UHGV virus genome: UHGV-1767510
Origin: a virus
Length of the DNA: 18,381 nucleotides
Strand: one strand, 5' to 3'
Part shown: positions 1 through 18,381 of the stretch, piece by piece
How positions within the stretch are numbered: the first letter of the stretch is position 1
How the letters are laid out: every line of letters begins with the position of its first letter
Position numbers and translations under genes: made by a program
The notes under the pieces: generated by a model
Told to the model about the DNA's origin: nothing
The model's database searches: none
What the model saw: the letters and a program-made list of their open reading frames with translations, nothing else

Positions 1-129
1 CAGCGATGCCAGAGCAATTCGTGCCAGTTCTTCCGCTTCTTCTGCTGGCAGTACAACGTTGCTACCAGGTTCGTATGTTTCGCGCCACTGCCTGATTGTC
101 AGCAGTCGCTCTTTGGTAATAGTGGTCAT
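1..129 (-). CDS. Hypothetical protein, 5' part only (runs off left edge)
   Basis: Reverse complement of 127-129 is ATG; the reading frame stays open to the window edge (MTTITKERLLTIRQWRETYEPGSNVVLPAEEAEELARIALASL...). Same orientation and tight spacing as the downstream leftward genes. No family recognised. Confidence 0.3.
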   Translation of the reverse strand, partial: MTTITKERLLTIRQWRETYEPGSNVVLPAEEAEELARIALASL

Positions 130-139
130 GTGTTAGTCC

Positions 140-403
140 TTATCCTGCTGTACTTTCAACTGATGAGGGGAATAAAATCTTTTCATCAAATCCGGCATTC
201 ATATCATGAACAGCAACACACCAATCCATTGACGAACGATTATCAAGAGCCTCCATGATTTCATCCATGCGGCGCAGGTCATACAGGTAAATGCTTTTAT
301 CGCCAATGGTGTAAAAACCAATTTTTTTCGGTGATGGGCAGCGATCAAGAACGTCCTGTAATTCGTTCAACCATGCCCGTTCTTTTTTTGTTAAAGTTGC
401 CAT
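140..403 (-). CDS. Hypothetical early-left accessory protein (87 aa)
   Basis: ORF in the track; 1-bp gap to the upstream gene stop, consistent with an operon. No recognisable motif. Confidence 0.45.
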   Translation of the reverse strand: MATLTKKERAWLNELQDVLDRCPSPKKIGFYTIGDKSIYLYDLRRMDEIMEALDNRSSMDWCVAVHDMNAGFDEKILFPSSVESTAG

Positions 404-404
404 A

Positions 405-1004
405 TCACTCTCCTTTGATGCGAATGTCAGCGACGCGTAATGCGTGTTCTAGGTCAATCAGGTAAAGCCAACAGCCATTTTCTTTAGGTATCATGACTTG
501 TCGCTCATCTGCATTTATCGGGTGTCCATATCGAAGGTCGTAGCGAGTCGGTAATTGAACTTCCCGCGCTTCCAGTTCAGCAATACGCTTGCACCCATCA
601 GAGATAACTCCCTCATAATACTCGCGCTGCTCGTTGAGTTTTGATTTTGTCTCCTCAAGCTCAACGCGCAGCTTCCCTACCGTTAGCGCAATATCCTCGT
701 TCTCCTGGTCGCGGCGTTTGATGTATTGCTGGTTTCTTTCCTGTTCATCCAGCAGTGCCAGCACGGTAGCCGGGTTAGCCTCTGCTATGAATTCAGCGTT
801 TGCATAAGCCTGAGCATCTGTTTCAACCAGGCAGTTAACGTGACATTCTGCAATTACGCCACCGGGTTCTCCTTTCCATTTTTGACAAACAAAAACTCCT
901 GTTAAATTGCCGTGTTGGTTAACAGATGTATGCCCTACGATGTAGCTTCCTTTAGTTGCTTTCTCTGCCTTTTCACGCAGTACCTGATAGTTAATGTTGC
1001 TCAC
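405..1004 (-). CDS. Hypothetical phage protein with a central coiled-coil-like segment (possibly ead/Ea22-like)
   Basis: 199-aa ORF overlapping the upstream gene by 4 bp. Central charged heptad-like stretch (LDEQERNQQYIKRRDQENEDIALTVGKLRVELEETKSKLNEQREYYE). The family assignment is from memory only. Confidence 0.5.
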   Translation of the reverse strand: MSNINYQVLREKAEKATKGSYIVGHTSVNQHGNLTGVFVCQKWKGEPGGVIAECHVNCLVETDAQAYANAEFIAEANPATVLALLDEQERNQQYIKRRDQENEDIALTVGKLRVELEETKSKLNEQREYYEGVISDGCKRIAELEAREVQLPTRYDLRYGHPINADERQVMIPKENGCWLYLIDLEHALRVADIRIKGE

Positions 1005-1546
1005 TGGTTGCCTCCTTTACGAAGCTGTTCCGCCCATTCTTCAAGGGATTTCTCCGCATATTCACCGGACAGGCCATCAATCGGATGCGGTTCATTAGCC
1101 AACTCTTCTTTCGCTGACAAAATCATGCGTGTAACGTCGAAAACTTCACGCAAAGACTTATTGATAAATCCGTGATTGAACGCAGCAGCAAGACGGCTTG
1201 CGGTGTAGTTAATCCCCTCGTTGCGTGCCTCCGCACGTATTTCAGCCAGGAAAGCGTCGGTGGCTGACATATTTCCTGTTGCCTTCATGGCCTTCAAAAT
1301 AACCAGAACGCCATCTTGCCCAACCAACTCGGAGATAATCTCAGTGTTGTCGCCAACAACATCGCAGAATGCCTGAACTGCCTTACGAGCCAGCTCATTC
1401 TCCGCCGCCAGCGCCGCGCACTTGGCCTCCGCTTCAGCAAATTTACGGACAAAATATTCAGCGTTTGTTTCGTTAACCTTTAAATCTCGTGGGATGCATT
1501 TAACTTTCAGAAATCCATCCATCTCAATTAGTGACATTTTCTTCAT
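1001..1546 (-). CDS. Hypothetical phage protein (181 aa)
   Basis: ORF with 4-bp overlaps to both neighbours (operon-like). No motif recognised. Confidence 0.5.
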
Positions 1547-1740
1547 TTCTTCCCACTCCGCAACATCGCATTCAGATATTTGTTTTGATTCACTGATGGA
1601 AAAGAATTTCTCTTAAGCAATTCCTCTCTCGATGGCATTGGCTTTACGCGTTGGCGAATAATCATTTCTGCCGGAAGAATGCCGGGATTGTATGCAAGTC
1701 CTCTCATGGTAAATTCCTCAGTCATTACTGATAGCGCCAT
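1543..1740 (-). CDS. Small hypothetical protein (65 aa)
   Basis: Short ORF translationally coupled to neighbours on the same strand; weak support. Confidence 0.3.
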
Positions 1741-2014
1741 AGCGTGAGCGGTAATTACGCAGGCGCGGGTCGATATATTCAGGGAATTTGTCTATTGTCG
1801 CTTTTCGCAACGGTCTCATTGCTGTTTCGTTTGTTCGGTCCTTCTCCTGTTTTAGCGCGAGTTGTATATCGCGTCGGTACATCCGTTCTGCTTTTGTTTC
1901 TGGTGTCAGAGCAAGAAACGCGTCGAAATTGTTTTTGATATTTTCCAGCACCTCCGCCTTGGAGCTACCGGAGCAATTGCGCGGGTCATCCGCACCATAC
2001 AGAGGCGCTGGCAT
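1718..2014 (-). CDS. Hypothetical phage protein (98 aa)
   Basis: ORF immediately downstream (leftward) of the SSB-like gene, same strand. Confidence 0.4.
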
Positions 2015-2037
2015 AATGGGAGCCTTATTTTCAATAA

Positions 2038-2625
2038 TCAGAAAGGAGGGTAATCGTTCTGGCTGTAACCATAATCATCTGCATGATTATGGCTTACGTT
2101 TTTAGAGCGATTGTCTTTATCTTTGAGGCTGGCAACCATGTTGGCGATAGTTTCTGGTTGCTTGCCTTCCGCCTTTTCTTTAAGGGTTTGACCTGTTTGT
2201 GCAATAAACGGGATGCGTATTTCCATCTGGTAGCTGTCTGCGCCAGTCTTTTTGTTTGTGGTTAATACTTTCTGGAGCACTAACCCGATTTTCTTTCCAT
2301 GAAATTCAGGTGCAACAAATTTACTGGCGGAAACCATATGCTGCGTTAATTGTCCAATCCCAGCACACCCCATCATGGCGTGAACGACATTTGCGCCAAA
2401 TTTGTTTTCCGTTCCGTCATTTTTCTGAACACAGACGCTAAGATATTGGATTTTACGGCCGTCGTCGGATTCGCCAGAAAACTCAATAAATTTGGCTCCT
2501 TTTTCTGATTGCTTTAGTTCTGCTTCAGTAATGGTAATGATATGGGCGCCAGTTTCGTTAATAAAACCACCTTGCCCTGCGGTCAGTGCTGCTTCTTCGT
2601 TATAAGTAAAAATCACGTTGCTCAT
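2038..2625 (-). CDS. Phage ssDNA-binding-like protein (DUF669-like partner of Sak4-type ATPase)
   Basis: 195-aa ORF overlapping the upstream ATPase gene by 4 bp (ATGA). Acidic C-terminal tail ...DDYGYSQNDYPPF resembles the SSB C-terminal D-[IP]-P-F tail. Sits in the recombination module in place of lambda exo/bet. Confidence 0.55.
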   Translation of the reverse strand: MSNVIFTYNEEAALTAGQGGFINETGAHIITITEAELKQSEKGAKFIEFSGESDDGRKIQYLSVCVQKNDGTENKFGANVVHAMMGCAGIGQLTQHMVSASKFVAPEFHGKKIGLVLQKVLTTNKKTGADSYQMEIRIPFIAQTGQTLKEKAEGKQPETIANMVASLKDKDNRSKNVSHNHADDYGYSQNDYPPF

Positions 2626-3302
2626 GCGGCGTTTTCCTTAATTTGATGAACATTATTGATGCCGTAGTAATCACAAACAGTGGCATCGACGAAAGAGAGA
2701 TCGTTATCAATCTCATTGGAATCAAACATTCCCATTGGGGATTTGACAGTGTCTGCACCGTTGTTTTTCGTGGTGAAAAAGAACTGGTCATCGCGGGTAA
2801 GAGTGCGAAGAACTATAGTAAACATGCCTTCGACAGTGATTTTCTCGTCCAGCATTTTGCCGATAGTTTTCATTTTCACGCGCCCCATAGGGGTTTCTTC
2901 GGTATGTGCAAGAAAATAGACTCTCAGGTCATCAGGTGCATCCTGTGCAGCCTTAATCACCTCCCATGCGTGGCGGCCTATCTCAGTGAATTTATCAAAC
3001 GATTTTTCTTCTGAGCGGCGCATAAACTCATTGCTCATCACATACTGGAAGTCATCAACAATAACGATTCTTTTCCCGTATTCGTGAGCACGCTTAATTA
3101 CGGCAACTATTACGTCCCATTTGTCAGTGGTAACTACGGTTCCTTTTTTTGCTCTGGCATCCCATGCCAGCCAGTCTTTTGATTTAAATGGAAGCGGCTT
3201 GCCTATTGGTTTTATAAGTATTGCTTCCTCTGGATTGATATTTCTCATGCTGGTTGATTTTCCGGTGCCAGATTCACCGAGTATTAATGTCGCAGTTCCC
3301 AT
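2622..3302 (-). CDS. Sak4-like RecA-core ATPase (phage single-strand annealing / recombination ATPase)
   Basis: 226 aa. N-terminal Walker A 'LILGESGTGKST' and Walker B-like 'RIVIVDDF'. Size and pairing with an SSB-like gene fit Sak4/AAA_24-type phage recombinases. Confidence 0.55.
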   Translation of the reverse strand: MGTATLILGESGTGKSTSMRNINPEEAILIKPIGKPLPFKSKDWLAWDARAKKGTVVTTDKWDVIVAVIKRAHEYGKRIVIVDDFQYVMSNEFMRRSEEKSFDKFTEIGRHAWEVIKAAQDAPDDLRVYFLAHTEETPMGRVKMKTIGKMLDEKITVEGMFTIVLRTLTRDDQFFFTTKNNGADTVKSPMGMFDSNEIDNDLSFVDATVCDYYGINNVHQIKENAA

Positions 3303-3310
3303 AATTTGCC

Positions 3311-3499
3311 TCAGAATGGTAATTCGGATGGGGAGGAAAGAAACTCACGCTCATTCATGCGCTCTCTTTGTGCCTGCCATAAGCAAAGTTGTTTCTTTGA
3401 TTTATCTCCCGCTTTACGCCAGTAACGAGCCTCAGCAATGTGATATTCTCTTTTTAATCGACTTAACTCTGGAGTTTTCGCCAGTTCTACCGGAATCAT
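3311..3499 (-). CDS. Small hypothetical protein (about 62 aa) in the position lambda uses for gam
   Basis: ORF track gives 3311..3511; an internal ATG at 3499 preceded by GGAGG is the more likely start (MIPVELAKTPELSRLKREYHIAEARYWRK...). No similarity to Gam recognised. Confidence 0.3.
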   Translation of the reverse strand: MIPVELAKTPELSRLKREYHIAEARYWRKAGDKSKKQLCLWQAQRERMNEREFLSSPSELPF

Positions 3500-3609
3500 T
3501 TTGACCTCCATTTTCTGTAGGCTTCGACGGCCTCACGAAACATCTTTTCATCGCCAATAAAAGCGGCGATAGTGAATTTAGTCTGGATAGCCATAAGTGT
3601 TTTATCCAT
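3496..3609 (-). CDS. kil: Kil-like host-killing protein (37 aa)
   Basis: Internal start of the 79-aa track ORF gives MDKTLMAIQTKFTIAAFIGDEKMFREAVEAYRKWRSK, which matches my recollection of the lambda Kil N-terminus. Overlaps the cIII stop as in lambda. Confidence 0.55.
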   Translation of the reverse strand: MDKTLMAIQTKFTIAAFIGDEKMFREAVEAYRKWRSK

Positions 3610-3742
3610 TCTTTGGGACTCCTGGCTGATTAAGTATGTCGATAAGGCGTTTCCATCCGTCACGTAATTTACGGGTGATTCGTTCAAGTAAAGATTCGGA
3701 AGGGCAGCCAGCAACAGGCCACCCTGCAATGGCATATTGCAT
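3602..3742 (-). CDS. cIII: CIII protein (FtsH inhibitor, stabilises CII)
   Basis: MQYAIAGWPVAGCPSESLLERITRKLRDGWKRLIDILNQPGVPKNG is essentially the lambda CIII sequence. ATG at 3740-3742 is preceded by AAGGAG; the upstream part of the 80-aa track ORF is not coding. Confidence 0.8.
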   Translation of the reverse strand: MQYAIAGWPVAGCPSESLLERITRKLRDGWKRLIDILNQPGVPKNG

Positions 3743-3802
3743 GGTGTGCTCCTTATTTATACATAACGAAAAACGCCTCGAGTGAAGCGTTATTGGTATG
3801 CA

Positions 3803-3829
3803 TATAAAAAGGCCCTCACACTGGAGGGC
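3803..3829 (-). terminator. Putative intrinsic terminator upstream of cIII (tL-like)
   Basis: Hairpin ggccctc-acactg-gagggc at 3812-3829 followed on the - strand by a T-run (3803-3810). Confidence 0.35.
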
Positions 3830-3947
3830 AAAGAAGATTTCCAATAATCAGAACAAGTCGGCTCCTGTTTAGTTACGAGCGACATTGCTCCGTGTATTCA
3901 CTCGTTGGAATGAATACACAGTGCAGTGTTTATTCTGTTGTTTATGC

Positions 3948-3974
3948 CAAAAATAAAGGCCGACTATGCGGCCT
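3948..3974 (-). terminator. Intrinsic terminator downstream of the 149-aa membrane-protein gene
   Basis: Hairpin aggccg-actatg-cggcct at 3957-3974 followed on the - strand by TTTATTTTT (3948-3956). Confidence 0.5.
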
Positions 3975-3978
3975 GAAA

Positions 3979-4428
3979 TTACTTAACCAATGATGCTGCA
4001 TATTCGATAAGGTAAAGCTTTGGGGCCAGCCAAATTTTTAACCAAGTCATATTGGTTACTACACCAATAATAAAAATCCCCCACAGAGTCAAAACTCCAA
4101 CCAATGGCATGATAAGAAGATTAATATCACCTTTGCTATCCCAAACCATTGTCGGCCTGTATTTGGGATTTCCTTTCTCCCATGAATATCCTTCATCACC
4201 GATTTTACCTGTCTCAACTCTTTGGCACTGCTTCTTCATAAACCAGAAAACCAGTGGGATTGTTAGAATGGCCATTAATGTTTTAATCAGACTGTCAACC
4301 ATATTCCATAGCAGCAACTGATGAACAACATCAGGAATCTGTGCCTGGCTAAATGAAACAGCCGCGTCTATTCCATTACTGGCTTTTTGCAGTAGTTCTA
4401 CGAGAATCTTGTTTGCTTGTTCTTCCAT
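3979..4428 (-). CDS. Small integral membrane protein, candidate superinfection-exclusion protein (sieB-like position)
   Basis: 149 aa with 2-3 hydrophobic helices (LMAILTIPLVFWFM; INLLIMPLVGVLTLWGIFIIGVV). Has its own RBS and flanking terminators; lies between N and cIII where lambda carries ral/sieB. Confidence 0.5.
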   Translation of the reverse strand: MEEQANKILVELLQKASNGIDAAVSFSQAQIPDVVHQLLLWNMVDSLIKTLMAILTIPLVFWFMKKQCQRVETGKIGDEGYSWEKGNPKYRPTMVWDSKGDINLLIMPLVGVLTLWGIFIIGVVTNMTWLKIWLAPKLYLIEYAASLVK

Positions 4429-4567
4429 ATATCACCTTGATTGTAATAAGCATGAAATTATTTACGGACAAAAATAAAGGCCACCATCAGGCAGCCTTGT
4501 AGTTCTGTTTACCAAGTTCTCTGGCAATCATTGTCGTCGTTCGTATTGTCCACACCATTGATTTGTA

Positions 4568-4654
4568 TCAATAGTCGTAGTCATACGGATAGTCCTGGTA
4601 TTGTTCCATCACATCCTGAGGATGCTCTTCGAACTCTTCAAATTCTTCTTCCAT
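4568..4654 (-). CDS. Very small, highly acidic peptide (MEEEFEEFEEHPQDVMEQYQDYPYDYDY)
   Basis: Absent from the ORF track (too short). Its RBS/start context (aggtgatatATGGAAGAA) is nearly identical to that of the 149-aa gene downstream, and it is followed by a similar 'caaaaataaaggcc' terminator-like element. Confidence 0.3.
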   Translation of the reverse strand: MEEEFEEFEEHPQDVMEQYQDYPYDYDY

Positions 4655-4712
4655 ATATCACCTCAAATAAGTGGTTTGCTGCCTAATTTCATTTTCTGGC
4701 GACCAACACAAG

Positions 4713-5096
4713 TCACCTCGCCGTCAGTTGTTTTGATTTCCGGTAGCCTGCCGCGTAAATGGCTACGTTTGGAAGACATACACCAGTTTCTGGTTGCCTA
4801 TGCCCAAACTCATTCGCGTACACAATGGCCGCTCTCTCCAGATTGCGTCTGTATTCTTTCTGTTGCCAGATCACGTCCTGTGCCATGAACTTAATTGGCT
4901 TAGCGTCTTCTATGCGCTCAGGCGTTTCGTGTTTACCTTTAGCCTGAATCTGTGCCAGACTGAGGGTAGGGCGGTGTAATACTTCTGAACTTATTGCTTC
5001 TTCGCGGGCCAGCACGCCGTTAGCTAATGCCTTTGCCTTTAAACGCTCACGACGACGAGAACGTGAATTGCCTTTGAACTGAGTTCTGCGTGTCAT
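4713..5096 (-). CDS. N: Antitermination protein N (P22/Stx-phage type)
   Basis: Arginine-rich N-terminal motif (GNSRSRRRERLKAKA) and C-terminal ...AAGYRKSKQLTAR typical of N-family proteins. First gene downstream of pL/nutL. Confidence 0.8.
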   Translation of the reverse strand: MTRRTQFKGNSRSRRRERLKAKALANGVLAREEAISSEVLHRPTLSLAQIQAKGKHETPERIEDAKPIKFMAQDVIWQQKEYRRNLERAAIVYANEFGHRQPETGVCLPNVAIYAAGYRKSKQLTAR

Positions 5097-5261
5097 ATAG
5101 ACCTCCTGATGAACTTTGGTGGTGTGGTAGGTGGGAGACCCATTTCGACCTGTTTCGGCCTACTTCAATTCGGCAATAGTCCCGCAGGCCTCGCCGCTTT
5201 ACGTGCGACATATTCCCGTCCATGAACCCTTCACCACACCCCAAAGTTCACTTTGGTTATT

Positions 5262-5276
5262 GCGCTTTGTCAGCGC
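5262..5276 (-). promoter_or_regulatory. nutL boxB hairpin (GCGCUGACAAAGCGC in the leftward transcript)
   Basis: Stem-loop gcgc-tgacaaa-gcgc between pL and N. The same loop recurs downstream of cro (nutR); it matches the P22/phage-21 style boxB rather than lambda GCCCUGAAAAAGGGC. I could not find a convincing boxA. Confidence 0.5.
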
Positions 5277-5337
5277 CGTAGATTCATATTCGAATCGTTG
5301 TATATTCACCGCCCTGGTGAGTAGTGCGTCCTGCTGA

Positions 5338-5407
5338 TGTGTTTAGTATCACCGCCAGTGGTATTTATGTCAACACCGCTAGAGATAATTAATCACCGCA
5401 GATGGTT
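5338..5407 (-). promoter_or_regulatory. oL1-oL2-oL3 operators and pL promoter
   Basis: tatcaccgccagtggta (5347-5363), caacaccgctagagata (5371-5387) and aatcaccgcagatggtt (5391-5407) match lambda oL1/oL2/oL3 with at most 1-2 changes. On the - strand, -35 TTGACA and -10 GATACT direct leftward transcription. Confidence 0.85.
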
Positions 5408-5550
5408 ATCTGTATGTTTTTTATATGAATTTATTTTTTGCAGGGGGCATTGTTTGGTAGGTGAGAGATCTGAATTGCTATGTTTAGTGAGTTGTATCTA
5501 TTAATTTTCAAATAAATACAATTGGTTATGTGTTTTTTTTGGGGGGGTAG

Positions 5551-5578
5551 GCAAAGAAAACCCGGCTCGGTGGCCGGG
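5551..5578 (-). terminator. Intrinsic terminator ending the cI / cassette transcript
   Basis: Hairpin cccggc-tcggtg-gccggg (5561-5578) followed on the - strand by TTTTCTTTG; lies 8 bp past the stop of the 310-aa gene. Confidence 0.6.
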
Positions 5579-5585
5579 TGAGATA

Positions 5586-6518
5586 TTAAAGAACCGATTT
5601 AACAAGATGGTTTTTACGGTACAGACCTATGCGATCATTGTGAATCTCAGTAGTCTCCACTAAAAGAGAAACAATCTGTCCGACCTTGTGTTTTTTTTGT
5701 ATTAAATCTAGCATTTCAATCGGATAGGAAGCCTTTAAATGTTCACCACCAACATCAAGCTCCAGCTTCCCATATTTGGATAGAACGACCAGTTCGCCTG
5801 TAACCGTTTCAGTAATGGGAGGGGATGAAATGGTTGATGTAAGTCTACTCACCAAGTACTTAATTTTATTGGAGTCAATAGTTGCCACCTTGGTGCCATT
5901 ACTAAATGGACCGGTCCAACTTGCATCAAATGTTAAGTTGTGTTTATCGCATTCCTCTACGATTCTCTTAAGGCTTACAGTGGAATTGTATCCAATTTCA
6001 GCGACGTGATTCATGAAGTTGTTGTCGTCATCGCTTAACAACAAATCGAATATGCCTTTTACAGCCTTGCTGGGTACTGTTTCTACTAATTCTGCTATTC
6101 CTGTAGAGAAGGTGACGCCCAATTTTGTAGACCCAGGGGATAAATCAGCCAGCCTGAGGTTTAAGGAGCTTTTCACGTCGTAGGGAACTTTTTTTGAGTC
6201 CTTGCCTGAGGCAATTTTGTGTGTTGCTCTTTGTATTAGCGCTGCAAGATTTGTTGAAATAGCCCCAAGCAGCTCTAAAGGAATAGAGCCAAAGTCAACC
6301 TCAGAGCCTTTCAGCCGCAGCTCAAAAAAATCGATAAGTGGGTGCCGACTATCTTGCTTTAATTTTTCGGCCTTCAAATCGCTCAGATGAGAATCCATGG
6401 AGCGATAAAGAAGCATGTCAGCAAAGGACCTGGTTTTGTTTTGCTTCATTGCATCGACTTCTTTTTGAATGAAATCAATGCGTTTATCGCAATTTTTAAA
6501 CATTGATTTATCATTCAT
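5586..6518 (-). CDS. Unknown 310-aa protein, second gene of the rex-slot cassette (candidate effector or partner)
   Basis: Long ORF translationally coupled to the upstream gene (ATGA overlap at 6515-6518). No motif I can assign (no Walker A, HEPN, HNH or PD-(D/E)xK signatures seen by eye). Confidence 0.7.
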   Translation of the reverse strand: MNDKSMFKNCDKRIDFIQKEVDAMKQNKTRSFADMLLYRSMDSHLSDLKAEKLKQDSRHPLIDFFELRLKGSEVDFGSIPLELLGAISTNLAALIQRATHKIASGKDSKKVPYDVKSSLNLRLADLSPGSTKLGVTFSTGIAELVETVPSKAVKGIFDLLLSDDDNNFMNHVAEIGYNSTVSLKRIVEECDKHNLTFDASWTGPFSNGTKVATIDSNKIKYLVSRLTSTISSPPITETVTGELVVLSKYGKLELDVGGEHLKASYPIEMLDLIQKKHKVGQIVSLLVETTEIHNDRIGLYRKNHLVKSVL

Positions 6519-6994
6519 AAAAAAATCCTCACTAACCCTTTCGGGTTTTCACTGCGATCAAAACCAAACCAACCGCGCCAGTAGCTACGCCAGTACTCAT
6601 AATCATAGTTAGGGTCATCTAAATTCTTCATGAGTAGTAGGACATCAATTTTGTAGTTTTGTTTGATGTAGTTTCGGTCAAGCAAATTATCGACGCGGCC
6701 CCGAAGCATGACAGGTATTGAGTTTATATTGCTATAGTCACATACCAACAAAATATCAATATCATCAGGCTCTGGTTTAGACGTGGTGTATGAACCATCA
6801 ACCCATATTTCTGTAAAACAGCCATATTGAGCAGATAATTCTCGAATAGATTCGAGTAGCTGTATAAAATTACAGTATAGCATGCCTCGCCTGGATGATG
6901 AAGGAAAGCAATCGACACAATACGATTTTAATCCAGCTTCATCCATGTCATGGAACCCTGGCTCAAACAGGGGTGGGTAATTAATTTTATCCAT
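6515..6994 (-). CDS. Putative minimal nucleotidyltransferase-fold protein (159 aa), first gene of the rex-slot cassette
   Basis: Motif WVDGSYTTSKPEPDDIDILLV fits the Pol-beta superfamily NTase signature hG[GS]-x9-Dh[DE]h. RBS AAGG 6 nt before the ATG. Lies immediately downstream of cI, where lambda has rexA. Confidence 0.65.
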   Translation of the reverse strand: MDKINYPPLFEPGFHDMDEAGLKSYCVDCFPSSSRRGMLYCNFIQLLESIRELSAQYGCFTEIWVDGSYTTSKPEPDDIDILLVCDYSNINSIPVMLRGRVDNLLDRNYIKQNYKIDVLLLMKNLDDPNYDYEYWRSYWRGWFGFDRSENPKGLVRIFL

Positions 6995-7143
6995 AAAAAA
7001 CCTTGCTATACATTTGTTTTTTTTATTAAAAATCTAACCACCGAAATGGTGACGGCAAGATGTTACATGGGGTTACAATCAGCCAATACACCGCATTAAA
7101 TAATTTTTTCACCAGCTATGCGCCGACCAGAACACCTTGCCCA

Positions 7144-7860
<717 letters not shown>

Positions 7861-7867
7861 TTAAATC

Positions 7868-7933
7868 TATCACCGCAAGGGATAAACTTCTAACACCGTG
7901 CGTGTTGACTATTTTACCTCTAGCGGTGATAAT
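7868..7933. promoter_or_regulatory. oR3-oR2-oR1 operators with divergent pRM and pR promoters
   Basis: tatcaccgcaagggata (7868-7884), taacaccgtgcgtgttg (7891-7907) and tacctctagcggtgata (7915-7931) match lambda oR3/oR2/oR1. pR has -35 TTGACT (7905-7910) and -10 GATAAT (7928-7933). Confidence 0.85.
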
Positions 7934-7957
7934 GATTGCCTGTACTAAGGAGGTTGT

Positions 7958-8158
7958 ATGGAACAACGCATAACCCTGAAAGATTATGCAATACGCTTTG
8001 GGCAAACCAAGACGGCTAAAGATCTCGGCGTATATCAAAGCGCGATTAACAAGGCCATTCATGCAGGCCGAAAGATTTTTTTAACTATAAACGCTGATGG
8101 AAGCGTTTATGCGGAAGAAATAAAGCCCTTCCCAAGTAACAAAAAAACAACTGCATAA
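7958..8158 (+). CDS. cro: Cro repressor
   Basis: 66-aa protein [66 protein letters not shown], essentially lambda Cro; SD AAGGAGG upstream. Confidence 0.9.
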
Positions 8159-8165
8159 GTAACAC

Positions 8166-8211
8166 CGCTCTTTTCACAATGGACATTCGTCCTACGTCGC
8201 TGACAAAGCGA
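8166..8211 (+). promoter_or_regulatory. nutR (boxA-like CGCTCTTTT plus boxB hairpin tcgc-tgacaaa-gcga)
   Basis: boxA-like sequence at 8166-8174 and a boxB stem-loop at 8197-8211 with the same loop (TGACAAA) as the nutL element. Confidence 0.5.
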
Positions 8212-8295
8212 GCCCCAAGATATCTGACCAACTAAGGCCATATGCGTTTCCACGCATACCTTTCAACTAACTATTCACTATTGGAAAATTAACAA

Positions 8296-8592
8296 ATGAC
8301 ACAAGCAAGTTACAGCAAGCCAACACAGCGAGAAATTGATCGCGCAGAAACAGATTTACTCATCAACCTGTCAACGCTTACCCAGCGCGGTCTGGCAAAG
8401 ATGATTGGCTGTCATGAATCGAAGATAAGCAGAACGGACTGGAGATTTATTGCTTCGGTCTTGTGTGCTTTTGGAATGGCATCAGACATCAGTCCGATTA
8501 GCAGGGCTTTTAAGTATGCGCTTGATGAAATCACAAAGAAAAAATCCCCGGCTGCCACCGAGGATTTTAAGCAAATTGATATGCAATTCTGA
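8296..8592 (+). CDS. cII: CII-like transcriptional activator
   Basis: 98 aa in the cII position after cro/nutR. C-terminal ...[18 protein letters not shown] parallels lambda CII ...KKRPAATERSEQIQMEF; the N-terminal part is divergent. Confidence 0.7.
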
Positions 8593-8624
8593 GGGAATTA
8601 CTGGATCAATCCACAGGAGTAATT

Positions 8625-8771
8625 ATGACAAAACAACTCAGTCCTTACCAGGACAAAATTCACAAACACATACTACGTGATCGCTTCCTGTCCAGCTTCA
8701 AGCAGCCTGGTCGATTCCGGGCTGAGTTGGAAAAAGTGAAGCTGATGCAGAAGGAGAAAGGTCATGAGTAA
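8625..8771 (+). CDS. Small hypothetical protein (48 aa) between cII and O
   Basis: ATG at 8625 preceded by AGGAGT; [48 protein letters not shown]; overlaps the O start by 8 nt. Too short for the ORF track. Confidence 0.35.
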
Positions 8772-9624
8772 TCTTGCAACCGTAACACATTTAAGGCCTT
8801 CACAACGGCCTGTGGAGCGTCGTGTGGCAGAAGTTGAAGATGGTTATACCCGTCTTGCAAATGCCCTGTATGAAGAGCTTATCGGCGCAGATTTAACAAA
8901 AAATCAGAGTAAGGTTGCCCACGCCATATGCCGTAAAACATACGGATACGGTAAAAAGATGGATCGCATCTCTGATAGTCAGTTAGCTCAAATTACCAGG
9001 CTGCCAAGACAGAAGGTAAACAAGGCCAAGAATGAGCTTATCGCGATGAAGGTAATCCTTCGCGAAGGCCAGCAAATCGGGCCTAACAAGAACATCGAGG
9101 AATGGCAAATCGAAGGGTGTCACTACTCTGGTGATAATGTCACTGCATTGGTGACAAAAAGTGTCACCAAAACGGTGACAGCGCTGTCACCAAAACAGGG
9201 ACACACAAAAGAAACTATTACAAAAGAAAAAAGAAATAATAAAAACACTATGTCCGAAAGTGTTCGGACGGAGTGTGAAAAATCATCTGACCGTCACGAA
9301 GAAACCGACAAGGCATTCGAGGAAATATTCTGGTGTGCAGGCATGCGGAAAGCCGGGAAGAAAAACGCAGCTTCGGCATTCAGAACACAGTTCAGGGAAT
9401 GGCGTAAAACTACCAGGGGTACGGCAAGCGAGTTTGCCACGATGCTGGCAGAAGACATCGCATGCAGGAATGGTAAGCAGTTCGGATTCGACAGGTTGTT
9501 ACCATCGAGCTACCTGAACGGTCAACGCTGGAACGACGAAAAGCCAGAAACCATTCAACCACAATCCAAACCATCATCCGCAATCACCGTATCGAAAACT
9601 GGCTACGTGTTTTTCGACAGGTGA
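8764..9624 (+). CDS. O: Replication initiator protein O (lambda O family)
   Basis: 286 aa. N-terminal region resembles lambda O (...[56 protein letters not shown]...). Iteron-type origin lies inside the gene, as in lambda. Confidence 0.85.
9131..9250. repeat. Replication origin (ori-lambda-like): iterons followed by an AT-rich segment
   Basis: Three to four repeated inverted-repeat units of the form tgtcacc-aaaac-ggtgaca (about 9148-9204) inside the O gene, then an A-rich tract (9205-9250). Analogous to the four 19-bp O-binding iterons of lambda. Confidence 0.6.
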
Positions 9625-9627
9625 ACC

Positions 9628-9735
9628 ATGAAATCAAAAATCAAATCGCTACTGGTCGCTGGTTATAACCACGGCTGGTTAAGTATTTCGTTTGTCGATT
9701 TCTGGTTTAAAAATCTCAATCTGAGGGAATCATGA
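9628..9735 (+). CDS. Small hypothetical ORF (35 aa) coupled to the primase-helicase gene
   Basis: ATG at 9628 with AGGTGA upstream; ends in an ATGA overlap with the start of the 968-aa gene. MKSKIKSLLVAGYNHGWLSISFVDFWFKNLNLRES. Could equally be non-coding leader. Confidence 0.2.
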   Translation: MKSKIKSLLVAGYNHGWLSISFVDFWFKNLNLRES

Positions 9736-12638
9736 CGCCAAGTGAACTTAGCGACCTGCTTTGGGCGCAGGTTGACAGGGTGGCTCCGCACCTGTTGCCA
9801 AACGGCAAGAAAGAGGGGCATGAGTGGGTTGCCGGTAACATCAACGGTGACAAGGGAAACAGCCTTAAGGTCAACCTTAGCGGCAAGAAAAAATGGGCTG
9901 ATTTCGCCGAGGGAGACGGCGGTGACATGCTTGATTTGTGGATGGCATGTCGTGGAATTAACCTGCATCAGGCTATGCAGGAAGCGAAAGCATTTCTCGG
10001 TATCAAGGATGACGATCACCATTTCGATGCCAGACGTGAGAAAAAATTCTCCAGACCTGATCGCAAGAAAATCGCCCGCTACGTTACCAGAACAGAATCC
10101 CATCTTGAGTACCTGCAATCGCGTGGCATATCGCCAGAAATCGTAAAGCGCTACGAGGTTGTCAGCGGCAAGGTGTGGAATGGAGAGCGGGAACTGGATG
10201 CTCTGGTGATTCCGTACAAACGCGATGGTGAGTTGTTGCAGGTCAAGCGAATCAGCACTGAGCGCCCGGACGGGAAGAAAGTCATTATGGCAGAAGGTGA
10301 TTGCGAACCTTGCCTGTTCGGATGGCAGGCTCTGGACGCTGGCGTGAGGGCGGTTGTGCTTTGCGAAGGCGAAATTGATTGTATGAGCTATGCGCAATAC
10401 GGCATCTCGGCGTTATCCGTGCCGTTTGGTGGCGGGAAAGGCGCTAAGCAACAGTGGATTGAGTTTGAGTATCACAACCTCGACAGGTTTGAGGAAATAT
10501 TCATCTCGATGGACGTTGATGATGTTGGTCGTGAAGCCGCAAGGGAAATCGCAAGCCGACTCGGTGAACATCGTTGCCGTCTTGTTACTCTGCCGTACAA
10601 AGACATCAACGAATGCCTGATGAACGGTGTTACCGAGGATGAAATCTGGCAGTACATCGGCACGGCATCCTACTTCGATCCTGAAGAACTCTACAGCGCG
10701 CGAGAGTTTTACCAGGACACTATCAACGCTTTCTACGGCAAGCAGCAGTATCTGTTTAATCCACCGTGGGAATCTCTGGCAGATAAATTCCAGTTCCGTG
10801 AGGCAGAGTTGACGCTGGTCAATGGTGTGAACGGTCACGGAAAAGCCTGTCCACTTGATGAACCAATTCTGCTCGCTAATGGTGAATGGACTACTCACGG
10901 GGATGTAAAAATTGGCGATCAGGTGGCATCAGTAGACGGCAATCCGTCAACTGTCACCGGGATATTCCCGCAGGGTGTTAGAGATGTTTACCGAGTCACA
11001 TTTGAAGATGGTCGTTATGTTGATTGCGCAGGCGATCACCTATGGGAGGTCACTAGTCGTGGATTCACGAAAGGCGAGAAGCGCCGCGTGATAGACACCT
11101 TCGAGCTGAAACGGTTGAGTGAAACGAAGAGGCACAAAAATGGCGTCAGGATACCCGAAATAACTGGTGACTTTGGCGACCACTCAGAGCCATTAGCATG
11201 GGTTATCGGCTCCCTTCTCGGGGATGGTAGTCTTAGCAATGGGAGCGTGAAGTTTTCAAACGTCGAGCCATACATGATCGAGCGTATGAAGGCTGAACTG
11301 CCTGATTACAACTTTTCTGGAGATGGTAAGGACTGGCTGATATCAACGGCGCGTGGTCAGGTAAATCCACTCATGGAGACCCTGCGAGTTTATGGACTAA
11401 TGGGGTGCACAGCAAAAAACAAATTCATCCCTCGTGTGTTTTTTTCCGCAAACAAATCAACGCGTATAGGAATGCTGTGTGGTCTGCTTGAAACGGATGG
11501 TTATGTCGAGAAGGATGGAACGCTTGTTTTTTCCTCAGCAAGTGAAGAACTGCGTAATGGGGTTGTTCAACTGGTTAACTCACTCGGCGGTTCATGCCGG
11601 ACGCGAGTTAAAACTGGCGTGACATACACATACAAGGGCGATAAGCGGCATGGGATGGATTCATATGAGGCAAGGATACGACTGACAAGGGAAATCAGGG
11701 AGGCCATCCGTTCACCACGACTCAATGGCAGATTAACTGCGCATCGATTCGAGGGGTGTGGGGTATTCGTCAGGAATGTTGAAAAAATCGGCAATGCAGA
11801 ATGCTTGTGTATCATGGTCGATCACCCTCGCCACCTGTATGTAACCAGAGGATATGTGGCAACGCATAACACCGAGGTTGTCGGGCATATGGCGCTTGAG
11901 GCAATGCGTCAGGGTGTGAAGACGTGCATCGCGTCACTTGAGCTGAAGCCTGGTATTCTCCTTAAGCGCCTTACCCGTCAGGCGACGTGCTGCAAGATGC
12001 CGCCAGTGCTGGAAATTGACTCTGCATTTAAATTTTATGACGAAAGACTTTGGGTGTTTGGCCTGACCGGAACGGCGAAAGCCGACAGGCTGATCGAAAT
12101 ATTCGACTACGCTCGCCGCCGATACGGGATCCAGTTATTCATCATCGACAGCCTGATGAAATGTGGCATAGGCGACGATGACTATAACGGGCAGAAGGCG
12201 TTTGTTGACTCGATTTGCGACTTCAAAAACAAAACAAACTCCCACGTCATTCTCGTTACTCACTCGCGAAAAGGAGACAGCGAAGAAAAACCAACCGGGA
12301 AAATGGACGTAAAAGGCTCTGGAGCGATAACAGACCTGACAGACAACCTTTTCATCATCTGGCGTAACAAGGCTCGCGAGAGAGCGTTACAGAGAGTTCA
12401 GAGTGGTGAAAAGATGTCAGAGAAGGACGAACAGCTACTGGCATCTCCGGCATCTGTTTTGATGCTTGAAAAACAACGTAACGGCGAAGGTTGGGAAGGT
12501 GGTGTCCCGTTGTTCCTTGACGAGCAATCGCACCAGTTCCTGCAACTTGAATCAGGATCGCCATATAGCTACATCGCCAATATGCCGAAATCGGAATATG
12601 ACGAGGCGTGGCGACAGGAAAACGTGACGGAGTATTAA
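9732..12638 (+). CDS. Bifunctional primase-helicase (Toprim primase domain + DnaB/gp4-like helicase domain) interrupted by an intein
   Basis: 968 aa. N-terminal Toprim-like motif (VVLCEGEIDCMSY). Walker A GVNGHGK[A]-T split by the insert; Walker B-like LFIIDSL and VILVTHSRKG downstream. Occupies the slot of lambda P (helicase loader), following O. Confidence 0.85.
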   Translation: MTPSELSDLLWAQVDRVAPHLLPNGKKEGHEWVAGNINGDKGNSLKVNLSGKKKWADFAEGDGGDMLDLWMACRGINLHQAMQEAKAFLGIKDDDHHFDARREKKFSRPDRKKIARYVTRTESHLEYLQSRGISPEIVKRYEVVSGKVWNGERELDALVIPYKRDGELLQVKRISTERPDGKKVIMAEGDCEPCLFGWQALDAGVRAVVLCEGEIDCMSYAQYGISALSVPFGGGKGAKQQWIEFEYHNLDRFEEIFISMDVDDVGREAAREIASRLGEHRCRLVTLPYKDINECLMNGVTEDEIWQYIGTASYFDPEELYSAREFYQDTINAFYGKQQYLFNPPWESLADKFQFREAELTLVNGVNGHGKACPLDEPILLANGEWTTHGDVKIGDQVASVDGNPSTVTGIFPQGVRDVYRVTFEDGRYVDCAGDHLWEVTSRGFTKGEKRRVIDTFELKRLSETKRHKNGVRIPEITGDFGDHSEPLAWVIGSLLGDGSLSNGSVKFSNVEPYMIERMKAELPDYNFSGDGKDWLISTARGQVNPLMETLRVYGLMGCTAKNKFIPRVFFSANKSTRIGMLCGLLETDGYVEKDGTLVFSSASEELRNGVVQLVNSLGGSCRTRVKTGVTYTYKGDKRHGMDSYEARIRLTREIREAIRSPRLNGRLTAHRFEGCGVFVRNVEKIGNAECLCIMVDHPRHLYVTRGYVATHNTEVVGHMALEAMRQGVKTCIASLELKPGILLKRLTRQATCCKMPPVLEIDSAFKFYDERLWVFGLTGTAKADRLIEIFDYARRRYGIQLFIIDSLMKCGIGDDDYNGQKAFVDSICDFKNKTNSHVILVTHSRKGDSEEKPTGKMDVKGSGAITDLTDNLFIIWRNKARERALQRVQSGEKMSEKDEQLLASPASVLMLEKQRNGEGWEGGVPLFLDEQSHQFLQLESGSPYSYIANMPKSEYDEAWRQENVTEY
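10848..11870 (+). mobile_element. Intein with LAGLIDADG homing-endonuclease domain, inserted in the helicase P-loop
   Basis: In-frame 341-aa insert starting CPLDEPILLANGEW... and ending ...YVATHN followed by Thr (+1 nucleophile). Two LAGLIDADG-like motifs (VIGSLLGDGSL; LCGLLETDGYV). Removing it restores a P-loop. The N-terminal boundary could be one residue earlier (Ala, 10845), which would give a perfect GVNGHGKT Walker A. Confidence 0.7.
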
Positions 12639-12720
12639 ATGACAATCTACATCACTGAGCTAATAGCAGGGTTATCGTTACTAATGGTTCTTACTGTATA
12701 TATTATTAAGTATATTCTTT

Positions 12721-13332
12721 ATGCGAATAAAAAAACCAATTGATCACGATGAGCTTCTGTCAACATTATCATATGACTCAGAAACAGGAATATTTAAATG
12801 GCTAAAAACAAATTCAGTAGTAAGAGTAAAAGGTAGTATTGCTGGAGGTGTTAGTGGTGGTTATATATGCATTAGCATAAATAATGTTTTGTATTATGCG
12901 CATAGGCTTGCTTGGTTCTATGTATACAAAAAATGGCCTCCTAAGTTTATTGATCATGTAAATGGGAACAGACTTGACAATAGGATTTCAAATCTAAGAC
13001 TGGCAACAGAGGAGCAGAATGCAAGAAACATTGTAGGTAATAGGTTAAACACATCCGGTGCGATTGGAGTGTCTTGGGATAAGACAACTGGCAGGTGGAA
13101 GTCTTATGTTGGTTATAAAAATAAGACAATATCGTTAGGGTATTTCGATAGCAAAGAAGATGCAGCATTCATAGCAGCACTAGCAAGAAAGAAACTATAT
13201 GGAACTTATGCGAGTAAAGCACTTAATTGCGAGCATGAGCTTTTATCTCAATTTAATAATGATGAGGATAAACTTGCGGAATATCTTAAGGAAAAATCTA
13301 AAAGGACTCGAAAGCGTGTTAAAAAAAGATAA
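12721..13332 (+). CDS. Free-standing HNH homing endonuclease with AP2-like DNA-binding domain
   Basis: HNH motif ...YYAHRLAWFYVYKKWPPKFIDHVNGNRLDNRISNLRLATEEQNARN, plus AP2-like GVSWDKTTGRWKSYVGYKNKTISLGYFDSKEDAA. The gene and its flanks are visibly AT-rich compared with neighbours (not computed). Confidence 0.8.
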   Translation: MRIKKPIDHDELLSTLSYDSETGIFKWLKTNSVVRVKGSIAGGVSGGYICISINNVLYYAHRLAWFYVYKKWPPKFIDHVNGNRLDNRISNLRLATEEQNARNIVGNRLNTSGAIGVSWDKTTGRWKSYVGYKNKTISLGYFDSKEDAAFIAALARKKLYGTYASKALNCEHELLSQFNNDEDKLAEYLKEKSKRTRKRVKKR

Positions 13333-13364
13333 AGGCCTGCTGGTAATCGCAGGCCTTTTTATTT
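13333..13364 (+). terminator. Intrinsic terminator after the HNH gene
   Basis: Hairpin aggcctgc-tggtaatc-gcaggcct followed by TTTTTATTT. Confidence 0.6.
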
Positions 13365-13379
13365 GGGGGAGGGTAAATT

Positions 13380-13586
13380 GTGGCTGAGTTAATTTTCTCT
13401 GCATTGAGGATTCTCGGTGCTATGTGGATGGTGGCGACGTTCATTGTTGTTGCCAGCAGTTTTGTCCGGTTGGTAGGCGAAGGTAAAGACCTGGTGGGTG
13501 TGCTTTTCGGTAGCATTTTCCTGTGGGTGATTATCGGTGTTATGCCTGTCGCTGTAGCAAAAATGGCGTGGCGTTTTGTGAGTTGA
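13380..13586 (+). CDS. Small hydrophobic membrane protein (68 aa, GTG start)
   Basis: Two predicted TM helices (ILGAMWMVATFIVVASSFV; VLFGSIFLWVIIGVMPVAVA). GGGGAGG RBS 7-14 nt upstream of the GTG. Confidence 0.4.
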   Translation: MAELIFSALRILGAMWMVATFIVVASSFVRLVGEGKDLVGVLFGSIFLWVIIGVMPVAVAKMAWRFVS

Positions 13587-13603
13587 ACTGAGGGTAAGTA
13601 TCG

Positions 13604-13882
13604 ATGGACGAATCAAGAAAGCAGTTTGAAGAATGGTGGTCAAAAGACAAAAGCCAGTTTACAGAAGACGATGAATTAAAAGAGTTTGCCTGGGTGATAT
13701 GGCAGGCATCACGAGCAGCTATTGAACTGGATATCGACTGGCCCGAATCGAATGACGACTTTTGGAAAGATGGTGAAGAAGGTGCTTATGCGATGGGTTA
13801 TGAGGATGGGCGTGACAAAACGGTAATTGCAGTAATGAAAGCCATCAGGGCCGCAGGAATCAAAGAAAAGAATTTCGATTAA
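13604..13882 (+). CDS. Hypothetical acidic protein (92 aa)
   Basis: ORF with plausible start context; acidic, Trp-rich; no family recognised. Confidence 0.45.
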   Translation: MDESRKQFEEWWSKDKSQFTEDDELKEFAWVIWQASRAAIELDIDWPESNDDFWKDGEEGAYAMGYEDGRDKTVIAVMKAIRAAGIKEKNFD

Positions 13883-14014
13883 GCAAATATCACTTCAATA
13901 AATCGCTTTTAAGGTATCACAATCGCTCTGTAGTGAGGTAAAAGCGTGCAAGGTACGCCAATAAGCAGCGAGAATGAAAAATGCGTCAGAATGCGTTTGA
14001 GGAGGTTTTAAGAA

Positions 14015-14242
14015 ATGAGTACGATAGCTGAGCTTGTCCGCGCCGACTTTCAGGAGAACATTGGCCGTGCAAAGCGGTACTGGTCTGCTTCCAGACTTCC
14101 TACTGACGAGAGACAGAAAAGCGCCCCTAAGCCACGGAGCTATCCGCGTGACCGTGTTCTTCGTCGGTTGGTTAAAATCGATAATGATTTTCAGTGTGAC
14201 AGAATTATCCAGCAATTAGATTTGATGACTGATGATGAATGA
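14015..14242 (+). CDS. Hypothetical protein (75 aa)
   Basis: ATG preceded by GAGGAGG; ends overlapping the ninB start. Confidence 0.45.
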   Translation: MSTIAELVRADFQENIGRAKRYWSASRLPTDERQKSAPKPRSYPRDRVLRRLVKIDNDFQCDRIIQQLDLMTDDE

Positions 14243-14657
14243 TTTCATTCTGCACGAAACCAATAAATCACAATTCTGGTTAGTTCTGAAACAAATCCTT
14301 TCTACCGGCAAGCGCTGGCGAATCAAAATATCTGAGTACCGTGAGAAGCGTACATTGTCACAAAACAATCTGATGTGGGTGTGGAATGCAGAAATAGCCG
14401 CGCAATTATCCGCTGTTTCTGGTGAAAGTTTTACACCGGAAGAGGTTCATGAGTGGCTGAAAGATATATATTGTCCGGCAAAAAGGGTGACGATTTTTAA
14501 TATTACACGATGCGTTAAATCAACACGGCAGCTTGATATTGGAGATATGCACAAGTATCTGACCGATATTGACCAGTGGGCGCATCAGAAGGGATTACGA
14601 CTAACTATTCCTGATAATTGCGAGTACCGGGATCTAAAGGAGAGGCAAGTAGAGTGA
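14232..14657 (+). CDS. ninB: NinB-family recombination protein (Orf-like)
   Basis: 141 aa. Motif TLSQNNLMWVWNAEIA parallels lambda NinB SLDQNRKLWACLGDVS. First gene of a nin-like block. Confidence 0.65.
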   Translation: MMNDFILHETNKSQFWLVLKQILSTGKRWRIKISEYREKRTLSQNNLMWVWNAEIAAQLSAVSGESFTPEEVHEWLKDIYCPAKRVTIFNITRCVKSTRQLDIGDMHKYLTDIDQWAHQKGLRLTIPDNCEYRDLKERQVE

Positions 14658-15181
14658 CAATTAAATCAAATACGCCAGCACACGACAAGGACTGCTGGCA
14701 AACGCCGCTTTGGCTTTTTGATGCACTGGATATTGAGTTTGGATTCTGGCTGGATTCGGCAGCGAGCGACAAAAATGCTCTGTGTGCTCACTGGCTAACT
14801 GAGGCCGACGACGCGCTCAATTCTGAGTGGATAAGCCACGGTGCAATCTGGAATAACCCACCGTACAGCAATATCAGGCCGTGGGTGGAAAAAGCCGCTG
14901 AGCAGTGCATACAACAGCGACAGACGGTAGTTATGCTTGTGCCAGAGGATATGTCAGTCGGATGGTTCAGCAAGGCTCTGGAGAGTGTCGACGAAGTTCG
15001 CATTATCACTGATGGACGGATTAATTTTATCGAACCATCGACAGGGCTGGAGAAGAAGGGAAACAGCAAAGGCTCCATGCTGCTGATTTGGCGACCGTTC
15101 ATCAGTCCTCGACGGATGTTTACTACCGTATCCAAAGCGGCATTGATGGCAATCGGGCAGGGCGTCAGGAGGGCGGCATGA
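14654..15181 (+). CDS. Phage DNA N6-adenine methyltransferase (Dam family, orphan)
   Basis: NPPY catalytic motif ([10 protein letters not shown]). Likely GTG start at 14654 overlapping the ninB stop (GTGA); the track ORF starts at 14618 in the same frame. No adjacent restriction-enzyme gene. Confidence 0.7.
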
Positions 15182-15354
15182 GGCGACAGCGACGAAGTTT
15201 CACCGACATCATCTGCGAAAACTGCAAATACCTTCCAACGAAACGCTCCAGAAATAAACGCAAGCCAATCCCAAAAGAATCTGACGTAAAAACCTTCAAC
15301 TACACGGCTCACCTGTGGGATATCCGGTGGCTAAGACATCGTGCGAGGAAATGA
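15178..15354 (+). CDS. ninE: NinE
   Basis: [58 protein letters not shown] closely matches lambda NinE as I recall it. ATGA overlap with the methyltransferase stop. Confidence 0.7.
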
Positions 15355-15758
15355 CAATGCTTTTAATTCAACCTGGATTTGGCCTTAGCATCAAAAAAGG
15401 GCACATGTTTGGCGAGAAAGAGTCTCAACGAAAAATGGTGTCTATCCAGTTGCCATTTATCAGTATTTATTGGCTAAACAGGGAGGCAACAAATTATTGG
15501 TATACATGCGCCAGAGCAGCATTTAACGACCCTGACTGGTTTGTGGAAAACCACCACGCAGTTCGTCAGGCAAAGAGAAAGGCCAACATGACATACATGA
15601 AGGCGTATCAAAAAGCATGGAAAGAACACCGCGATCGATACCAGCAAGACATGGAAAAGCTTGAATCAGAAAACATGGAATTAAGACGAAAGCTTGGTGA
15701 AGCAAAACGAGACATTGATGCTTACAAGCGACTTTTTAATGGTGAAAGCCATGCTTAG
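15351..15758 (+). CDS. Hypothetical nin-region protein (about 135 aa)
   Basis: Start chosen at ATG 15351 (GAGGAA RBS; ATGA overlap with the ninE stop); the track ORF begins at 15315 in the same frame. C-terminal coiled-coil-like stretch; no family recognised. Confidence 0.45.
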
Positions 15759-15927
15759 CCCATCCCAATCCCTTCAATACCAGAAAGAAAGCGTCGAGCG
15801 AGCTTTAACGTGCGCTAACTGCGGTCAGAAGCTGCATGTGCTGGAAGTTCACGTGTGTGAGCTCTGCTGTGCAGAACTGATGAGCGATCCGAATAGCTCA
15901 ATGTACGAGGAAGAAGACGATGGCTAA
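15751..15927 (+). CDS. ninF: NinF
   Basis: [58 protein letters not shown] is near-identical to lambda NinF; internal start of the 77-aa track ORF. Confidence 0.7.
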
Positions 15928-16531
15928 ACCAGCGCGAAGACGATGTAAAAACGATGAATGTCGGGAATGGTTTCACCCTGCATTCGCCAATCAGTGGTGG
16001 TGCTCTCCAGAGTGTGGAACCAAGATAGCACTCGAACGACGAAGCAAAGAACGCGAAAAAGCGGAAAAGGAAGTAGAGAAGAAACGACGACGAGAGGAGC
16101 AGAAACAGAAAGATAAACTTAAGATTCGAAAACTCGCCTTAAAGCCCCGCAGTTACTGGATTAAACAAGCCCAACAAGCCGTAAACGCCTTCATCAGAGA
16201 AAGAGACCGCGACTTACCATGTATCTCGTGCGGAACGCTCACGTCTGCTCAGTGGGATGCCGGGCATTACCGGACAACTGCTGCGGCACCTCAACTCCGA
16301 TTTGATGAACGCAATATTCACAAGCAATGCGTGGTGTGCAACCAGCATAAAAGCGGAAATCTCGTTCCGTATCGCGTCGAACTGATTAACCGGATCGGGC
16401 AGGAAGCAGTAGACGAAATCGAATCAAACCATAACCGCCATCGCTGGACTGTCGAAGAGTGCAAGGCGATCAAGGCAGAGTACCAACAGAAACTCAAAGA
16501 CCTGCGAAATAGCAGAAGTGAGGCCGCATGA
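15920..16531 (+). CDS. ninG: NinG (Rap) recombination protein
   Basis: 203 aa with Cys-rich N-terminus and conserved NinG-like layout; size and position match lambda NinG. Confidence 0.8.
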
Positions 16532-16734
16532 CGTTCTCAGTAAAAACCATTCCAGACATGCTCGTTGAAGCATACGGAAACCAGACAGAAGTAGCACGCA
16601 GACTGAAATGTAGTCGCGTTACGGTCAGAAAATACGTTGATGATAAAGACGGGAAAATGCACGCCATCGTCAACGACGTTCTCATGGTTCATCGCGGATG
16701 GAGTGAAAGAGATGCGCTATTACGAAAGAATTGA
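16528..16734 (+). CDS. ninH: NinH
   Basis: [68 protein letters not shown] is near-identical to lambda NinH. Confidence 0.8.
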
Positions 16735-17383
16735 TGGCAGCAAATACCGAAATATTTGGGTAGTTGGCGATCTGCACGGATGCTACACGAACCTGATGAA
16801 AAAACTGGAGACGATAGGATTCGACACCAAAAAAGACCTGCTTATCTCGGTTGGCGATTTGGTCGATCGCGGTACAGAGAACGTCGAATGCCTGGAATTA
16901 ATCACATTCCCCTGGTTCAGAGCTGTACGTGGAAACCATGAGCAAATGATGATTGATGGCTTATCAGAGCGCGGAAACGTCAATCACTGGATGCTTAATG
17001 GCGGTGGCTGGTTCTTTAATCTCGATTACGACAAAGAAATTCTGGCTAAAGCTCTTGCCCATAAAGCAGATGAACTTCCGTTAATCATCGAACTGGTGAG
17101 CAAAGATAAAAAATATGTCATCTGCCACGCCGATTATCCTTGTGACGAATACGAGTTTGGAAAGCCAGTTGATCATCAGCAGGTAATCTGGAACCGAGAA
17201 CGAATCAGCAACTCACAAGACGGGATCGTGAAAGAAATTAAAGGCGCGGACACGTTCATCTTTGGTCATACGCCAGCAGTGAAACCGCTCAAATTTGCCA
17301 ACCAGATGTATATCGATACCGGCGCAGTGTTCTGCGGAAAGCTCACATTGATTCAGGTACAGGGAGAAGGCGCGTGGGCATAA
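16712..17383 (+). CDS. ninI: Serine/threonine protein phosphatase (lambda PPase / NinI family)
   Basis: Metallophosphatase motifs GDLHG, GDLVDRG and GNHE. Start [25 protein letters not shown]... at 16712, inside the longer track ORF. Confidence 0.85.
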
Positions 17384-17892
17384 GAGAACTAAACCTCACC
17401 AAAGAACAGCATGAGTGGCTGAATGGCTGGCTTGAACTGTGGGGCGCATGGGTTTATTCAGGTCGTCTGGAAAAGCGCATGAGCAGCGTAATAGCGAAGT
17501 TCATGGAGAGCGTAGAGCCGGGAAGAGTTATGACAAGGCCAATGTGTAATGATGATGATGGAATGTTGATTTCTCAGGTCGTCGATTCCGTCATGTACAT
17601 TGACAAGAAAGCCTTTGGCATCCTCCTCAGCTACTACGCTCATGGTTCATCTAAGCGAGCAATTGCATCCTACTATCACGCGACTGCAAAGCCACGCAAG
17701 ATGTGTGGACGTGGTGGCGAGGGATGGAGAAAACCTTCAATGGCAACCTGTAGAAACGAAATTGACGACATCCTGAAAGCGTCGTTATTTGTTTTGTACC
17801 AGCCAATGCAAAATGCTTTCAAAATGCGTAAACGTGTTGAGAAAGTTAAGCATGTTGCTGTTAAAAGCCTTGACATGCAATTATCTATTTAG
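17374..17892 (+). CDS. Q: Late-gene antiterminator Q-like protein (non-lambda Q type)
   Basis: 172 aa. GTG start with AGGGAGAAGG RBS. Positioned after ninI and directly upstream of a pR'-like promoter, terminator and holin; contains Cys/His residues. The call rests on position, not on recognised sequence identity. Confidence 0.5.
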
Positions 17893-17953
17893 CCATAATT
17901 AGAAGGTAAGCTGCCGTTAGTGACTCTTAAGTTGCAACGGTGGCTTTTTTTAT
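17870..17953 (+). promoter_or_regulatory. pR'-like late promoter with downstream tR'-like terminator (Q action site)
   Basis: -35 TTGACA (17870-17875) and -10-like CATAAT (17894-17899), then a hairpin (about 17913-17944) and a 9-T run (17945-17953). Confidence 0.4.
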
Positions 17954-17955
17954 TT

Positions 17956-18030
17956 GGGTCAGTCGTATAAAGGTCATTACGGAAGGCTGTTAACCTTCTT
18001 ATCGTGGTTCGAGTCCACGCTGTCCCGCCA
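17956..18030 (+). tRNA. tRNA-like gene, anticodon GUU (Asn) by manual folding; possibly degenerate
   Basis: Manual cloverleaf: acceptor gggtcag/ctgtccc with one T-T mismatch, D-arm with GG, perfect anticodon stem gaagg/ccttc with loop CTGTTAA, T-arm cgtgg-TTCGAGT-ccacg, discriminator G and encoded CCA. Confidence 0.45.
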
Positions 18031-18035
18031 AACAT

Positions 18036-18111
18036 GCTGGTTTAGCTCCAATGGTAGAGCAGTCGCCTTGTAAGCGAATGGGTAGCGGTTCAAGTCCGTT
18101 AACCAGCACCA
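18036..18111 (+). tRNA. tRNA gene, anticodon UGU (Thr) by manual folding
   Basis: Manual cloverleaf: perfect 7-bp acceptor gctggtt/aaccagc, D-arm gctc-CAATGGTA-gagc, anticodon loop CTTGTAA (stem with one G-A mismatch), T-arm agcgg-TTCAAGT-ccgtt, discriminator A and encoded CCA. Confidence 0.7.
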
Positions 18112-18227
18112 TAACTGAGCCGTAGCCACTGGCTATCCTGAACTCATCAGTGATAGTTACGCTGCGGCCTTCTTTCCCCCTTCCCAATATAAGAACTACG
18201 CAATCCGTTACTGGCGGAGGCGTTGCT

Positions 18228-18381
18228 ATGAAATCAATGGACAAAATCTCAACTGGCATTGCCTACGGAACATCCGCTGGTAGTGCGGGATACTGGTTTT
18301 TGCAGTGGTTGGATCAGGTCAGTCCATCACAGTGGGCTGCGATTGGTGTACTGGGGAGTCTGGTTCTGGGCTTCCTGACAT
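18228..18381 (+). CDS. S: Class II holin / pinholin (phage 21 S21 type), 5' part (runs off right edge)
   Basis: [51 protein letters not shown]... matches the phage 21 S21 pinholin N-terminus, including the dual-start MKSM motif. Confidence 0.85.

What the first reader, a model, noticed from the sequence alone, without database searches (positions are those of the whole stretch)
3945..4660. Tandem mini-cassettes between N and cIII: acidic 28-aa peptide and 149-aa membrane protein sharing duplicated start and terminator signals
Two adjacent leftward units share nearly identical 5' contexts (cttcttccatatatcacct at about 4418-4436 and 4636-4659, i.e. AGGTGATATATGGAAGAA on the coding strand). Both also share similar 3' elements (caaaaataaaggcc + hairpin at about 3948-3974 and 4468-4498). 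The upstream unit encodes only MEEEFEEFEEHPQDVMEQYQDYPYDYDY, an extremely acidic aromatic-rich peptide. The downstream unit encodes a 2-3-TM membrane protein in the sieB/ral position. The duplicated signals suggest modular cassette exchange. Acidic peptides at this position could act as DNA mimics or anti-restriction factors, and the membrane protein as superinfection exclusion.
Basis: seen in the sequence. Interest (0 to 1): 0.55.

Follow-up and report, generated by a model that had tools for sequence, protein, structure and literature searches.

The report
Lambda orf28–ral remnant plus stacked membrane-gene cassette
The two "mini-cassettes" are phage lambda's long-annotated orf28 with a broken copy of the anti-restriction gene ral, followed by a separately mobile, uncharacterised membrane-protein gene; the shared start and terminator sequences are the seams at which lambda-like phages swap or stack these genes, which is an ordinary kind of phage mosaicism.

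Summary
An exact 18-nt ribosome-binding/start repeat lies at 4420-4437 and 4646-4663. An exact 14-nt terminator repeat lies at 3948-3961 and 4469-4482. Neither is expected by chance.

- **Upstream unit.** The 28-aa acidic peptide is identical to lambda orf28 (lambdap47).
- **Downstream unit.** The 149-aa gene belongs to PHROG 3054, with no Pfam, PDB or defence-library match. It is not SieB.
- **Cassette exchange.** Related phages carry either orf28-ral or the membrane gene behind the same start sequence and in front of the same terminator, or both in tandem as here. A third unrelated gene (933W L0079) uses the same left seam. This supports cassette exchange at short shared boundary sequences.
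- **orf28 coding.** Its variation falls on third codon positions (15 of 17 sites), so it evolves as a real coding gene.
- **Membrane family.** It is large, stand-alone, found in early-left and post-lysis positions, and internally mosaic.

Functions of both products remain untested. The kind of feature is known; interest is modest.

The parts
4713..5096 (-). N antiterminator gene (933W type); upstream anchor of the region, transcribed from pL (about 5373-5345)
   Evidence: Pfam N_peptide E 3e-15 and phrog_271. The only promoter-like site in 3000-6000 is TTGACA-17-GATACT at 5373-5345.
4663..4722 (-). Fossil of a lambda-type N C-terminus in another frame (GEVTCVGRQKMKLGSKPLI*). Its TGA stop (4663-4665) overlaps the Shine-Dalgarno sequence of orf28. 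This is the 'N-type' left flank shared by three alternative cargo genes.
   Evidence: Translation compared with the lambda N C-terminus ERGITCSGRQKIKGKSIPLI*. The same flank precedes the membrane gene in L032/L069/L077/L078 and L0079 in 933W.
4646..4663 (-). Start-signal repeat, copy 1: AGGTGAT (7-nt Shine-Dalgarno) + AT + ATG GAA GAA. Translation initiation region of orf28 and left cassette boundary.
   Evidence: Exact 18-nt repeat. Identical in lambda.
4568..4654 (-). orf28: a 28-aa peptide with 12 acidic, 0 basic and 7 aromatic residues, identical to lambda lambdap47 / NP_040623
   Evidence: phrog_16060 E 7e-19. Variation pattern indicates purifying selection in this frame.
4487..4584 (-). 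ral pseudogene: 98 nt instead of 201 nt. A 103-nt internal deletion with its junction at the CAAT microhomology (4545-4548) leaves an 18-codon frame. Its start overlaps orf28 by 17 nt.
   Evidence: Alignment with intact ral of AP042519, lambda and P22. PGAP annotates the identical remnant as 'antirestriction Ral family protein, frameshifted'.
4469..4498 (-). Terminator 1: hairpin 4498-4477, whose 5' arm is the last ral codons and stop, plus a T-tract. Contains 14-nt repeat copy 1 (4469-4482).
   Evidence: -13.9 kcal/mol, z -3.6.
4438..4468 (-). 31-nt spacer tccgtaaataatttcatgcttattacaatca. Its 3' part resembles the end of a lambda-type N variant that directly precedes the membrane gene in other phages.
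   Evidence: Compare 'ccagcttattacgattgaggtgagatATG' in L166 and similar loci. The spacer is constant in all tandem loci.
4420..4437 (-). Start-signal repeat, copy 2: translation initiation region of the membrane gene
3979..4428 (-). 149-aa two-TM membrane protein gene (PHROG 3054, function unknown). Inserted relative to lambda. Conserved N-terminal (~1-42) and C-terminal (~127-149) segments flank a variable core.
   Evidence: phrog_3054 E 4e-64. No Pfam, NCBIfam, PADLOC or PDB match. Homologues. Hydropathy. Alignments.
3948..3974 (-). Terminator 2: hairpin 3974-3957 plus a T-tract. Contains 14-nt repeat copy 2 (3948-3961). Continues into the lambda-like sequence GCATAAA(C/T)AACAGAATAAACACTGCAC.
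   Evidence: Lambda has a single copy at this point.
3882..3929 (-). Conserved 22-nt-arm inverted repeat downstream of the cassettes. Right-hand anchor shared by lambda, by the tandem and replacement loci, and by 933W.
3602..3755 (-). cIII gene (3602-3742) with its RNA thermometer (3697-3755); downstream anchor. ea10 is missing between the hairpin at 3829-3812 and cIII.
   Evidence: Rfam RF01804, 88.5 bits. Pfam Lambda_CIII E 9e-31. Comparison with lambda.

Best explanation
**What it is.** The region is the N-to-cIII stretch of the early-left (pL) operon of a lambda-like prophage. It holds two independent gene modules placed head to tail.

- Module 1 is lambda's orf28-ral pair. orf28 is intact. 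ral is destroyed by a 103-nt microhomology deletion. The module ends in the hairpin that overlaps the ral stop codon.
- Module 2 is a single, separately mobile gene for a two-TM membrane protein (PHROG 3054) with its own terminator hairpin.

**The repeats.** The 18-nt start repeat and the 14-nt terminator repeat are the left and right boundary sequences of these modules. In other phages either module sits alone between the same boundaries. Recombination at these short shared sequences (inferred: Red/Rad52-type or illegitimate recombination between co-resident phages) replaces one module by the other. When the crossover falls at the terminator, it stacks them, as here.

**Expression (inferred from lambda).**
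- Both ORFs are translated from the N-antiterminated pL transcript during lytic or early development, from identical strong Shine-Dalgarno sites.
- The hairpins stop or trim transcripts that are not N-modified.

**Products.**
- orf28 is a genuinely coding acidic peptide, most likely working together with Ral. This is inferred from obligate linkage.
- The membrane protein acts alone at the inner membrane. My best guess is protection of the infected or lysogenic cell against other phages. This guess is weakly supported.
For: **Identity of the parts**
- orf28 is 100% identical to lambdap47 and overlaps ral by 17 nt exactly as in lambda.
- The ral remnant aligns to intact ral with a clean 103-nt gap and is called a frameshifted Ral pseudogene by PGAP in CP166722.

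**Insertion relative to lambda**
- Lambda has one copy of GGCCTTTATTTTTG followed by GCATAAATAACAG.
- The window has that 14-mer on both sides of a 521-nt insert that carries the membrane gene.

**Alternative occupancy of one site**
- In Salmonella P22-like prophages and several IMG/VR contigs the membrane gene follows the lambda-type sieB-orf28 intergenic sequence right up to AGGTGATATATG.
- In others it follows the same N-proximal flank that precedes orf28 in the window.
- Among 80 close relatives there were about 24 directly after N, about 14 directly after the sieB flank and about 27 in tandem behind ral. Of the tandem loci, 14 had intact ral and 7 had the same deletion.
- 933W L0079, an unrelated 156-aa gene, uses the same left seam up to the ATG.

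**Hybrid start**
- Divergent family members start MNEQ and lie after the lysis cassette.
- The pL-operon versions start MEEQ, that is, with orf28's ATG GAA.

**orf28 is coding**
- 15 of 17 variable sites outside the ral overlap are third codon positions (P = 4.5e-6).
- 17 of 29 variants are synonymous against 13% expected (P = 1e-8). Only 3-4 would be synonymous in the other frames.
- orf28 is present with ral in lambda, P22 and BTP1.

**Expression**
- The only sigma-70-like site in 3000-6000 is pL.

**Known principle**
- Module exchange through short conserved flanking sequences is described for lambdoid phages (PMC2327257).
Against: - No expression data were available. Translation of orf28 and of the membrane gene is inferred.
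- The exact crossover that produced the tandem is not reconstructed. The first 17 nt of the 31-nt spacer (4452-4468) have no identified source.
- The promoter scan is a strict consensus scan. A weak promoter (for example TTGTCC-17-TATTAC at about 4467-4439) cannot be excluded, so expression in the lysogen is not ruled out.
- The near-identity of orf28 between lambda and P22 partly reflects a recently shared mosaic segment rather than long-term constraint.
- Nothing directly supports any specific function for either product. The AF2 model is of low confidence (pLDDT 62.6) and has no structural neighbours.
Confidence: 0.8

Rival explanations
1. In-situ tandem duplication: one ancestral cassette (start signal, gene, terminator) duplicated locally and the two coding regions then diverged beyond recognition.
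For: Head-to-tail arrangement with repeated ends.
Against: - The coding regions share nothing beyond three codons.
- Each unit occurs alone, between the same flanks, in many phages.
- The membrane gene has an older history at another genomic position, with a different start (MNEQ, after the lysis genes).
Confidence: 0.03
2. The repeats are convergent functional signals (an optimal Shine-Dalgarno/start context and an efficient terminator) selected independently. They are not recombination seams.
For: - AGGTGAT is a perfect 7-nt complement of the 16S rRNA 3' end.
- Both 14-mers are the stem half plus U-tract of terminator-like hairpins.
Against: - Identity extends over positions with no known signal value: the ATAT spacer, codons 2-3, and the sequence 3' of the T-tract shared with lambda.
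- The points at which sequences of different phages stop being alignable coincide with these repeats in dozens of loci.
Confidence: 0.07
3. orf28 is not a functional peptide but only a leader ORF. Its translation delivers ribosomes to the overlapping ral start (translational coupling), so in this window, where ral is dead, it is a relic.
For: - The 17-nt overlap with the ral start is constant in lambda, P22 and BTP1.
- orf28 is never seen without ral in the loci sampled.
- A divergent ral with its own upstream region lacks it.
- orf28 is non-essential in lambda (PMC10695390).
Against: - A pure coupling leader would not need its amino-acid sequence conserved, yet substitutions are strongly biased to synonymous third positions.
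- The non-synonymous changes seen are mostly E/D swaps that keep the acidic character.
- ral has its own AGGA 8 nt upstream of its ATG (sequence).
Confidence: 0.2
4. The membrane protein is a lysis-associated factor (holin/antiholin-like or envelope modifier) rather than an exclusion or defence protein.
For: - In many divergent phages it lies directly after holin-endolysin-spanin genes.
- In Pantoea its start overlaps the Rz1-like gene.
Against: - No holin, spanin or lysis family match in Pfam or PHROGs.
- In the window and in about 33 of 93 sampled loci it is in the early-left operon, far from the lysis genes.
- Its neighbours in divergent phages are heterogeneous.
- The post-lysis slot is a well-known site of accessory genes (my own knowledge: lambda bor).
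Confidence: 0.15

Closest known systems
Bacteriophage lambda orf28-ral segment (lambdap47/lambdap46, 34,087-34,357)
   Same: - The orf28 peptide is identical.
- The Shine-Dalgarno/start sequence is the same.
- The 17-nt orf28/ral overlap is the same.
- The sequence after the terminator T-tract is the same.
   Different: - ral carries a 103-nt internal deletion.
- sieB is absent between N and orf28.
- N is of the 933W type.
- A 521-nt cassette is inserted after the ral hairpin.
- ea10 is missing.
- The ral 3' hairpin is stronger than lambda's.
Morons / accessory-gene cassettes of lambdoid phages (concept from the HK97/HK022 comparison; my own knowledge)
   Same: A single extra gene with its own terminator sits between genes that are adjacent in a relative. 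The same gene is found at different hot spots (pL operon, after the lysis cassette) in different phages.
   Different: No consensus promoter of its own was found. It appears to depend on pL and on a start sequence borrowed from orf28.
Module exchange through short conserved flanking sequences in lambdoid phages (cited in PMC2327257 as an alternative to illegitimate recombination)
   Same: Abrupt changes of homology occur at short sequences shared by otherwise unrelated cassettes, here a translation initiation region and a terminator.
   Different: The boundaries here are only 14-18 nt, at the lower limit for homologous recombination. Microhomology-mediated joining may be involved instead. This was not tested.
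Small inner-membrane superinfection-exclusion proteins (T4 Imm, P22 SieA, HK97 gp15; my own knowledge)
   Same: Small phage-encoded proteins with one or two TM helices, acting alone and encoded in accessory positions. This is a working analogy for the 149-aa protein.
   Different: No sequence or fold similarity was detected, and no phenotype is known. This is an analogy only, not membership.
Acidic DNA-mimic anti-restriction proteins (Ocr, ArdA; my own knowledge)
   Same: Strong negative charge. The gene lies next to an anti-restriction gene and is expressed early.
   Different: orf28 is only 28 aa, far shorter than known mimics (about 100-170 aa). It has no homology to them and no predicted fold. 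No activity has been shown.

Membership tests
Lambda orf28 (lambdap47, phrog_16060) | 28-aa sequence MEEEFEEFEEHPQDVMEQYQDYPYDYDY encoded immediately upstream of ral, with its 3' end overlapping the ral start | tested here: met
   100% identity to the lambda translation. phrog_16060 E 7e-19. Same 17-nt overlap. The exact sequence is on record as AAA96576.1 / Q38269_LAMBD.
Ral antirestriction family | Intact ORF of about 64-66 aa including the four-cysteine segment (C11, C17, C20, C26 in lambda Ral) | tested here: not met
   Only 98 nt remain. The 103-nt deletion removes codons for C17-K45 and shifts the frame, leaving 18 codons. PGAP flags the same remnant as frameshifted.
SieB superinfection exclusion (PF14163) | Match to the SieB profile; in lambda and P22 it is encoded opposite to N | tested here: not met
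   No Pfam hit for the 149-aa protein at E <= 1. In Salmonella relatives a separate 195-aa PF14163 gene lies next to it on the other strand.
PHROG 3054 (unnamed phage membrane-protein family) | Full-length match to the profile; conserved N-terminal (..FSQAQIPDV..QLL.W) and C-terminal (WLKIW.APKLYLIEYAA) motifs | tested here: met
   E 4.2e-64 over residues 1-149. The motifs are invariant or nearly so in alignments A1 and A2. All 56 diverse members hit phrog_3054.
Moron | Extra gene inserted between genes that are adjacent in a related phage | tested here: met
   Lambda and mEp506 have ral, hairpin and GCATAAA with no gene in between.
Moron | Own terminator downstream | tested here: met
   Hairpin 3974-3957 plus T-tract. 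Termination activity itself was not tested.
Moron | Own promoter that allows expression from the repressed prophage | tested here: inconclusive
   No sigma-70 consensus match between ral and the gene. The scan is strict, and a weak TTGTCC-17-TATTAC can be read in the sequence.
Known anti-phage defence proteins (PADLOC) | Match to a defence-system profile | tested here: not met
   No hit for the 149-aa or the 28-aa product at E <= 1.
Holins / lysis proteins | Match to a holin, antiholin or spanin family | tested here: not met
   No such Pfam or PHROG family for the query or for 56 diverse members.
DNA-mimic anti-restriction proteins | Folded surface that displays acidic residues in a DNA-like array, and binding to type I restriction enzymes | not testable with these tools
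   Only composition is known: 12 D/E, 0 K/R, pI about 4.

The most novel reading that the evidence does not exclude
Two linked possibilities are not excluded.

(1) orf28 is a translated acidic/aromatic micro-protein that works with Ral. It might be a co-factor that contacts the type I restriction-modification enzyme, or a partner that keeps Ral in check. It would be retained here after loss of ral.

(2) PHROG 3054 is a very large, unrecognised family (2,488 clusters at 50% identity) of stand-alone phage membrane proteins. Its conserved terminal helices would carry the activity, and its swappable TM-loop-TM core would set specificity, for instance for which incoming phages are excluded.
Probability: 0.2. 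Interest if true: 0.55.

Novelty: new member of a known kind. Interest (0 to 1): 0.3.

Why it matters
The main result is a correction. What looked like a novel peptide cassette is lambda's 40-year-old orf28 plus a decayed ral. The repeated signals illustrate, unusually cleanly, how lambdoid phages exchange and stack small early genes at a shared ribosome-binding site and a shared terminator.

Two by-products may be worth a small experiment.
- There is evolutionary evidence that the never-characterised orf28 peptide is under purifying selection and always travels with the anti-restriction gene ral.
- A very widespread phage membrane-protein family has no Pfam entry and no known function. It moves between the early-left operon and the post-lysis slot, and it shows allele-like replacement of its central segment.

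Tried and rejected
- **Rfam.** Searches at gathering and permissive thresholds found only the cIII thermometer and two tRNAs. There is no sRNA in the region.
- **Profile libraries.** Pfam, NCBIfam, PADLOC and PDB profile searches gave nothing for the 149-aa and 28-aa products.
- **Structure.** The AlphaFold2 model had low confidence (pLDDT 62.6). Foldseek against BFVD gave no match better than E = 2.6. The afdb50 library was unavailable.
- **Literature.** Two attempts to open the paper I took to be the lambda ribosome-profiling study, using a DOI and a PMC id recalled from memory, found nothing held under those ids. Full-text searches for the peptide strings, accessions and PHROG ids found only annotation tables: orf28 is non-essential (PMC10695390) and there is a delta-orf28-ral strain list (PMC2327257). 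No functional study turned up.
- **Conserved partner gene.** A neighbour survey in divergent phages gave heterogeneous results: HNH endonucleases, sigma factor, helicase, spanin, tail fibres, terminase. No operon partner can be inferred.
- **Tandem duplication** was considered and rejected; see the rival explanations.
- **15-nt imperfect repeat** (3971-3985 / 4450-4464, 13 of 15 matches). It was considered as a further seam but cannot be distinguished from chance.
Full report
**Context**

The window carries the immunity and early region of a lambda-like (Stx-phage-like) prophage. On the minus strand:
- a pL-like promoter lies at 5373-5345;
- a 933W-type N gene lies at 4713-5096 (Pfam N_peptide and phrog_271);
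- cIII lies at 3602-3742, with its RNA thermometer at 3697-3755 (Rfam RF01804, 88.5 bits; Pfam Lambda_CIII).

The finding covers what lies between N and cIII.

**Check of the observation**

The repeats are real and not chance.
- AGGTGATATATGGAAGAA occurs exactly at 4420-4437 and 4646-4663. Even with three mismatches allowed, 0.01 matches are expected, and none of 200 shuffles gave two.
- GGCCTTTATTTTTG occurs exactly at 3948-3961 and 4469-4482.
- Each 14-mer is the 3' stem half plus T-tract of a terminator-like hairpin, at 4498-4477 and 3974-3957. Folding energies are -13.9 and -10.1 kcal/mol, with z-scores of -3.6 and -2.0. The 5' arms and loops differ between the two.
- The two ORFs are as described.

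**What the upstream unit is**

The 28-aa peptide is identical to lambda orf28 (lambdap47, NP_040623). Its exact sequence is on record as AAA96576.1, and it has its own PHROG family (phrog_16060).

In lambda, orf28 overlaps the start of ral by 17 nt. The same holds here, but ral is broken.
- Alignment with intact ral from E. coli AP042519, lambda and P22 shows a clean 103-nt gap.
- Its junction lies at a CAAT microhomology (4545-4548), and it leaves an 18-codon frame.
- NCBI's pipeline annotates the identical remnant in CP166722 as 'antirestriction Ral family protein, frameshifted'.

So the unit is orf28 plus a ral pseudogene plus the hairpin that overlaps the ral stop codon. It is not a peptide-only cassette.

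**What the downstream unit is**

The 149-aa protein matches PHROG 3054 (function unknown) over its whole length (E 4e-64). It matches nothing in Pfam, NCBIfam, PADLOC or the PDB. It is not SieB: in Salmonella relatives a separate PF14163 gene lies beside it on the other strand.

Its anatomy:
- Two hydrophobic segments lie at about 44-64 and 104-125.
- A low-confidence AlphaFold2 model (pLDDT 62.6) shows four helices and has no structural neighbours in BFVD.
- Across the family, lysine/arginine density is 0.16 in the central loop, against 0.06 and 0.10 in the N- and C-terminal segments. By the positive-inside rule this favours a cytoplasmic loop and periplasmic termini. This is an inference.

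**The repeats are cassette boundaries**

*Right boundary.* Lambda has a single GGCCTTTATTTTTG followed by GCATAAATAACAGAATAAACACTGCAC. In the window the same 14-mer flanks a 521-nt insert on both sides, and the lambda-like continuation follows the second copy.

*Left boundary.*
- In Salmonella P22-like prophages and several IMG/VR contigs the membrane gene follows the lambda-type sequence ...ccgcaatccactatttaAGGTGATATATG. It therefore sits exactly where orf28-ral sits in lambda.
- In other contigs it follows ...ggcagcaaaccacttatttgAGGTGATATATG, the very flank that precedes orf28 in this window.
- That flank is a fossil of a lambda-type N C-terminus whose TGA overlaps the Shine-Dalgarno sequence.

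*Frequencies.* Among 80 close relatives of the gene in IMG/VR:
- about 24 are directly behind N;
- about 14 are directly behind the sieB-type flank;
- about 27 are in tandem behind ral. Of these, 14 have intact ral and 7 have the same 103-nt deletion.

*A third cargo.* 933W L0079 is unrelated in sequence but is joined at the same left seam, up to the ATG.

*Hybrid start.* Divergent members of the membrane family (58-78% identity) begin MNEQ and lie after the holin-endolysin-spanin genes, before terminase. The pL-operon versions begin MEEQ, so they carry orf28's ATG GAA. Their start region is a hybrid.

They fit the known proposal that some lambdoid modules are exchanged through short conserved flanking sequences (PMC2327257). 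They argue against in-situ duplication and against mere convergence of signals.

**Is orf28 a real gene?**

- Across 131 copies (22 distinct DNA sequences), 15 of the 17 variable sites outside the ral overlap are third codon positions (P = 4.5e-6).
- 17 of 29 distinct variants are synonymous, where 13% is expected (P = 1e-8). In the other two frames only 3-4 would be synonymous.
- Amino-acid changes are mostly E/D swaps.
- orf28 accompanies ral in lambda, P22 (identical peptide although Ral is only 74% identical) and BTP1 (four changes). A divergent ral with its own upstream region lacks it.
- A caveat: part of the lambda-P22 identity reflects a shared mosaic segment that ends inside ral.
- In lambda, orf28 is listed as non-essential (PMC10695390).
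- No functional study was found.

I conclude that it is translated and that its sequence matters, probably in connection with Ral. What it does is unknown. A DNA-mimic role rests only on composition: 12 acidic, 0 basic and 7 aromatic residues.

**The membrane family**

- A profile search of 1.84 billion representatives found 2,488 clusters at E <= 1e-3 and 1,159 at E <= 1e-10.
- The N-terminal segment of about 42 residues and the C-terminal segment of about 23 residues are conserved. The TM-loop-TM core varies in sequence and length, with loops of 0-74 aa.
- Within E. coli phages, alleles of 149, 140 and 121 aa share 92-96% DNA identity over the first 120 nt and 80-85% over the last 75 nt. Their centres are unalignable, at about 32% identity. 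The gene is therefore itself mosaic.
- Of 93 sampled viral contigs, 33 place it in the pL operon and 16 next to the lysis genes.
- In the remaining, divergent phages the neighbours are heterogeneous, with no conserved partner.

It therefore acts alone and moves as a single-gene accessory cassette.

**Expression and likely function**

No sigma-70 consensus promoter lies between ral and the gene. In this window it should therefore be expressed from pL under N antitermination. This step is inferred from lambda biology.

| Candidate function of the membrane protein | My estimate | Basis |
|---|---|---|
| Exclusion of, or defence against, other phages | about 0.35 | analogy with small membrane exclusion proteins; accessory positions |
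| Lysis- or envelope-related role | about 0.15 | frequent position after the lysis genes |
| Something else | the rest | no direct evidence |

**Verdict**

- The anatomy is confirmed and explained: lambda orf28, a decayed ral, and a stacked PHROG 3054 cassette, joined at shared start and terminator sequences.
- This is a new instance of a known kind of phage mosaicism, built from one known ORF, one known (broken) gene and one uncharacterised family.
- Interest is modest. The most useful leads are the selection signal on orf28 and the large, unannotated and internally mosaic membrane family.

Noticed in passing
window 5586-6518 (-) and 6515-6994 (-): The two overlapping genes between pL and the repressor region (the rexAB position) match the PADLOC candidate defence system PDC-M63. 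The B component gives E 7.5e-45 and the A component gives E 1.8e-41.
   Followed up: no
window 3772-3850, compared with lambda L007 700-1180: ea10 (DUF2528) is absent. Relative to lambda it is removed cleanly between the T-tract after the hairpin gccctccagtgtgagggc (3829-3812) and the sequence cataccaataacg upstream of cIII. Close E. coli relatives of this region still carry ea10. It is another optional cassette bounded by terminator-like hairpins.
   Followed up: partly
window 3882-3929: An inverted repeat with 22-nt arms (82% complementary, 4-nt spacing) is conserved in lambda, in all cassette arrangements and in 933W, where it forms the right seam of L0079. It has no Rfam match and its function is unknown.
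   Followed up: partly
window 4663-4722 (-): A fossil of a lambda-type N C-terminus (GEVTCVGRQKMKLGSKPLI*) lies out of frame behind the 933W-type N gene, and its stop codon overlaps orf28's Shine-Dalgarno sequence. Lambda's own orf28 upstream sequence (ccactatttaAGGTG) looks like a second, degenerate copy. This suggests that sieB was inserted into an ancestral N-orf28 junction.
   Followed up: partly
L002 (phage 933W) 1735-2260: L0079, a 156-aa protein unrelated to both cassettes, occupies the same slot after N and uses the same GAGGTGAGATATG start context. It lacks the GGCCTTTATTTTTG terminator and joins directly to the conserved inverted repeat.
   Followed up: partly
L049, L059 and other IMG/VR loci (membrane-gene alleles): Alleles of 149, 140 and 121 aa have nearly identical 5' and 3' ends and unrelated central TM-loop-TM segments. 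This is gene-internal cassette replacement.
   Followed up: partly
Alignment A5 (window, lambda, P22): Lambda and P22 are almost identical from the sieB-orf28 intergenic region through orf28 and the first ~50 nt of ral, and then diverge sharply. A mosaic junction therefore lies inside ral.
   Followed up: no
window 3971-3985 and 4450-4464: An imperfect 15-nt direct repeat (13 of 15 matches) lies at the 3' end of the membrane gene and in the spacer after the ral terminator. It is either a further recombination scar or chance.
   Followed up: no
window 17956-18027 and 18036-18108 (+): Two adjacent tRNA genes lie at the right end of the window (Rfam tRNA, 55.3 and 61.5 bits).
   Followed up: no
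L228 2424-3182: In one divergent phage the gene upstream of the membrane-family member matches the BstA abortive-infection protein (phrog_6287, E 3.7e-82).
   Followed up: no

Follow-up and report, generated by a model that had tools for sequence, protein, structure and literature searches.

A copy of the candidate defence cassette PDC-M63 occupies the rexAB position of a near-lambda immunity region

In the virus genome UHGV-1767510, two minus-strand genes lie where phage lambda carries rexA and rexB and, judged by sequence, they are a copy of PDC-M63, a candidate system in the PADLOC catalogue, and belong to the same family. We refer to the two genes as A and B, in the order of their transcription, and to the whole stretch of DNA that was analysed (18,381 nucleotides) as the window. 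The product of A matched the PADLOC-DB model PDC-M63A over residues 1-158 of its 159 (E 1.8e-41), and that of B matched PDC-M63B (E 7.5e-45), six B models being matched in all. These two HMM matches, together with the adjacent and same-strand placement of the genes, are all that PDC-M63 asks of a sequence. The HMM searches thus named both proteins in PADLOC, but Pfam assigned only A to a family (DUF6932, E 1.7e-24) and had none for B. The corresponding PHROG families are phrog_9194 for A and phrog_6603 for B, NCBIfam gave no match for either, and a weak similarity to PDC-M32A (E 3.4e-5) was also seen in the PADLOC scan. The original prediction had taken the cassette for a candidate anti-phage, exclusion or toxin-antitoxin-like module, possibly of an undescribed type. 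The first half of that statement is a reasonable reading, with which both the status of PDC-M63 as a PADLOC candidate and the position of the cassette between cI and N agree, although the sole published test was negative (see below). The second half is not correct, as both genes are catalogued and are present in phage mEpX1; what the analysis has re-discovered is a candidate already in the catalogue, not a new system.

The PDC systems are 145 phage defence candidates whose selection rested on finding members inside loci for BREX, DISARM or type I restriction-modification (RM) (Payne et al., bioRxiv 10.1101/2024.01.29.577857). PDC-M63, which is cassette CAS_00189 in the supplement of that study, was among those predicted by "guilt-by-embedding" (Payne et al., bioRxiv 10.1101/2024.01.29.577857). 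When PDC-M63AB was deleted from a prophage of its native host, E. coli NILS69, efficiency of plating and infection in liquid culture were unchanged with 10 virulent phages (10.1101/2024.12.20.629700). A literature search with DUF6932, with the RefSeq and mEpX1 identifiers and with the PHROG ids found no functional study. The same DNA is carried by mEpX1 (99.6-99.7% identity), where it lies downstream of a different repressor, and by 18 of 5426 complete E. coli genomes (at least 99.8% identity), where the genes are annotated "DUF6932 family protein" and "hypothetical protein".

Comparison of the window with lambda located the replacement. Positions 7113-8172, which hold cI, oR and cro and include the last 31 nt after cI, are 96.9% identical to lambda, and positions 5306-5579, which run from oL/pL through t_imm up to the base after the rexB stop, are 90% identical. 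Between them, the lambda rexB-rexA segment has been swapped for positions 5580-7112, and the operators oL1-3 and oR1-3 each differ from their lambda counterparts by 0-1 mismatch. The prediction that cI, oL and oR are lambda-like and that rexAB is absent was therefore borne out. On the minus strand the order is as follows: the lambda-type cI repressor gene (7857-7144; 237 aa), directly upstream of the cassette; a leader of 149 nt from the cI stop to the A start (7143-6995), of which 7113-7143 is lambda-like and 6995-7112 belongs to the cassette; A (6994-6515; 159 aa); B (6518-5586; 310 aa); a hairpin with a T tract (5579-5551); the oL operators and pL (5407-5345), which form the downstream limit of the slot in the immunity region; and, beyond these, N (5096-4713). 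The left operators are oL3 (5391-5407), oL2 (5371-5387) and oL1 (5347-5363), with the -35 and -10 elements of pL at 5373-5345. On the other side of cI, the right operators are read on the plus strand (7868-7931) as oR3 (7868-7884), oR2 (7891-7907) and oR1 (7915-7931), with a pR-like promoter at 7905-7933. Both open reading frames were found as predicted, and so was their overlap: TCAT on the plus strand at 6515-6518 reads ATGA on the coding strand, so that the stop of A overlaps the start of B by 4 nt. The cassette had been judged by eye to be AT-richer than cI, and it is (39.6% GC versus 45.5% for cI and 45.4% for the window).

The hairpin downstream of B had been described as the cassette's own intrinsic terminator. 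It is indeed a G+C-rich terminator structure (hairpin 5560-5579, with the T tract reaching to 5551), but it is the lambdoid hairpin that is found directly after rexB in lambda, where it is known as t_imm, and that is also present in mEpX1. Since it is common to these phages, it marks a conserved left edge of the slot and is not part of the insert. Short matches to the same stretch (84-89%) occur in HK97, HK106, mEp234 and many Stx phages. The leader behaves differently: homology with mEpX1 spans 5550-7170, which indicates that the leader travels with the cassette. A promoter scan of the leader (6995-7143) gave no match at the scan threshold. A promoter-like site inside A (6714-6686) was dismissed, the scan having returned 4 sites in total versus 7.3 in shuffled sequence. 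We infer that in lysogens A and B are probably expressed from the pRM and pRE transcripts of cI; read-through from pRM is an assumption here, because a weak hairpin (7056-7037) lies within the leader, between cI and A.

The interval between cI and oL/pL had been called a slot for defence genes, and its contents elsewhere support the description. The cI-N interval is a mosaic hotspot that shares the repressor promoter, and two of its cargoes, RexAB and BstA, are abortive-infection systems (Owen et al. 2021, PMC8585504). The cI protein of the window (WP_021568302.1) is found unchanged in E. coli E272, where a BstA homologue follows it, and in PD7, where a DUF2335 gene does. Among the 5426 complete E. 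coli genomes, 618 carry a lambda-type cI and 99 carry rexAB, as against the 18 with the cassette; most of the cargo of the slot must consequently be something other than rexAB, and it is largely unstudied. The location of the cassette is consistent with a defence function.

The A-B pair is mobile, and in Enterobacterales it is enriched behind prophage repressors. A repressor of the S24 (cI/LexA) type lies directly upstream on the same strand at 48 of 77 IMG/VR loci, versus 1 of 75 loci in taxonomically diverse genomes. The allele of the window (at least 90% identity) was found behind 9 repressor types, and the family, in Enterobacterales, behind at least 22, which shows that the cassette moves independently of immunity. 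Other neighbourhoods were also seen. At one locus (L005) the pair adjoins a type I RM system and YoeB/YefM; another (L009) includes a large Upf1-like helicase; two viral contigs (L010 and L011) carry the pair in early regions of phage that also encode Lar, RadC and an orphan methylase; one locus (L091) lies inside an RM system; and further loci are near SIR2, HEC-01, PD-T7-4 or type IIG RM genes. Many chromosomal copies are flanked by housekeeping genes.

Pairing of the two genes is obligate across phyla. Pattern scans yielded 80 loci each from species-representative genomes and from IMG/VR, which gave 172 when combined with loci fetched earlier. At least 165 of the 172 have A followed by B on the same strand, and on viral contigs every B locus found sits on a contig that also carries A. 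A strict count of the A-B arrangement gave 153 loci, the shortfall being mostly due to artefacts of calling the longest ORF; an ATGA overlap joins A to B in 96 of these 153. The hosts comprise Enterobacterales, Vibrio, Bacteroidota, Desulfobacterota, Nitrospirota, Acidobacteriota, Clostridia, Verrucomicrobiota and the candidate phyla radiation (CPR).

Protein A is, on the evidence of its predicted fold and conserved residues, an MNT-type minimal nucleotidyltransferase of the Pol-beta superfamily that looks catalytically intact, and it is the only predicted enzyme of the pair. The original prediction rested on a signature of the form hG[GS]-x9-DhD. The peptide WVDGSYTTSKPEPDDIDILLV is present and contains the core GS-x9-DID (aa 67-80), but the residue before GS is Asp, so that the leading hydrophobic position does not hold literally. 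A motif of this kind is weak evidence when taken alone, since its relaxed form arose in 1.3% of shuffles of A. That the match might be due to chance was nevertheless dispelled by the family and by the model: G67, S68, D78 and D80 (the catalytic motif, encoded at 6796-6755) are invariant among 206 unique homologues, as are W64 and T71, and the AlphaFold2 model (pLDDT 96) has the nucleotidyltransferase alpha/beta fold. It is this family-wide invariance, together with the fold, that makes the motif real. The spacing G[GS]-x9-13-DxD/E with conserved carboxylates is also that of the superfamily. R36, K73, P76, K152 and G153 are nearly invariant in the same set, and the third acidic position, D117, is conserved to at least 90%. 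The most conserved stretch of all is a C-terminal RSYWRGWFGF motif (aa 136-145). The nearest solved structures to the model are MNT subunits; sequence and profile searches of the PDB with A gave nothing significant. The protein is acidic (pI 4.7) and, with a maximal 19-residue hydropathy of 1.25, is predicted to have no transmembrane segment.

Protein B is a soluble and apparently non-enzymatic partner. Its AlphaFold2 model (pLDDT 82.6) divides the chain into a helical hairpin at the N-terminus (aa 10-56), a middle alpha/beta domain that is private to the family (aa ~59-232) and an OB fold at the C-terminus (aa ~233-310). The last of these is a beta barrel of five strands, with a helix inserted between the third and the fourth, as in SSB, RPA and RuvA-I, and on the strength of this modelled barrel B probably binds single-stranded nucleic acid. 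When 1.84 billion representative proteins were scanned with HMMER, 202 relatives of B came to light, almost all of 300-320 aa, which indicates a single family architecture. Conservation was assessed on 306 unique sequences at ~20-30% identity. Among them there is no invariant acidic or His residue, nor any position at which Asp, Glu, His or Lys reaches 93% identity. The residues that do stand out are S130, the single invariant serine (303 of 303 aligned sequences; codon at 6131-6129) and G129 (302 of 303), in a loop with a model confidence below 50, along with the invariant positions W201, G77 and G176. The maximal 19-residue hydropathy is 1.38, again with no predicted transmembrane segment.

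Searches for relatives outside the family returned little. Among 143 B homologues compared with Pfam there was scattered coiled-coil noise only, and sequence and profile searches of the PDB, with both a close and a broad alignment, gave nothing significant. A Foldseek search of the PDB had no match at E<=0.001 other than the OB-fold signal. The middle domain has no significant PDB match, whether sequences or structures are compared, and no Pfam match either. Used alone as a profile query, it brought back only the B family; there are consequently no domain fusions from which a function could be borrowed.

Three loci depart from the standard arrangement. In the first (L035), an intact A stands beside a frameshifted B. 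In the second (L071), a diverged A is followed by a mini-B of 135 aa that consists of the hairpin and the OB fold (hhalign 97%). In the third (L091), a diverged A is flanked by a type I/IIG-like methylase on one side and by an HsdR-like helicase on the other. At both L071 and L091, A lacks the RSYWRGWFGF motif and its partner lacks the middle domain of B, and this joint loss is a hint of cooperation between motif and middle domain. A weak resemblance of the HsdR-like N-terminus at L091 to the hairpin of B (hhalign 47%) was not relied on.

We tentatively favour the view, to which we give somewhat less than an even chance, that PDC-M63 is a nucleotidyltransferase conflict module expressed in lysogens, acting in abortive infection or superinfection exclusion or as a toxin-antitoxin-like addiction pair, with a logic analogous to that of MntA-HepT. 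PDC-M63 is a self-contained two-protein module in which the leader, A and B move together into the variable slot between the repressor and t_imm/oL, and which is most likely transcribed with cI in lysogens. A would transfer an NMP onto a hydroxyl acceptor, most likely Ser130 in the flexible loop of B; this transfer would switch the activity of B on nucleic acid on or off; and infection would disturb the balance between A and B. The MntA-HepT-like switch is favoured because of the gene order, the closest structural relatives of A, the invariant Ser in a flexible loop, the co-variation of motif and middle domain and the tolerated loss of B at L035. Modification of Ser130 would not be universal, since the mini-B of L071 has no Ser130 loop, and the idea of B as a regulated effector lacks a stated activity, since no toxic or effector domain is recognisable in it. 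The negative NILS69 deletion and the housekeeping flanks of many chromosomal copies were counted against the conflict-module reading. In its most specific form, the proposal makes PDC-M63 a prophage immunity switch with a new mechanism: A would nucleotidylate S130 of its OB-fold, nucleic-acid-binding partner B, and an abortive reaction against superinfecting phage would thereby be armed or disarmed; in this form we consider it distinctly doubtful.

Since B has no identifiable toxic activity, the main rival to the MntA-HepT-like switch is nearly as likely as the switch itself, even if rather unlikely when taken on its own. It follows the logic of MenT and AbiEii, both established families of nucleotidyltransferase toxins: A would be a toxic enzyme that adds nucleotides to the 3' ends of tRNA or to other nucleic-acid ends, such as those of single-stranded DNA, and B would be its antitoxin and sensor. 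That the active site of the only enzyme is fully conserved, and that B has no catalytic signature, would be expected of such a pair. The OB fold of B would recruit the substrate, or would recognise phage single-stranded DNA or an SSB-like protein and so release A. Against this, A matches no AbiEii/DUF1814 model and no PADLOC AbiE model and, at 159 aa, is much smaller than those toxins; and the order with the nucleotidyltransferase gene first is that of MntA-HepT and not that of AbiEi-AbiEii. An intact A beside a frameshifted B, as at L035, is likewise unexpected if B is an essential antitoxin, although this locus stands alone and might reflect a sequencing error.

It is also possible, if unlikely, that the pair does not act against phages, and that it is a plain addiction or stability toxin-antitoxin pair, or one concerned with the physiology of lysogeny, which hitch-hikes where lambdoid phages and other mobile elements have a permissive mosaic junction. 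The NILS69 knock-out speaks for such a role, but it covered 10 virulent phages in a single host. The pair lies between conserved recombination linkers, the 3' end of cI and t_imm, and a DNA identity of 100% between unrelated hosts suggests that it has spread recently; housekeeping genes make up many of the chromosomal neighbours; and on the viral contigs L010 and L011 the pair sits among early or anti-restriction genes and not next to a repressor. The other known cargoes of the slot, rexAB and BstA, are however abortive-infection genes, and some members of the family are embedded in, or adjoin, RM systems. A third explanation, in which A makes a nucleotide or oligonucleotide second messenger and B is receptor and effector, as in CBASS or Hailong, is highly improbable: the resemblances of B to a SAVED protein (E 0.72) and to cyclase/Cas10 palms (Foldseek probability 0.09-0.44) are at chance level, no CBASS model of PADLOC or Pfam is matched, A lacks the C-terminal helical domain of CD-NTases, and B has neither an effector domain nor a transmembrane segment.

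While the identification is not new, the mechanism is of interest, the more so as this copy sits in an almost-lambda background: with an immunity region so close to that of lambda, lambda genetics could be applied to the cassette directly. The cI-N slot is transcribed in every lysogen and holds the classic exclusion systems RexAB and BstA. If the S130 immunity switch is correct, the control known from type VII systems would extend to a non-HEPN, non-enzymatic effector, and the rex slot of lambda would gain a second, tractable abortive-infection system. Finding the substrate of A would validate or retire one of the 145 PADLOC candidates, and could reveal a new use of nucleotidylation in phage-host conflict.

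How does the cassette compare with known systems? Nothing structural separates it from PDC-M63, which is itself a computational candidate whose single experimental test was negative. Among the systems that share its slot, RexAB resembles it in having two genes downstream of cI and upstream of t_imm/oL, but there is no sequence similarity between the two, B is soluble whereas RexB is a membrane protein, and A is a predicted nucleotidyltransferase. BstA is likewise prophage cargo directly downstream of a repressor, in E. coli E272 behind the identical cI protein; unlike the cassette, it consists of one protein, belongs to an unrelated family and has been proven to act in abortive infection (Owen et al. 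2021, PMC8585504).

Among the systems that share its enzyme class, CBASS is defined by a CD-NTase with an effector that carries a cyclic-nucleotide sensor, a combination that A and B do not have. AbiE/MenAT is, like the cassette, a two-gene abortive-infection or toxin-antitoxin system that contains a nucleotidyltransferase and is found on mobile elements. The order of A and B is the reverse, however, A is about half the size of AbiEii, and B has no winged-helix AbiEi domain; neither protein matches AbiEii/DUF1814 or AbiEi in the Pfam and PADLOC models. MntA-HepT (type VII) also encodes a minimal nucleotidyltransferase first and couples it translationally to its partner. Here the differences are that A exceeds typical MNTs by ~50 aa and carries an RSYWRGWFGF motif of its own, and that B is not a HEPN RNase, being built of a hairpin, a private domain and an OB fold. 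B has no HEPN match in Pfam and no conserved Rx4-6H motif or Arg/His pair, and just 1 of 143 homologues weakly matches each of two HEPN families. The cassette thus fails the defining features of HEPN-MNT, AbiE/MenAT, CBASS and RexAB, and possibly works in the manner of HEPN-MNT or AbiE/MenAT.

The 968-aa replication protein encoded on the + strand at 9732-12638 carries a Toprim_2 match at aa 209-296 and an AAA_25 match at aa 787-849; between them lie a match to the Hom_end-associated Hint domain (aa 379-424) and one to the LAGLIDADG_3 homing-endonuclease domain (aa 579-632), and the protein is also matched by the PADLOC homing-endonuclease models. Judged from these domain matches, the protein appears to be split by an intein-like insert. 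Directly 3' of the primase/helicase gene, a second + strand gene (12721-13332) encodes a 203-aa protein with matches to HNH_3 and AP2, which looks like a free-standing homing endonuclease; the window reaches its lowest GC content (0.34-0.38) in the patch where this gene lies. A 149-aa ORF that follows N in the pL operon (- strand, 3979-4428) contains hydrophobic stretches, as seen by eye, and had no match in Pfam or PADLOC. This ORF could be a further lysogenic-conversion or exclusion gene.

Copies and relatives of the cassette vary in sequence and in architecture. In the contig IMGVR_UViG_3300031418_000767 (fetched as loci L110 and L190), identity to the nucleotidyltransferase A of the window is 83%, but to its partner B only 63%; this points to unequal divergence rates of A and B or to their separate recombination. 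In the E. coli KL53 record (NZ_CP030919.1, hit H86), the cassette match covers only 89% of the length and falls in two places, and because of this the KL53 copy may be interrupted or rearranged. Two fetched loci present other arrangements of the nucleotidyltransferase family: L071 (5989-6851) has a 135-aa "mini-B" consisting of the hairpin and the OB fold without the middle domain, while at L091 (6001-9026) the nucleotidyltransferase is translationally coupled to an HsdR-like helicase within an RM locus. The RSYWRGWFGF motif is missing from the nucleotidyltransferase at both loci.

The rexAB slot also receives other cargo. Behind an identical, lambda-type cI protein, the slot holds a BstA homologue in an E. 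coli E272 prophage (L234, 2509-3414) and a DUF2335 protein in an E. coli PD7 prophage (L235, 2615-3148). A lambda-type cI is found in 618 of the 5426 complete E. coli genomes, whereas rexAB is found in only 99 of the 5426; the majority of slot cargo is thus neither rexAB nor the cassette of the window. The conserved linkers that bracket this exchangeable slot are the t_imm-type terminator hairpin and the 3' end of cI. The hairpin (5551-5579 in the window; 35800-35825 in lambda, L173) is common to lambda, the window prophage and mEpX1, with weaker matches of 84-89% in HK97, HK106, mEp234 and Stx phages.

Follow-up and report, generated by a model that had tools for sequence, protein, structure and literature searches.

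The question raised by this locus is whether a two-gene cassette lying behind a phage repressor gene has a promoter of its own or rides on the transcript of the repressor. The window (the whole stretch of DNA analysed here, 18,381 nucleotides of the virus genome UHGV-1767510) is a lambdoid phage segment with an immunity region of the lambda type. A preliminary description of it took the gap between cI and the cassette as a sign that the cassette was inserted together with its own promoter. We believe the gap has a more ordinary explanation. The spacer is probably the fossil end of a repressor gene followed by the cassette's own leader, and the cassette would then be transcribed along with cI, at the distal end of a cI-A-B message.

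Layout of the locus

The immunity region contains N, pL/oL, cI, the promoter pR (TTGACT-17-GATAAT), Cro, CII and an O-like protein. The parts of it that the argument needs, with the cassette, are as follows.

4713 to 5096, - strand: N, from the ORF list
5560 to 5579, - strand: Timm-like intrinsic terminator, a hairpin with a U-tract closing the cI-A-B unit, from folding and from homology to the flanks of lambda rexAB and of the HK544 genes
5586 to 6518, - strand: cassette ORF B, 310 aa, PADLOC PDC-M63B
6515 to 6994, - strand: cassette ORF A, 159 aa, DUF6932 in Pfam and PDC-M63A in PADLOC
6995 to 7143, - strand: the spacer between cI and ORF A, 149 bp, from the ORF boundaries
7144 to 7857, - strand: cI repressor gene of the lambda immunity type, 237 aa, Pfam HTH_3 and Peptidase_S24

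The repressor gene is close to that of lambda itself, with about 96% nucleotide identity to lambda cI. The two cassette ORFs overlap by 4 nt, and both are recognized by PADLOC HMM sets, ORF A by PDC-M63A (1.8e-41) and ORF B by PDC-M63B (7.5e-45). ORF A also matches the Pfam family DUF6932 (1.7e-24). Adjacent A (DUF6932) and B genes that match both HMM sets are a PDC-M63 pair in the PADLOC sense, which makes the pair a candidate defence cassette. When PDC-M63AB was deleted from E. coli NILS69, no phenotype was seen (10.1101/2024.12.20.629700). Our literature search found no paper on DUF6932 function or on transcription in phage mEpX1, which carries the same cassette annotated as hypothetical. 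The GC content is 0.40 in ORF A, 0.41 in ORF B and 0.455 in cI. The hairpin at 5579-5560 has a folding energy of -13.6 kcal/mol, and its counterpart in HK544 is annotated as the Timm terminator.

The rest of the window has features of its own. Downstream of the O-like gene lies an ORF of 968 aa (9732-12638, + strand) with Toprim primase and AAA_25 (DnaB-like) helicase domains, which are interrupted by Hint and LAGLIDADG domains. Judging from these domains, it looks like an intein-bearing primase-helicase that replaces lambda P. Adjacent genes for tRNA-Asn(gtt) and tRNA-Thr(tgt) are found at 17956-18111 (+ strand), and the lambda cIII thermoregulator RNA element (RF01804) is matched at full length at 3697-3755 (- strand) with 88.5 bits.

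Size and composition of the gap

The gap between the cI stop and the first cassette ORF is real, and the ORF coordinates give it a length of 149 bp. It has been called AT-rich, which is true of the spacer overall (38% GC against 45% for the window) but hides the fact that it is heterogeneous. The 35 nt nearest to cI are 60% GC, while the distal 114 nt (7108-6995) are only 32% GC and fall in the lowest 1.5% among windows of 114 nt.

The case for an independent promoter began by taking rexA to lie close behind cI in lambda. This premise is mistaken, as 112 bp lie between the cI stop and the rexA start there (NC_001416). In HK544 the gap at the same position is 122 bp, and other cassettes begin 47-380 nt beyond an 18-nt search pattern that lies within the junction block described below. 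A gap of the size seen in the window is therefore normal at this position. Setting the window beside the cI-rexA junction of lambda, as the preliminary description proposed, brings out a gap in lambda too rather than a contrast in spacing, but it does reveal that the sequences are unrelated beyond a common block of 35 nt. We believe that a gap downstream of cI is simply the normal architecture of the accessory hotspot between cI and N and does not point to an independent promoter. Gaps like it occur at this position elsewhere and the promoter-like matches in this one are at chance level. The spacer finding by itself is of little weight.

The junction block

The cI-proximal part of the spacer is best understood together with the last codons of cI.

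7109 to 7143, - strand: junction block TGGGCAAGGTGTTCTGGTCGGCGCATAGCTGGTGA, 35 nt, 60% GC, reading GKVFWSAHSW-stop, with the relic stop at 7111-7109
7144 to 7170, - strand: last 27 nt of cI, QWPEETFG-stop, the left part of a mosaic joint in the alignment

When lambda, HK544, mEpX1 and the window are aligned, QWPEETFG-stop and the next 33-35 nt are common to all four. The conservation ends at ...CATAGCTG followed by GTGA, GTAA or ATAA, and the sequences are unrelated beyond. Lambda and HK544 depart from the window exactly at the end of the 35-nt block. On the other side, the match to mEpX1 extends to window position 7170 although the repressor of mEpX1 differs upstream. The segment QWPEETFG-stop is thus common at the nucleotide level to unrelated repressors, the mEpX1 cI being one example, and it is also present as a relic behind several other repressor ends.

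A search of IMG/VR with an exact 18-mer from the junction block, CTGGTCGGCGCATAGCTG, returned 77 contigs. In nearly all of the 77 a stop codon stands directly 3' of the block (GTGA, GTAA, GTAG; lambda has ATAA), and unrelated sequence follows. In the enteric contig L013 an intact S24-type repressor of 245 aa ends in ...IIGRVFWSSHSW and a stop (at greater length, ...VRIIGRVFWSSHSW and a stop). In the other enteric loci the block is covered by short ORFs only. A high-GC contig, L064, likewise has a repressor of 226 aa that ends in ...GEIVWSAHSW and a stop (at greater length, ...ILGEIVWSAHSW and a stop). Since the block can be read in frame and intact repressors with a homologous end exist, we are confident that it is a fossil, what remains of the 3' end of a different S24 repressor allele. 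It has what one would look for in a fossil gene end at a mosaic joint, namely a C-terminus with its stop, intact homologues elsewhere, and variable sequence on both flanks. Among 78 loci there are about 21 kinds of sequence upstream of the block and about 20 kinds of cassette downstream. The most frequent cassettes are rexAB (about 20 loci), that of the window (17-18) and the HK544 type (8-9).

We suggest that a repressor swap by recombination would have left 35 nt from the 3' end of a LexA/S24-type repressor gene as a dead remnant. Joined to the final 27 nt of cI, this remnant makes up a conserved joint, and to its left and right repressors and accessory cassettes have been exchanged among lambdoid phages. 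The length available for pairing is 35 nt, or 62 nt if the cI tail is included. The minimal pairing segment for Red-beta is 23-27 bp (PMC3945230). The block is longer than this, and its length fits homologous recombination as the route of exchange at the joint. At the opposite border of the slot, homology to the lambda and HK544 flanks begins at the Timm hairpin, so Timm belongs to the backbone and not to the cassette.

Relics of this kind are often stacked. In many lambdoid contigs (L013, L009 and L017-L019 are examples) relics of differing repressor C-termini (FWS[AS]...) lie one after another 3' of the functional repressor. The order in L013 is the real end, then a (Q)WPEETFG-stop relic, then a GKVFWSAHSW-stop relic. 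As we read these sequences, the stacked relics record successive replacements of the repressor. We found no published description that treats the junction as a fossil repressor end, in a search that did not extend to Degnan et al. 2007.

On this interpretation the first 35 nt after cI, those of lambda included, mark the left border of a variable cassette slot. The junction block is a concrete case of short relics that could act as homology arms for cassette exchange of the Red type. The exact 18-mer has a practical use as well, for it pulls about 20 types of cassette out of viral contigs and is a simple handle for cataloguing candidate defence genes expressed from prophages. In the loci L038-L113 that contain it, the first ORF in the slot may be as short as 51 aa or as long as 434 aa, and the majority of these ORFs are uncharacterised here.

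The blocks also differ slightly among themselves. Two linked C-to-G differences flank the cI stop at window positions 7142 and 7147, giving GGGTGATGGG rather than GGCTGATCGG on the - strand. The GGGTGATGGG variant is found only in blocks adjoining the window's type of cassette (10 loci and the window, among the 78 loci). We considered whether it is a compensatory change and rejected this; the long-range stem described below is altered by only 1.7 kcal/mol, and linkage explains the variant.

The leader of the cassette

What remains of the spacer belongs to the cassette.

6995 to 7108, - strand: AT-rich leader, 114 nt, 32% GC, delimited by comparison of cassette copies
7017 to 7024, - strand: poly-A tract, A8 here and A7 to A9 among otherwise identical cassette copies
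7001 to 7004, - strand: Shine-Dalgarno sequence AAGG, 6 nt from the ORF A ATG (6994-6992), read from the sequence

Apart from the length of the poly-A tract, the leader is identical in 16-17 copies of the cassette. The leader, ORF A and ORF B are found with 98-100% identity behind 8 different repressor 3' ends, and because the same leader stands behind all 8, it is part of the mobile unit. Leader and cassette move as one. From the end of the junction block to past ORF B, mEpX1 and the window are 99.6% identical. The leader is not homologous to the spacers of lambda or HK544.

The leader is most likely the untranslated intercistronic region and the translation-initiation region of ORF A. Folding of the leader gave no significant secondary structure (z = +1.04). 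Rfam matched no family to the spacer or its surroundings, either at the gathering score or with E values up to 5; the only names returned, freshwater-1 and TP53TG1, were far below threshold. It is important to realize that, with all copies of the leader identical, their comparison carries no information on which bases matter.

Relatives of the cassette

More distant relatives are useful here. Those in viral contigs have 87%, 62% and 58% protein identity to the cassette, and those in genomes of Biostraticola, Silvania, Citrobacter and Proteus have 56-62%. In five of six genome loci, and in the viral locus L035, the A-B pair follows a repressor-like gene (HTH and/or S24) on the same strand; the loci with this repressor context come from Enterobacterales and Marinomonas. 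Gaps between repressor and cassette in the six genome loci are 26-192 nt. The leaders of the relatives are not homologous to that of the window, save for about 45 nt common to the window and the 87% relative, L020. In the leaders of 9 relatives promoter-like matches are at chance level, no promoter or operator is conserved, and the AAGG Shine-Dalgarno sequence is the only common element.

In other phyla the A-B pair is widespread, and its arrangement is sometimes different. In several non-enteric genomes it lies behind a divergently oriented gene, and there it must have its own promoter. As a separate observation, the DUF6932 gene and its partner of about 310 aa are kept as a pair, usually overlapping or tightly adjacent, across the loci L119-L149. 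Pairs outside repressor contexts occur in Bacteroidota, Nitrospirae, Parcubacteria, Planctomycetales, Neisseria and others.

Promoter signals in the spacer

We take a sigma-70 promoter to be a pair of hexamers near TTGACA and TATAAT, spaced by 16-18 nt, that stands above a background of matched composition. The preliminary description spoke of several near-consensus -10 and -35 hexamers on the - strand. A promoter scan for sites of at least 9/12 found none in the spacer, and relaxing the scan brought up nothing better than 8/12:

7031 to 7058, - strand: best sigma-70-like match, TTGCCG-16 nt-TAGATT, 8/12, overlapping the hairpin listed in the next section

Between 58 and 64% of dinucleotide shuffles reach this best score, so the spacer has no promoter signal above chance. 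With no such signal, the spacer is most likely an ordinary intercistronic one.

The strongest objection to this conclusion is that the match could nonetheless be a weak constitutive promoter, reading from 7058 to 7031 and starting transcripts near 7024, so that the cassette would be partly independent of pRM and pRE. The spacing is acceptable, and by the same measure the match is on a par with lambda pRM, which scores only 7/12 in the same scan; a weak promoter in the spacer may therefore escape a consensus scan. The leader is AT-rich and moves with the cassette, and the pair can carry a promoter of its own, to judge by its place behind divergent genes in some phyla. In L020 the 87%-identical cassette shows ATGTCA-18-GATAAT, which scores 9/12, in about the corresponding place. 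We still think that such a promoter is unlikely. The L020 match is not significant, as 24% of shuffles are as good, and no promoter position is conserved among the 9 leaders. The hairpin takes in the candidate -35 hexamer and the 16 nt that follow it. The cassette also lacks a private terminator, Timm being common to other cassettes, and in the analogous units cI-bstA and cI-rexAB transcription comes from the cI promoter.

Pairing within the spacer RNA

The spacer might also act as RNA. The elements that would be involved are these:

7032 to 7061, - strand: imperfect hairpin that holds the cacc/ggtg repeat (7039-7051) and is followed by U5 at 7032-7028, from folding
7131 to 7141, - strand: 5' arm of an inverted repeat, GGCAAGGUGUU, inside the junction block, from repeat search and folding
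7054 to 7064, - strand: 3' arm of the same repeat, AACAUCUUGCC, from repeat search and folding

The short repeat cacc-gaaat-ggtg was noticed earlier and is indeed present, but at 7039-7051 and not at 7043-7055. By itself it makes 4 Watson-Crick pairs. The hairpin around it (7061-7032) has 10 pairs, of which 3 are G-C, and a loop of 8 nt, with an energy of -7.2 kcal/mol and z of -2.06 (9 of 200 shuffles fold as well). Terminator-like matches in the region number 4 against 2.7 expected and are not enriched. Going by this predicted fold, the hairpin would be at most a weak, leaky terminator-like element.

The half-site of the lambda operator consensus is TATCACCGC, and the spacing is 3 nt. We rejected the cacc/ggtg repeat as an operator for lambda CI, as its likeness to the half-site is loose, its spacing is 5 nt and not 3, and the leader stands behind 8 unrelated repressors. 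The motif CACC-N5-GGTG does occur three times in the window (5307-5319, 7039-7051, 9165-9177) against 0.21 expected, and none of 200 shuffles reaches three, an excess that was spotted post hoc and in a motif whose spacing is unlike that of lambda operators.

The two arms of the longer repeat are 11 nt each and 91% complementary, and their duplex has an energy of -17.4 kcal/mol. The 3' arm AACAUCUUGCC has a second complementary partner in the Shine-Dalgarno region, GCAAGGUUUU (7006-6997), with a duplex energy of -8.4 kcal/mol, and this second pairing appears in the MFE structure once the 5' arm is blocked. One could build from this a regulatory RNA element that tunes the output of the cassette per cI transcript, either by a leaky terminator or by alternative pairing of AACAUCUUGCC with the junction block or with the Shine-Dalgarno region. 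The terminator-like hairpin lies on the transcribed strand with a local fold better than most shuffles, and the duplex that the junction block forms with the leader in the window scores z = -2.4 (p about 0.025). We find this element doubtful, more so than the weak promoter. The hairpin is weak beside Timm (-7.2 against -13.6 kcal/mol), the fold of the whole spacer is not significant (z = -1.46), and the leader alone shows no tendency to fold, as described above. We looked at the pairing of junction block and leader as a conserved feature and rejected it, as the mean z over the 14 cassette types that share the block is -0.2, and one p of 0.025 among 14 is expected by chance. Identical copies leave covariation no signal.

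A more elaborate form of this idea would make the spacer a three-part switch that couples expression of the cassette to translation of cI. In one state AACAUCUUGCC (7064-7054) may pair with GGCAAGGUGUU, which begins 3 nt past the cI stop, leaving the Shine-Dalgarno sequence free and the weak terminator hairpin disrupted. In the other, ribosomes finishing cI may cover the block, and AACAUCUUGCC may then pair with the Shine-Dalgarno region or with its partner strand in the terminator hairpin. If this were true, the dose of the cassette would track translation of the cI message, and leaderless pRM transcripts would differ from pRE transcripts. The model was built from predicted pairings and we regard it as improbable.

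Least plausible of all, to the point of being far-fetched, is that the spacer, alone or with the first codons of ORF A, is a DNA element like aba by which the phage shuts off its own cassette in lytic growth. The analogy is with the BstA self-immunity element, 63 bp made up of 29 bp upstream and the first 34 bp of bstA, which occupies the corresponding place behind cI (PMC8585504); the ORF A start is indeed spanned by an imperfect inverted repeat of A and T only (6984-7001/7016-7033), but it is low-complexity A/T, there is no sequence similarity to aba, and defence by PDC-M63AB is itself only a candidate function given the NILS69 deletion.

Expression with cI

This leaves the reading of the spacer as a fossil block and a leader within a cI-A-B transcript. 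In a lysogen, transcription from pRM, or from pRE while lysogeny is being established, would pass cI, then the fossil block and the leader, then A and B, and would stop at Timm (5579-5560) in the manner of lambda cI-rexA-rexB. ORF A would be translated from its own AAGG in an AU-rich, largely unstructured leader. The layout is that of an operon of repressor and accessory genes, with co-oriented genes directly downstream of the repressor, a Shine-Dalgarno sequence of their own, and a strong terminator only after ORF B. By analogy with the known units of this type we infer that A-B is co-transcribed with cI.

There are arguments against this model and they deserve to be stated. The leader hairpin with its U5 might reduce read-through. 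The match TTGCCG-16-TAGATT could be active, weak promoters being able to evade a consensus scan. The A-B pair stands behind a divergent gene in several non-enteric genomes, so a promoter of its own is possible elsewhere. We believe that transcription with cI nevertheless accounts best for the locus.

Comparison with known systems

The idea of a moron-style insertion was right in one respect and not in another. A moron, as Juhala et al. (2000) are said to have defined it, is an autonomous unit of promoter, gene and terminator inserted in a phage genome. The cassette resembles one in being sporadic and lower in GC than its neighbours, and between the same flanks other phages have rexAB, the HK544 genes or hicAB, with about 20 types of cassette altogether. 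It is a mobile accessory cassette that brings its own upstream non-coding DNA, and it is probably expressed from the prophage, as morons are. Unlike a moron, it has no promoter of its own that the scan of the spacer could detect, and no terminator of its own, Timm being part of the backbone. Strictly speaking, the term moron does not apply to it.

One close parallel is cI-rexAB of lambda, in which the rex genes are transcribed from pRM (PMC11077077). Position, orientation, the presence of a non-coding gap, the same 35-nt block at the start and a homologous Timm at the end are all alike. The differences are that the spacers are unrelated past the block, the leader being 114 nt here and about 77 nt in lambda, and that the window encodes the DUF6932/PDC-M63 pair A-B and not RexA and RexB.

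A second parallel, and the best-studied analogue, is cI-bstA of prophage BTP1 in Salmonella Typhimurium D23580, where RNA-seq reads cross a gap of 88 bp and the one TSS is that of the cI promoter (PMC7067206). There, too, an accessory gene, in this case one for defence, lies directly downstream of a prophage repressor and co-oriented with it, with a non-coding gap between. BTP1 belongs to another phage lineage, its protein is a different one and the sequences are unrelated. It also carries the aba self-immunity element at the start of the gene (PMC8585504), to which the window offers at most the loose analogy described above.

The interval between cI and N is already known as a mosaic region in which accessory and defence genes concentrate; PMC8585504 and PMC7067206 cite Degnan et al. 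2007 for this. The variable cassettes of the wild lambda-immunity phages HK97, HK544 and HK106/mEp234 (hicAB) occupy the same hotspot and have the same flanks, the cI 3' end with the junction block to one side and Timm to the other, and differ from the window in what the cassette contains. The joint itself resembles the lambdoid mosaic joints of De Paepe et al. 2014 (PMC3945230), in which a short conserved stretch lies between unrelated modules. It differs from them in that a specific origin can be assigned to it, the last 10 codons and stop of an S24 repressor, and in the stacking of relics. In its architecture the spacer adds one more case to a kind already known.

Follow-up and report, generated by a model that had tools for sequence, protein, structure and literature searches.

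An O-type initiator and an intein-containing, T7-type primase-helicase in the replication module of a probable lambdoid prophage

Which proteins start replication, and which drive the fork, in a lambda-like replication region where the gene after the O initiator is not P? This question is raised by UHGV virus genome UHGV-1767510, whose 18,381 nucleotides are referred to here as the window. A sequence-only reading had placed a Toprim primase fused to a DnaB/gp4-like helicase after O at 9732-12638, preceded by a possible small coupled ORF at 9628-9735. Both ORFs were found at these positions, and the window contains no lambda P or DnaC homologue, in agreement with the claim that the gene after O is not P. 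Taken as a whole, the best explanation, which we consider probable, is a replication module of the ES18/phi24B ('Eru5') type, situated in the early-right region of a lambdoid prophage. The combination of an O initiator with the phage's own T7-type primase-helicase in place of the lambda P loader is an ordinary cassette in lambda-like prophages, carried by around 11% of complete E. coli genomes, and nothing in the module is new, as the ES18, phi24B and Eru5 descriptions precede it. The earlier view of a mosaic module worth documenting stands as regards the mosaicism; the module has turned out to be more ordinary and better documented than was assumed.

The O-type replication initiator gene (8764-9624, plus strand) encodes a protein of 286 aa with two domains. 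The N-terminal, origin-binding domain (aa 1-156) is recognised by Pfam Phage_rep_O (PF04492; aa 20-114, 128.8 bits, E 1.1e-37, cut-off 28.7) and by the NCBIfam model TIGR01610, phage_O_Nterm (105.4 bits, cut-off 45.5), and by BLASTP it shares 49% identity with lambda O over aa 1-157 only. Beyond aa 157, BLASTP gave no significant similarity to lambda O, whose C-terminal, P-interacting half has no homology to the corresponding part of the window protein. This C-terminal domain (aa 157-286, encoded at 9232-9624 on the plus strand) is module-specific, has no Pfam match at E values up to 10 and may act as the docking domain for the primase-helicase. Within the O coding sequence, a repeat and inverted-repeat search combined with reading of the sequence located four origin iterons at 9118-9203 (9118-9137, 9138-9157, 9162-9180 and 9185-9203), each of which is a palindromic TGTCAC-N7-GGTGACA belonging to the repeat families D1 and D2 and the inverted repeats I1 and I2. 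They are followed, at 9204-9276, by the A-rich tract acacaaaagaaactattacaaaagaaaaaagaaataataaaaac (9204-9247) and a 14-nt inverted repeat (I4, arms 9245-9258 and 9263-9276), which presumably constitute the unwinding part of the origin. The annotated lambda ori has the same layout, with four iterons at the equivalent place and then an A/T-rich tract, to which that of the window is nearly identical. The iterons themselves differ (TGTCACCAAAACGGTGACA in the window versus TCCCTCAAAACGAGGGA in lambda). O and its origin, previously described as lambda-like, are so in layout and in the N-terminal half of the protein, but not in the iteron sequence or the C-terminal half. Additionally, the matches to Stx phages start at query position 541, which corresponds to window position 9240, and this places a mosaic junction with Stx-phage-like DNA at about 9240.

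Downstream of O lies a conserved 35-aa ORF of the ES18 gp60 family (9628-9735, plus strand; PHROG 21848, E 4.4e-26; gp60 in the ES18 annotation), whose TGA stop codon shares an ATGA with the start codon of the primase-helicase gene, an arrangement through which the two genes are translationally coupled. A second allele is 71% identical and carries an in-frame 3-nt indel, with changes that are mostly synonymous or conservative, and counterparts in Pantoea and Xenorhabdus occupy the same position with 57-66% identity. With this family, the ES18 counterpart and these more distant ones, what had been proposed as a possible ORF is a real conserved gene.

The distribution of these parts bears on how the initiator and the primase-helicase are connected. 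Of the 80 IMG/VR loci that carry this primase-helicase, 79 have an O C-terminal domain with at least 94% identity, the remaining locus having no upstream sequence, and the O N-terminal domain at those loci belongs to at least three types. In prophages of Pantoea and Xenorhabdus, respectively, identity is 66% and 48% for the O C-terminal domain, 66% and 57% for the small ORF and 73-80% and 67-75% for the primase-helicase, with 40-46% for the O N-terminal domain. The small ORF and the C-terminal domain of O accompany the primase-helicase and diverge in step with it, whereas the N-terminal domain of O is exchanged. This linkage supports the recruitment of the primase-helicase by O.

The primase-helicase precursor gene (9732-12638, plus strand, ATG start) encodes 968 aa with the intein and 626 aa after splicing, and it matches the PHROGs 'DNA primase' and 'DNA primase/helicase' (E 6e-192 and 6e-164, respectively). 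Its N-extein (9732-10844, plus strand; aa 1-371) comprises a zinc-ribbon-like domain without Cys (motif at 9825-9941), an RNA-polymerase/Toprim domain, a linker and, at its end, the opening residues of Walker A (GVNGHGK, 10824-10844). The Toprim motifs CEGEID (10362-10388), DVDD (10506-10529) and KDINE (10590-10616) are present, Pfam Toprim_2 covers aa 209-296 (45.8 bits, E 7.8e-12, cut-off 22.1), and a weak NCBIfam DnaG match lies at aa 26-143. The conserved acidic Toprim residues of T7 gp4 (E157, D207, D209 and D237) have E212, D261, D263 and D291, respectively, as their aligned counterparts. The Toprim_2 match and these aligned residues speak against the case, considered beforehand, that the N-terminal region is not a primase; it is a primase-type domain with an intact Toprim active site and would probably be capable of catalysis.

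The zinc ligands, however, are absent: in a manual alignment, A34, I37, A56 and A59 occupy the positions of T7 C17, C20, C36 and C39, and no Pfam primase zinc-finger match was obtained in aa 1-200. Conservation was evaluated on 126 diverse relatives (at most about 50% mutual identity), which together with the window protein make 127 sequences. No consistent Cys4 set emerges from the 126 relatives: Cys occurs as a minority residue at two of the four zinc positions, and at the remaining two it does not figure among the most frequent residues. T7 primase needs its N-terminal zinc finger for template recognition, and because the ligands have been lost here priming may be different or weak. The same absences would be expected if the helicase were functional and the primase half a non-catalytic, Twinkle-like remnant, in which case DnaB and P would be replaced and host DnaG would still be needed. 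Human Twinkle, of the same architecture, lacks primase activity. Additionally, P22 gp12, a helicase-only replacement of P, works with host DnaG, according to the statement in PMC8022706 that refers to Wickner 1984. This reading is nevertheless unlikely, given the conservation of the region: the Toprim metal-binding residues match those of T7 gp4, with E212, E214, D216, D261, D263 and D291 each found in at least 113 of the 127 sequences, and the strong conservation of the Cys-less N-terminal motif (G35, G39, G42, S44, W55, D57, G64 and D65) argues for a retained function. In the AlphaFold model the conserved N-terminal domain, though devoid of Cys, is kept as a beta-ribbon with helices at pLDDT above 90, and the whole primase region, also modelled at pLDDT above 90, can be superposed on the primase folds of T7 gp4 and DnaG. 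A primase that retains its function is thus the preferred reading.

The C-extein (11871-12638, plus strand; aa 714-968) provides the remainder of the SF4 helicase domain, in which Thr714 completes Walker A and is followed by Walker B (LFIIDSL, 12135-12155), motif H3 (LVTHSRK, 12252-12272) and motif H4 (DVKGSGAITDLTDN, 12303-12347). Spliced in silico, the helicase domain passes the Pfam cut-offs of DnaB_C (27.4 bits) and AAA_25 (30.1 bits; cut-off 27 each), and sequence comparison of the spliced protein gives matches to T7 gp4 (E 2.7e-23) and Twinkle with the catalytic residues aligned, including GVNGHGKT, LFIIDSL, VTHSRK and DVKGSG with the T7 gp4 motifs. K861, in DVKGSG, aligns with R522 in T7 DLRGSG, the arginine finger of motif H4, and the family alignment likewise has Lys as its consensus there. 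The AlphaFold model of the spliced protein (pLDDT 92.4, pTM 0.77) has T7 gp4 as its best Foldseek match in the PDB (5ikn_J, E 1.4e-26, 501 columns, TM 0.76 on target), and the other top structural matches are Twinkle (7t8c and 8e2l), DnaB and Aquifex DnaG. Domain search, T7 gp4 alignment and structural model agree on the Toprim primase and DnaB/gp4-like helicase fusion that had been proposed, and the 626-aa protein without its intein is a primase-helicase of the T7 gp4/Twinkle type. A match to PHROG 50, 'DnaC-like helicase loader' (aa 359-476, E 9.8e-12), could be taken to mean that the C-terminal ATPase is a DnaC- or P-like loader instead, a case that had been named as one that would overturn the earlier reading. 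This match spans only the P-loop and the first 100 intein residues, and for this reason reflects the intein-bearing members of PHROG 50. Sequence and fold comparisons of the spliced domain, over all the helicase motifs, lead to DnaB_C, the T7 gp4 helicase, Twinkle and DnaB, and AAA+ loaders are absent among the top structural matches, which leaves a loader extremely improbable. The C-terminal part is, by both sequence and model, an SF4 helicase.

The claim that the helicase carries an intein was confirmed by the 342 residues that the precursor has in excess of intein-less orthologues. This intein (10845-11870, plus strand; precursor aa 372-713) is inserted in the P-loop and splits Walker A as GVNGHGK/T, its boundaries being set by the intein-less proteins of mEp043 and ES18 (gp61; 99% and 94% identical, respectively), which read GVNGHGK-TEVVGH. 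Its first residue is the non-nucleophilic Ala372, directly after P-loop Lys371; a start at Cys373 was rejected, as the extra Ala would remain in Walker A. The splicing residues are His436 and Trp438 in block B, Cys693 at block F:4, Thr711-His712-Asn713 in block G and Thr714 at +1 (His65, Trp67, Cys322, Thr340, His341-Asn342 and Thr+1 in intein numbering), and class 3 inteins are defined by the WCT triplet Trp B:12, Cys F:4 and Thr G:5 (PMC2807308). Its closest counterparts in the PDB are three class 3 inteins, 6rix, 6riy and 6bs8, and His65, Trp67, Cys124 and Thr143 of 6rix, whose roles have been described (PMC7664689), align with the window residues. The intein is thus class 3 by signature and is predicted to splice; the Pfam Hint match on the precursor is below the family cut-off. 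An intein homing-endonuclease domain (11202-11504, plus strand) matches Pfam LAGLIDADG_3 (31.6 bits, E 2e-7, cut-off 22.5), weakly Hom_end, and also PI-SceI and PI-PkoII. Both LAGLIDADG motifs (VIGSLLGDGS, 11202-11231, and LCGLLETDGY, 11475-11504) are intact, each with its catalytic acidic residue, so that cleavage is predicted.

Intein-bearing alleles are in the minority (79 of the 621 module-carrying E. coli genomes; 17 loci versus 587 in IMG/VR). Some relatives' intein copies are frameshifted or shortened, several of those in IMG/VR having indels or truncations, and partial primase inteins occur in Shigella flexneri 2a prophages (PMC2807308). As some intein copies are damaged, the module is not functional in every case, and the same observations fit a dead gene in a decaying prophage, in which the window allele would give neither splicing nor active helicase. 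We regard this as very improbable for the window allele, which is an uninterrupted ORF of 968 codons with all class 3 splicing residues and both LAGLIDADG motifs in place. Moreover, its intein differs from the Stx-phage allele by 31 synonymous and 6 non-synonymous codons, which points to purifying selection on the intein; at the DNA level the intein is 3.8% diverged from that allele, versus 0.3-1.4% in the exteins. The genome records of the phages phi24B and Min27 contain the same intein-containing gene, and in the infective phages phi24B, Min27 and phiXuzhou21 it is the sole primase-helicase gene. A functional, self-splicing precursor is thus the reading retained.

Immediately after the gene lies a free-standing HNH-AP2 homing-endonuclease cassette (12639-13371, plus strand; HNH gene 12721-13332, GC 35%; terminator-like hairpin 13331-13358), which matches Pfam HNH_3, AP2 below threshold and PHROG 99. 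It is found, about 98% identical, after unrelated replication genes in HK022, PA28 and Stx2a_WGPS4, and is a separate selfish element outside the replication machinery.

These components suggest the following order of events. Upon transcription from pR, the O N-terminal domain would bind the four iterons in its own gene and the adjoining A-rich tract would open. The O C-terminal domain would then recruit, by a putative direct contact, the phage's own primase-helicase rather than a P-DnaB complex, possibly helped by the co-translated 35-aa peptide. As the phage protein joins an SF4 ring helicase to a Toprim primase in one chain, the phage may supply both fork unwinding and lagging-strand priming with no dedicated loader needed, and we infer independence from host DnaB, DnaC and DnaG. 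The helicase would be made as an inactive precursor, because the 342-aa intein splits the Walker A loop, and the intein would have to splice itself out. The class 3 route is expected, given that the intein begins with Ala and has the WCT signature, and in this route Cys693 of block F would attack the N-terminal junction. The LAGLIDADG domain could explain the spread of the intein to intein-less alleles. Searches of the literature found no experiments on this module and no biochemical data on this family of primase-helicases.

Among known systems, the same module is present in ES18 (genes 59-60-61), epsilon34, g341c, mEp043 and Sf101, in the order O-like gene with internal ori, 35-aa ORF and primase-helicase. 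In the ES18 record (GenBank AY736146; Casjens et al. 2005), gp59 is O-like with the ori and is followed by gp60 and by gp61, a 'putative primase/helicase; similar to phage T7 gene 4'. Their exteins are 94% (ES18) to 99% (mEp043) identical to those of the window, and the O C-terminal domain 96-99%. The O proteins of mEp043 and Sf101 are of the window type over their full length, whereas ES18 has a different kind of O N-terminal domain, 48% identical to that of the window. The phages of this group have neither the intein nor an HNH cassette 3' of the gene. In Stx phages, the 968-aa phi24B 'P' protein with TOPRIM, GP4d helicase and intein was reported by Smith et al. 2012, and the region was named 'Eru5' in the Stx-phage typing of Fagerlund et al. 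2022 (representative Stx2a_F403, AP012529). 

In phi24B (vB_EcoP_24B), Min27, Stx2a_F403 and phiXuzhou21, the same 968-aa precursor is found with 99% identity and with the intein at residue 372, together with an O C-terminal domain that is 95% identical and a small-ORF allele at 71%. Their O N-terminal domain, described in the literature as HTH_36, is of another type, with no tblastn match to that of the window. At the DNA level, window positions 9240-12642 are 97% identical to AP012529 across the O C-terminal half, the small ORF and the intein-containing primase-helicase, whereas the O N-terminal half with the iterons (8764-9239) has no match to AP012529; no stx gene is located within the window. 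Regarding the intein, those of the mycobacteriophage Bethlehem DnaB and of M. smegmatis and M. chimaera DnaBi1 (6bs8, 6rix) share Ala1, the block B His and Trp, Cys F:4, Thr-His-Asn and Ser/Thr at +1, and are likewise inserted between the Walker A Lys and the Ser/Thr of an SF4 helicase. The likeness to these P-loop DnaB inteins is confined to the splicing blocks (E 5e-10), and the window intein differs from them by a second Cys two residues before the catalytic one (C-L-C). Unlike Msm DnaBi1, a mini-intein (PMC6195587), it also retains the complete LAGLIDADG endonuclease domain, and it has Val in place of the redox partner Cys48 of Msm DnaBi1.

T7 gene 4 and Twinkle show the same order of zinc-ribbon-type domain, RNA-polymerase/Toprim domain, linker and SF4 RecA-type helicase, with the Toprim acidic residues, Walker A, Walker B, H3 and H4 aligned and a matching whole-chain fold. 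Identity is only about 20%, and the window protein lacks the four zinc Cys and has Lys for the T7 arginine finger. Metazoan Twinkle also lacks the four zinc-binding Cys. T7 initiates replication through transcription by RNA polymerase; unlike T7, the window primase-helicase belongs to a temperate lambdoid setting, where it works with an O-type initiator. Finally, lambda O/P and P22 gene 18/gene 12 occupy the same place in the pR operon, after cII, with iterons and an A-rich tract inside the initiator gene, and their initiators are, as the window O, two-domain proteins, of which one half binds the origin and can be swapped and the other is specific to the partner. One difference lies in the partner, which is a fused primase-helicase in the window, a loader in lambda (P) and a DnaB-type helicase in P22 (gp12), so that P22 provides the precedent for a phage-encoded helicase that replaces P.

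The pairing of an O-type initiator with a primase-helicase, noticed in the sequence-only reading, is confirmed as an observation, and its interpretation as a replication module is supported. The window belongs to a lambdoid prophage, of which it forms the immunity-and-replication region. The minus strand carries a left arm with abc2, an SSB gene and a Sak4-type annealase gene, followed by N (4713-5096), two genes where lambda has rexAB (5586-6994) and cI (7144-7857). The plus strand holds cro (7958-8158), cII (8296-8592), O (8764-9624, with a Pfam Phage_rep_O domain), a 35-aa ORF (9628-9735), the 968-aa primase-helicase precursor ORF (9732-12638), an HNH endonuclease gene (12721-13332), the nin genes and, beyond these, Q (17374-17892). 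The two overlapping genes between N and cI, 5586-6518 (310 aa) and 6515-6994 (159 aa), belong to PHROG families without known function and match PDC-M63, a PADLOC candidate defence system (E-values of 7.5e-45 for B and 1.8e-41 for A); they probably represent a prophage-encoded anti-phage system. Between cII and O, a 58-aa ORF (8592-8767, plus strand) occurs likewise in phages ES18 (gp58) and mEp043 and matches PHROG 1913, whose label 'tail protein' is almost certainly a mis-annotation passed into the RefSeq records of ES18/mEp043-type phages.

The limits initially proposed for the primase-helicase ORF are exact. Pfam detects Toprim_2 (aa 209-296) and LAGLIDADG_3 in its 968-aa product, with Hint below threshold, and the PHROG families matched are 'DNA primase' (E 6e-192) and 'DNA primase/helicase' (E 6e-164). 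In-silico splicing brings the helicase domain up to the Pfam thresholds of both DnaB_C and AAA_25, and the spliced sequence retrieves T7 gp4 (5ikn, E 2.7e-23) and also Twinkle from the PDB, with both the Toprim and the helicase parts covered; a sequence search of aa 1-200 against the PDB gave nothing useful. Residues E212, D261, D263 and D291 line up with the conserved Toprim acidic residues of T7 gp4 (E157, D207, D209 and D237), and the Walker A, Walker B, H3 and H4 motifs align as well. An AlphaFold model of the spliced protein built on 20 close homologues (pLDDT 52.7) was left out of the fold search; an alignment of 111 diverse family members remedied this, raising the pLDDT to 92.4, and the best PDB matches of the resulting model are T7 gp4 (5ikn_J, TM 0.76 on target, 501 columns), Twinkle, DnaB and Aquifex DnaG. 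Since domain, alignment and model evidence agree, both parts of the proposed architecture stand, namely an N-terminal primase domain (Toprim_2, the T7 gp4 alignment and the model fold) and a C-terminal helicase, not a loader (DnaB_C and AAA_25, together with the T7 gp4, Twinkle and DnaB matches). Hits to the PHROGs 'DnaC-like helicase loader' and 'terminase large subunit' at aa 351-731 were dismissed: they are confined to the P-loop and the intein, and the intein accounts for them.

The protein departs from T7 gp4 in two respects. The N-terminal zinc-ribbon-type domain is kept, modelled with pLDDT >90 and bearing a strongly conserved motif (G-x-S-L-K...W-x-D-F-A...G-D-x-x-D-L-W), but the zinc ligands are gone: the four ligand positions show no conservation of cysteine across the window and 126 relatives (at most about 50% mutual identity), an alignment in which the Toprim acidic residues are nearly invariant. 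In addition, a lysine occupies the position aligned with the arginine finger of the T7 protein.

The view of O and its origin as lambda-like holds for the layout, the A-rich tract and the N-terminal half of O, but not for the iteron sequence or the C-terminal half. Four palindromic iterons (TGTCAC-N7-GGTGACA) are located inside the O gene at 9118-9203, together with an A-rich tract almost identical to that of lambda and a short inverted repeat. Lambda O is 49% identical to the window protein over aa 1-157 only, whereas aa 157-286 of the window protein bear no relation to the lambda C-terminal half. Nothing in Pfam matches the C-terminal domain of the window O at E-values up to 10, and a sequence search of O against the PDB returned nothing useful. 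Matches to Stx phages start abruptly at position 9240, the end of the A-rich tract. The small ORF at 9628-9735, suspected from the beginning to be coupled to the primase-helicase gene, proves to be a real gene, as attested by its PHROG family (E 4e-26), its annotation as gp60 in ES18 and a second allele whose differences are an in-frame indel and, for the most part, synonymous or conservative substitutions; its stop codon overlaps the ATG of the 968-aa ORF in the sequence ATGA.

The C-terminal domain of O travels with the primase-helicase. It is at least 94% identical in 79 of the 80 IMG/VR loci whose primase-helicase is nearly identical, the remaining locus being without upstream sequence, while the N-terminal domain in these 80 loci is of at least three types (window/mEp043, ES18 and Stx-phage, the last with no detectable similarity). 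The order cI-cro-cII-O-35-aa ORF-primase-helicase-nin is conserved in Pantoea and Xenorhabdus prophages, where the O C-terminal domain (66% and 48% identity, respectively), the 35-aa ORF (66% and 57%) and the primase-helicase (73-80% and 67-75%) diverge in step, with the O N-terminal domain out of step at 40-46%. In lambda, the C-terminal half of O contacts P. Such linkage and co-divergence are as expected if the C-terminal half of the window O contacts the primase-helicase.

The proposal that the helicase carries an intein is borne out by comparison with the 626-aa intein-less orthologues of mEp043 (99% identical) and ES18 (94%), which delimit an insertion of 342 residues (aa 372-713, window 10845-11870). 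The intein splits Walker A between Lys371 and Thr714 (GVNGHGK↓TEVVGH), begins with Ala and ends in Thr-His-Asn, followed by Thr. A class 1 reading with the intein starting at Cys373 was discarded, because Lys371 joins Thr714 directly in the intein-less orthologues. In the PDB the intein is best matched by crystallised class 3 inteins from mycobacterial DnaB (6rix, 6riy and 6bs8), likewise placed in the P-loop of an SF4 helicase, whose His65, Trp67, Cys124 and Thr143 align with His65, Trp67, Cys322 and Thr340 of the window intein (precursor residues 436, 438, 693 and 711); the splicing roles of these residues have been described (PMC2807308, PMC7664689, PMC6195587). Judged by its sequence, the intein is assigned to class 3. 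Both of its LAGLIDADG motifs are intact, and 39 of 1026 nucleotides differ from the Stx-phage allele, giving 31 synonymous and 6 non-synonymous codons, so that the intein is under purifying selection.

The intein is a minority allele: of the 621 complete E. coli genomes holding the module, 79 have it, as do 17 IMG/VR loci versus 587 with the N-extein. The closest match is an IMG/VR locus, L085, at 98.5% over window 8265-12670 and with an identical intein protein; two exact-pattern scans for the N-extein/intein junction in one-genome-per-species contigs found no match. The intein-less target that the intein would cleave reads ...GGTCACGGAAAA before and ACGGAGGTTGTC... after the insertion point. 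Both of the intein-bearing alleles compared have ACC as their first C-extein codon (11871-11873), and the five intein-less ones (L001, L003, L005, L008 and L012) all have ACG, a synonymous change of the kind expected beside a homing site, which may relate to endonuclease recognition or immunity. Among relatives 36-43% identical, some bear Ala-1/WCT-type inteins at the same P-loop site (GHGK↓AL..PTHN↓S/T) and others an intein of about 300 aa (Cys-1...Asn↓Cys) within the Toprim catalytic motif (EGE↓CDA); the relatives concerned are P0153, P0188, P0205 and P0209, and P0131, P0158, P0169 and P0257. Several intein-bearing IMG/VR copies are flawed, L096, L098 and L099 by indels (1-3 gaps among the flawed copies) and L097 by truncation of the intein at aa 241, which suggests that they are decaying. 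They resemble the partial 'ShP-Sfv-2a Primase' inteins of Shigella flexneri 2a prophages, which are without the N-terminal nucleophile (Tori et al. 2010, PMC2807308).

A low-GC cassette (35%, 12639-13371) follows straight after the primase-helicase stop codon. Its HNH endonuclease gene also matches AP2 below threshold, and a terminator-like hairpin (13331-13358) closes the cassette. A putative ORF for a strongly hydrophobic 34-aa peptide (12639-12743, plus strand; MTIYITELIAGLSLLMVLTVYIIKYILYANKKTN) overlaps the primase-helicase stop codon in TAAATG and, further on, the beginning of the HNH gene; no PHROG matches it. A cassette about 98% identical lies behind unrelated replication genes in HK022 (P / DnaB-like), Stx2a_WGPS4 (DnaB analogue) and PA28 (Ren), which suggests a free-standing mobile endonuclease aimed at the replication-nin boundary. 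Two IMG/VR relatives, L070 (at 3510-4004) and L072, have a different HNH endonuclease gene (164 aa) interposed between the 35-aa ORF and the primase-helicase gene. Counting the intein and the downstream cassette, homing-type endonucleases have thus targeted the module repeatedly, at three separate sites.

Instead of being a parasite only, the intein might serve as a redox-gated switch on prophage replication through conditional splicing, a reading that we consider quite unlikely. Splicing would be required to complete the helicase P-loop, and oxidants such as H2O2 could trap the precursor reversibly and so delay replication. H2O2 also induces Stx prophages. What credence the idea earns comes from the C-L-C context of Cys693 and from a precedent at the same site. 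In the window (11799-11822, aa 690-697, ECLCIMVD), Cys691 stands two residues before the catalytic block-F Cys693, whereas four distant P-loop inteins have a single cysteine at block F (VRCIQVD or VKCIQVD in excerpts that extend this far). The precedent is the class 3 DnaBi1 intein of M. smegmatis, for which reversible oxidative trapping of the precursor has been shown (PMC6195587); its redox partner Cys48 is replaced by Val in the window intein. Comparably speculative is the notion that a primase-helicase without zinc has its own loading apparatus, made up of the O C-terminal domain and the conserved 35-aa peptide.

The feature is already known and common: GenBank annotation and comparative-genomics descriptions since the mid-2000s, and its presence in about one in nine complete E. 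coli genomes, leave it little weight as a discovery. The window is a clean, intact example of the module. Nothing in the phage and E. coli collections searched combines, as it does, a mEp043-type O N-terminal half, an intein-bearing gene and the HNH cassette; IMG/VR has a near match (L085), and the combination is ordinary lambdoid mosaicism. No biochemical test of the module was found in a literature search. Phages with it should not need the lambda P-DnaB-chaperone pathway, and their replication response to host physiology may change, which in Stx phages bears on toxin gene dosage. Among known systems, the ES18 GenBank record describes gp59 as similar to lambda gpO, with a 'rep_origin similar to lambda ori', and gp61 as 'putative primase/helicase; similar to phage T7 gene 4', and the same region was remarked on in the epsilon34 paper. 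For phi24B, Smith et al. (2012) reported a 968-aa 'P' with TOPRIM, GP4d helicase and an intein at residues 372-702, and speculated that the intein regulates the protein. The module finds no equivalent in Eru1-3 (Llarena et al. 2021); its counterpart is Eru5, as which Fagerlund et al. (2022) typed the region, and the Eru5 representative, Stx2a_F403, is 97% identical to window 9240-12642.

What the first reader, a model, noticed from the sequence alone, without database searches (positions are those of the whole stretch)
10845..11870. Intein with LAGLIDADG endonuclease inserted in the Walker A (P-loop) of the replicative primase-helicase
The 968-aa replication protein has a continuous in-frame 341-aa insert between GVNGHGK(A) and TEVVGH. 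The insert begins CPLDEP, ends ...THN followed by Thr, and carries two LAGLIDADG-type motifs (LLGDGSL; GLLETDGYV). Excising it reconstitutes a P-loop. The P-loop is a classic intein insertion hotspot. The N-terminal boundary is ambiguous: a Cys-1 intein (10848) leaves GHGKAT, whereas an Ala-1 intein (10845) gives a perfect GxxxxGKT. This bears on the splicing mechanism (class 1 versus non-canonical). An intein in a lambdoid prophage replication gene also means replication depends on protein splicing.
Basis: partly seen in the sequence, partly recalled or inferred. Interest (0 to 1): 0.7.

Follow-up and report, generated by a model that had tools for sequence, protein, structure and literature searches.

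The report
Class 3 intein splitting phage helicase P-loop
The replication primase-helicase gene of this lambda-like E. coli prophage is interrupted, inside its ATP-binding loop, by a self-splicing protein element (an intein) that carries its own homing nuclease. It is real, but it is a known element of a well-studied kind.

Summary
ORF 9732..12638 encodes a 968-aa T7-gp4-like primase-helicase with an in-frame insert at exactly 10845..11870 (1026 bp, 342 codons). Intein-less alleles of the same gene, 98-99% identical in the flanks, fix the borders. Phage mEp043, ES18 and about 209 complete E. coli genomes read GVNGHGK|TEVVGH at the empty site. The intein therefore starts with Ala, not Cys, and ends ...THN, followed by Thr+1. 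The intein carries the full class 3 signature: a non-nucleophilic residue 1, block B His65 and Trp67, block F Cys322, block G Thr340-His341-Asn342, and Thr+1. These residues are invariant or nearly so in 142 distant relatives, most of them in the GK|T of DnaB P-loops. The best solved relatives by sequence are the class 3 mycobacterial DnaB inteins. The AlphaFold model (pLDDT 95.8) matches PI-SceI-type intein-endonucleases. Both LAGLIDADG acidic residues are intact, and substitutions are mostly synonymous (22 versus 3). The same intein, 98% identical, was reported in gene P of Stx phage phi24B in 2012, so it is already known. The small additions are exact borders, the class 3 assignment, an unusual Cys2, and a linked silent change at the +1 codon.

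The parts
9732..12638 (+). Precursor gene: a T7-gp4-like bifunctional primase-helicase (968 aa with the intein, 626 aa after splicing). It takes the place of lambda gene P, downstream of an O-like initiator gene.
   Evidence: ORF. Toprim_2 at aa 209-296. The in-silico spliced protein aligns without a break to T7 gp4 (5ikn, E 2.7e-23) and Twinkle. The O-like gene at 8764..9624 is shown.
9732..10844 (+). N-extein (aa 1-371), ending GVNGHGK, the first part of Walker A.
   Evidence: Empty-site alignment.
10845..11870 (+). Intein, 342 aa, from Ala1 (GCC) to Asn342 (AAC).
   Evidence: A 1026-bp gap against the mEp043 allele that cannot be slid. The same border applies in ES18. AlphaFold model with pLDDT 95.8. 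GC3 is 0.47 against 0.58 in the exteins.
11037..11045 (+). Block B His65-Leu66-Trp67. His is position B10 and Trp is B12, the 'W' of the WCT triplet.
   Evidence: Aligned to His65/Trp67 of Msm DnaBi1 (residue roles from PMC6195587). Both residues are invariant, 142 of 142, in relatives.
11157..11744 (+). LAGLIDADG homing-endonuclease domain, approximately intein aa 105-300. Motif 1 is LLGDGSL at 11214..11234 (Asp127). Motif 2 is LLETDGYV at 11484..11507 (Asp218).
   Evidence: Pfam LAGLIDADG_3, E 2e-7, above its cut-off. PI-SceI and PI-PkoII sequence hits. Foldseek matches PI-SceI with TM 0.73-0.77. Asp127 is kept in 120 of 142 relatives and Asp218 in 140 of 142. The domain limits are taken from the model's secondary structure and are approximate.
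11808..11810 (+). Block F Cys322 (position F4), the predicted class 3 nucleophile. A second cysteine, Cys320, lies at 11802..11804.
   Evidence: Aligns with the catalytic Cys118 of the mycobacterial class 3 inteins. Invariant, 142 of 142.
11862..11870 (+). Block G Thr340 (G5, the 'T' of WCT), penultimate His341 and terminal Asn342.
   Evidence: Read directly from the sequence. Kept in 140, 141 and 142 of 142 relatives respectively.
11871..11873 (+). Thr+1 (ACC). It is the C-extein nucleophile and, after splicing, the Walker A Thr of GxxxxGKT. The codon is ACC in intein-bearing alleles and ACG in empty alleles.
   Evidence: It aligns with Ser319 of the T7 gp4 GKS motif.
11871..12638 (+). C-extein (aa 714-968 plus stop), the remainder of the SF4 helicase/ATPase domain.
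   Evidence: AAA_25 and DnaB_C matches span the junction only after in-silico splicing.

Best explanation
This is a class 3 intein with a LAGLIDADG homing endonuclease nested inside it. It sits between Lys and Thr of the Walker A motif (GVNGHGK|T) of the prophage's own T7-gp4-type primase-helicase. The proposed mechanism is inferred from the class 3 family. The 968-aa precursor cannot bind or hydrolyse NTP properly, because 342 residues split its P-loop. Block F Cys322 attacks the Lys371-Ala372 peptide bond and forms a thioester-branched intermediate. The N-extein is then passed to the hydroxyl of Thr714 (+1). Asn713 cyclises and releases the intein. An O-to-N acyl shift joins Lys371 to Thr714, giving an intact 626-aa helicase with GVNGHGKT. 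The freed intein (or the precursor) acts as a double-motif LAGLIDADG nuclease. During co-infection or phage-prophage encounters it cuts intein-less alleles at the empty site, and repair then copies the intein in (homing). Shown here: exact borders, presence/absence polymorphism, all catalytic residues, the fold, and purifying selection. Inferred only: that splicing happens, that it goes through Cys322, and that the nuclease is active.
For: Borders and empty site:
- mEp043 and ES18 read GHGK|TEVV, and the gap is exactly 10845..11870.
- In 5426 complete E. coli genomes, 79 carry the gene with the intein and 209 carry the empty site.

Class 3 signature:
- The intein has Ala1, His65, Trp67, Cys322, Thr340, His341, Asn342 and Thr+1.
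- These positions align with Ala1/His65/Trp67/Cys118/Thr137/His138/Asn139 of the crystallised class 3 Msm and Mch DnaB inteins (E 6e-10 to 2e-7; roles from PMC6195587).
- In 142 full-length relatives drawn from 50%-identity clusters, His, Trp, Cys and Asn are 142/142 and Thr is 140/142. Residue 1 is non-nucleophilic in about 97% (Ala 101). The +1 residue is Thr or Ser in 141. Residues -2/-1 are Gly-Lys in 128 and 125.
- The class definition is in PMC2807308 and PMC3196547.

Fold:
- The AlphaFold model has pLDDT 95.8 and pTM 0.93.
- Foldseek matches whole intein-endonucleases (PI-SceI TM 0.73-0.77) and class 3 mini-inteins (TM 0.74-0.79 normalised to the target).

Constraint:
- Against the Klebsiella phage phiKp_30 allele the intein shows 22 synonymous and 3 non-synonymous differences, spread over both the Hint and nuclease parts.

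Host protein:
- In-silico splicing restores a continuous alignment to T7 gp4 across GMGKS.
- It also lifts AAA_25 above its Pfam cut-off.

Viability:
- Isolated phages (phi24B, Min27, phiKp_30) carry the intein allele as their only helicase gene in this module.
Against: - No experiment on splicing or nuclease activity exists for this element. PMC3430580 says so explicitly.
- Pfam Hom_end_hint scores below its gathering cut-off (23.5 against 32.1).
- Block B position 7 is Ala, which is rare among relatives (3 of 142).
- Cys at position 2 is found in none of the 142 relatives, so a role for it cannot be read from the family.
- Phage viability would not require splicing if host DnaB could substitute. 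I did not test this.
Confidence: 0.9

Rival explanations
1. A class 1 intein that starts at Cys373 (10848). Cys performs the usual N-to-S acyl shift, and the spliced helicase keeps the Ala, giving GHGKAT.
For: A Cys lies immediately after the Ala. A few relatives with the WCT triplet do begin with Cys (4 of 142 at position 1).
Against: - All empty alleles read GHGK|T with no Ala, and the missing block is 342 codons, not 341.
- GKAT would put Ala where T7 gp4 has the Walker A Ser.
- In the family alignment the Cys occupies position 2, which is Gln or Leu in 136 of 142 relatives. The Ala occupies position 1 (Ala in 101 of 142).
Confidence: 0.03
2. A class 2 (KlbA-like) Ala1 intein. Thr+1 attacks the N-terminal splice junction directly, without a block F branched intermediate.
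For: Ala1 and a hydroxyl +1 nucleophile are shared with class 2 (PMC3196547).
Against: - Class 2 inteins lack the WCT triplet and have so far been found only in KlbA genes (PMC3196547).
- Here Trp B12, Cys F4 and Thr G5 are all present and invariant in the family.
- The nearest solved relatives are proven class 3 inteins.
Confidence: 0.03
3. A decayed, non-splicing insert (an intein pseudogene, or a domesticated domain). The precursor would be inactive or would work with the insert left in place.
For: Such a case exists: the Arthrobacter Arth_1007 intein (PMC3196547). Splicing of this element has never been tested (PMC3430580).
Against: - Every catalytic residue is intact. Arth_1007, by contrast, lacks His B10 and Cys F4.
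- The frame is open over 342 codons.
- Synonymous changes outnumber non-synonymous ones 22 to 3.
- Viable phage isolates carry the intein allele.
- The insert splits the P-loop between Lys and Thr, which is hard to reconcile with ATPase activity while it remains in place (an inference; PMC6195587 argues the same for DnaBi1).
Confidence: 0.05

Closest known systems
Intein in replication gene P of Stx2 phage vB_EcoP_24B (phi24B), also present in Min27 (Smith et al. 2012, PMC3430580)
   Same: It is the same element in the same gene at the same site. The 2907-bp gene is 98.1% identical. The intein begins ACPL and ends THN|T.
   Different: The paper gives the insert as residues 372-702, names only a HintN domain, and does not assign a splicing class or mention the nuclease motifs. 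The window's allele differs at a few residues and sits in a different prophage mosaic; only 37-50% of the 18-kb window is shared with these phages.
Mycobacterial class 3 DnaB inteins: Msm DnaBi1 (PDB 6bs8) and Mch DnaB-1 (6rix, 6riy)
   Same: They are inserted in the P-loop of an SF4 replicative helicase, directly before the Ser/Thr that later coordinates Mg2+. They share Ala1, block B His and Trp, block F Cys, and THN at the end. They are the best PDB sequence hits (PMC6195587).
   Different: They are mini-inteins of 139-145 aa that have lost the nuclease. Their host is cellular DnaB, not a phage primase-helicase. Cys48, the redox partner in DnaBi1, is Val here (alignment). Block B position 7 is Asp there and Ala here.
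Mycobacteriophage Bethlehem DnaB intein, the class 3 prototype (Tori et al. 2010, PMC2807308)
   Same: It is a phage helicase intein of almost the same size (341 aa against 342). It has Cys320/Thr339/His340/Asn341/Thr+1, against Cys322/Thr340/His341/Asn342/Thr+1 here, and a non-nucleophilic first residue.
   Different: Its splicing through the block F cysteine was shown biochemically. Here nothing has been tested. I did not align the two sequences directly because the Bethlehem sequence was not retrieved.
Intein in the DnaB-like helicase of another set of Stx2a phages (for example LC616047, Stx2_6804)
   Same: It is 49.6% identical over the full length. It lies in the P-loop (ARPGMGK|AMAL...IVTHN|TE), shares the block F string ECLCIMV, and has two LAGLIDADG motifs.
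   Different: The host protein is a 797-aa DnaB-type helicase rather than a Toprim primase-helicase. Residue 2 is Met, not Cys.
PI-SceI (yeast VMA1 intein) and archaeal VMA and PI-PfuI inteins
   Same: They have the same two-part build: a Hint splicing domain with a double-motif LAGLIDADG nuclease inserted in it. They are the best whole-chain structural matches (TM 0.73-0.77).
   Different: They are class 1 inteins (Cys1, block F Asp). PI-SceI has an extra DNA-recognition region and is about 110 aa longer. Sequence identity is 14-17%.

Membership tests
Intein (protein-splicing element) | An in-frame insert that is absent from otherwise near-identical homologues, at a conserved site of the host protein. 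| tested here: met
   A 1026-bp insert is present in the window and absent in mEp043, ES18 and 209 E. coli genomes, with 98-99% flank identity. The site is Walker A GK|T.
Intein (protein-splicing element) | Hint fold with splicing blocks A, B, F and G. | tested here: met
   Both the N- and C-terminal halves match solved inteins. The model has pLDDT 95.8 and matches intein structures. Pfam Hom_end_hint alone is below its cut-off.
Intein (protein-splicing element) | Self-catalysed excision with ligation of the exteins. | not testable with these tools
   This needs expression followed by western blot or mass spectrometry. PMC3430580 states that it has not been determined.
Class 3 intein | No Cys, Ser or Thr nucleophile at intein position 1. 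| tested here: met
   Ala1 is fixed by the empty-site alleles. Position 1 is Ala in 101 of 142 relatives and Cys in only 4.
Class 3 intein | WCT triplet: Trp at B12, Cys at F4, Thr at G5. | tested here: met
   Trp67, Cys322 and Thr340 align to Trp67, Cys118 and Thr137 of Msm DnaBi1. They are kept in 142, 142 and 140 of 142 relatives. Definition in PMC2807308 and PMC3196547.
Class 3 intein | Block B His (B10), a C-terminal Asn, and Ser or Thr at +1. | tested here: met
   His65, His341-Asn342 and Thr+1 are present.
Class 3 intein | Splicing through a block F cysteine branched intermediate. | not testable with these tools
   This is a biochemical criterion. It needs C322 mutants and trapping of the intermediate.
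LAGLIDADG homing endonuclease (double-motif, intein-borne) | Two LAGLIDADG helices, each ending in a catalytic acidic residue, within an alpha-beta-beta-alpha-beta-beta-alpha pseudo-dimer fold. | tested here: met
   LLGDGSL carries Asp127 and LLETDGYV carries Asp218. LAGLIDADG_3 is above its cut-off. The fold matches PI-SceI, I-DmoI and I-Tsp061I.
LAGLIDADG homing endonuclease (double-motif, intein-borne) | Site-specific cleavage of the intein-less allele. | not testable with these tools
   The only indirect evidence is the presence/absence polymorphism and purifying selection on the nuclease part, with 12 synonymous and 2 non-synonymous changes.
SF4 primase-helicase (T7 gp4 / Twinkle type), the host protein | An N-terminal Toprim primase domain followed by a RecA-like helicase domain with Walker A GxxxxGK[ST]. 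| tested here: met
   Toprim_2 scores E 8e-12. The spliced sequence aligns over aa 192-539 to T7 gp4 (E 2.7e-23), with GHGKT opposite GMGKS.

The most novel reading that the evidence does not exclude
Splicing of this cysteine-dependent intein may act as a redox gate on replication of this family of lambdoid phages, which includes Stx2a phages. The catalytic Cys322 has several cysteines that are close in sequence to the catalytic blocks: Cys320, Cys61, and Cys2. Cys2 lies next to the scissile bond and occurs in none of 142 relatives. Oxidants might trap Cys322 in a disulfide, as happens with Cys48-Cys118 in Mycobacterium smegmatis DnaBi1 (PMC6195587). That would delay helicase maturation, and so phage genome amplification, until reducing conditions return. 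Nothing here tests this. The specific Cys48 partner of DnaBi1 is not conserved (it is Val here), and I could not measure distances in the model.
Probability: 0.12. Interest if true: 0.6.

Novelty: already known. Interest (0 to 1): 0.25.

Why it matters
The practical value lies in annotation and interpretation. This gene is labelled only 'toprim domain-containing protein' or 'replication protein P' in about 1,500 database entries. The mature helicase is in fact 626 aa, and it depends on a class 3 splicing reaction through an internal cysteine. The element is carried by clinically relevant Stx2a phages (phi24B, Min27), so replication of these phages depends on protein splicing. If splicing proved to be redox-sensitive, that dependence would gain interest. 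For intein biology, the region offers a natural set of filled and empty alleles in near-identical genes, which is convenient for homing experiments. It adds no new principle.

Tried and rejected
- The Cys-1 boundary was rejected on the empty-site alleles.
- Class 2 was rejected because the WCT triplet is present.
- The 'conserved non-splicing domain' reading was rejected because about 72% of E. coli alleles lack the segment.
- The word-indexed protein search with the intein returned only 5 hits. The exhaustive representative search was needed to obtain the family.
- My first attempt to read the phmmer Stockholm alignment by match columns failed. I replaced it with MAFFT on extracted segments.
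- The phi24B loci (L002, L004) were not copied to the Python sandbox. The synonymous/non-synonymous count therefore used phiKp_30 only, and phi24B was compared through the alignment tools.
- Tori and Perler 2011 (PMC3133030) is not held, and the supplementary tables of PMC2807308 are not held.
- I could therefore not confirm that InBase lists this very intein as class 3. From my own memory, the likely entries are 'EP-Min27 Primase' and 'ShP-Sfv-5 Primase'. The main text of PMC2807308 says only that the partial Shigella phage 'ShP-Sfv-2a ... [quoted passage not shown]
- Literature searches for experimental work on this intein found nothing beyond PMC3430580.
Full report
**1. The observation**

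The window holds one continuous ORF at 9732..12638 on the + strand, 968 codons long. Its product reads ...LVNGVNGHGK ACPLDEPILL... ...HLYVTRGYVATHN TEVVGHMALE....

On the unspliced protein, Pfam finds these domains:
- Toprim_2 at aa 209-296.
- LAGLIDADG_3 at aa 579-632, above its cut-off.
- A sub-threshold Hom_end_hint at aa 379-424.
- Only the C-terminal fragment of an AAA_25 ATPase domain.

**2. Borders**

The gene occurs in two forms in public genomes.
- In 5426 complete E. coli genomes, 296 carry it. Of these, 79 match over the full 2907 bp. The rest match in two pieces spanning 1881 bp, which is 1026 bp shorter.
- Among phages, the long form is found in the Stx2a phages phi24B, Min27, F403/F451 and Xuzhou21, and in Klebsiella phage phiKp_30.
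- The short form is found in mEp043, Sf101, APC_JM3.2 and ES18.

Aligning the window gene with the mEp043 allele gives a single gap at window 10845..11870. The empty allele reads GVNGHGK|TEVVGH. The flanking bases do not allow the gap to be slid by even one base. ES18, only 86% identical at the DNA level, has the same empty site.

A 56-nt probe of the empty junction matches 209 E. coli genomes over its full length, 188 of them exactly.

The insert is therefore 342 codons, from Ala372 (GCC) to Asn713 (AAC), followed by Thr714. The alternative '341 aa, Cys-1' reading is wrong, because it would leave an Ala that no empty allele has.

**3. What it is**

*Sequence relatives.*
- phmmer of the insert against the PDB puts the mycobacterial DnaB inteins first: 6rix and 6riy (M. 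chimaera DnaB-1) and 6bs8 (M. smegmatis DnaBi1), with E from 6e-10 to 2e-7. Separate matches cover the N-terminal and C-terminal Hint halves.
- The gp41-1 intein comes next. PI-SceI and PI-PkoII match the middle part.
- An exhaustive search of 1.84 billion cluster representatives gives 3021 proteins at E <= 1e-30. Most are about 800 aa with the match starting near residue 210.
- The flanking residues of those proteins show them to be DnaB helicases with the insert in ARPxMGK|.

*Structure.*
- An AlphaFold model built on 40 aligned sequences has mean pLDDT 95.8 and pTM 0.93.
- Foldseek against the PDB returns whole intein-endonucleases first: PI-SceI with TM 0.73-0.77, then TliVMA and PI-PfuI.
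- The class 3 mini-inteins follow (6bs8, 6rix; TM 0.74-0.79 normalised to the target), then free LAGLIDADG enzymes such as I-DmoI and I-Tsp061I.

The anatomy is a Hint splicing domain (about aa 1-104 and 301-342 of the intein) with a double-motif LAGLIDADG nuclease nested inside it.

**4. Splicing class**

Class 3 inteins are defined by three features (PMC2807308; PMC3196547):
- No Cys, Ser or Thr at position 1.
- A Trp-Cys-Thr triplet at block B position 12, block F position 4 and block G position 5.
- Usually Ser or Thr at +1.

The block F cysteine attacks the N-terminal junction and forms a class-specific branched intermediate.

In the M. smegmatis DnaBi1 crystal structure these residues are Ala1, His65, Trp67, Cys118, Thr137, His138 and Asn139. 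The intein sits in the DnaB P-loop just before the Mg-coordinating Ser (PMC6195587).

In the window's intein, the residues that align with these are Ala1, His65, Trp67, Cys322, Thr340, His341, Asn342 and Thr+1.

I extracted 142 full-length intein segments from the representative hits and aligned them. The counts out of 142 are:

| Position | Residues found |
|---|---|
| His65 | 142 |
| Trp67 | 142 |
| Cys322 | 142 |
| Thr340 | 140 |
| His341 | 141 |
| Asn342 | 142 |
| +1 | Thr 130, Ser 11 |
| Position 1 | Ala 101, Glu 13, Pro 9, Gly 6, Cys 4 |
| -2 | Gly 128 |
| -1 | Lys 125 |

The element therefore meets every sequence criterion of class 3. It is not class 1, because it has no N-terminal nucleophile. 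It is not class 2, because it has the WCT triplet.

Two local peculiarities stand out:
- Position 2 is Cys here and in the phi24B and phiKp_30 alleles, but in none of the 142 relatives, where it is Gln in 112 and Leu in 24.
- Block B position 7 is Ala, found in only 3 of 142.

**5. Is it functional?**

Several lines point to a working intein:
- All catalytic residues are intact and the frame is open.
- Against the phiKp_30 allele, the intein carries 22 synonymous and 3 non-synonymous differences. The Hint parts have 10 and 1, and the nuclease part has 12 and 2. Both activities therefore appear to be under purifying selection.
- Both LAGLIDADG acidic residues are present: Asp127 (kept in 120 of 142 relatives) and Asp218 (140 of 142).
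- Phage isolates carry the intein allele.
- The insert has a lower GC3 (0.47) than the exteins (0.58), as expected for an invader.

Removing the intein in silico restores a continuous alignment to T7 gp4 (5ikn, E 2.7e-23) and to Twinkle. GHGKT lies opposite the gp4 Walker A GMGKS. It also raises AAA_25 above its Pfam cut-off and brings in DnaB_C.

Thr714 is therefore both the splicing nucleophile and the future Walker A threonine, as described for DnaBi1. Splicing, the route through Cys322 and nuclease activity all remain inferences.

**6. A small population detail**

The three intein-bearing alleles I examined have ACC at the +1 codon. Both empty alleles have ACG.

- In the E. coli genomes, the ACG empty-site probe hits 209 genomes, 188 of them exactly.
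- The ACC version has no exact full-length hit. Its best full-length hits are the same genomes at 98.2%.
- The ACC probe also gives 79 extra partial hits, equal to the number of intein-bearing genomes.

The silent G/C difference next to the insertion point is thus linked to intein presence. This fits a single invasion with co-conversion of the flank, and few or no precise losses. It could also bear on nuclease target recognition. I did not test this.

**7. Context**

The window is the early region of a lambdoid prophage:
- cIII thermoregulator RNA at 3697..3755 (-).
- cI-like repressor at 7144..7857 (-).
- cro at 7958..8158.
- cII at 8296..8592.
- O-like initiator at 8764..9624.
- The primase-helicase, in the place of lambda P.
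- The nin region, followed by two tRNAs.

The exact 968-aa protein is in NCBI as 'toprim domain-containing protein [Escherichia coli]'. Its 90% cluster has 1494 members from E. coli, Shigella and Salmonella. None of the names listed mentions an intein.

**8. Comparison with what is known, and novelty**

Smith et al. [quoted passage not shown] They noted orthologues in a Shigella flexneri prophage and in Min27, and stated that function was untested. That gene is 98.1% identical to the one here.

Tori et al. [quoted passage not shown] They also note that most class 3 inteins sit in ATPase P-loops of helicases.

The element is therefore already known, and it belongs to a well-characterised class. 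This analysis adds:
- The exact borders (372-713).
- The explicit class 3 assignment, with family-wide residue counts.
- The intact nuclease.
- The Cys2 peculiarity.
- The linked +1 codon change.

**9. Verdict**

The open question is resolved in favour of Ala-1 and class 3. Interest is low to moderate, because a specialist would not be surprised.

The most novel reading still open is redox gating of phage replication through the cysteine-dependent splicing step. I rate it unlikely (about 0.12) and it is untested.

Noticed in passing
window 12721..13332 (+): A free-standing HNH endonuclease ORF (203 aa, phrog_99, E 4e-72) lies directly downstream of the intein-bearing gene. phi24B has no such ORF at this place. 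The same module follows other replication genes in HK022, PA28 and several Stx phages. This region therefore holds a second homing-type element.
   Followed up: partly
L006 (LC616047.1, Stx2a phage Stx2_6804) 898..3291: A different replication module, a 797-aa DnaB-like helicase present in 49 Stx2a phage records, carries a 49.6%-identical class 3 intein in its own P-loop (ARPGMGK|AMAL...IVTHN|TE). It shares the block F string ECLCIMV. Two unrelated helicase modules of Stx2a phages thus hold sister inteins at the equivalent site.
   Followed up: partly
window 11871..11873: The +1 codon is ACC in intein-bearing alleles and ACG in all empty alleles seen. No complete E. coli genome has an exact empty site with ACC. 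This is a silent change linked to intein presence.
   Followed up: yes
window 10848..10850 (intein Cys2): Cys at intein position 2 is shared by the phi24B and phiKp_30 alleles but is absent from all 142 distant relatives, which have Gln or Leu. Its role is unknown.
   Followed up: partly
window 3697..3755 (-): There is a full-length match to the lambda cIII thermoregulator RNA element (Rfam RF01804, 88.5 bits).
   Followed up: no
window 5586..6994 (-): Two ORFs of unknown function (310 aa, phrog_6603; 159 aa, phrog_9194) lie between the N region and the cI repressor. phi24B carries a Ser/Thr kinase and a resolvase-like gene at that place. This is an accessory-gene slot that may be worth a look.
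   Followed up: no
window 17956..18111 (+): tRNA-Asn (GTT) and tRNA-Thr (TGT) genes lie near the right end, downstream of the nin/Q region. This is the position where Stx phages carry a different tRNA set upstream of stx.
   Followed up: no
90% cluster of the window protein: Many Shigella flexneri members of the cluster are partial (274-727 aa). This suggests the gene is often truncated or disrupted in Shigella prophages. It is consistent with the partial 'ShP-Sfv-2a ... Primase' inteins mentioned in PMC2807308.
   Followed up: no

Follow-up and report, generated by a model that had tools for sequence, protein, structure and literature searches.

AP2-HNH proteins are a recognised class of homing endonucleases (PMC1524935, PMC10448857), and the genes of this class in phages, cyanobacteria and ciliates (the class of Magnani et al. 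2004, including RB49 ORF040c and RB43 ORF027c, with the related 'IPA-HNH' of ICP1) are the closest described system to the element that we analysed in the virus genome UHGV-1767510, within a stretch of 18,381 nucleotides hereafter called the window. Both have an N-terminal HNH nuclease and a C-terminal AP2 domain, and in both the gene is free-standing, sporadic in phage genomes and situated at a module boundary. The element, which we call the cassette, is a member of this known class and otherwise looks like an ordinary selfish gene. It differs from the class examples, which come from virulent phages, in that its lineage resides in temperate lambdoid phages and prophages, and its insertion site, ninA at the terminator tR2, is defined here. 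Its protein is about 54% identical or less to the other members found, a 62% identical chimera aside, and has a canonical HNH_3 domain, whereas the ICP1 IPA-HNH is too divergent for the Pfam HNH_3 profile (PMC10448857).

Two other systems are informative for comparison. I-HmuI, the HNH nicking homing endonuclease of Bacillus phage SPO1 (PDB 1U3E), has the same N-terminal beta-sheet region and HNH motif, with the D-H...N...N residues aligned, and the same modular design, in which the nuclease and the DNA-binding part are distinct modules joined by a tether. Its residues D74-H75 and N96 are said to provide the catalytic histidine, acting as general base, and the Asp and Asn that bind the metal in a beta-beta-alpha-metal motif, and its C-terminal DNA-binding part is reportedly helical with a helix-turn-helix. 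In the cassette protein an AP2 domain replaces this C-terminal part and sequence identity is about 20%; moreover, I-HmuI is encoded in a group I intron, whereas no intron was detected at the cassette. The T4 gene mobE, located between nrdA and nrdB, is a promoterless free-standing HNH homing gene which nicks its target and co-converts flanking sequence (PMC2790892). Like the cassette, it is wedged tightly among host genes, its inheritance is tied to flanking sequence, and another selfish element, either an intron or an intein that encodes an endonuclease of its own, is found no more than about 1-2 kb away (PMC2790892). The two differ in their C-terminal domains and in their targets, as mobE targets the protein-coding nrdB beside its insertion while the cassette interrupts its presumed target, a terminator plus mini-ORF. 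Nicking and high-frequency inheritance were demonstrated experimentally for mobE, and the cassette is known from sequence alone. No description of the cassette was found in the openly accessible literature on ninA, tR2, HK022, Stx or lambdoid phages with HNH or homing endonucleases.

The cassette occupies window positions 12671-13335 (665 bp, no strand assigned) and was delimited from the distance between the ninA ATG and the terminator hairpin in filled and empty sites, from cognate empty sites and from base composition. Its GC content of 0.341 is the lowest among all 665-bp stretches of the window (elsewhere mean 0.457, sd 0.032; z = -3.6). In 300-bp windows the GC content was 0.34-0.38 over 12600-13350, compared with about 0.48 in the DNA on its left and 0.43-0.46 in that on its right, and the GC3 of the HNH-AP2 gene was 0.255 against 0.42-0.55 in six neighbouring genes. 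An earlier note on this DNA, made from the letters alone, had described an AT-rich island at 12640-13364; the computation confirms the island and excludes uniform composition, and those coordinates coincide almost exactly with the start of ninA, the cassette and tR2 taken together. The insertion lies inside the 26-codon ninA ORF, at the point where the hairpin of the lambda tR2 terminator has its 5' foot. Exactly 694 nt separate the ninA ATG from the hairpin in 24 of 26 filled loci, and exactly 29 nt in all 124 empty sites examined, which were retrieved with a pattern that fixed the base at ninA nt 28. Exact cognate empty sites exist (...TAGCAGG/CCTGCTGG..., the slash marking the junction) with an identical left flank. 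The junction carries a 3-nt ambiguity (AGG), so that 12668-13332 is an equally possible extent and would end on the HNH stop codon. One pair of junctions is common to all copies of the cassette, which points to one original insertion. The cassette is a unit of foreign composition with constant junctions.

Other kinds of mobile DNA were considered for this unit. A transposon or insertion sequence was rejected, as the HNH-AP2 gene is the sole ORF and no transposase, terminal inverted repeats or real target duplication were present; the sequence common to both junctions amounts to the 3-nt AGG and an imperfect ATA(G/A)(C/-)AGG. A group I or group II intron was rejected as well, because an Rfam E-value search of 12300-13700 gave only two chance-level matches far under the gathering scores, and thus no other RNA family either. 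A scar of the right-hand repeat type (TAATAAAGGCC), as a deletion would leave, was looked for and not found.

The interrupted site could be reconstructed from both sides. The gene upstream is a Toprim primase/helicase (9732-12638), and directly after its TAA stop codon comes the ninA ATG. Positions 12639-12670 (+ strand) are the native 5' part of ninA, ending in ...GAGCTAATAGCAGG, and match, with no or hardly any differences, the initial 32 nt of ninA as annotated in Sf101, 24B, P22, HK620 and lambda; they form the left homology arm. The right arm, at 13331-13364 (+ strand), holds the 3' part of the split ninA and is the resident intrinsic terminator of lambda tR2 type, recognised from its hairpin and from annotated matches: the same hairpin is annotated as terminator or tR2 within ninA in P22, HK620 and Lahn3. 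In the literature, tR2 is placed 30 bp past the NinA start codon and 16 bp ahead of the NinA stop (PMC4824070). The two flanks of the cassette are the halves of a 68-bp ninA/tR2 segment that stands uninterrupted at lambda 40567-40634. The native stem comprises 13333-13340 and 13349-13356, and the A-rich end of the cassette extends it to 10 bp (13331-13358), with a T-run up to 13364. In contrast to lambda, where the terminator lies within the translated ORF, here it follows the HNH stop codon (13330-13332), which abuts the stem. A strong terminator had been proposed to follow the nuclease gene; the hairpin and T-run are indeed there, but they are resident tR2 inside ninA rather than cargo of the island, and the hairpin should be annotated as tR2/ninA and not as the endonuclease's own terminator. 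In a similar way, the placement between the replication and nin modules holds as to position (NinB at 14232, Dam, NinG and Q lie downstream), but the insertion is within the ninA ORF and not in an intergenic gap.

Unlike in lambda, ninA in the window is split and has received a new C-terminus from the cassette. The resulting hybrid ORF, ninA' (12639-12743, + strand, 34 aa, MTIYITELIAGLSLLMVLTVYIIKYILYANKKTN), takes codons 1-10/11 from native ninA and the remainder from the cassette, overlaps the HNH start by 23 nt, and is open and hydrophobic in the ninA frame only; native NinA reads MTIYITELITGLLVIAGLFIWGRGKS. In phage SH2026Stx1 this ORF carries the annotation of a hypothetical gene of 105 bp. 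The idea that the 5' end of the cassette is a diverged duplicate of the displaced 3' part of ninA was rejected at the DNA level (15/49 ungapped identities, shuffle p = 0.25). Downstream of tR2 the linker ends with a conserved Shine-Dalgarno sequence, GGGGGAGG (13365-13372, + strand), located as the end of the shared sequence, which serves whichever gene comes next; in the window this is a GTG at 13380, the start of a 68-aa PHROG 1165 protein (13380-13586, + strand; E 3.5e-37). In all alleles the shared sequence stops at ...TTTGGGGGAG(A)G, after which the downstream genes diverge.

The HNH-AP2 gene itself (12721-13332, + strand, 203 aa) was identified from its ORF, from Pfam and PHROG matches and from an AlphaFold2 model. 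It has its own start and stop codons and a frame different from that of ninA'. The HNH_3 (His-Me finger) motif spans residues 58-102 (12892-13026, + strand) and matches Pfam HNH_3 with 57.8 bits against a cut-off of 24.8 (E 8e-16). Residues D78-H79 (nt 12952-12957), N87, N91 and N100 of the motif are present, and D78-H79...N100 align with D74-H75...N96 of I-HmuI. Among 41 homologues D78, H79, N87 and N91 never vary, and conservation is at least 90% for N81 and N100; the profile built from these homologues matched 1u3e, the I-HmuI structure, with E 1.9e-6. The protein also matched PHROG 99, 'HNH endonuclease', with E 4e-72, and no NCBIfam model.

The AP2 DNA-binding domain covers residues 114-161 (13060-13203, + strand). 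With the single sequence the Pfam AP2 score was 32.6 bits, slightly below the cut-off of 33.3, and the family profile matched AP2 domains in the PDB (WRI1 2e-11, TEM1 5.5e-7, ERF1 7e-3; ERF096 was matched too). In the AlphaFold2 model (mean pLDDT 89.3) this region forms a three-stranded sheet (117-120, 125-132, 135-142) and a helix (145-163), followed by C-terminal helices and then a basic tail. It superposes on TEM1 with an rmsd of 1.1 A over 48 columns and on ERF1 with 1.4 A over 51 columns. For the nuclease module, Foldseek against 1u3e_M aligned 106 columns with an rmsd of 3.6 A and probability 1.00, at an E-value of only 0.02. The HNH nuclease with an AP2-type domain that had been read from the letters is thus borne out by Pfam, PHROG 99, the PDB profile matches and the fold: the protein consists of an intact I-HmuI-like HNH nuclease domain plus an AP2 domain. 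Its closest non-identical protein, P0004, is a chimera of the HNH-AP2 gene with another HNH gene, for which reason it was rejected as an independent lineage at ninA/tR2. P0004 (62% identical) aside, the nearest relatives come from a phage family that is very large and whose members carry the annotation HNH or homing endonuclease.

Relatives without the insert were then sought, as had been suggested, and the gene proved far from ubiquitous. An intact 68-bp ninA/tR2 site was found in 365 phage records and the cassette in 19 (about 20 to 1), and of 5426 complete E. coli genomes, 126 carried the cassette, in 144 copies altogether, whereas ninA/tR2 places numbered 2863. About 95% of the sites that are otherwise identical lack the cassette, an occupancy of about 5%. 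The empty alleles include a near-isogenic one, JX21CE33, with 1 mismatch in 700 bp on the left and 5 in 300 bp on the right. All 19 cassette-bearing phage records are named as Escherichia or Stx phages, and the empty site occurs also in 80 Salmonella phage records. Some genomes, such as that of E. coli O157:H7 TT12A, NZ_CP038496, carry filled and empty prophages side by side; this coexistence indicates that no conversion takes place in the repressed state, and nothing more.

Copies of the cassette are 97.6-100% identical, with a mean pairwise divergence of 0.95% and a maximum of 2.1%. Their surroundings are very mixed: upstream flanks were unalignable in 80% and downstream flanks in 83% of cassette pairs, and filled alleles show 12 combinations of flanks, drawn from 6 of the 7 sequence classes upstream and 6 of the 9 downstream. 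Regarding the base at ninA nt 28, an exclusive linkage of G with the cassette (26/26 filled, 0/124 empty) was rejected, since the search pattern had fixed this base and a rescan turned up G in 24 empty sites; none of the filled sites had A at this position. In a single case, the filled allele GAGCTGATAGCAGG, the sequence resembles a recombinant of donor and recipient ninA variants.

Taken together, these features suggest that the cassette is probably an AP2-HNH homing endonuclease gene, free-standing and without a promoter, that targets ninA/tR2, a reading in which cleavage and homing are inferred from the sequence. Several features fit the proposal of a free-standing selfish homing gene: HNH is combined with AP2, the catalytic motif is intact, the junctions do not vary and the flanks are unrelated. 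The nuclease ORF is located outside any intron or intein, precise empty sites occur in close relatives, and the insertion point is the same whatever the flanking genes. No Shine-Dalgarno sequence precedes the gene, and a promoter of its own was rejected, as a sigma-70 scan of 12000-14300 gave no + strand site and a total count at chance level. The gene, which has neither its own promoter nor a ribosome-binding site, would be transcribed from pR along with the replication genes, and its translation would be weak or coupled to ninA'. During lytic growth or co-induction, the protein may bind the uninterrupted ninA/tR2 when a lambdoid genome lacking the cassette shares the cell; its AP2 domain would probably touch the GC-rich stem and the HNH domain would nick or cut close by. 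Repair of the break by recombination from the cassette-bearing genome would copy the cassette in. The carrier may be immune since the halves of its recognition sequence are 665 bp apart, the tR2 half of the putative target being still present in carriers. The cost to the host phage would be small, because neither tR2 nor the Shine-Dalgarno sequence ahead of the following gene is disrupted and a hydrophobic peptide resembling NinA continues to be encoded.

The same distribution could also have arisen passively, since lambdoid modules are shuffled at this linker without any nuclease. Such a cassette would have been inserted once, by homing or illegitimate recombination, and afterwards moved by ordinary homologous recombination through the conserved ninA 5' part (about 30 bp), the tR2/Shine-Dalgarno part (about 45 bp) or the flanking modules, the nuclease being inactive, off-target or irrelevant to spread. 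Across 385 phage records whose flanks otherwise differ, identity within the ninA/tR2 segment is 90-100%, which makes this segment a natural crossover point, and empty sites mix their upstream and downstream modules equally freely (25 combinations). The single set of junctions and the low occupancy agree with this account; one insertion, about 5% occupancy and confinement to Escherichia-type phages in the deposited records are unlike a very efficient drive. Decayed copies exist too: those of MS 196-1 and L024 are frameshifted, and those of 1717, Z1834 and 90-9280 have received an IS insertion. Against passive carriage, however, the ORF is intact in 22 of 23 full-length IMG/VR copies, and differences between copies comprise 8 synonymous and 6 non-synonymous changes with the catalytic residues unchanged in the copies compared, which in this small sample suggests some purifying selection. 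Where both flanks were homologous, divergence was 0.09% in the insert, 0.4% upstream and 5% downstream; an insert more uniform than the adjacent DNA fits recent spread across backgrounds. Overall, we consider passive movement possible though unlikely.

A role useful to the carrier was also weighed, namely a domesticated nuclease that cuts the ninA/tR2 of competing or resident lambdoid genomes and so excludes them or stimulates recombination. The target is present in 1965 of 5426 E. coli genomes (about a third), often in several prophages, so a carrier would meet it often, and co-transcription with the replication genes, as suggested by the pR-operon position, would suit action early in infection; other phages have nuclease genes at boundaries of genetic exchange (PMC10448857). 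On the other hand, defence-system models gave only a weak 'homing endonuclease' match (E 1e-3), no promoter was found for expression from a repressed prophage, and the mechanism would be the same as homing and inseparable from it by sequence. Domestication therefore seems quite improbable. The earlier note had further mentioned that some HNH proteins in this position assist terminase. Proteins of the HK97 gp74 type, which aid cos cleavage and packaging, do exist in related phages (PMC3592412, PMC5304195), and this is the sole point in favour; in PMC3592412, however, the helper genes adjoin cos and the terminase genes, not the nin region. The cassette gene has the replication genes on one side and the nin genes on the other, and the 18.4-kb window contains no terminase gene. 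To our knowledge, terminase helpers are small proteins that lack the HNH_3 plus AP2 architecture. The absence of the cassette from about 95% of close relatives, near-isogenic ones included, also indicates that the gene is not needed for packaging. Given its position, domain type and dispensability, a terminase-helper role was rejected as extremely improbable.

A LAGLIDADG intein of 342 aa (10845-11870, + strand; Pfam LAGLIDADG_3 and Hint) sits in the Walker A loop of the primase/helicase (GHGK/T), 800 bp upstream of the cassette, and coincides exactly with a gap when the primase/helicase is aligned with the 626-aa protein of Sf101. The intein had been called a second, independent endonuclease-type invasion, and this proved correct: all four combinations of intein and HNH gene presence and absence occur, no association was evident in 25 Toprim-context loci (the window included), and the intein and the cassette are independent elements.

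A more speculative extension, which we regard as rather unlikely, is that the target of the enzyme may be the replication/nin linker itself, that is, the ninA/tR2 segment. If the enzyme nicks or cuts there, it would form a built-in recombination hotspot driving module shuffling at the linker, and it could take along the LAGLIDADG intein upstream, as T4 mobE does with I-TevIII. If this reading is true, the stop codon abutting the hairpin, in place of a terminator that is translated through, could also retune tR2 read-through into the nin-Q region.

For lambda-like phages, among them the Stx-converting prophages of E. coli O157:H7, the cassette is in practical terms a clean presence/absence marker for the typing of Stx prophages. 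If the enzyme is active, these phages would harbour a homing endonuclease aimed at a highly conserved non-coding joint, tR2, which has been studied for decades, and they would offer a simple and tractable homing system in temperate phages, with lambda crosses and a 68-bp target. Such activity would also explain, by a concrete mechanism, some of the mosaicism seen where the replication and nin modules meet.

The AT-rich island of the window was found to sit inside a mini-gene, ninA, and not in a gap. An ATG at 12639, immediately past the stop codon of the Toprim primase/helicase gene (9732-12638), starts a 34-codon ORF. Over its first 32 nt this ORF corresponds to the beginning of ninA, which is annotated in Sf101, 24B, P22, HK620 and others and is 26 codons long. 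In the annotated phages the uninterrupted sequence reads ATGACCATCTACATCACTGAGCT(A/T)(A/G)TA(A/G)CAGG|CCTGCTGGTAATCGCAGGCCTTTTTATTTGGGGGAG..., and the GC-rich hairpin within it carries the label 'tR2, early terminator' in Lahn3 and is marked as a terminator in both P22 and HK620; lambda has these 68 nt at 40567-40634, directly after ren. From the NinA start codon to tR2 there are reportedly 30 bp, and from tR2 to the ninA stop codon another 16 bp (PMC4824070). In the window, AT-rich DNA parts the two halves, the left one ending ...CTAATAGCAGG at 12670 and the right one picking up with CCTGCTGG at 13336. Each of the 124 empty sites examined had 29 nt separating the hairpin from the ninA ATG, and in 24 of the 26 filled ones this spacing was 694 nt (the other two carry a 1-nt frameshift and an IS1203), so the insert is 665 bp long with a 3-nt (AGG) ambiguity at the junction; in the other register it terminates precisely on the HNH stop codon. 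The earlier note had claimed a strong terminator after the HNH-AP2 gene, and a 10-bp hairpin stem with a T-run is indeed present there (13331-13364), but since the ninA/tR2 halves flank the insert, this terminator is the resident tR2. When transposon and intron readings were tested on the cassette, neither fitted it.

Two types of empty site were distinguished at ninA nt 28 (window 12666), the majority ...TAACAGG (Thr10) and ...TAGCAGG (Ala10), the latter at 24 IMG/VR loci. All filled sites are of the G type; the empty sites that share it may represent the original target, may have arisen where a cassette was lost precisely, or may reflect a polymorphism between sensitivity and resistance.

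The insertion does the host phage little harm. Both tR2 and the GGGGGAG Shine-Dalgarno sequence of the next gene are intact, a hydrophobic NinA-like peptide remains encoded, and the tR2 stem grows from 8 to 10 bp. In native empty alleles (lambda 40567-40634), ninA is translated through the tR2 hairpin; in filled alleles, the HNH stop codon touches the first stem base of tR2 (13330-13358 in the window). A stop codon few bp upstream of tR2 was reported to repress termination (PMC4824070), and by analogy a ribosome halting at the HNH stop codon should do the same. The A-rich end of the HNH gene also pairs with the T-run, which extends the arms to 16 nt (88% complementary), and makes a terminator-like site on the - strand. 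The efficiency of tR2 may thus be altered by the insertion.

The GC content, determined in 300-bp windows, dropped from about 0.48 to 0.34-0.38 across 12600-13350 and then returned to 0.42-0.46. The insert itself (12671-13335) has a GC content of 0.341, the minimum among all 665-bp stretches of the 18.4-kb window (elsewhere mean 0.457, sd 0.032; z = -3.6), and third-codon-position GC was 0.255 in the HNH-AP2 gene against 0.42-0.55 in six neighbours. Composition is thus not uniform, and the island proposed by eye was borne out, its position included.

The window comes from a lambda-like prophage and represents its early region, in which an Ea22-like gene, an S24/HTH repressor gene (7144-7857, - strand), the replication protein O gene (8764-9624) and the primase/helicase gene lie on one side of the island, and two small conserved phage genes (PHROG 1165 and PHROG 343), NinB, Dam, NinG and antiterminator Q (17374-17892) on the other. 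Genes for tRNA-Asn (GTT) and tRNA-Thr (TGT) were present directly 3′ of the Q gene (17956-18111, +). A second AT-rich island (5586-6994, - strand, GC 0.36-0.41) adjoins the cI-like repressor gene and contains two genes matching the B (5586-6518, E 7.5e-45) and A (DUF6932, 6515-6994, E 1.8e-41) components of the PADLOC candidate defence system PDC-M63; together they are probably a defence moron that the prophage carries at the position of rexAB.

The earlier note had proposed a search for related prophages without the insert, and the databases gave a clear answer. A 669-bp query spanning the insert (12662-13330) was found in 19 deposited phage records at 97.8-98.7% identity, all Escherichia or Stx phages (HK022, PA28, 1717, SH2026Stx1 and WGPS4/6 among them), against 365 records with the uninterrupted 68-bp site, which include lambda, P22, HK620, 933W-like Stx phages and 80 Salmonella phage records. 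In E. coli, 144 insert copies were found in 126 of 5426 complete genomes, and the ninA/tR2 sequence occurred 2863 times, in 1965 of them; IMG/VR held 28 filled and at least 144 empty sites. A near-isogenic allele without the insert is present in E. coli JX21CE33, with one mismatch in the left 700 bp and five in the right 300 bp. The gene is therefore not ubiquitous. Cassette-bearing and uninterrupted-site prophages coexist in some genomes, such as E. coli O157:H7 TT12A (NZ_CP038496.1; filled at 2002417-2003085, empty at 3671681-3671748). Three different IS elements have inserted independently in the AT-rich left end of the cassette, namely ISEc8 in phage 1717, IS1203 in E. coli Z1834 and IS100 in E. 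coli 90-9280, at the equivalents of window 12670, 12686 and 12771, the last cutting off the HNH gene; AT-rich cassette DNA appears to be an IS target.

The cassette gene (12721..13332, +) encodes a protein of 203 aa that matched Pfam HNH_3 (57.8 bits, cut-off 24.8), Pfam AP2 (32.6 bits, slightly below the 33.3 cut-off) and PHROG 99 'HNH endonuclease' (E 4e-72). A profile of 41 homologues matched the AP2 domains of WRI1 (2e-11), TEM1 and ERF1 and the HNH homing endonuclease I-HmuI (1.9e-6). In a confident AlphaFold2 model (pLDDT 89.3), residues 1 to about 105 superposed on I-HmuI (106 columns, probability 1.00) and residues of about 114-163 on AP2 domains (rmsd 1.1-1.4 Å), in agreement with the HNH and AP2 assignment made earlier. 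D78-H79 and N100 aligned with I-HmuI D74-H75 and N96, the general base and metal ligands of that enzyme (1U3E), and D78, H79, N87 and N91 were invariant among the 41 homologues. Copies from different phages differed at 8 synonymous and 6 non-synonymous positions, none of them at these four residues or N100. Beyond the near-identical lineage, related phage HNH/AP2 genes are very numerous; they mostly share about 54% identity or less, and many of them are labelled homing endonucleases. A 62% match proved to be a chimera of about 175 nt from this gene and a different, GC-richer HNH-AP2 gene adjoining rusA. In this chimera (locus L011, 5919-6516, a Logan SRR10380363 contig), identity with the cassette covers the left junction and the first ~175 nt, the switch follows the AHRLAWF motif, the second HNH-AP2 gene overlaps rusA and most nin genes are absent; two endonuclease paralogues seem to have recombined, with loss of the DNA in between.

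Flank classes were defined by clustering 300 bp on either side of the site. Filled alleles fell into 6 of 7 upstream classes (including 3′ ends of Toprim primase/helicase, DnaB-type helicase and ren) and 6 of 9 downstream classes, giving 12 upstream/downstream combinations, and each upstream class with filled alleles has empty ones too. Among pairs of 25 filled loci, 80% of upstream and 83% of downstream flanks were unalignable; the insert diverged by 0.95% on average and 2.1% at most, in 8 haplotypes. The cassette thus combines foreign composition and constant junctions with dispensability, independence of context and near invariance, and encodes an apparently functional I-HmuI-like nuclease joined to an AP2 DNA-binding domain. 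These features fit the free-standing homing endonuclease that had been proposed, and from sequence they suggest homing.

The chief rival is passive spread from one insertion ancestral to all copies, the ninA/tR2 linker being a natural crossover point. Empty sites mix flanks equally freely (25 combinations) and occupancy is merely ~5%, as such spread would allow. However, the ORF has been kept intact (22 of 23 full-length IMG/VR copies), and in pairs with both flanks homologous the insert is 0.09% divergent versus 0.4% and 5% for the adjoining homologous DNA; both observations speak against passive spread, which is the less likely reading. Still less probable is a role beneficial to the phage, such as competition with other lambdoid phages, which is inseparable from homing by sequence. 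The suggestion that the protein assists terminase was rejected on gene position, domain type and dispensability.

As to how homing would proceed, the gene has no promoter-like site or Shine-Dalgarno sequence of its own and so would be expressed from pR along with the replication genes, resembling in genomic lifestyle T4 mobE, which is promoterless and relies on upstream transcription (PMC2790892). The protein would bind the uninterrupted ninA/tR2 of lambdoid genomes that share the cell but lack the cassette; a preference for GC-rich sites is reported for AP2 domains (PMC10448857), and the tR2 stem is the sole GC-rich element within the segment. The HNH module would nick or cut close by, many HNH homing enzymes being nickases (PMC2790892), and recombinational repair off the carrier genome would copy the cassette in; the carrier itself would be protected because its site is split.

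About 800 bp upstream, a LAGLIDADG intein (10845-11870, +) lies in the primase/helicase, which is 968 aa long versus 626 aa in Sf101. It accounts for the size difference as one uninterrupted stretch of 342 aa (residues 372-713) that splits the Walker A loop at GHGK|T, and it matched LAGLIDADG and Hint profiles. It opens Ala-Cys (ACPLDEP...), with Ala replacing Cys/Ser, and closes ...THN|T (His-Asn before Thr); the Ala1 start may point to a non-canonical splicing class. Intein-less alleles (626 aa) are common. Intein and cassette occur together in the window and locus L023, the intein without the cassette in 24B and L118, the cassette without the intein in W224N, L024, L025 and L030, and neither at 17 loci, so the two elements are independent, as had been supposed.

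The cassette gene belongs to the AP2-HNH class of free-standing homing endonuclease genes (PMC1524935, PMC10448857), with a nuclease module resembling that of I-HmuI. Public records already carry annotations of the gene, generally as 'HNH endonuclease', as 'homing endonuclease' in PA28 and, for the HK022 copy cited in the phage 1717 annotation, as 'putative endonuclease'. No description of its exact site of insertion within ninA at tR2, of the allele census or of the context independence was found in the searchable literature. The lineage is otherwise one of a known class and of modest interest; it would be of greater interest if the enzyme turned out to cut the replication/nin linker and so to promote module exchange.

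Follow-up and report, generated by a model that had tools for sequence, protein, structure and literature searches.

A tRNA-Asn/tRNA-Thr cassette at the start of a lambdoid late operon and its probable role in evading tRNA nucleases

Introduction

In the late region of a lambdoid prophage, two tRNA-like genes stand between the late antiterminator gene and the pinholin gene. This locus raises the question of why a temperate phage keeps tRNA genes at such a place, and whether the first of them, which has a mismatch in its acceptor stem, is still a working gene. We analyzed the whole stretch of 18,381 nucleotides in which the locus lies (hereafter, the window). It is probable, in our judgment, that these are two functional phage tRNA genes which make up the known Asn/Thr cassette. 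The literature describes the Thr tRNA as nuclease-resistant, and the Asn tRNA presumably plays the same role.

Results

Two tRNA genes follow the late leader terminator

The features of the locus are the following:

17374..17892, + strand: Q-family late antiterminator gene, 172 aa, phage 21/Sf6 type (Pfam Phage_antitermQ, E 1.1e-25; 85% identity to phage 21 Q)
17870..17899, + strand: pR' late promoter, TTGACA and CATAAT with an 18-nt spacer (promoter scan, 11 of 12 matches)
17908..17955, + strand: hairpin and T-run of the late leader, tR', the 'aRNA' of AJ237660 (fold energy; identity to the phage 21 terminator)
17956..18030, + strand: tRNA-Asn(GUU), 72 nt plus encoded CCA (ARAGORN, Rfam, covariation, identity to CPT_21_64)
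18031..18035, + strand: 5-nt spacer AAACA between the tRNA genes, third base C or T among relatives (sequence)
18036..18111, + strand: tRNA-Thr(UGU), 73 nt plus encoded CCA (ARAGORN, Rfam, identity to CPT_21_65 and HK446)
18119..18168, + strand: stable hairpin 3' of tRNA-Thr (-27.7 kcal/mol, z -6.0; more stable than all 200 shuffles)
18228..18381, + strand: 5' part of an S21-type pinholin/antiholin gene, which runs off the end of the window

Across the 18.4-kb window, ARAGORN called two tRNA genes and no more, Asn (gtt) and Thr (tgt), both on the + strand. The first-pass annotation had assigned the anticodons GUU and UGU by hand, and both ARAGORN, the kind of tool that it had named as a check, and Rfam agree with it. 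Against the Rfam family RF00005, whose gathering score is 29, tRNA-Asn scores 55.3 bits (E 9.7e-10) and tRNA-Thr 61.5 bits (E 2e-11). The discriminator base and CCA are encoded in both genes (G-CCA for Asn, A-CCA for Thr).

The order of the neighbors was also as first described, with the tRNA genes between tR' and the pinholin gene. Homology to phage 21 places the transcription start of pR' at about 17906; the records of phage 21 and Sf6 have annotations at the corresponding positions for pR', the Q-binding element and the start site. The tR' hairpin (-20.2 kcal/mol, z -4.6) was more stable than all 200 shuffles; its sequence is that of the late terminator of phage 21, whose annotation cites PMID 1704887. 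The Asn gene starts at the base directly after the T-run. The part of the pinholin gene inside the window encodes residues 1-51 of the phage 21 S21-71 protein.

The cassette is known and widespread

The locus is not new: annotations of it exist for phage 21, Sf6, BTP1, SfI and hundreds of E. coli genomes. A 186-bp block (17940-18125) runs from the last part of tR' across the two tRNA genes to 14 nt past them. Its identity is 100% with phage 21, BTP1, HK446, S107 and others, and 99.5% with Sf6. This block was matched in 61 phage records, and most of the annotated ones label tRNA-Asn and tRNA-Thr. It was also present in 369 of 5426 complete E. coli genomes; among the matches listed, RefSeq annotates both genes in nearly all copies. 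The cassette occurs in more than 120 viral contigs. A scan of one genome per species gave four exact core matches: Escherichia sp., E. albertii and gut MAG contigs labelled Segatella and Collinsella, the latter two probably mis-binned. Such a scan says little on host range, for which the phage and E. coli collections are more informative.

In the phage 21 record OL657228.1, pR', the Q-binding element, the terminator, CPT_21_64 (Asn) and CPT_21_65 (Thr) follow one another in this order, and the announcement of the phage 21 genome gives a count of 2 tRNA genes. The Sf6 record itself labels the locus 'similar to phage 21'. The SfI genome paper of 2013 described the cassette and called the significance of its Asn gene 'not clear' (PMC3636060). 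In the HK446 record, both tRNA genes are present without annotation. As a discovery, the locus is thus of small weight, since the genes are annotated and a paper of 2025 already describes the part that the Thr tRNA plays against P2 OLD. For researchers of OLD, it matters that HK446 has both tRNA genes and not one.

The tRNA-Thr has an abnormal anticodon stem and lacks the nuclease motifs

The second tRNA had been taken for a canonical one, but it is not fully so. The anticodon stem, GUCGC/GCGAA, has a G27·A43 mismatch, the pair U28-A42 and G39. C14 stands in place of the near-universal A14, and an A15/U48 Levitt pair replaces G15/C48. The remaining conserved tertiary nucleotides are present, so that A14 is the only exception besides the A15/U48 swap. 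The identity set of E. coli ThrRS consists of G1-C72, C2-G71, G35 and U36, and the window tRNA carries it in the acceptor stem GCUGGUU.../...AACCAGC and the anticodon UGU. Five instances of the gene have a compensatory change from G5-C68 to U5-A68.

The same sequence has been studied as tRNA-Thr21. Govande et al. (NAR 2025, PMC12445682) showed that tRNA-Thr21, which has exactly the sequence of the window, protects against P2 OLD. This nuclease cuts at a paired CNG motif at positions 28-30 and 40-42; purified OLD without ATP does not cut tRNA-Thr21, and cleavage site 1 is almost completely resistant (PMC12445682). The host target tRNA-ThrU is the only UGU tRNA and the only ACA decoder of the host (PMC12445682), and it is of low abundance. 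E. coli tRNA-ThrU itself gives little or no protection from P2 OLD (PMC12445682). According to a 2026 preprint, expression of E. coli tRNA-ThrU is without effect, whereas phage Thr(UGU) tRNAs rescue; the HK446 tRNA-Thr(UGU) restores the plating of the OLD-sensitive phages HK97, HK542 and Bas34, and a viral tRNA-Thr alone rescues neither lambda itself nor recB-deficient cells (bioRxiv 10.64898/2026.07.10.737580). The difference between the host and phage tRNAs indicates that it is the sequence that matters and not the dose. The published rescue by plasmid-expressed tRNA-Thr21 and by the HK446 tRNA implies that the Thr tRNA works. A second nuclease shares this prime target of OLD: Belukhina et al. 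(2025) showed that tRNA-Thr(UGU) is also a prime target of AriB of the PARIS system, which cuts at 40|41 in U36AAUC|A41.

We compared the anticodon stems at these positions. The host thrU stem (ACUGA/UCAGU) has CNG at 28-30 and 40-42 and UAAU at 36-39. In the window tRNA-Thr, there is no CNG motif (C28U/G42A), positions 36-39 read UAAG and positions 36-41 UAAGCG; the validated Thr evader of phage T5 has UAAGCA at 36-41. The function of the Thr tRNA is owed to its abnormal anticodon stem. Its resistance comes from the shortening of this stem by G27·A43 together with the loss of the paired CNG motif. The tRNA is a resistant replacement for the host tRNA-ThrU, which P2 OLD and PARIS AriB destroy during abortive infection. 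The earlier suggestion that prophage tRNAs of the late region answer tRNA-cutting defenses thus held for Thr and P2 OLD (PMC12445682 and the preprint). The part of it that named anticodon nucleases did not, since the relevant enzymes are Toprim nucleases that cut the anticodon stem, unlike the classical nucleases of the anticodon loop.

The tRNA-Asn gene is a constant member of the cassette and not a relic

The question was then whether the Asn gene is intact. The Rfam alignment has U·U at acceptor position 4:69 and a D-stem of three pairs (G10-C25, U11-A24, A12-U23) followed by a U13·U22 mismatch, and thus bears out the T-T mismatch and the weak D-stem noted before. The anticodon arm described as perfect is so, with five pairs (GAAGG/CCUUC). 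U8, A14, G18-G19, A21, U33, A37, the T-loop UUCRANU, G73 and CCA are all intact. E. coli AsnRS recognizes the anticodon G34-U35-U36 and the discriminator G73. The window tRNA has GUU at 34-36 and G73 ahead of CCA.

It had been supposed that the Asn gene may be decaying. In this case it would be a non-functional passenger, kept because it lies between tR' and a useful Thr gene. The U4·U69 mismatch and the presence of just three Watson-Crick pairs in the D-stem speak for this, and so do the unbiased Asn codons. Position 4:69 also holds about 5 of the roughly 18 variant instances of the gene (U·C three times, U·G once and G·U once). Some prophage copies carry damaging changes (T54C; G1T with C32A), and PGAP/RefSeq leaves these copies unannotated. 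The damaged copies are ordinary cryptic-prophage decay and no property of the gene. The conservation of the gene, its covariation and its constant place in the cassette contradict decay, and we rejected the pseudogene as a candidate. The gene was identical in 109 of 129 sampled instances; these had been selected for identity over the central 39 nt, and the count refers to the other 36 nt. The Rfam score of 55 bits with all conserved nucleotides intact also argues against a passenger.

Comparison with tRNA-Asn genes of other phages was more informative for the D-arm. The D-arm, including U13·U22, is invariant in the tRNA-Asn genes of Mosigvirus, Gualtarvirus and jumbo Erwinia phages, while the stems covary. 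Nucleotides 8-27 read UCGUAUAAAGGUYAUUACGG, and the C/U of the D-loop is the sole variable base across the phage relatives. Thus, the 'weak' D-arm is a lineage signature and not damage. Across four sequences, 94% of the stem cells are paired, compared to 36-48% in controls in which the 3' partners were slid, and 10 of the 21 pairs change on both sides. Among 500 shuffles, none matched four of the five measures, and one matched the fifth, further pair types. In the relatives, position 4:69 is U·G twice and C-G once, so the U·U of the window is one substitution away from a wobble pair. It might nevertheless lower the stability or charging of the Asn tRNA.

The surroundings of the gene point in the same direction. 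From the leader through the Asn gene and ~25 nt into the Thr gene, the window, Sf6, ST64T and JLK-2012 do not differ; the homology breaks inside the second gene. In ST64T and phage L, the second slot holds a different tRNA-like gene with an Rfam score of 42 bits. ARAGORN makes no call on it, and the authors of the phage L paper call it Leu-UAA. In JLK-2012 and E. albertii, the second slot is a chimera, thrU-like from the anticodon arm onward and with mismatches at 27:43 and 28:42, and a tRNA-Gly(UCC) gene follows. The Asn gene is 100% conserved even where the neighboring slot was replaced; it is the constant member of the cassette, and the second slot varies. That the gene is a decaying passenger is very unlikely in our judgment. 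The odd Asn tRNA is therefore a conserved tRNA of a phage lineage and not a relic.

The tRNA-Asn may be a second nuclease-resistant replacement

Both nucleases also attack host tRNA-Asn(GUU). OLD cuts it more slowly than ThrU; in the 2026 preprint, Asn is absent from the five preferred targets of OLD (bioRxiv 10.64898/2026.07.10.737580). The targets of AriB are Lys(UUU), Thr(UGU) and Asn(GUU), which it cleaves at 40|41 within U36AAUC; host tRNA-Asn(GUU) is a secondary target of biological relevance (Belukhina et al. 2025). Full rescue from PARIS needs the Lys, Thr and Asn variants of T5 together.

The host asnT stem (GCGGA/UCCGU) has CGG at 28-30, CCG at 40-42 and UAAUCC at 36-41. The window tRNA-Asn has no CNG motif; it reads UAAC at 36-39 and UAACCU at 36-41. 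U39 is lost in the Asn and Thr tRNAs of the window and in all three validated T5 evaders, and the CNG pair is absent from all 7 phage tRNA-Asn genes compared. Since OLD and AriB cut host tRNA-Asn and the phage tRNA is free of both motifs, we think, judging from the sequences, that the Asn gene encodes a second nuclease-resistant replacement, here for host tRNA-Asn(GUU). Such a role would also account for the joint recurrence of Asn(GUU) and Thr(UGU), in this order, in unrelated coliphages. The CNG pair is missing from most unrelated stems, and the phage tRNA is identical to asnT at only 48 of 76 positions; loss of the motif alone is therefore weak evidence. Because host tRNA-Asn(GUU) is a target of OLD and AriB, the Asn gene gains a concrete hypothesis that is cheap to test. 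The cassette has no Lys(UUU) tRNA, the main target of AriB, and so would not neutralize PARIS by itself.

Probable expression from pR' past tR'

It is important when in infection the tRNAs appear. The promoter scan found no promoter between tR' and the tRNA genes, and an independent tRNA promoter was ruled out for this reason. Given this and the start of the Asn gene right after the T-run, transcription apparently must come from pR' past tR'. According to PMC7547250, pR' is constitutive in lambdoid lysogens, and its transcripts are terminated just downstream. The tRNA genes would be reached by Q-modified polymerase, which would read through tR', or by low-level readthrough of tR', and host tRNA-processing enzymes would excise the tRNAs from the late transcript. 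Readthrough or Q antitermination decides whether the tRNAs come early enough against a nuclease that is triggered early. If they are made only late, they may follow the stop of translation by an early-acting nuclease, which would count against the nuclease-evasion explanation. The authors of the phage L paper, who discuss the same locus, called the way in which these tRNAs are expressed unknown.

The hairpin at 18119-18168 sits inside a 62-nt block (18112-18173) that moves with the cassette: of 128 cassette instances, 111 contain this block, ahead of differing lysis cassettes. The hairpin has no U-run and is thus not a terminator. It could be a processing element or an element stabilizing the 5' end, and its substitutions preserve pairs only in part. 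We also considered the 62 nt after tRNA-Thr as the remnant of a third tRNA, the tRNA-Gly of JLK-2012, and rejected this, as 446 of 1000 shuffles reach the alignment score and there is no Rfam hit.

Discussion

Other explanations of the cassette

The two genes of the cassette differ with respect to codon usage. We computed codon usage on phage 21, as at most 59% of the window has a counterpart in any one complete E. coli genome or phage record. ACA is enriched about 1.8-fold, with 13.0 per 1000 codons in the late genes of phage 21 and 14.0 in the early ones compared to 7.1 in the host (PMC3636060); in SfI, it is 17.3 against 7.1 in S. flexneri (PMC3636060). Its only host decoder, as noted above, is a tRNA of low abundance. 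For Asn there is no such bias: AAC makes up 53% of the Asn codons of phage 21, its major capsid gene has 2 AAC and 9 AAT, and SfI has no Asn codon bias either (PMC3636060), although the phage L paper reports that 24 of the 25 Asn codons of its capsid gene are AAC. Thus, matching the anticodons to the late genes, as the first-pass annotation had proposed, succeeded for Thr and failed for Asn, and we rejected the idea that the Asn gene is kept for codon supplementation. That both tRNAs merely raise the supply of decoders, with no tie to defense, seems unlikely to us. It does not explain why host ThrU rescues little or not at all while the phage Thr tRNA does, nor the specific changes of the anticodon stem. 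Because ACA is enriched in phage genes, extra ACA decoding is a likely secondary benefit.

Two further explanations concern the position of the cassette. It lies directly after tR', at the extreme 5' end of a transcript of more than 20 kb, and the conserved, very stable hairpin on its 3' side, ahead of different lysis genes, could shield a new 5' end. It is possible to imagine from this that the tRNA folds are mainly RNase P/RNase E signals at which the mRNA of the lysis and structural genes is cut away from the pR' leader, a function compatible with nuclease evasion. We consider it rather improbable that this is what the cassette is for: lambda and P22 have no tRNA at this position (according to the phage L paper, P22 is devoid of tRNA genes), processing alone requires neither conserved anticodons nor synthetase identity elements, and the pairs of the hairpin are kept only in part. 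The 2026 preprint suggests for the HK446 tRNA that it compensates for a host tRNA gene disrupted by integration. Many such phages do integrate into tRNA genes, and SfI integrates into thrW. However, the cassette is in the late operon and not at the attachment site, and the integration site of phage 21 is icd. When P22-like phages integrate, they restore thrW, which is Thr(CGU) and not UGU, and no known att site of these phages needs an Asn tRNA. Neither the position of the cassette nor its anticodons fit, we saw no lysogen relying on the prophage copy for its sole supply of Thr(UGU) or Asn(GUU), and we rejected this explanation, to which we give almost no credence.

A possible two-tRNA counter-defense module

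Replacement of host tRNAs cut by nucleases is therefore the explanation that we prefer for both genes. A broader proposal, which we make only tentatively and hold to be somewhat less likely than its opposite, is that the Asn-Thr pair is a two-tRNA counter-defense module of temperate lambdoid and P1-like phages. It would act against tRNases of the P2 OLD/P4 PARIS class, and from its place behind the always-active pR' it would be delivered by readthrough or by Q antitermination. If this is true, the recurrence of Asn followed by Thr in unrelated coliphages reflects a shared list of nuclease targets and not codon usage.

Comparison with known systems

The cassette stands at the very start of the late operon in phage 21, Sf6, BTP1, SfI, HK446 and many prophages of E. 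coli, Shigella and Salmonella. In the five named phages, its position is that of the window, after pR'/tR' and before the lysis genes. Outside the block, the window prophage is a different mosaic, as the 59% limit on its coverage by any complete E. coli genome or phage record indicates; its Q is 85% identical to Q21, and its Q-binding region is of the Sf6 type. Stx phages of the 933W type presumably resemble the window in arrangement, as lambdoid phages with tRNA genes (ileZ-argN-argO) between Q/pR' and the late and lysis genes. Their tRNAs have anticodons for rare Ile and Arg codons and are usually explained by codon supplementation.

Several OLD-resistant tRNA-Thr(UGU) have been described, namely tRNA-Thr21, tRNA-Thr6 and those of T4, Bas32 and HK446, and the window tRNA-Thr is the tRNA-Thr21/HK446 sequence itself. 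The published tests of tRNA-Thr21 and the HK446 tRNA used plasmid expression, whereas the natural place of the window gene is behind tR'. The PARIS-evading tRNAs of T5 share two of their three anticodons with the window, and U39 is lost in both systems. The sequences are unrelated, and the window has no Lys tRNA. The anticodon stem of T5 Asn contains mismatches, while that of the window Asn has five perfect pairs. T5 itself is virulent, and its ~25 tRNA genes are driven by promoters of their own.

Diverged phage relatives of the window tRNA-Asn occur in T4-like and jumbo phages. In Mosigvirus, Gualtarvirus and jumbo Erwinia/Serratia phages, nucleotides 8-27 are the same, including the GUAU/UUAC D-stem, except for C20 of the window, which is U there. 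The variable loop is also the same, the T-loop is one base off in one relative, and the overall identity is 82%. The acceptor, anticodon and T stems differ from the window by compensatory changes, and these phages have U·G or C-G at 4:69, against U·U in the window. The same two anticodons in the same order are found in unrelated coliphages, in trnA (Asn)-trnT (Thr) of the P1 family, in Cyrano and in the Asn-Ser-Thr-Pro array of N4. The window Thr is identical to the N4-type Thr at 67 of 76 positions, and the P1/N4 Asn gene belongs to another lineage (GAUGGUG...) and lies at a different genomic position. The P1-type Thr keeps both CNG motifs, whereas the window Thr has none.

Early region and possible exposure to P2 OLD

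The window also contains the following features outside the tRNA region:

1718-2014, minus strand: Abc2 anti-RecBCD protein
2038-2625, minus strand: SSB-like protein
2622-3302, minus strand: Sak4-like annealing protein
1718-3302, minus strand: recombination module formed by these three genes
3697-3755, minus strand: lambda cIII thermoregulator RNA element, full-length match (Rfam RF01804, 88.5 bits)
5586-6994, minus strand: two ORFs of 310 aa and 159 aa, the latter with DUF6932, with gene N on one side and the cI-like repressor on the other
9732-13332, plus strand: primase/helicase ORF of 968 aa and, downstream of it in the replication module, a gene for a free-standing HNH endonuclease
12721-13332, plus strand: the HNH endonuclease gene within this module

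The Sak4-like, SSB-like and Abc2 genes differ from the recombination genes of lambda, exo-bet-gam. P2 OLD, the nuclease that cuts host tRNA-ThrU, is triggered by RecBCD inhibitors, for example Gam (bioRxiv 10.64898/2026.07.10.737580). Since the window encodes the anti-RecBCD protein Abc2, the prophage may be exposed to P2 OLD, the defence countered by its own tRNA-Thr. The two ORFs at 5586-6994 are situated where lambda has rexAB, and they match PDC-M63, a candidate defence system in PADLOC (M63B, E 7.5e-45; M63A, E 1.8e-41).

The tRNA cassette and its variants

Phage HK446 (NC_019714.1; locus L140, 1211-1366) carries both tRNA-Asn and tRNA-Thr, each 100% identical to that of the window, and the pair sits behind a lambda-type Q/pR'. 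No tRNA genes are annotated in the HK446 record, and a single HK446 tRNA is mentioned in the 2026 OLD preprint (bioRxiv 10.64898/2026.07.10.737580).

The slot after tRNA-Asn is filled differently in these loci:

L005 1281-1434 (JLK-2012), also L017 (E. albertii): second-slot variant, phage/thrU-like composite

This gene retains the phage 5' part, and its sequence from the anticodon arm on is similar to that of E. coli thrU. Mismatches at 27:43 and 28:42 leave an anticodon stem of three pairs, and one CNG motif is gone. The gene scores 49 bits with Rfam, and ARAGORN made no call for it. It may be another OLD-resistant design and not a broken gene. It is followed by a tRNA-Gly(UCC) gene; Gly(UCC) is among the OLD targets named in the same preprint (bioRxiv 10.64898/2026.07.10.737580).

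Prophage-borne Asn genes in E. coli chromosomes (L141, L142) in rare cases carry T54C, or G1T together with C32A. These copies are still called by ARAGORN, are unannotated in RefSeq, and represent ordinary decay within some cryptic prophages. The core of the Asn gene was also matched exactly on 3.9- and 6.9-kb MAG contigs labelled Segatella copri and Collinsella sp. (L016, L018; genome_contigs), which are most likely mis-binned enterobacterial phage DNA.

A hairpin directly downstream of tRNA-Thr

18112-18173, plus strand: 62-nt block directly 3' of tRNA-Thr, with a hairpin at 18119-18168

Of 128 instances of the tRNA cassette, 111 have this block with them, upstream of differing lysis cassettes. 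Its hairpin has a fold energy of -27.7 kcal/mol (z -6.0; none of 200 shuffles was as stable) and lacks a U-run. Some substitutions in it preserve pairing by wobble and some are disruptive. The hairpin could be a processing element of the late mRNA or could protect its 5' end. We rejected the block as a tRNA-Gly remnant.

Comparison with unrelated coliphages

The arrangement of Asn(GUU) followed by Thr(UGU) recurs in unrelated coliphages (loci L006, L007, L008; P1, NC_005856.1). It forms the trnA-trnT tandem of P1, P7, D6 and SJ46, while the order is Asn-Thr-Ser in Cyrano and Asn-Ser-Thr-Pro in N4-like phages. The Asn gene of P1-type, Cyrano and N4-like phages belongs to a lineage other than that of the window.
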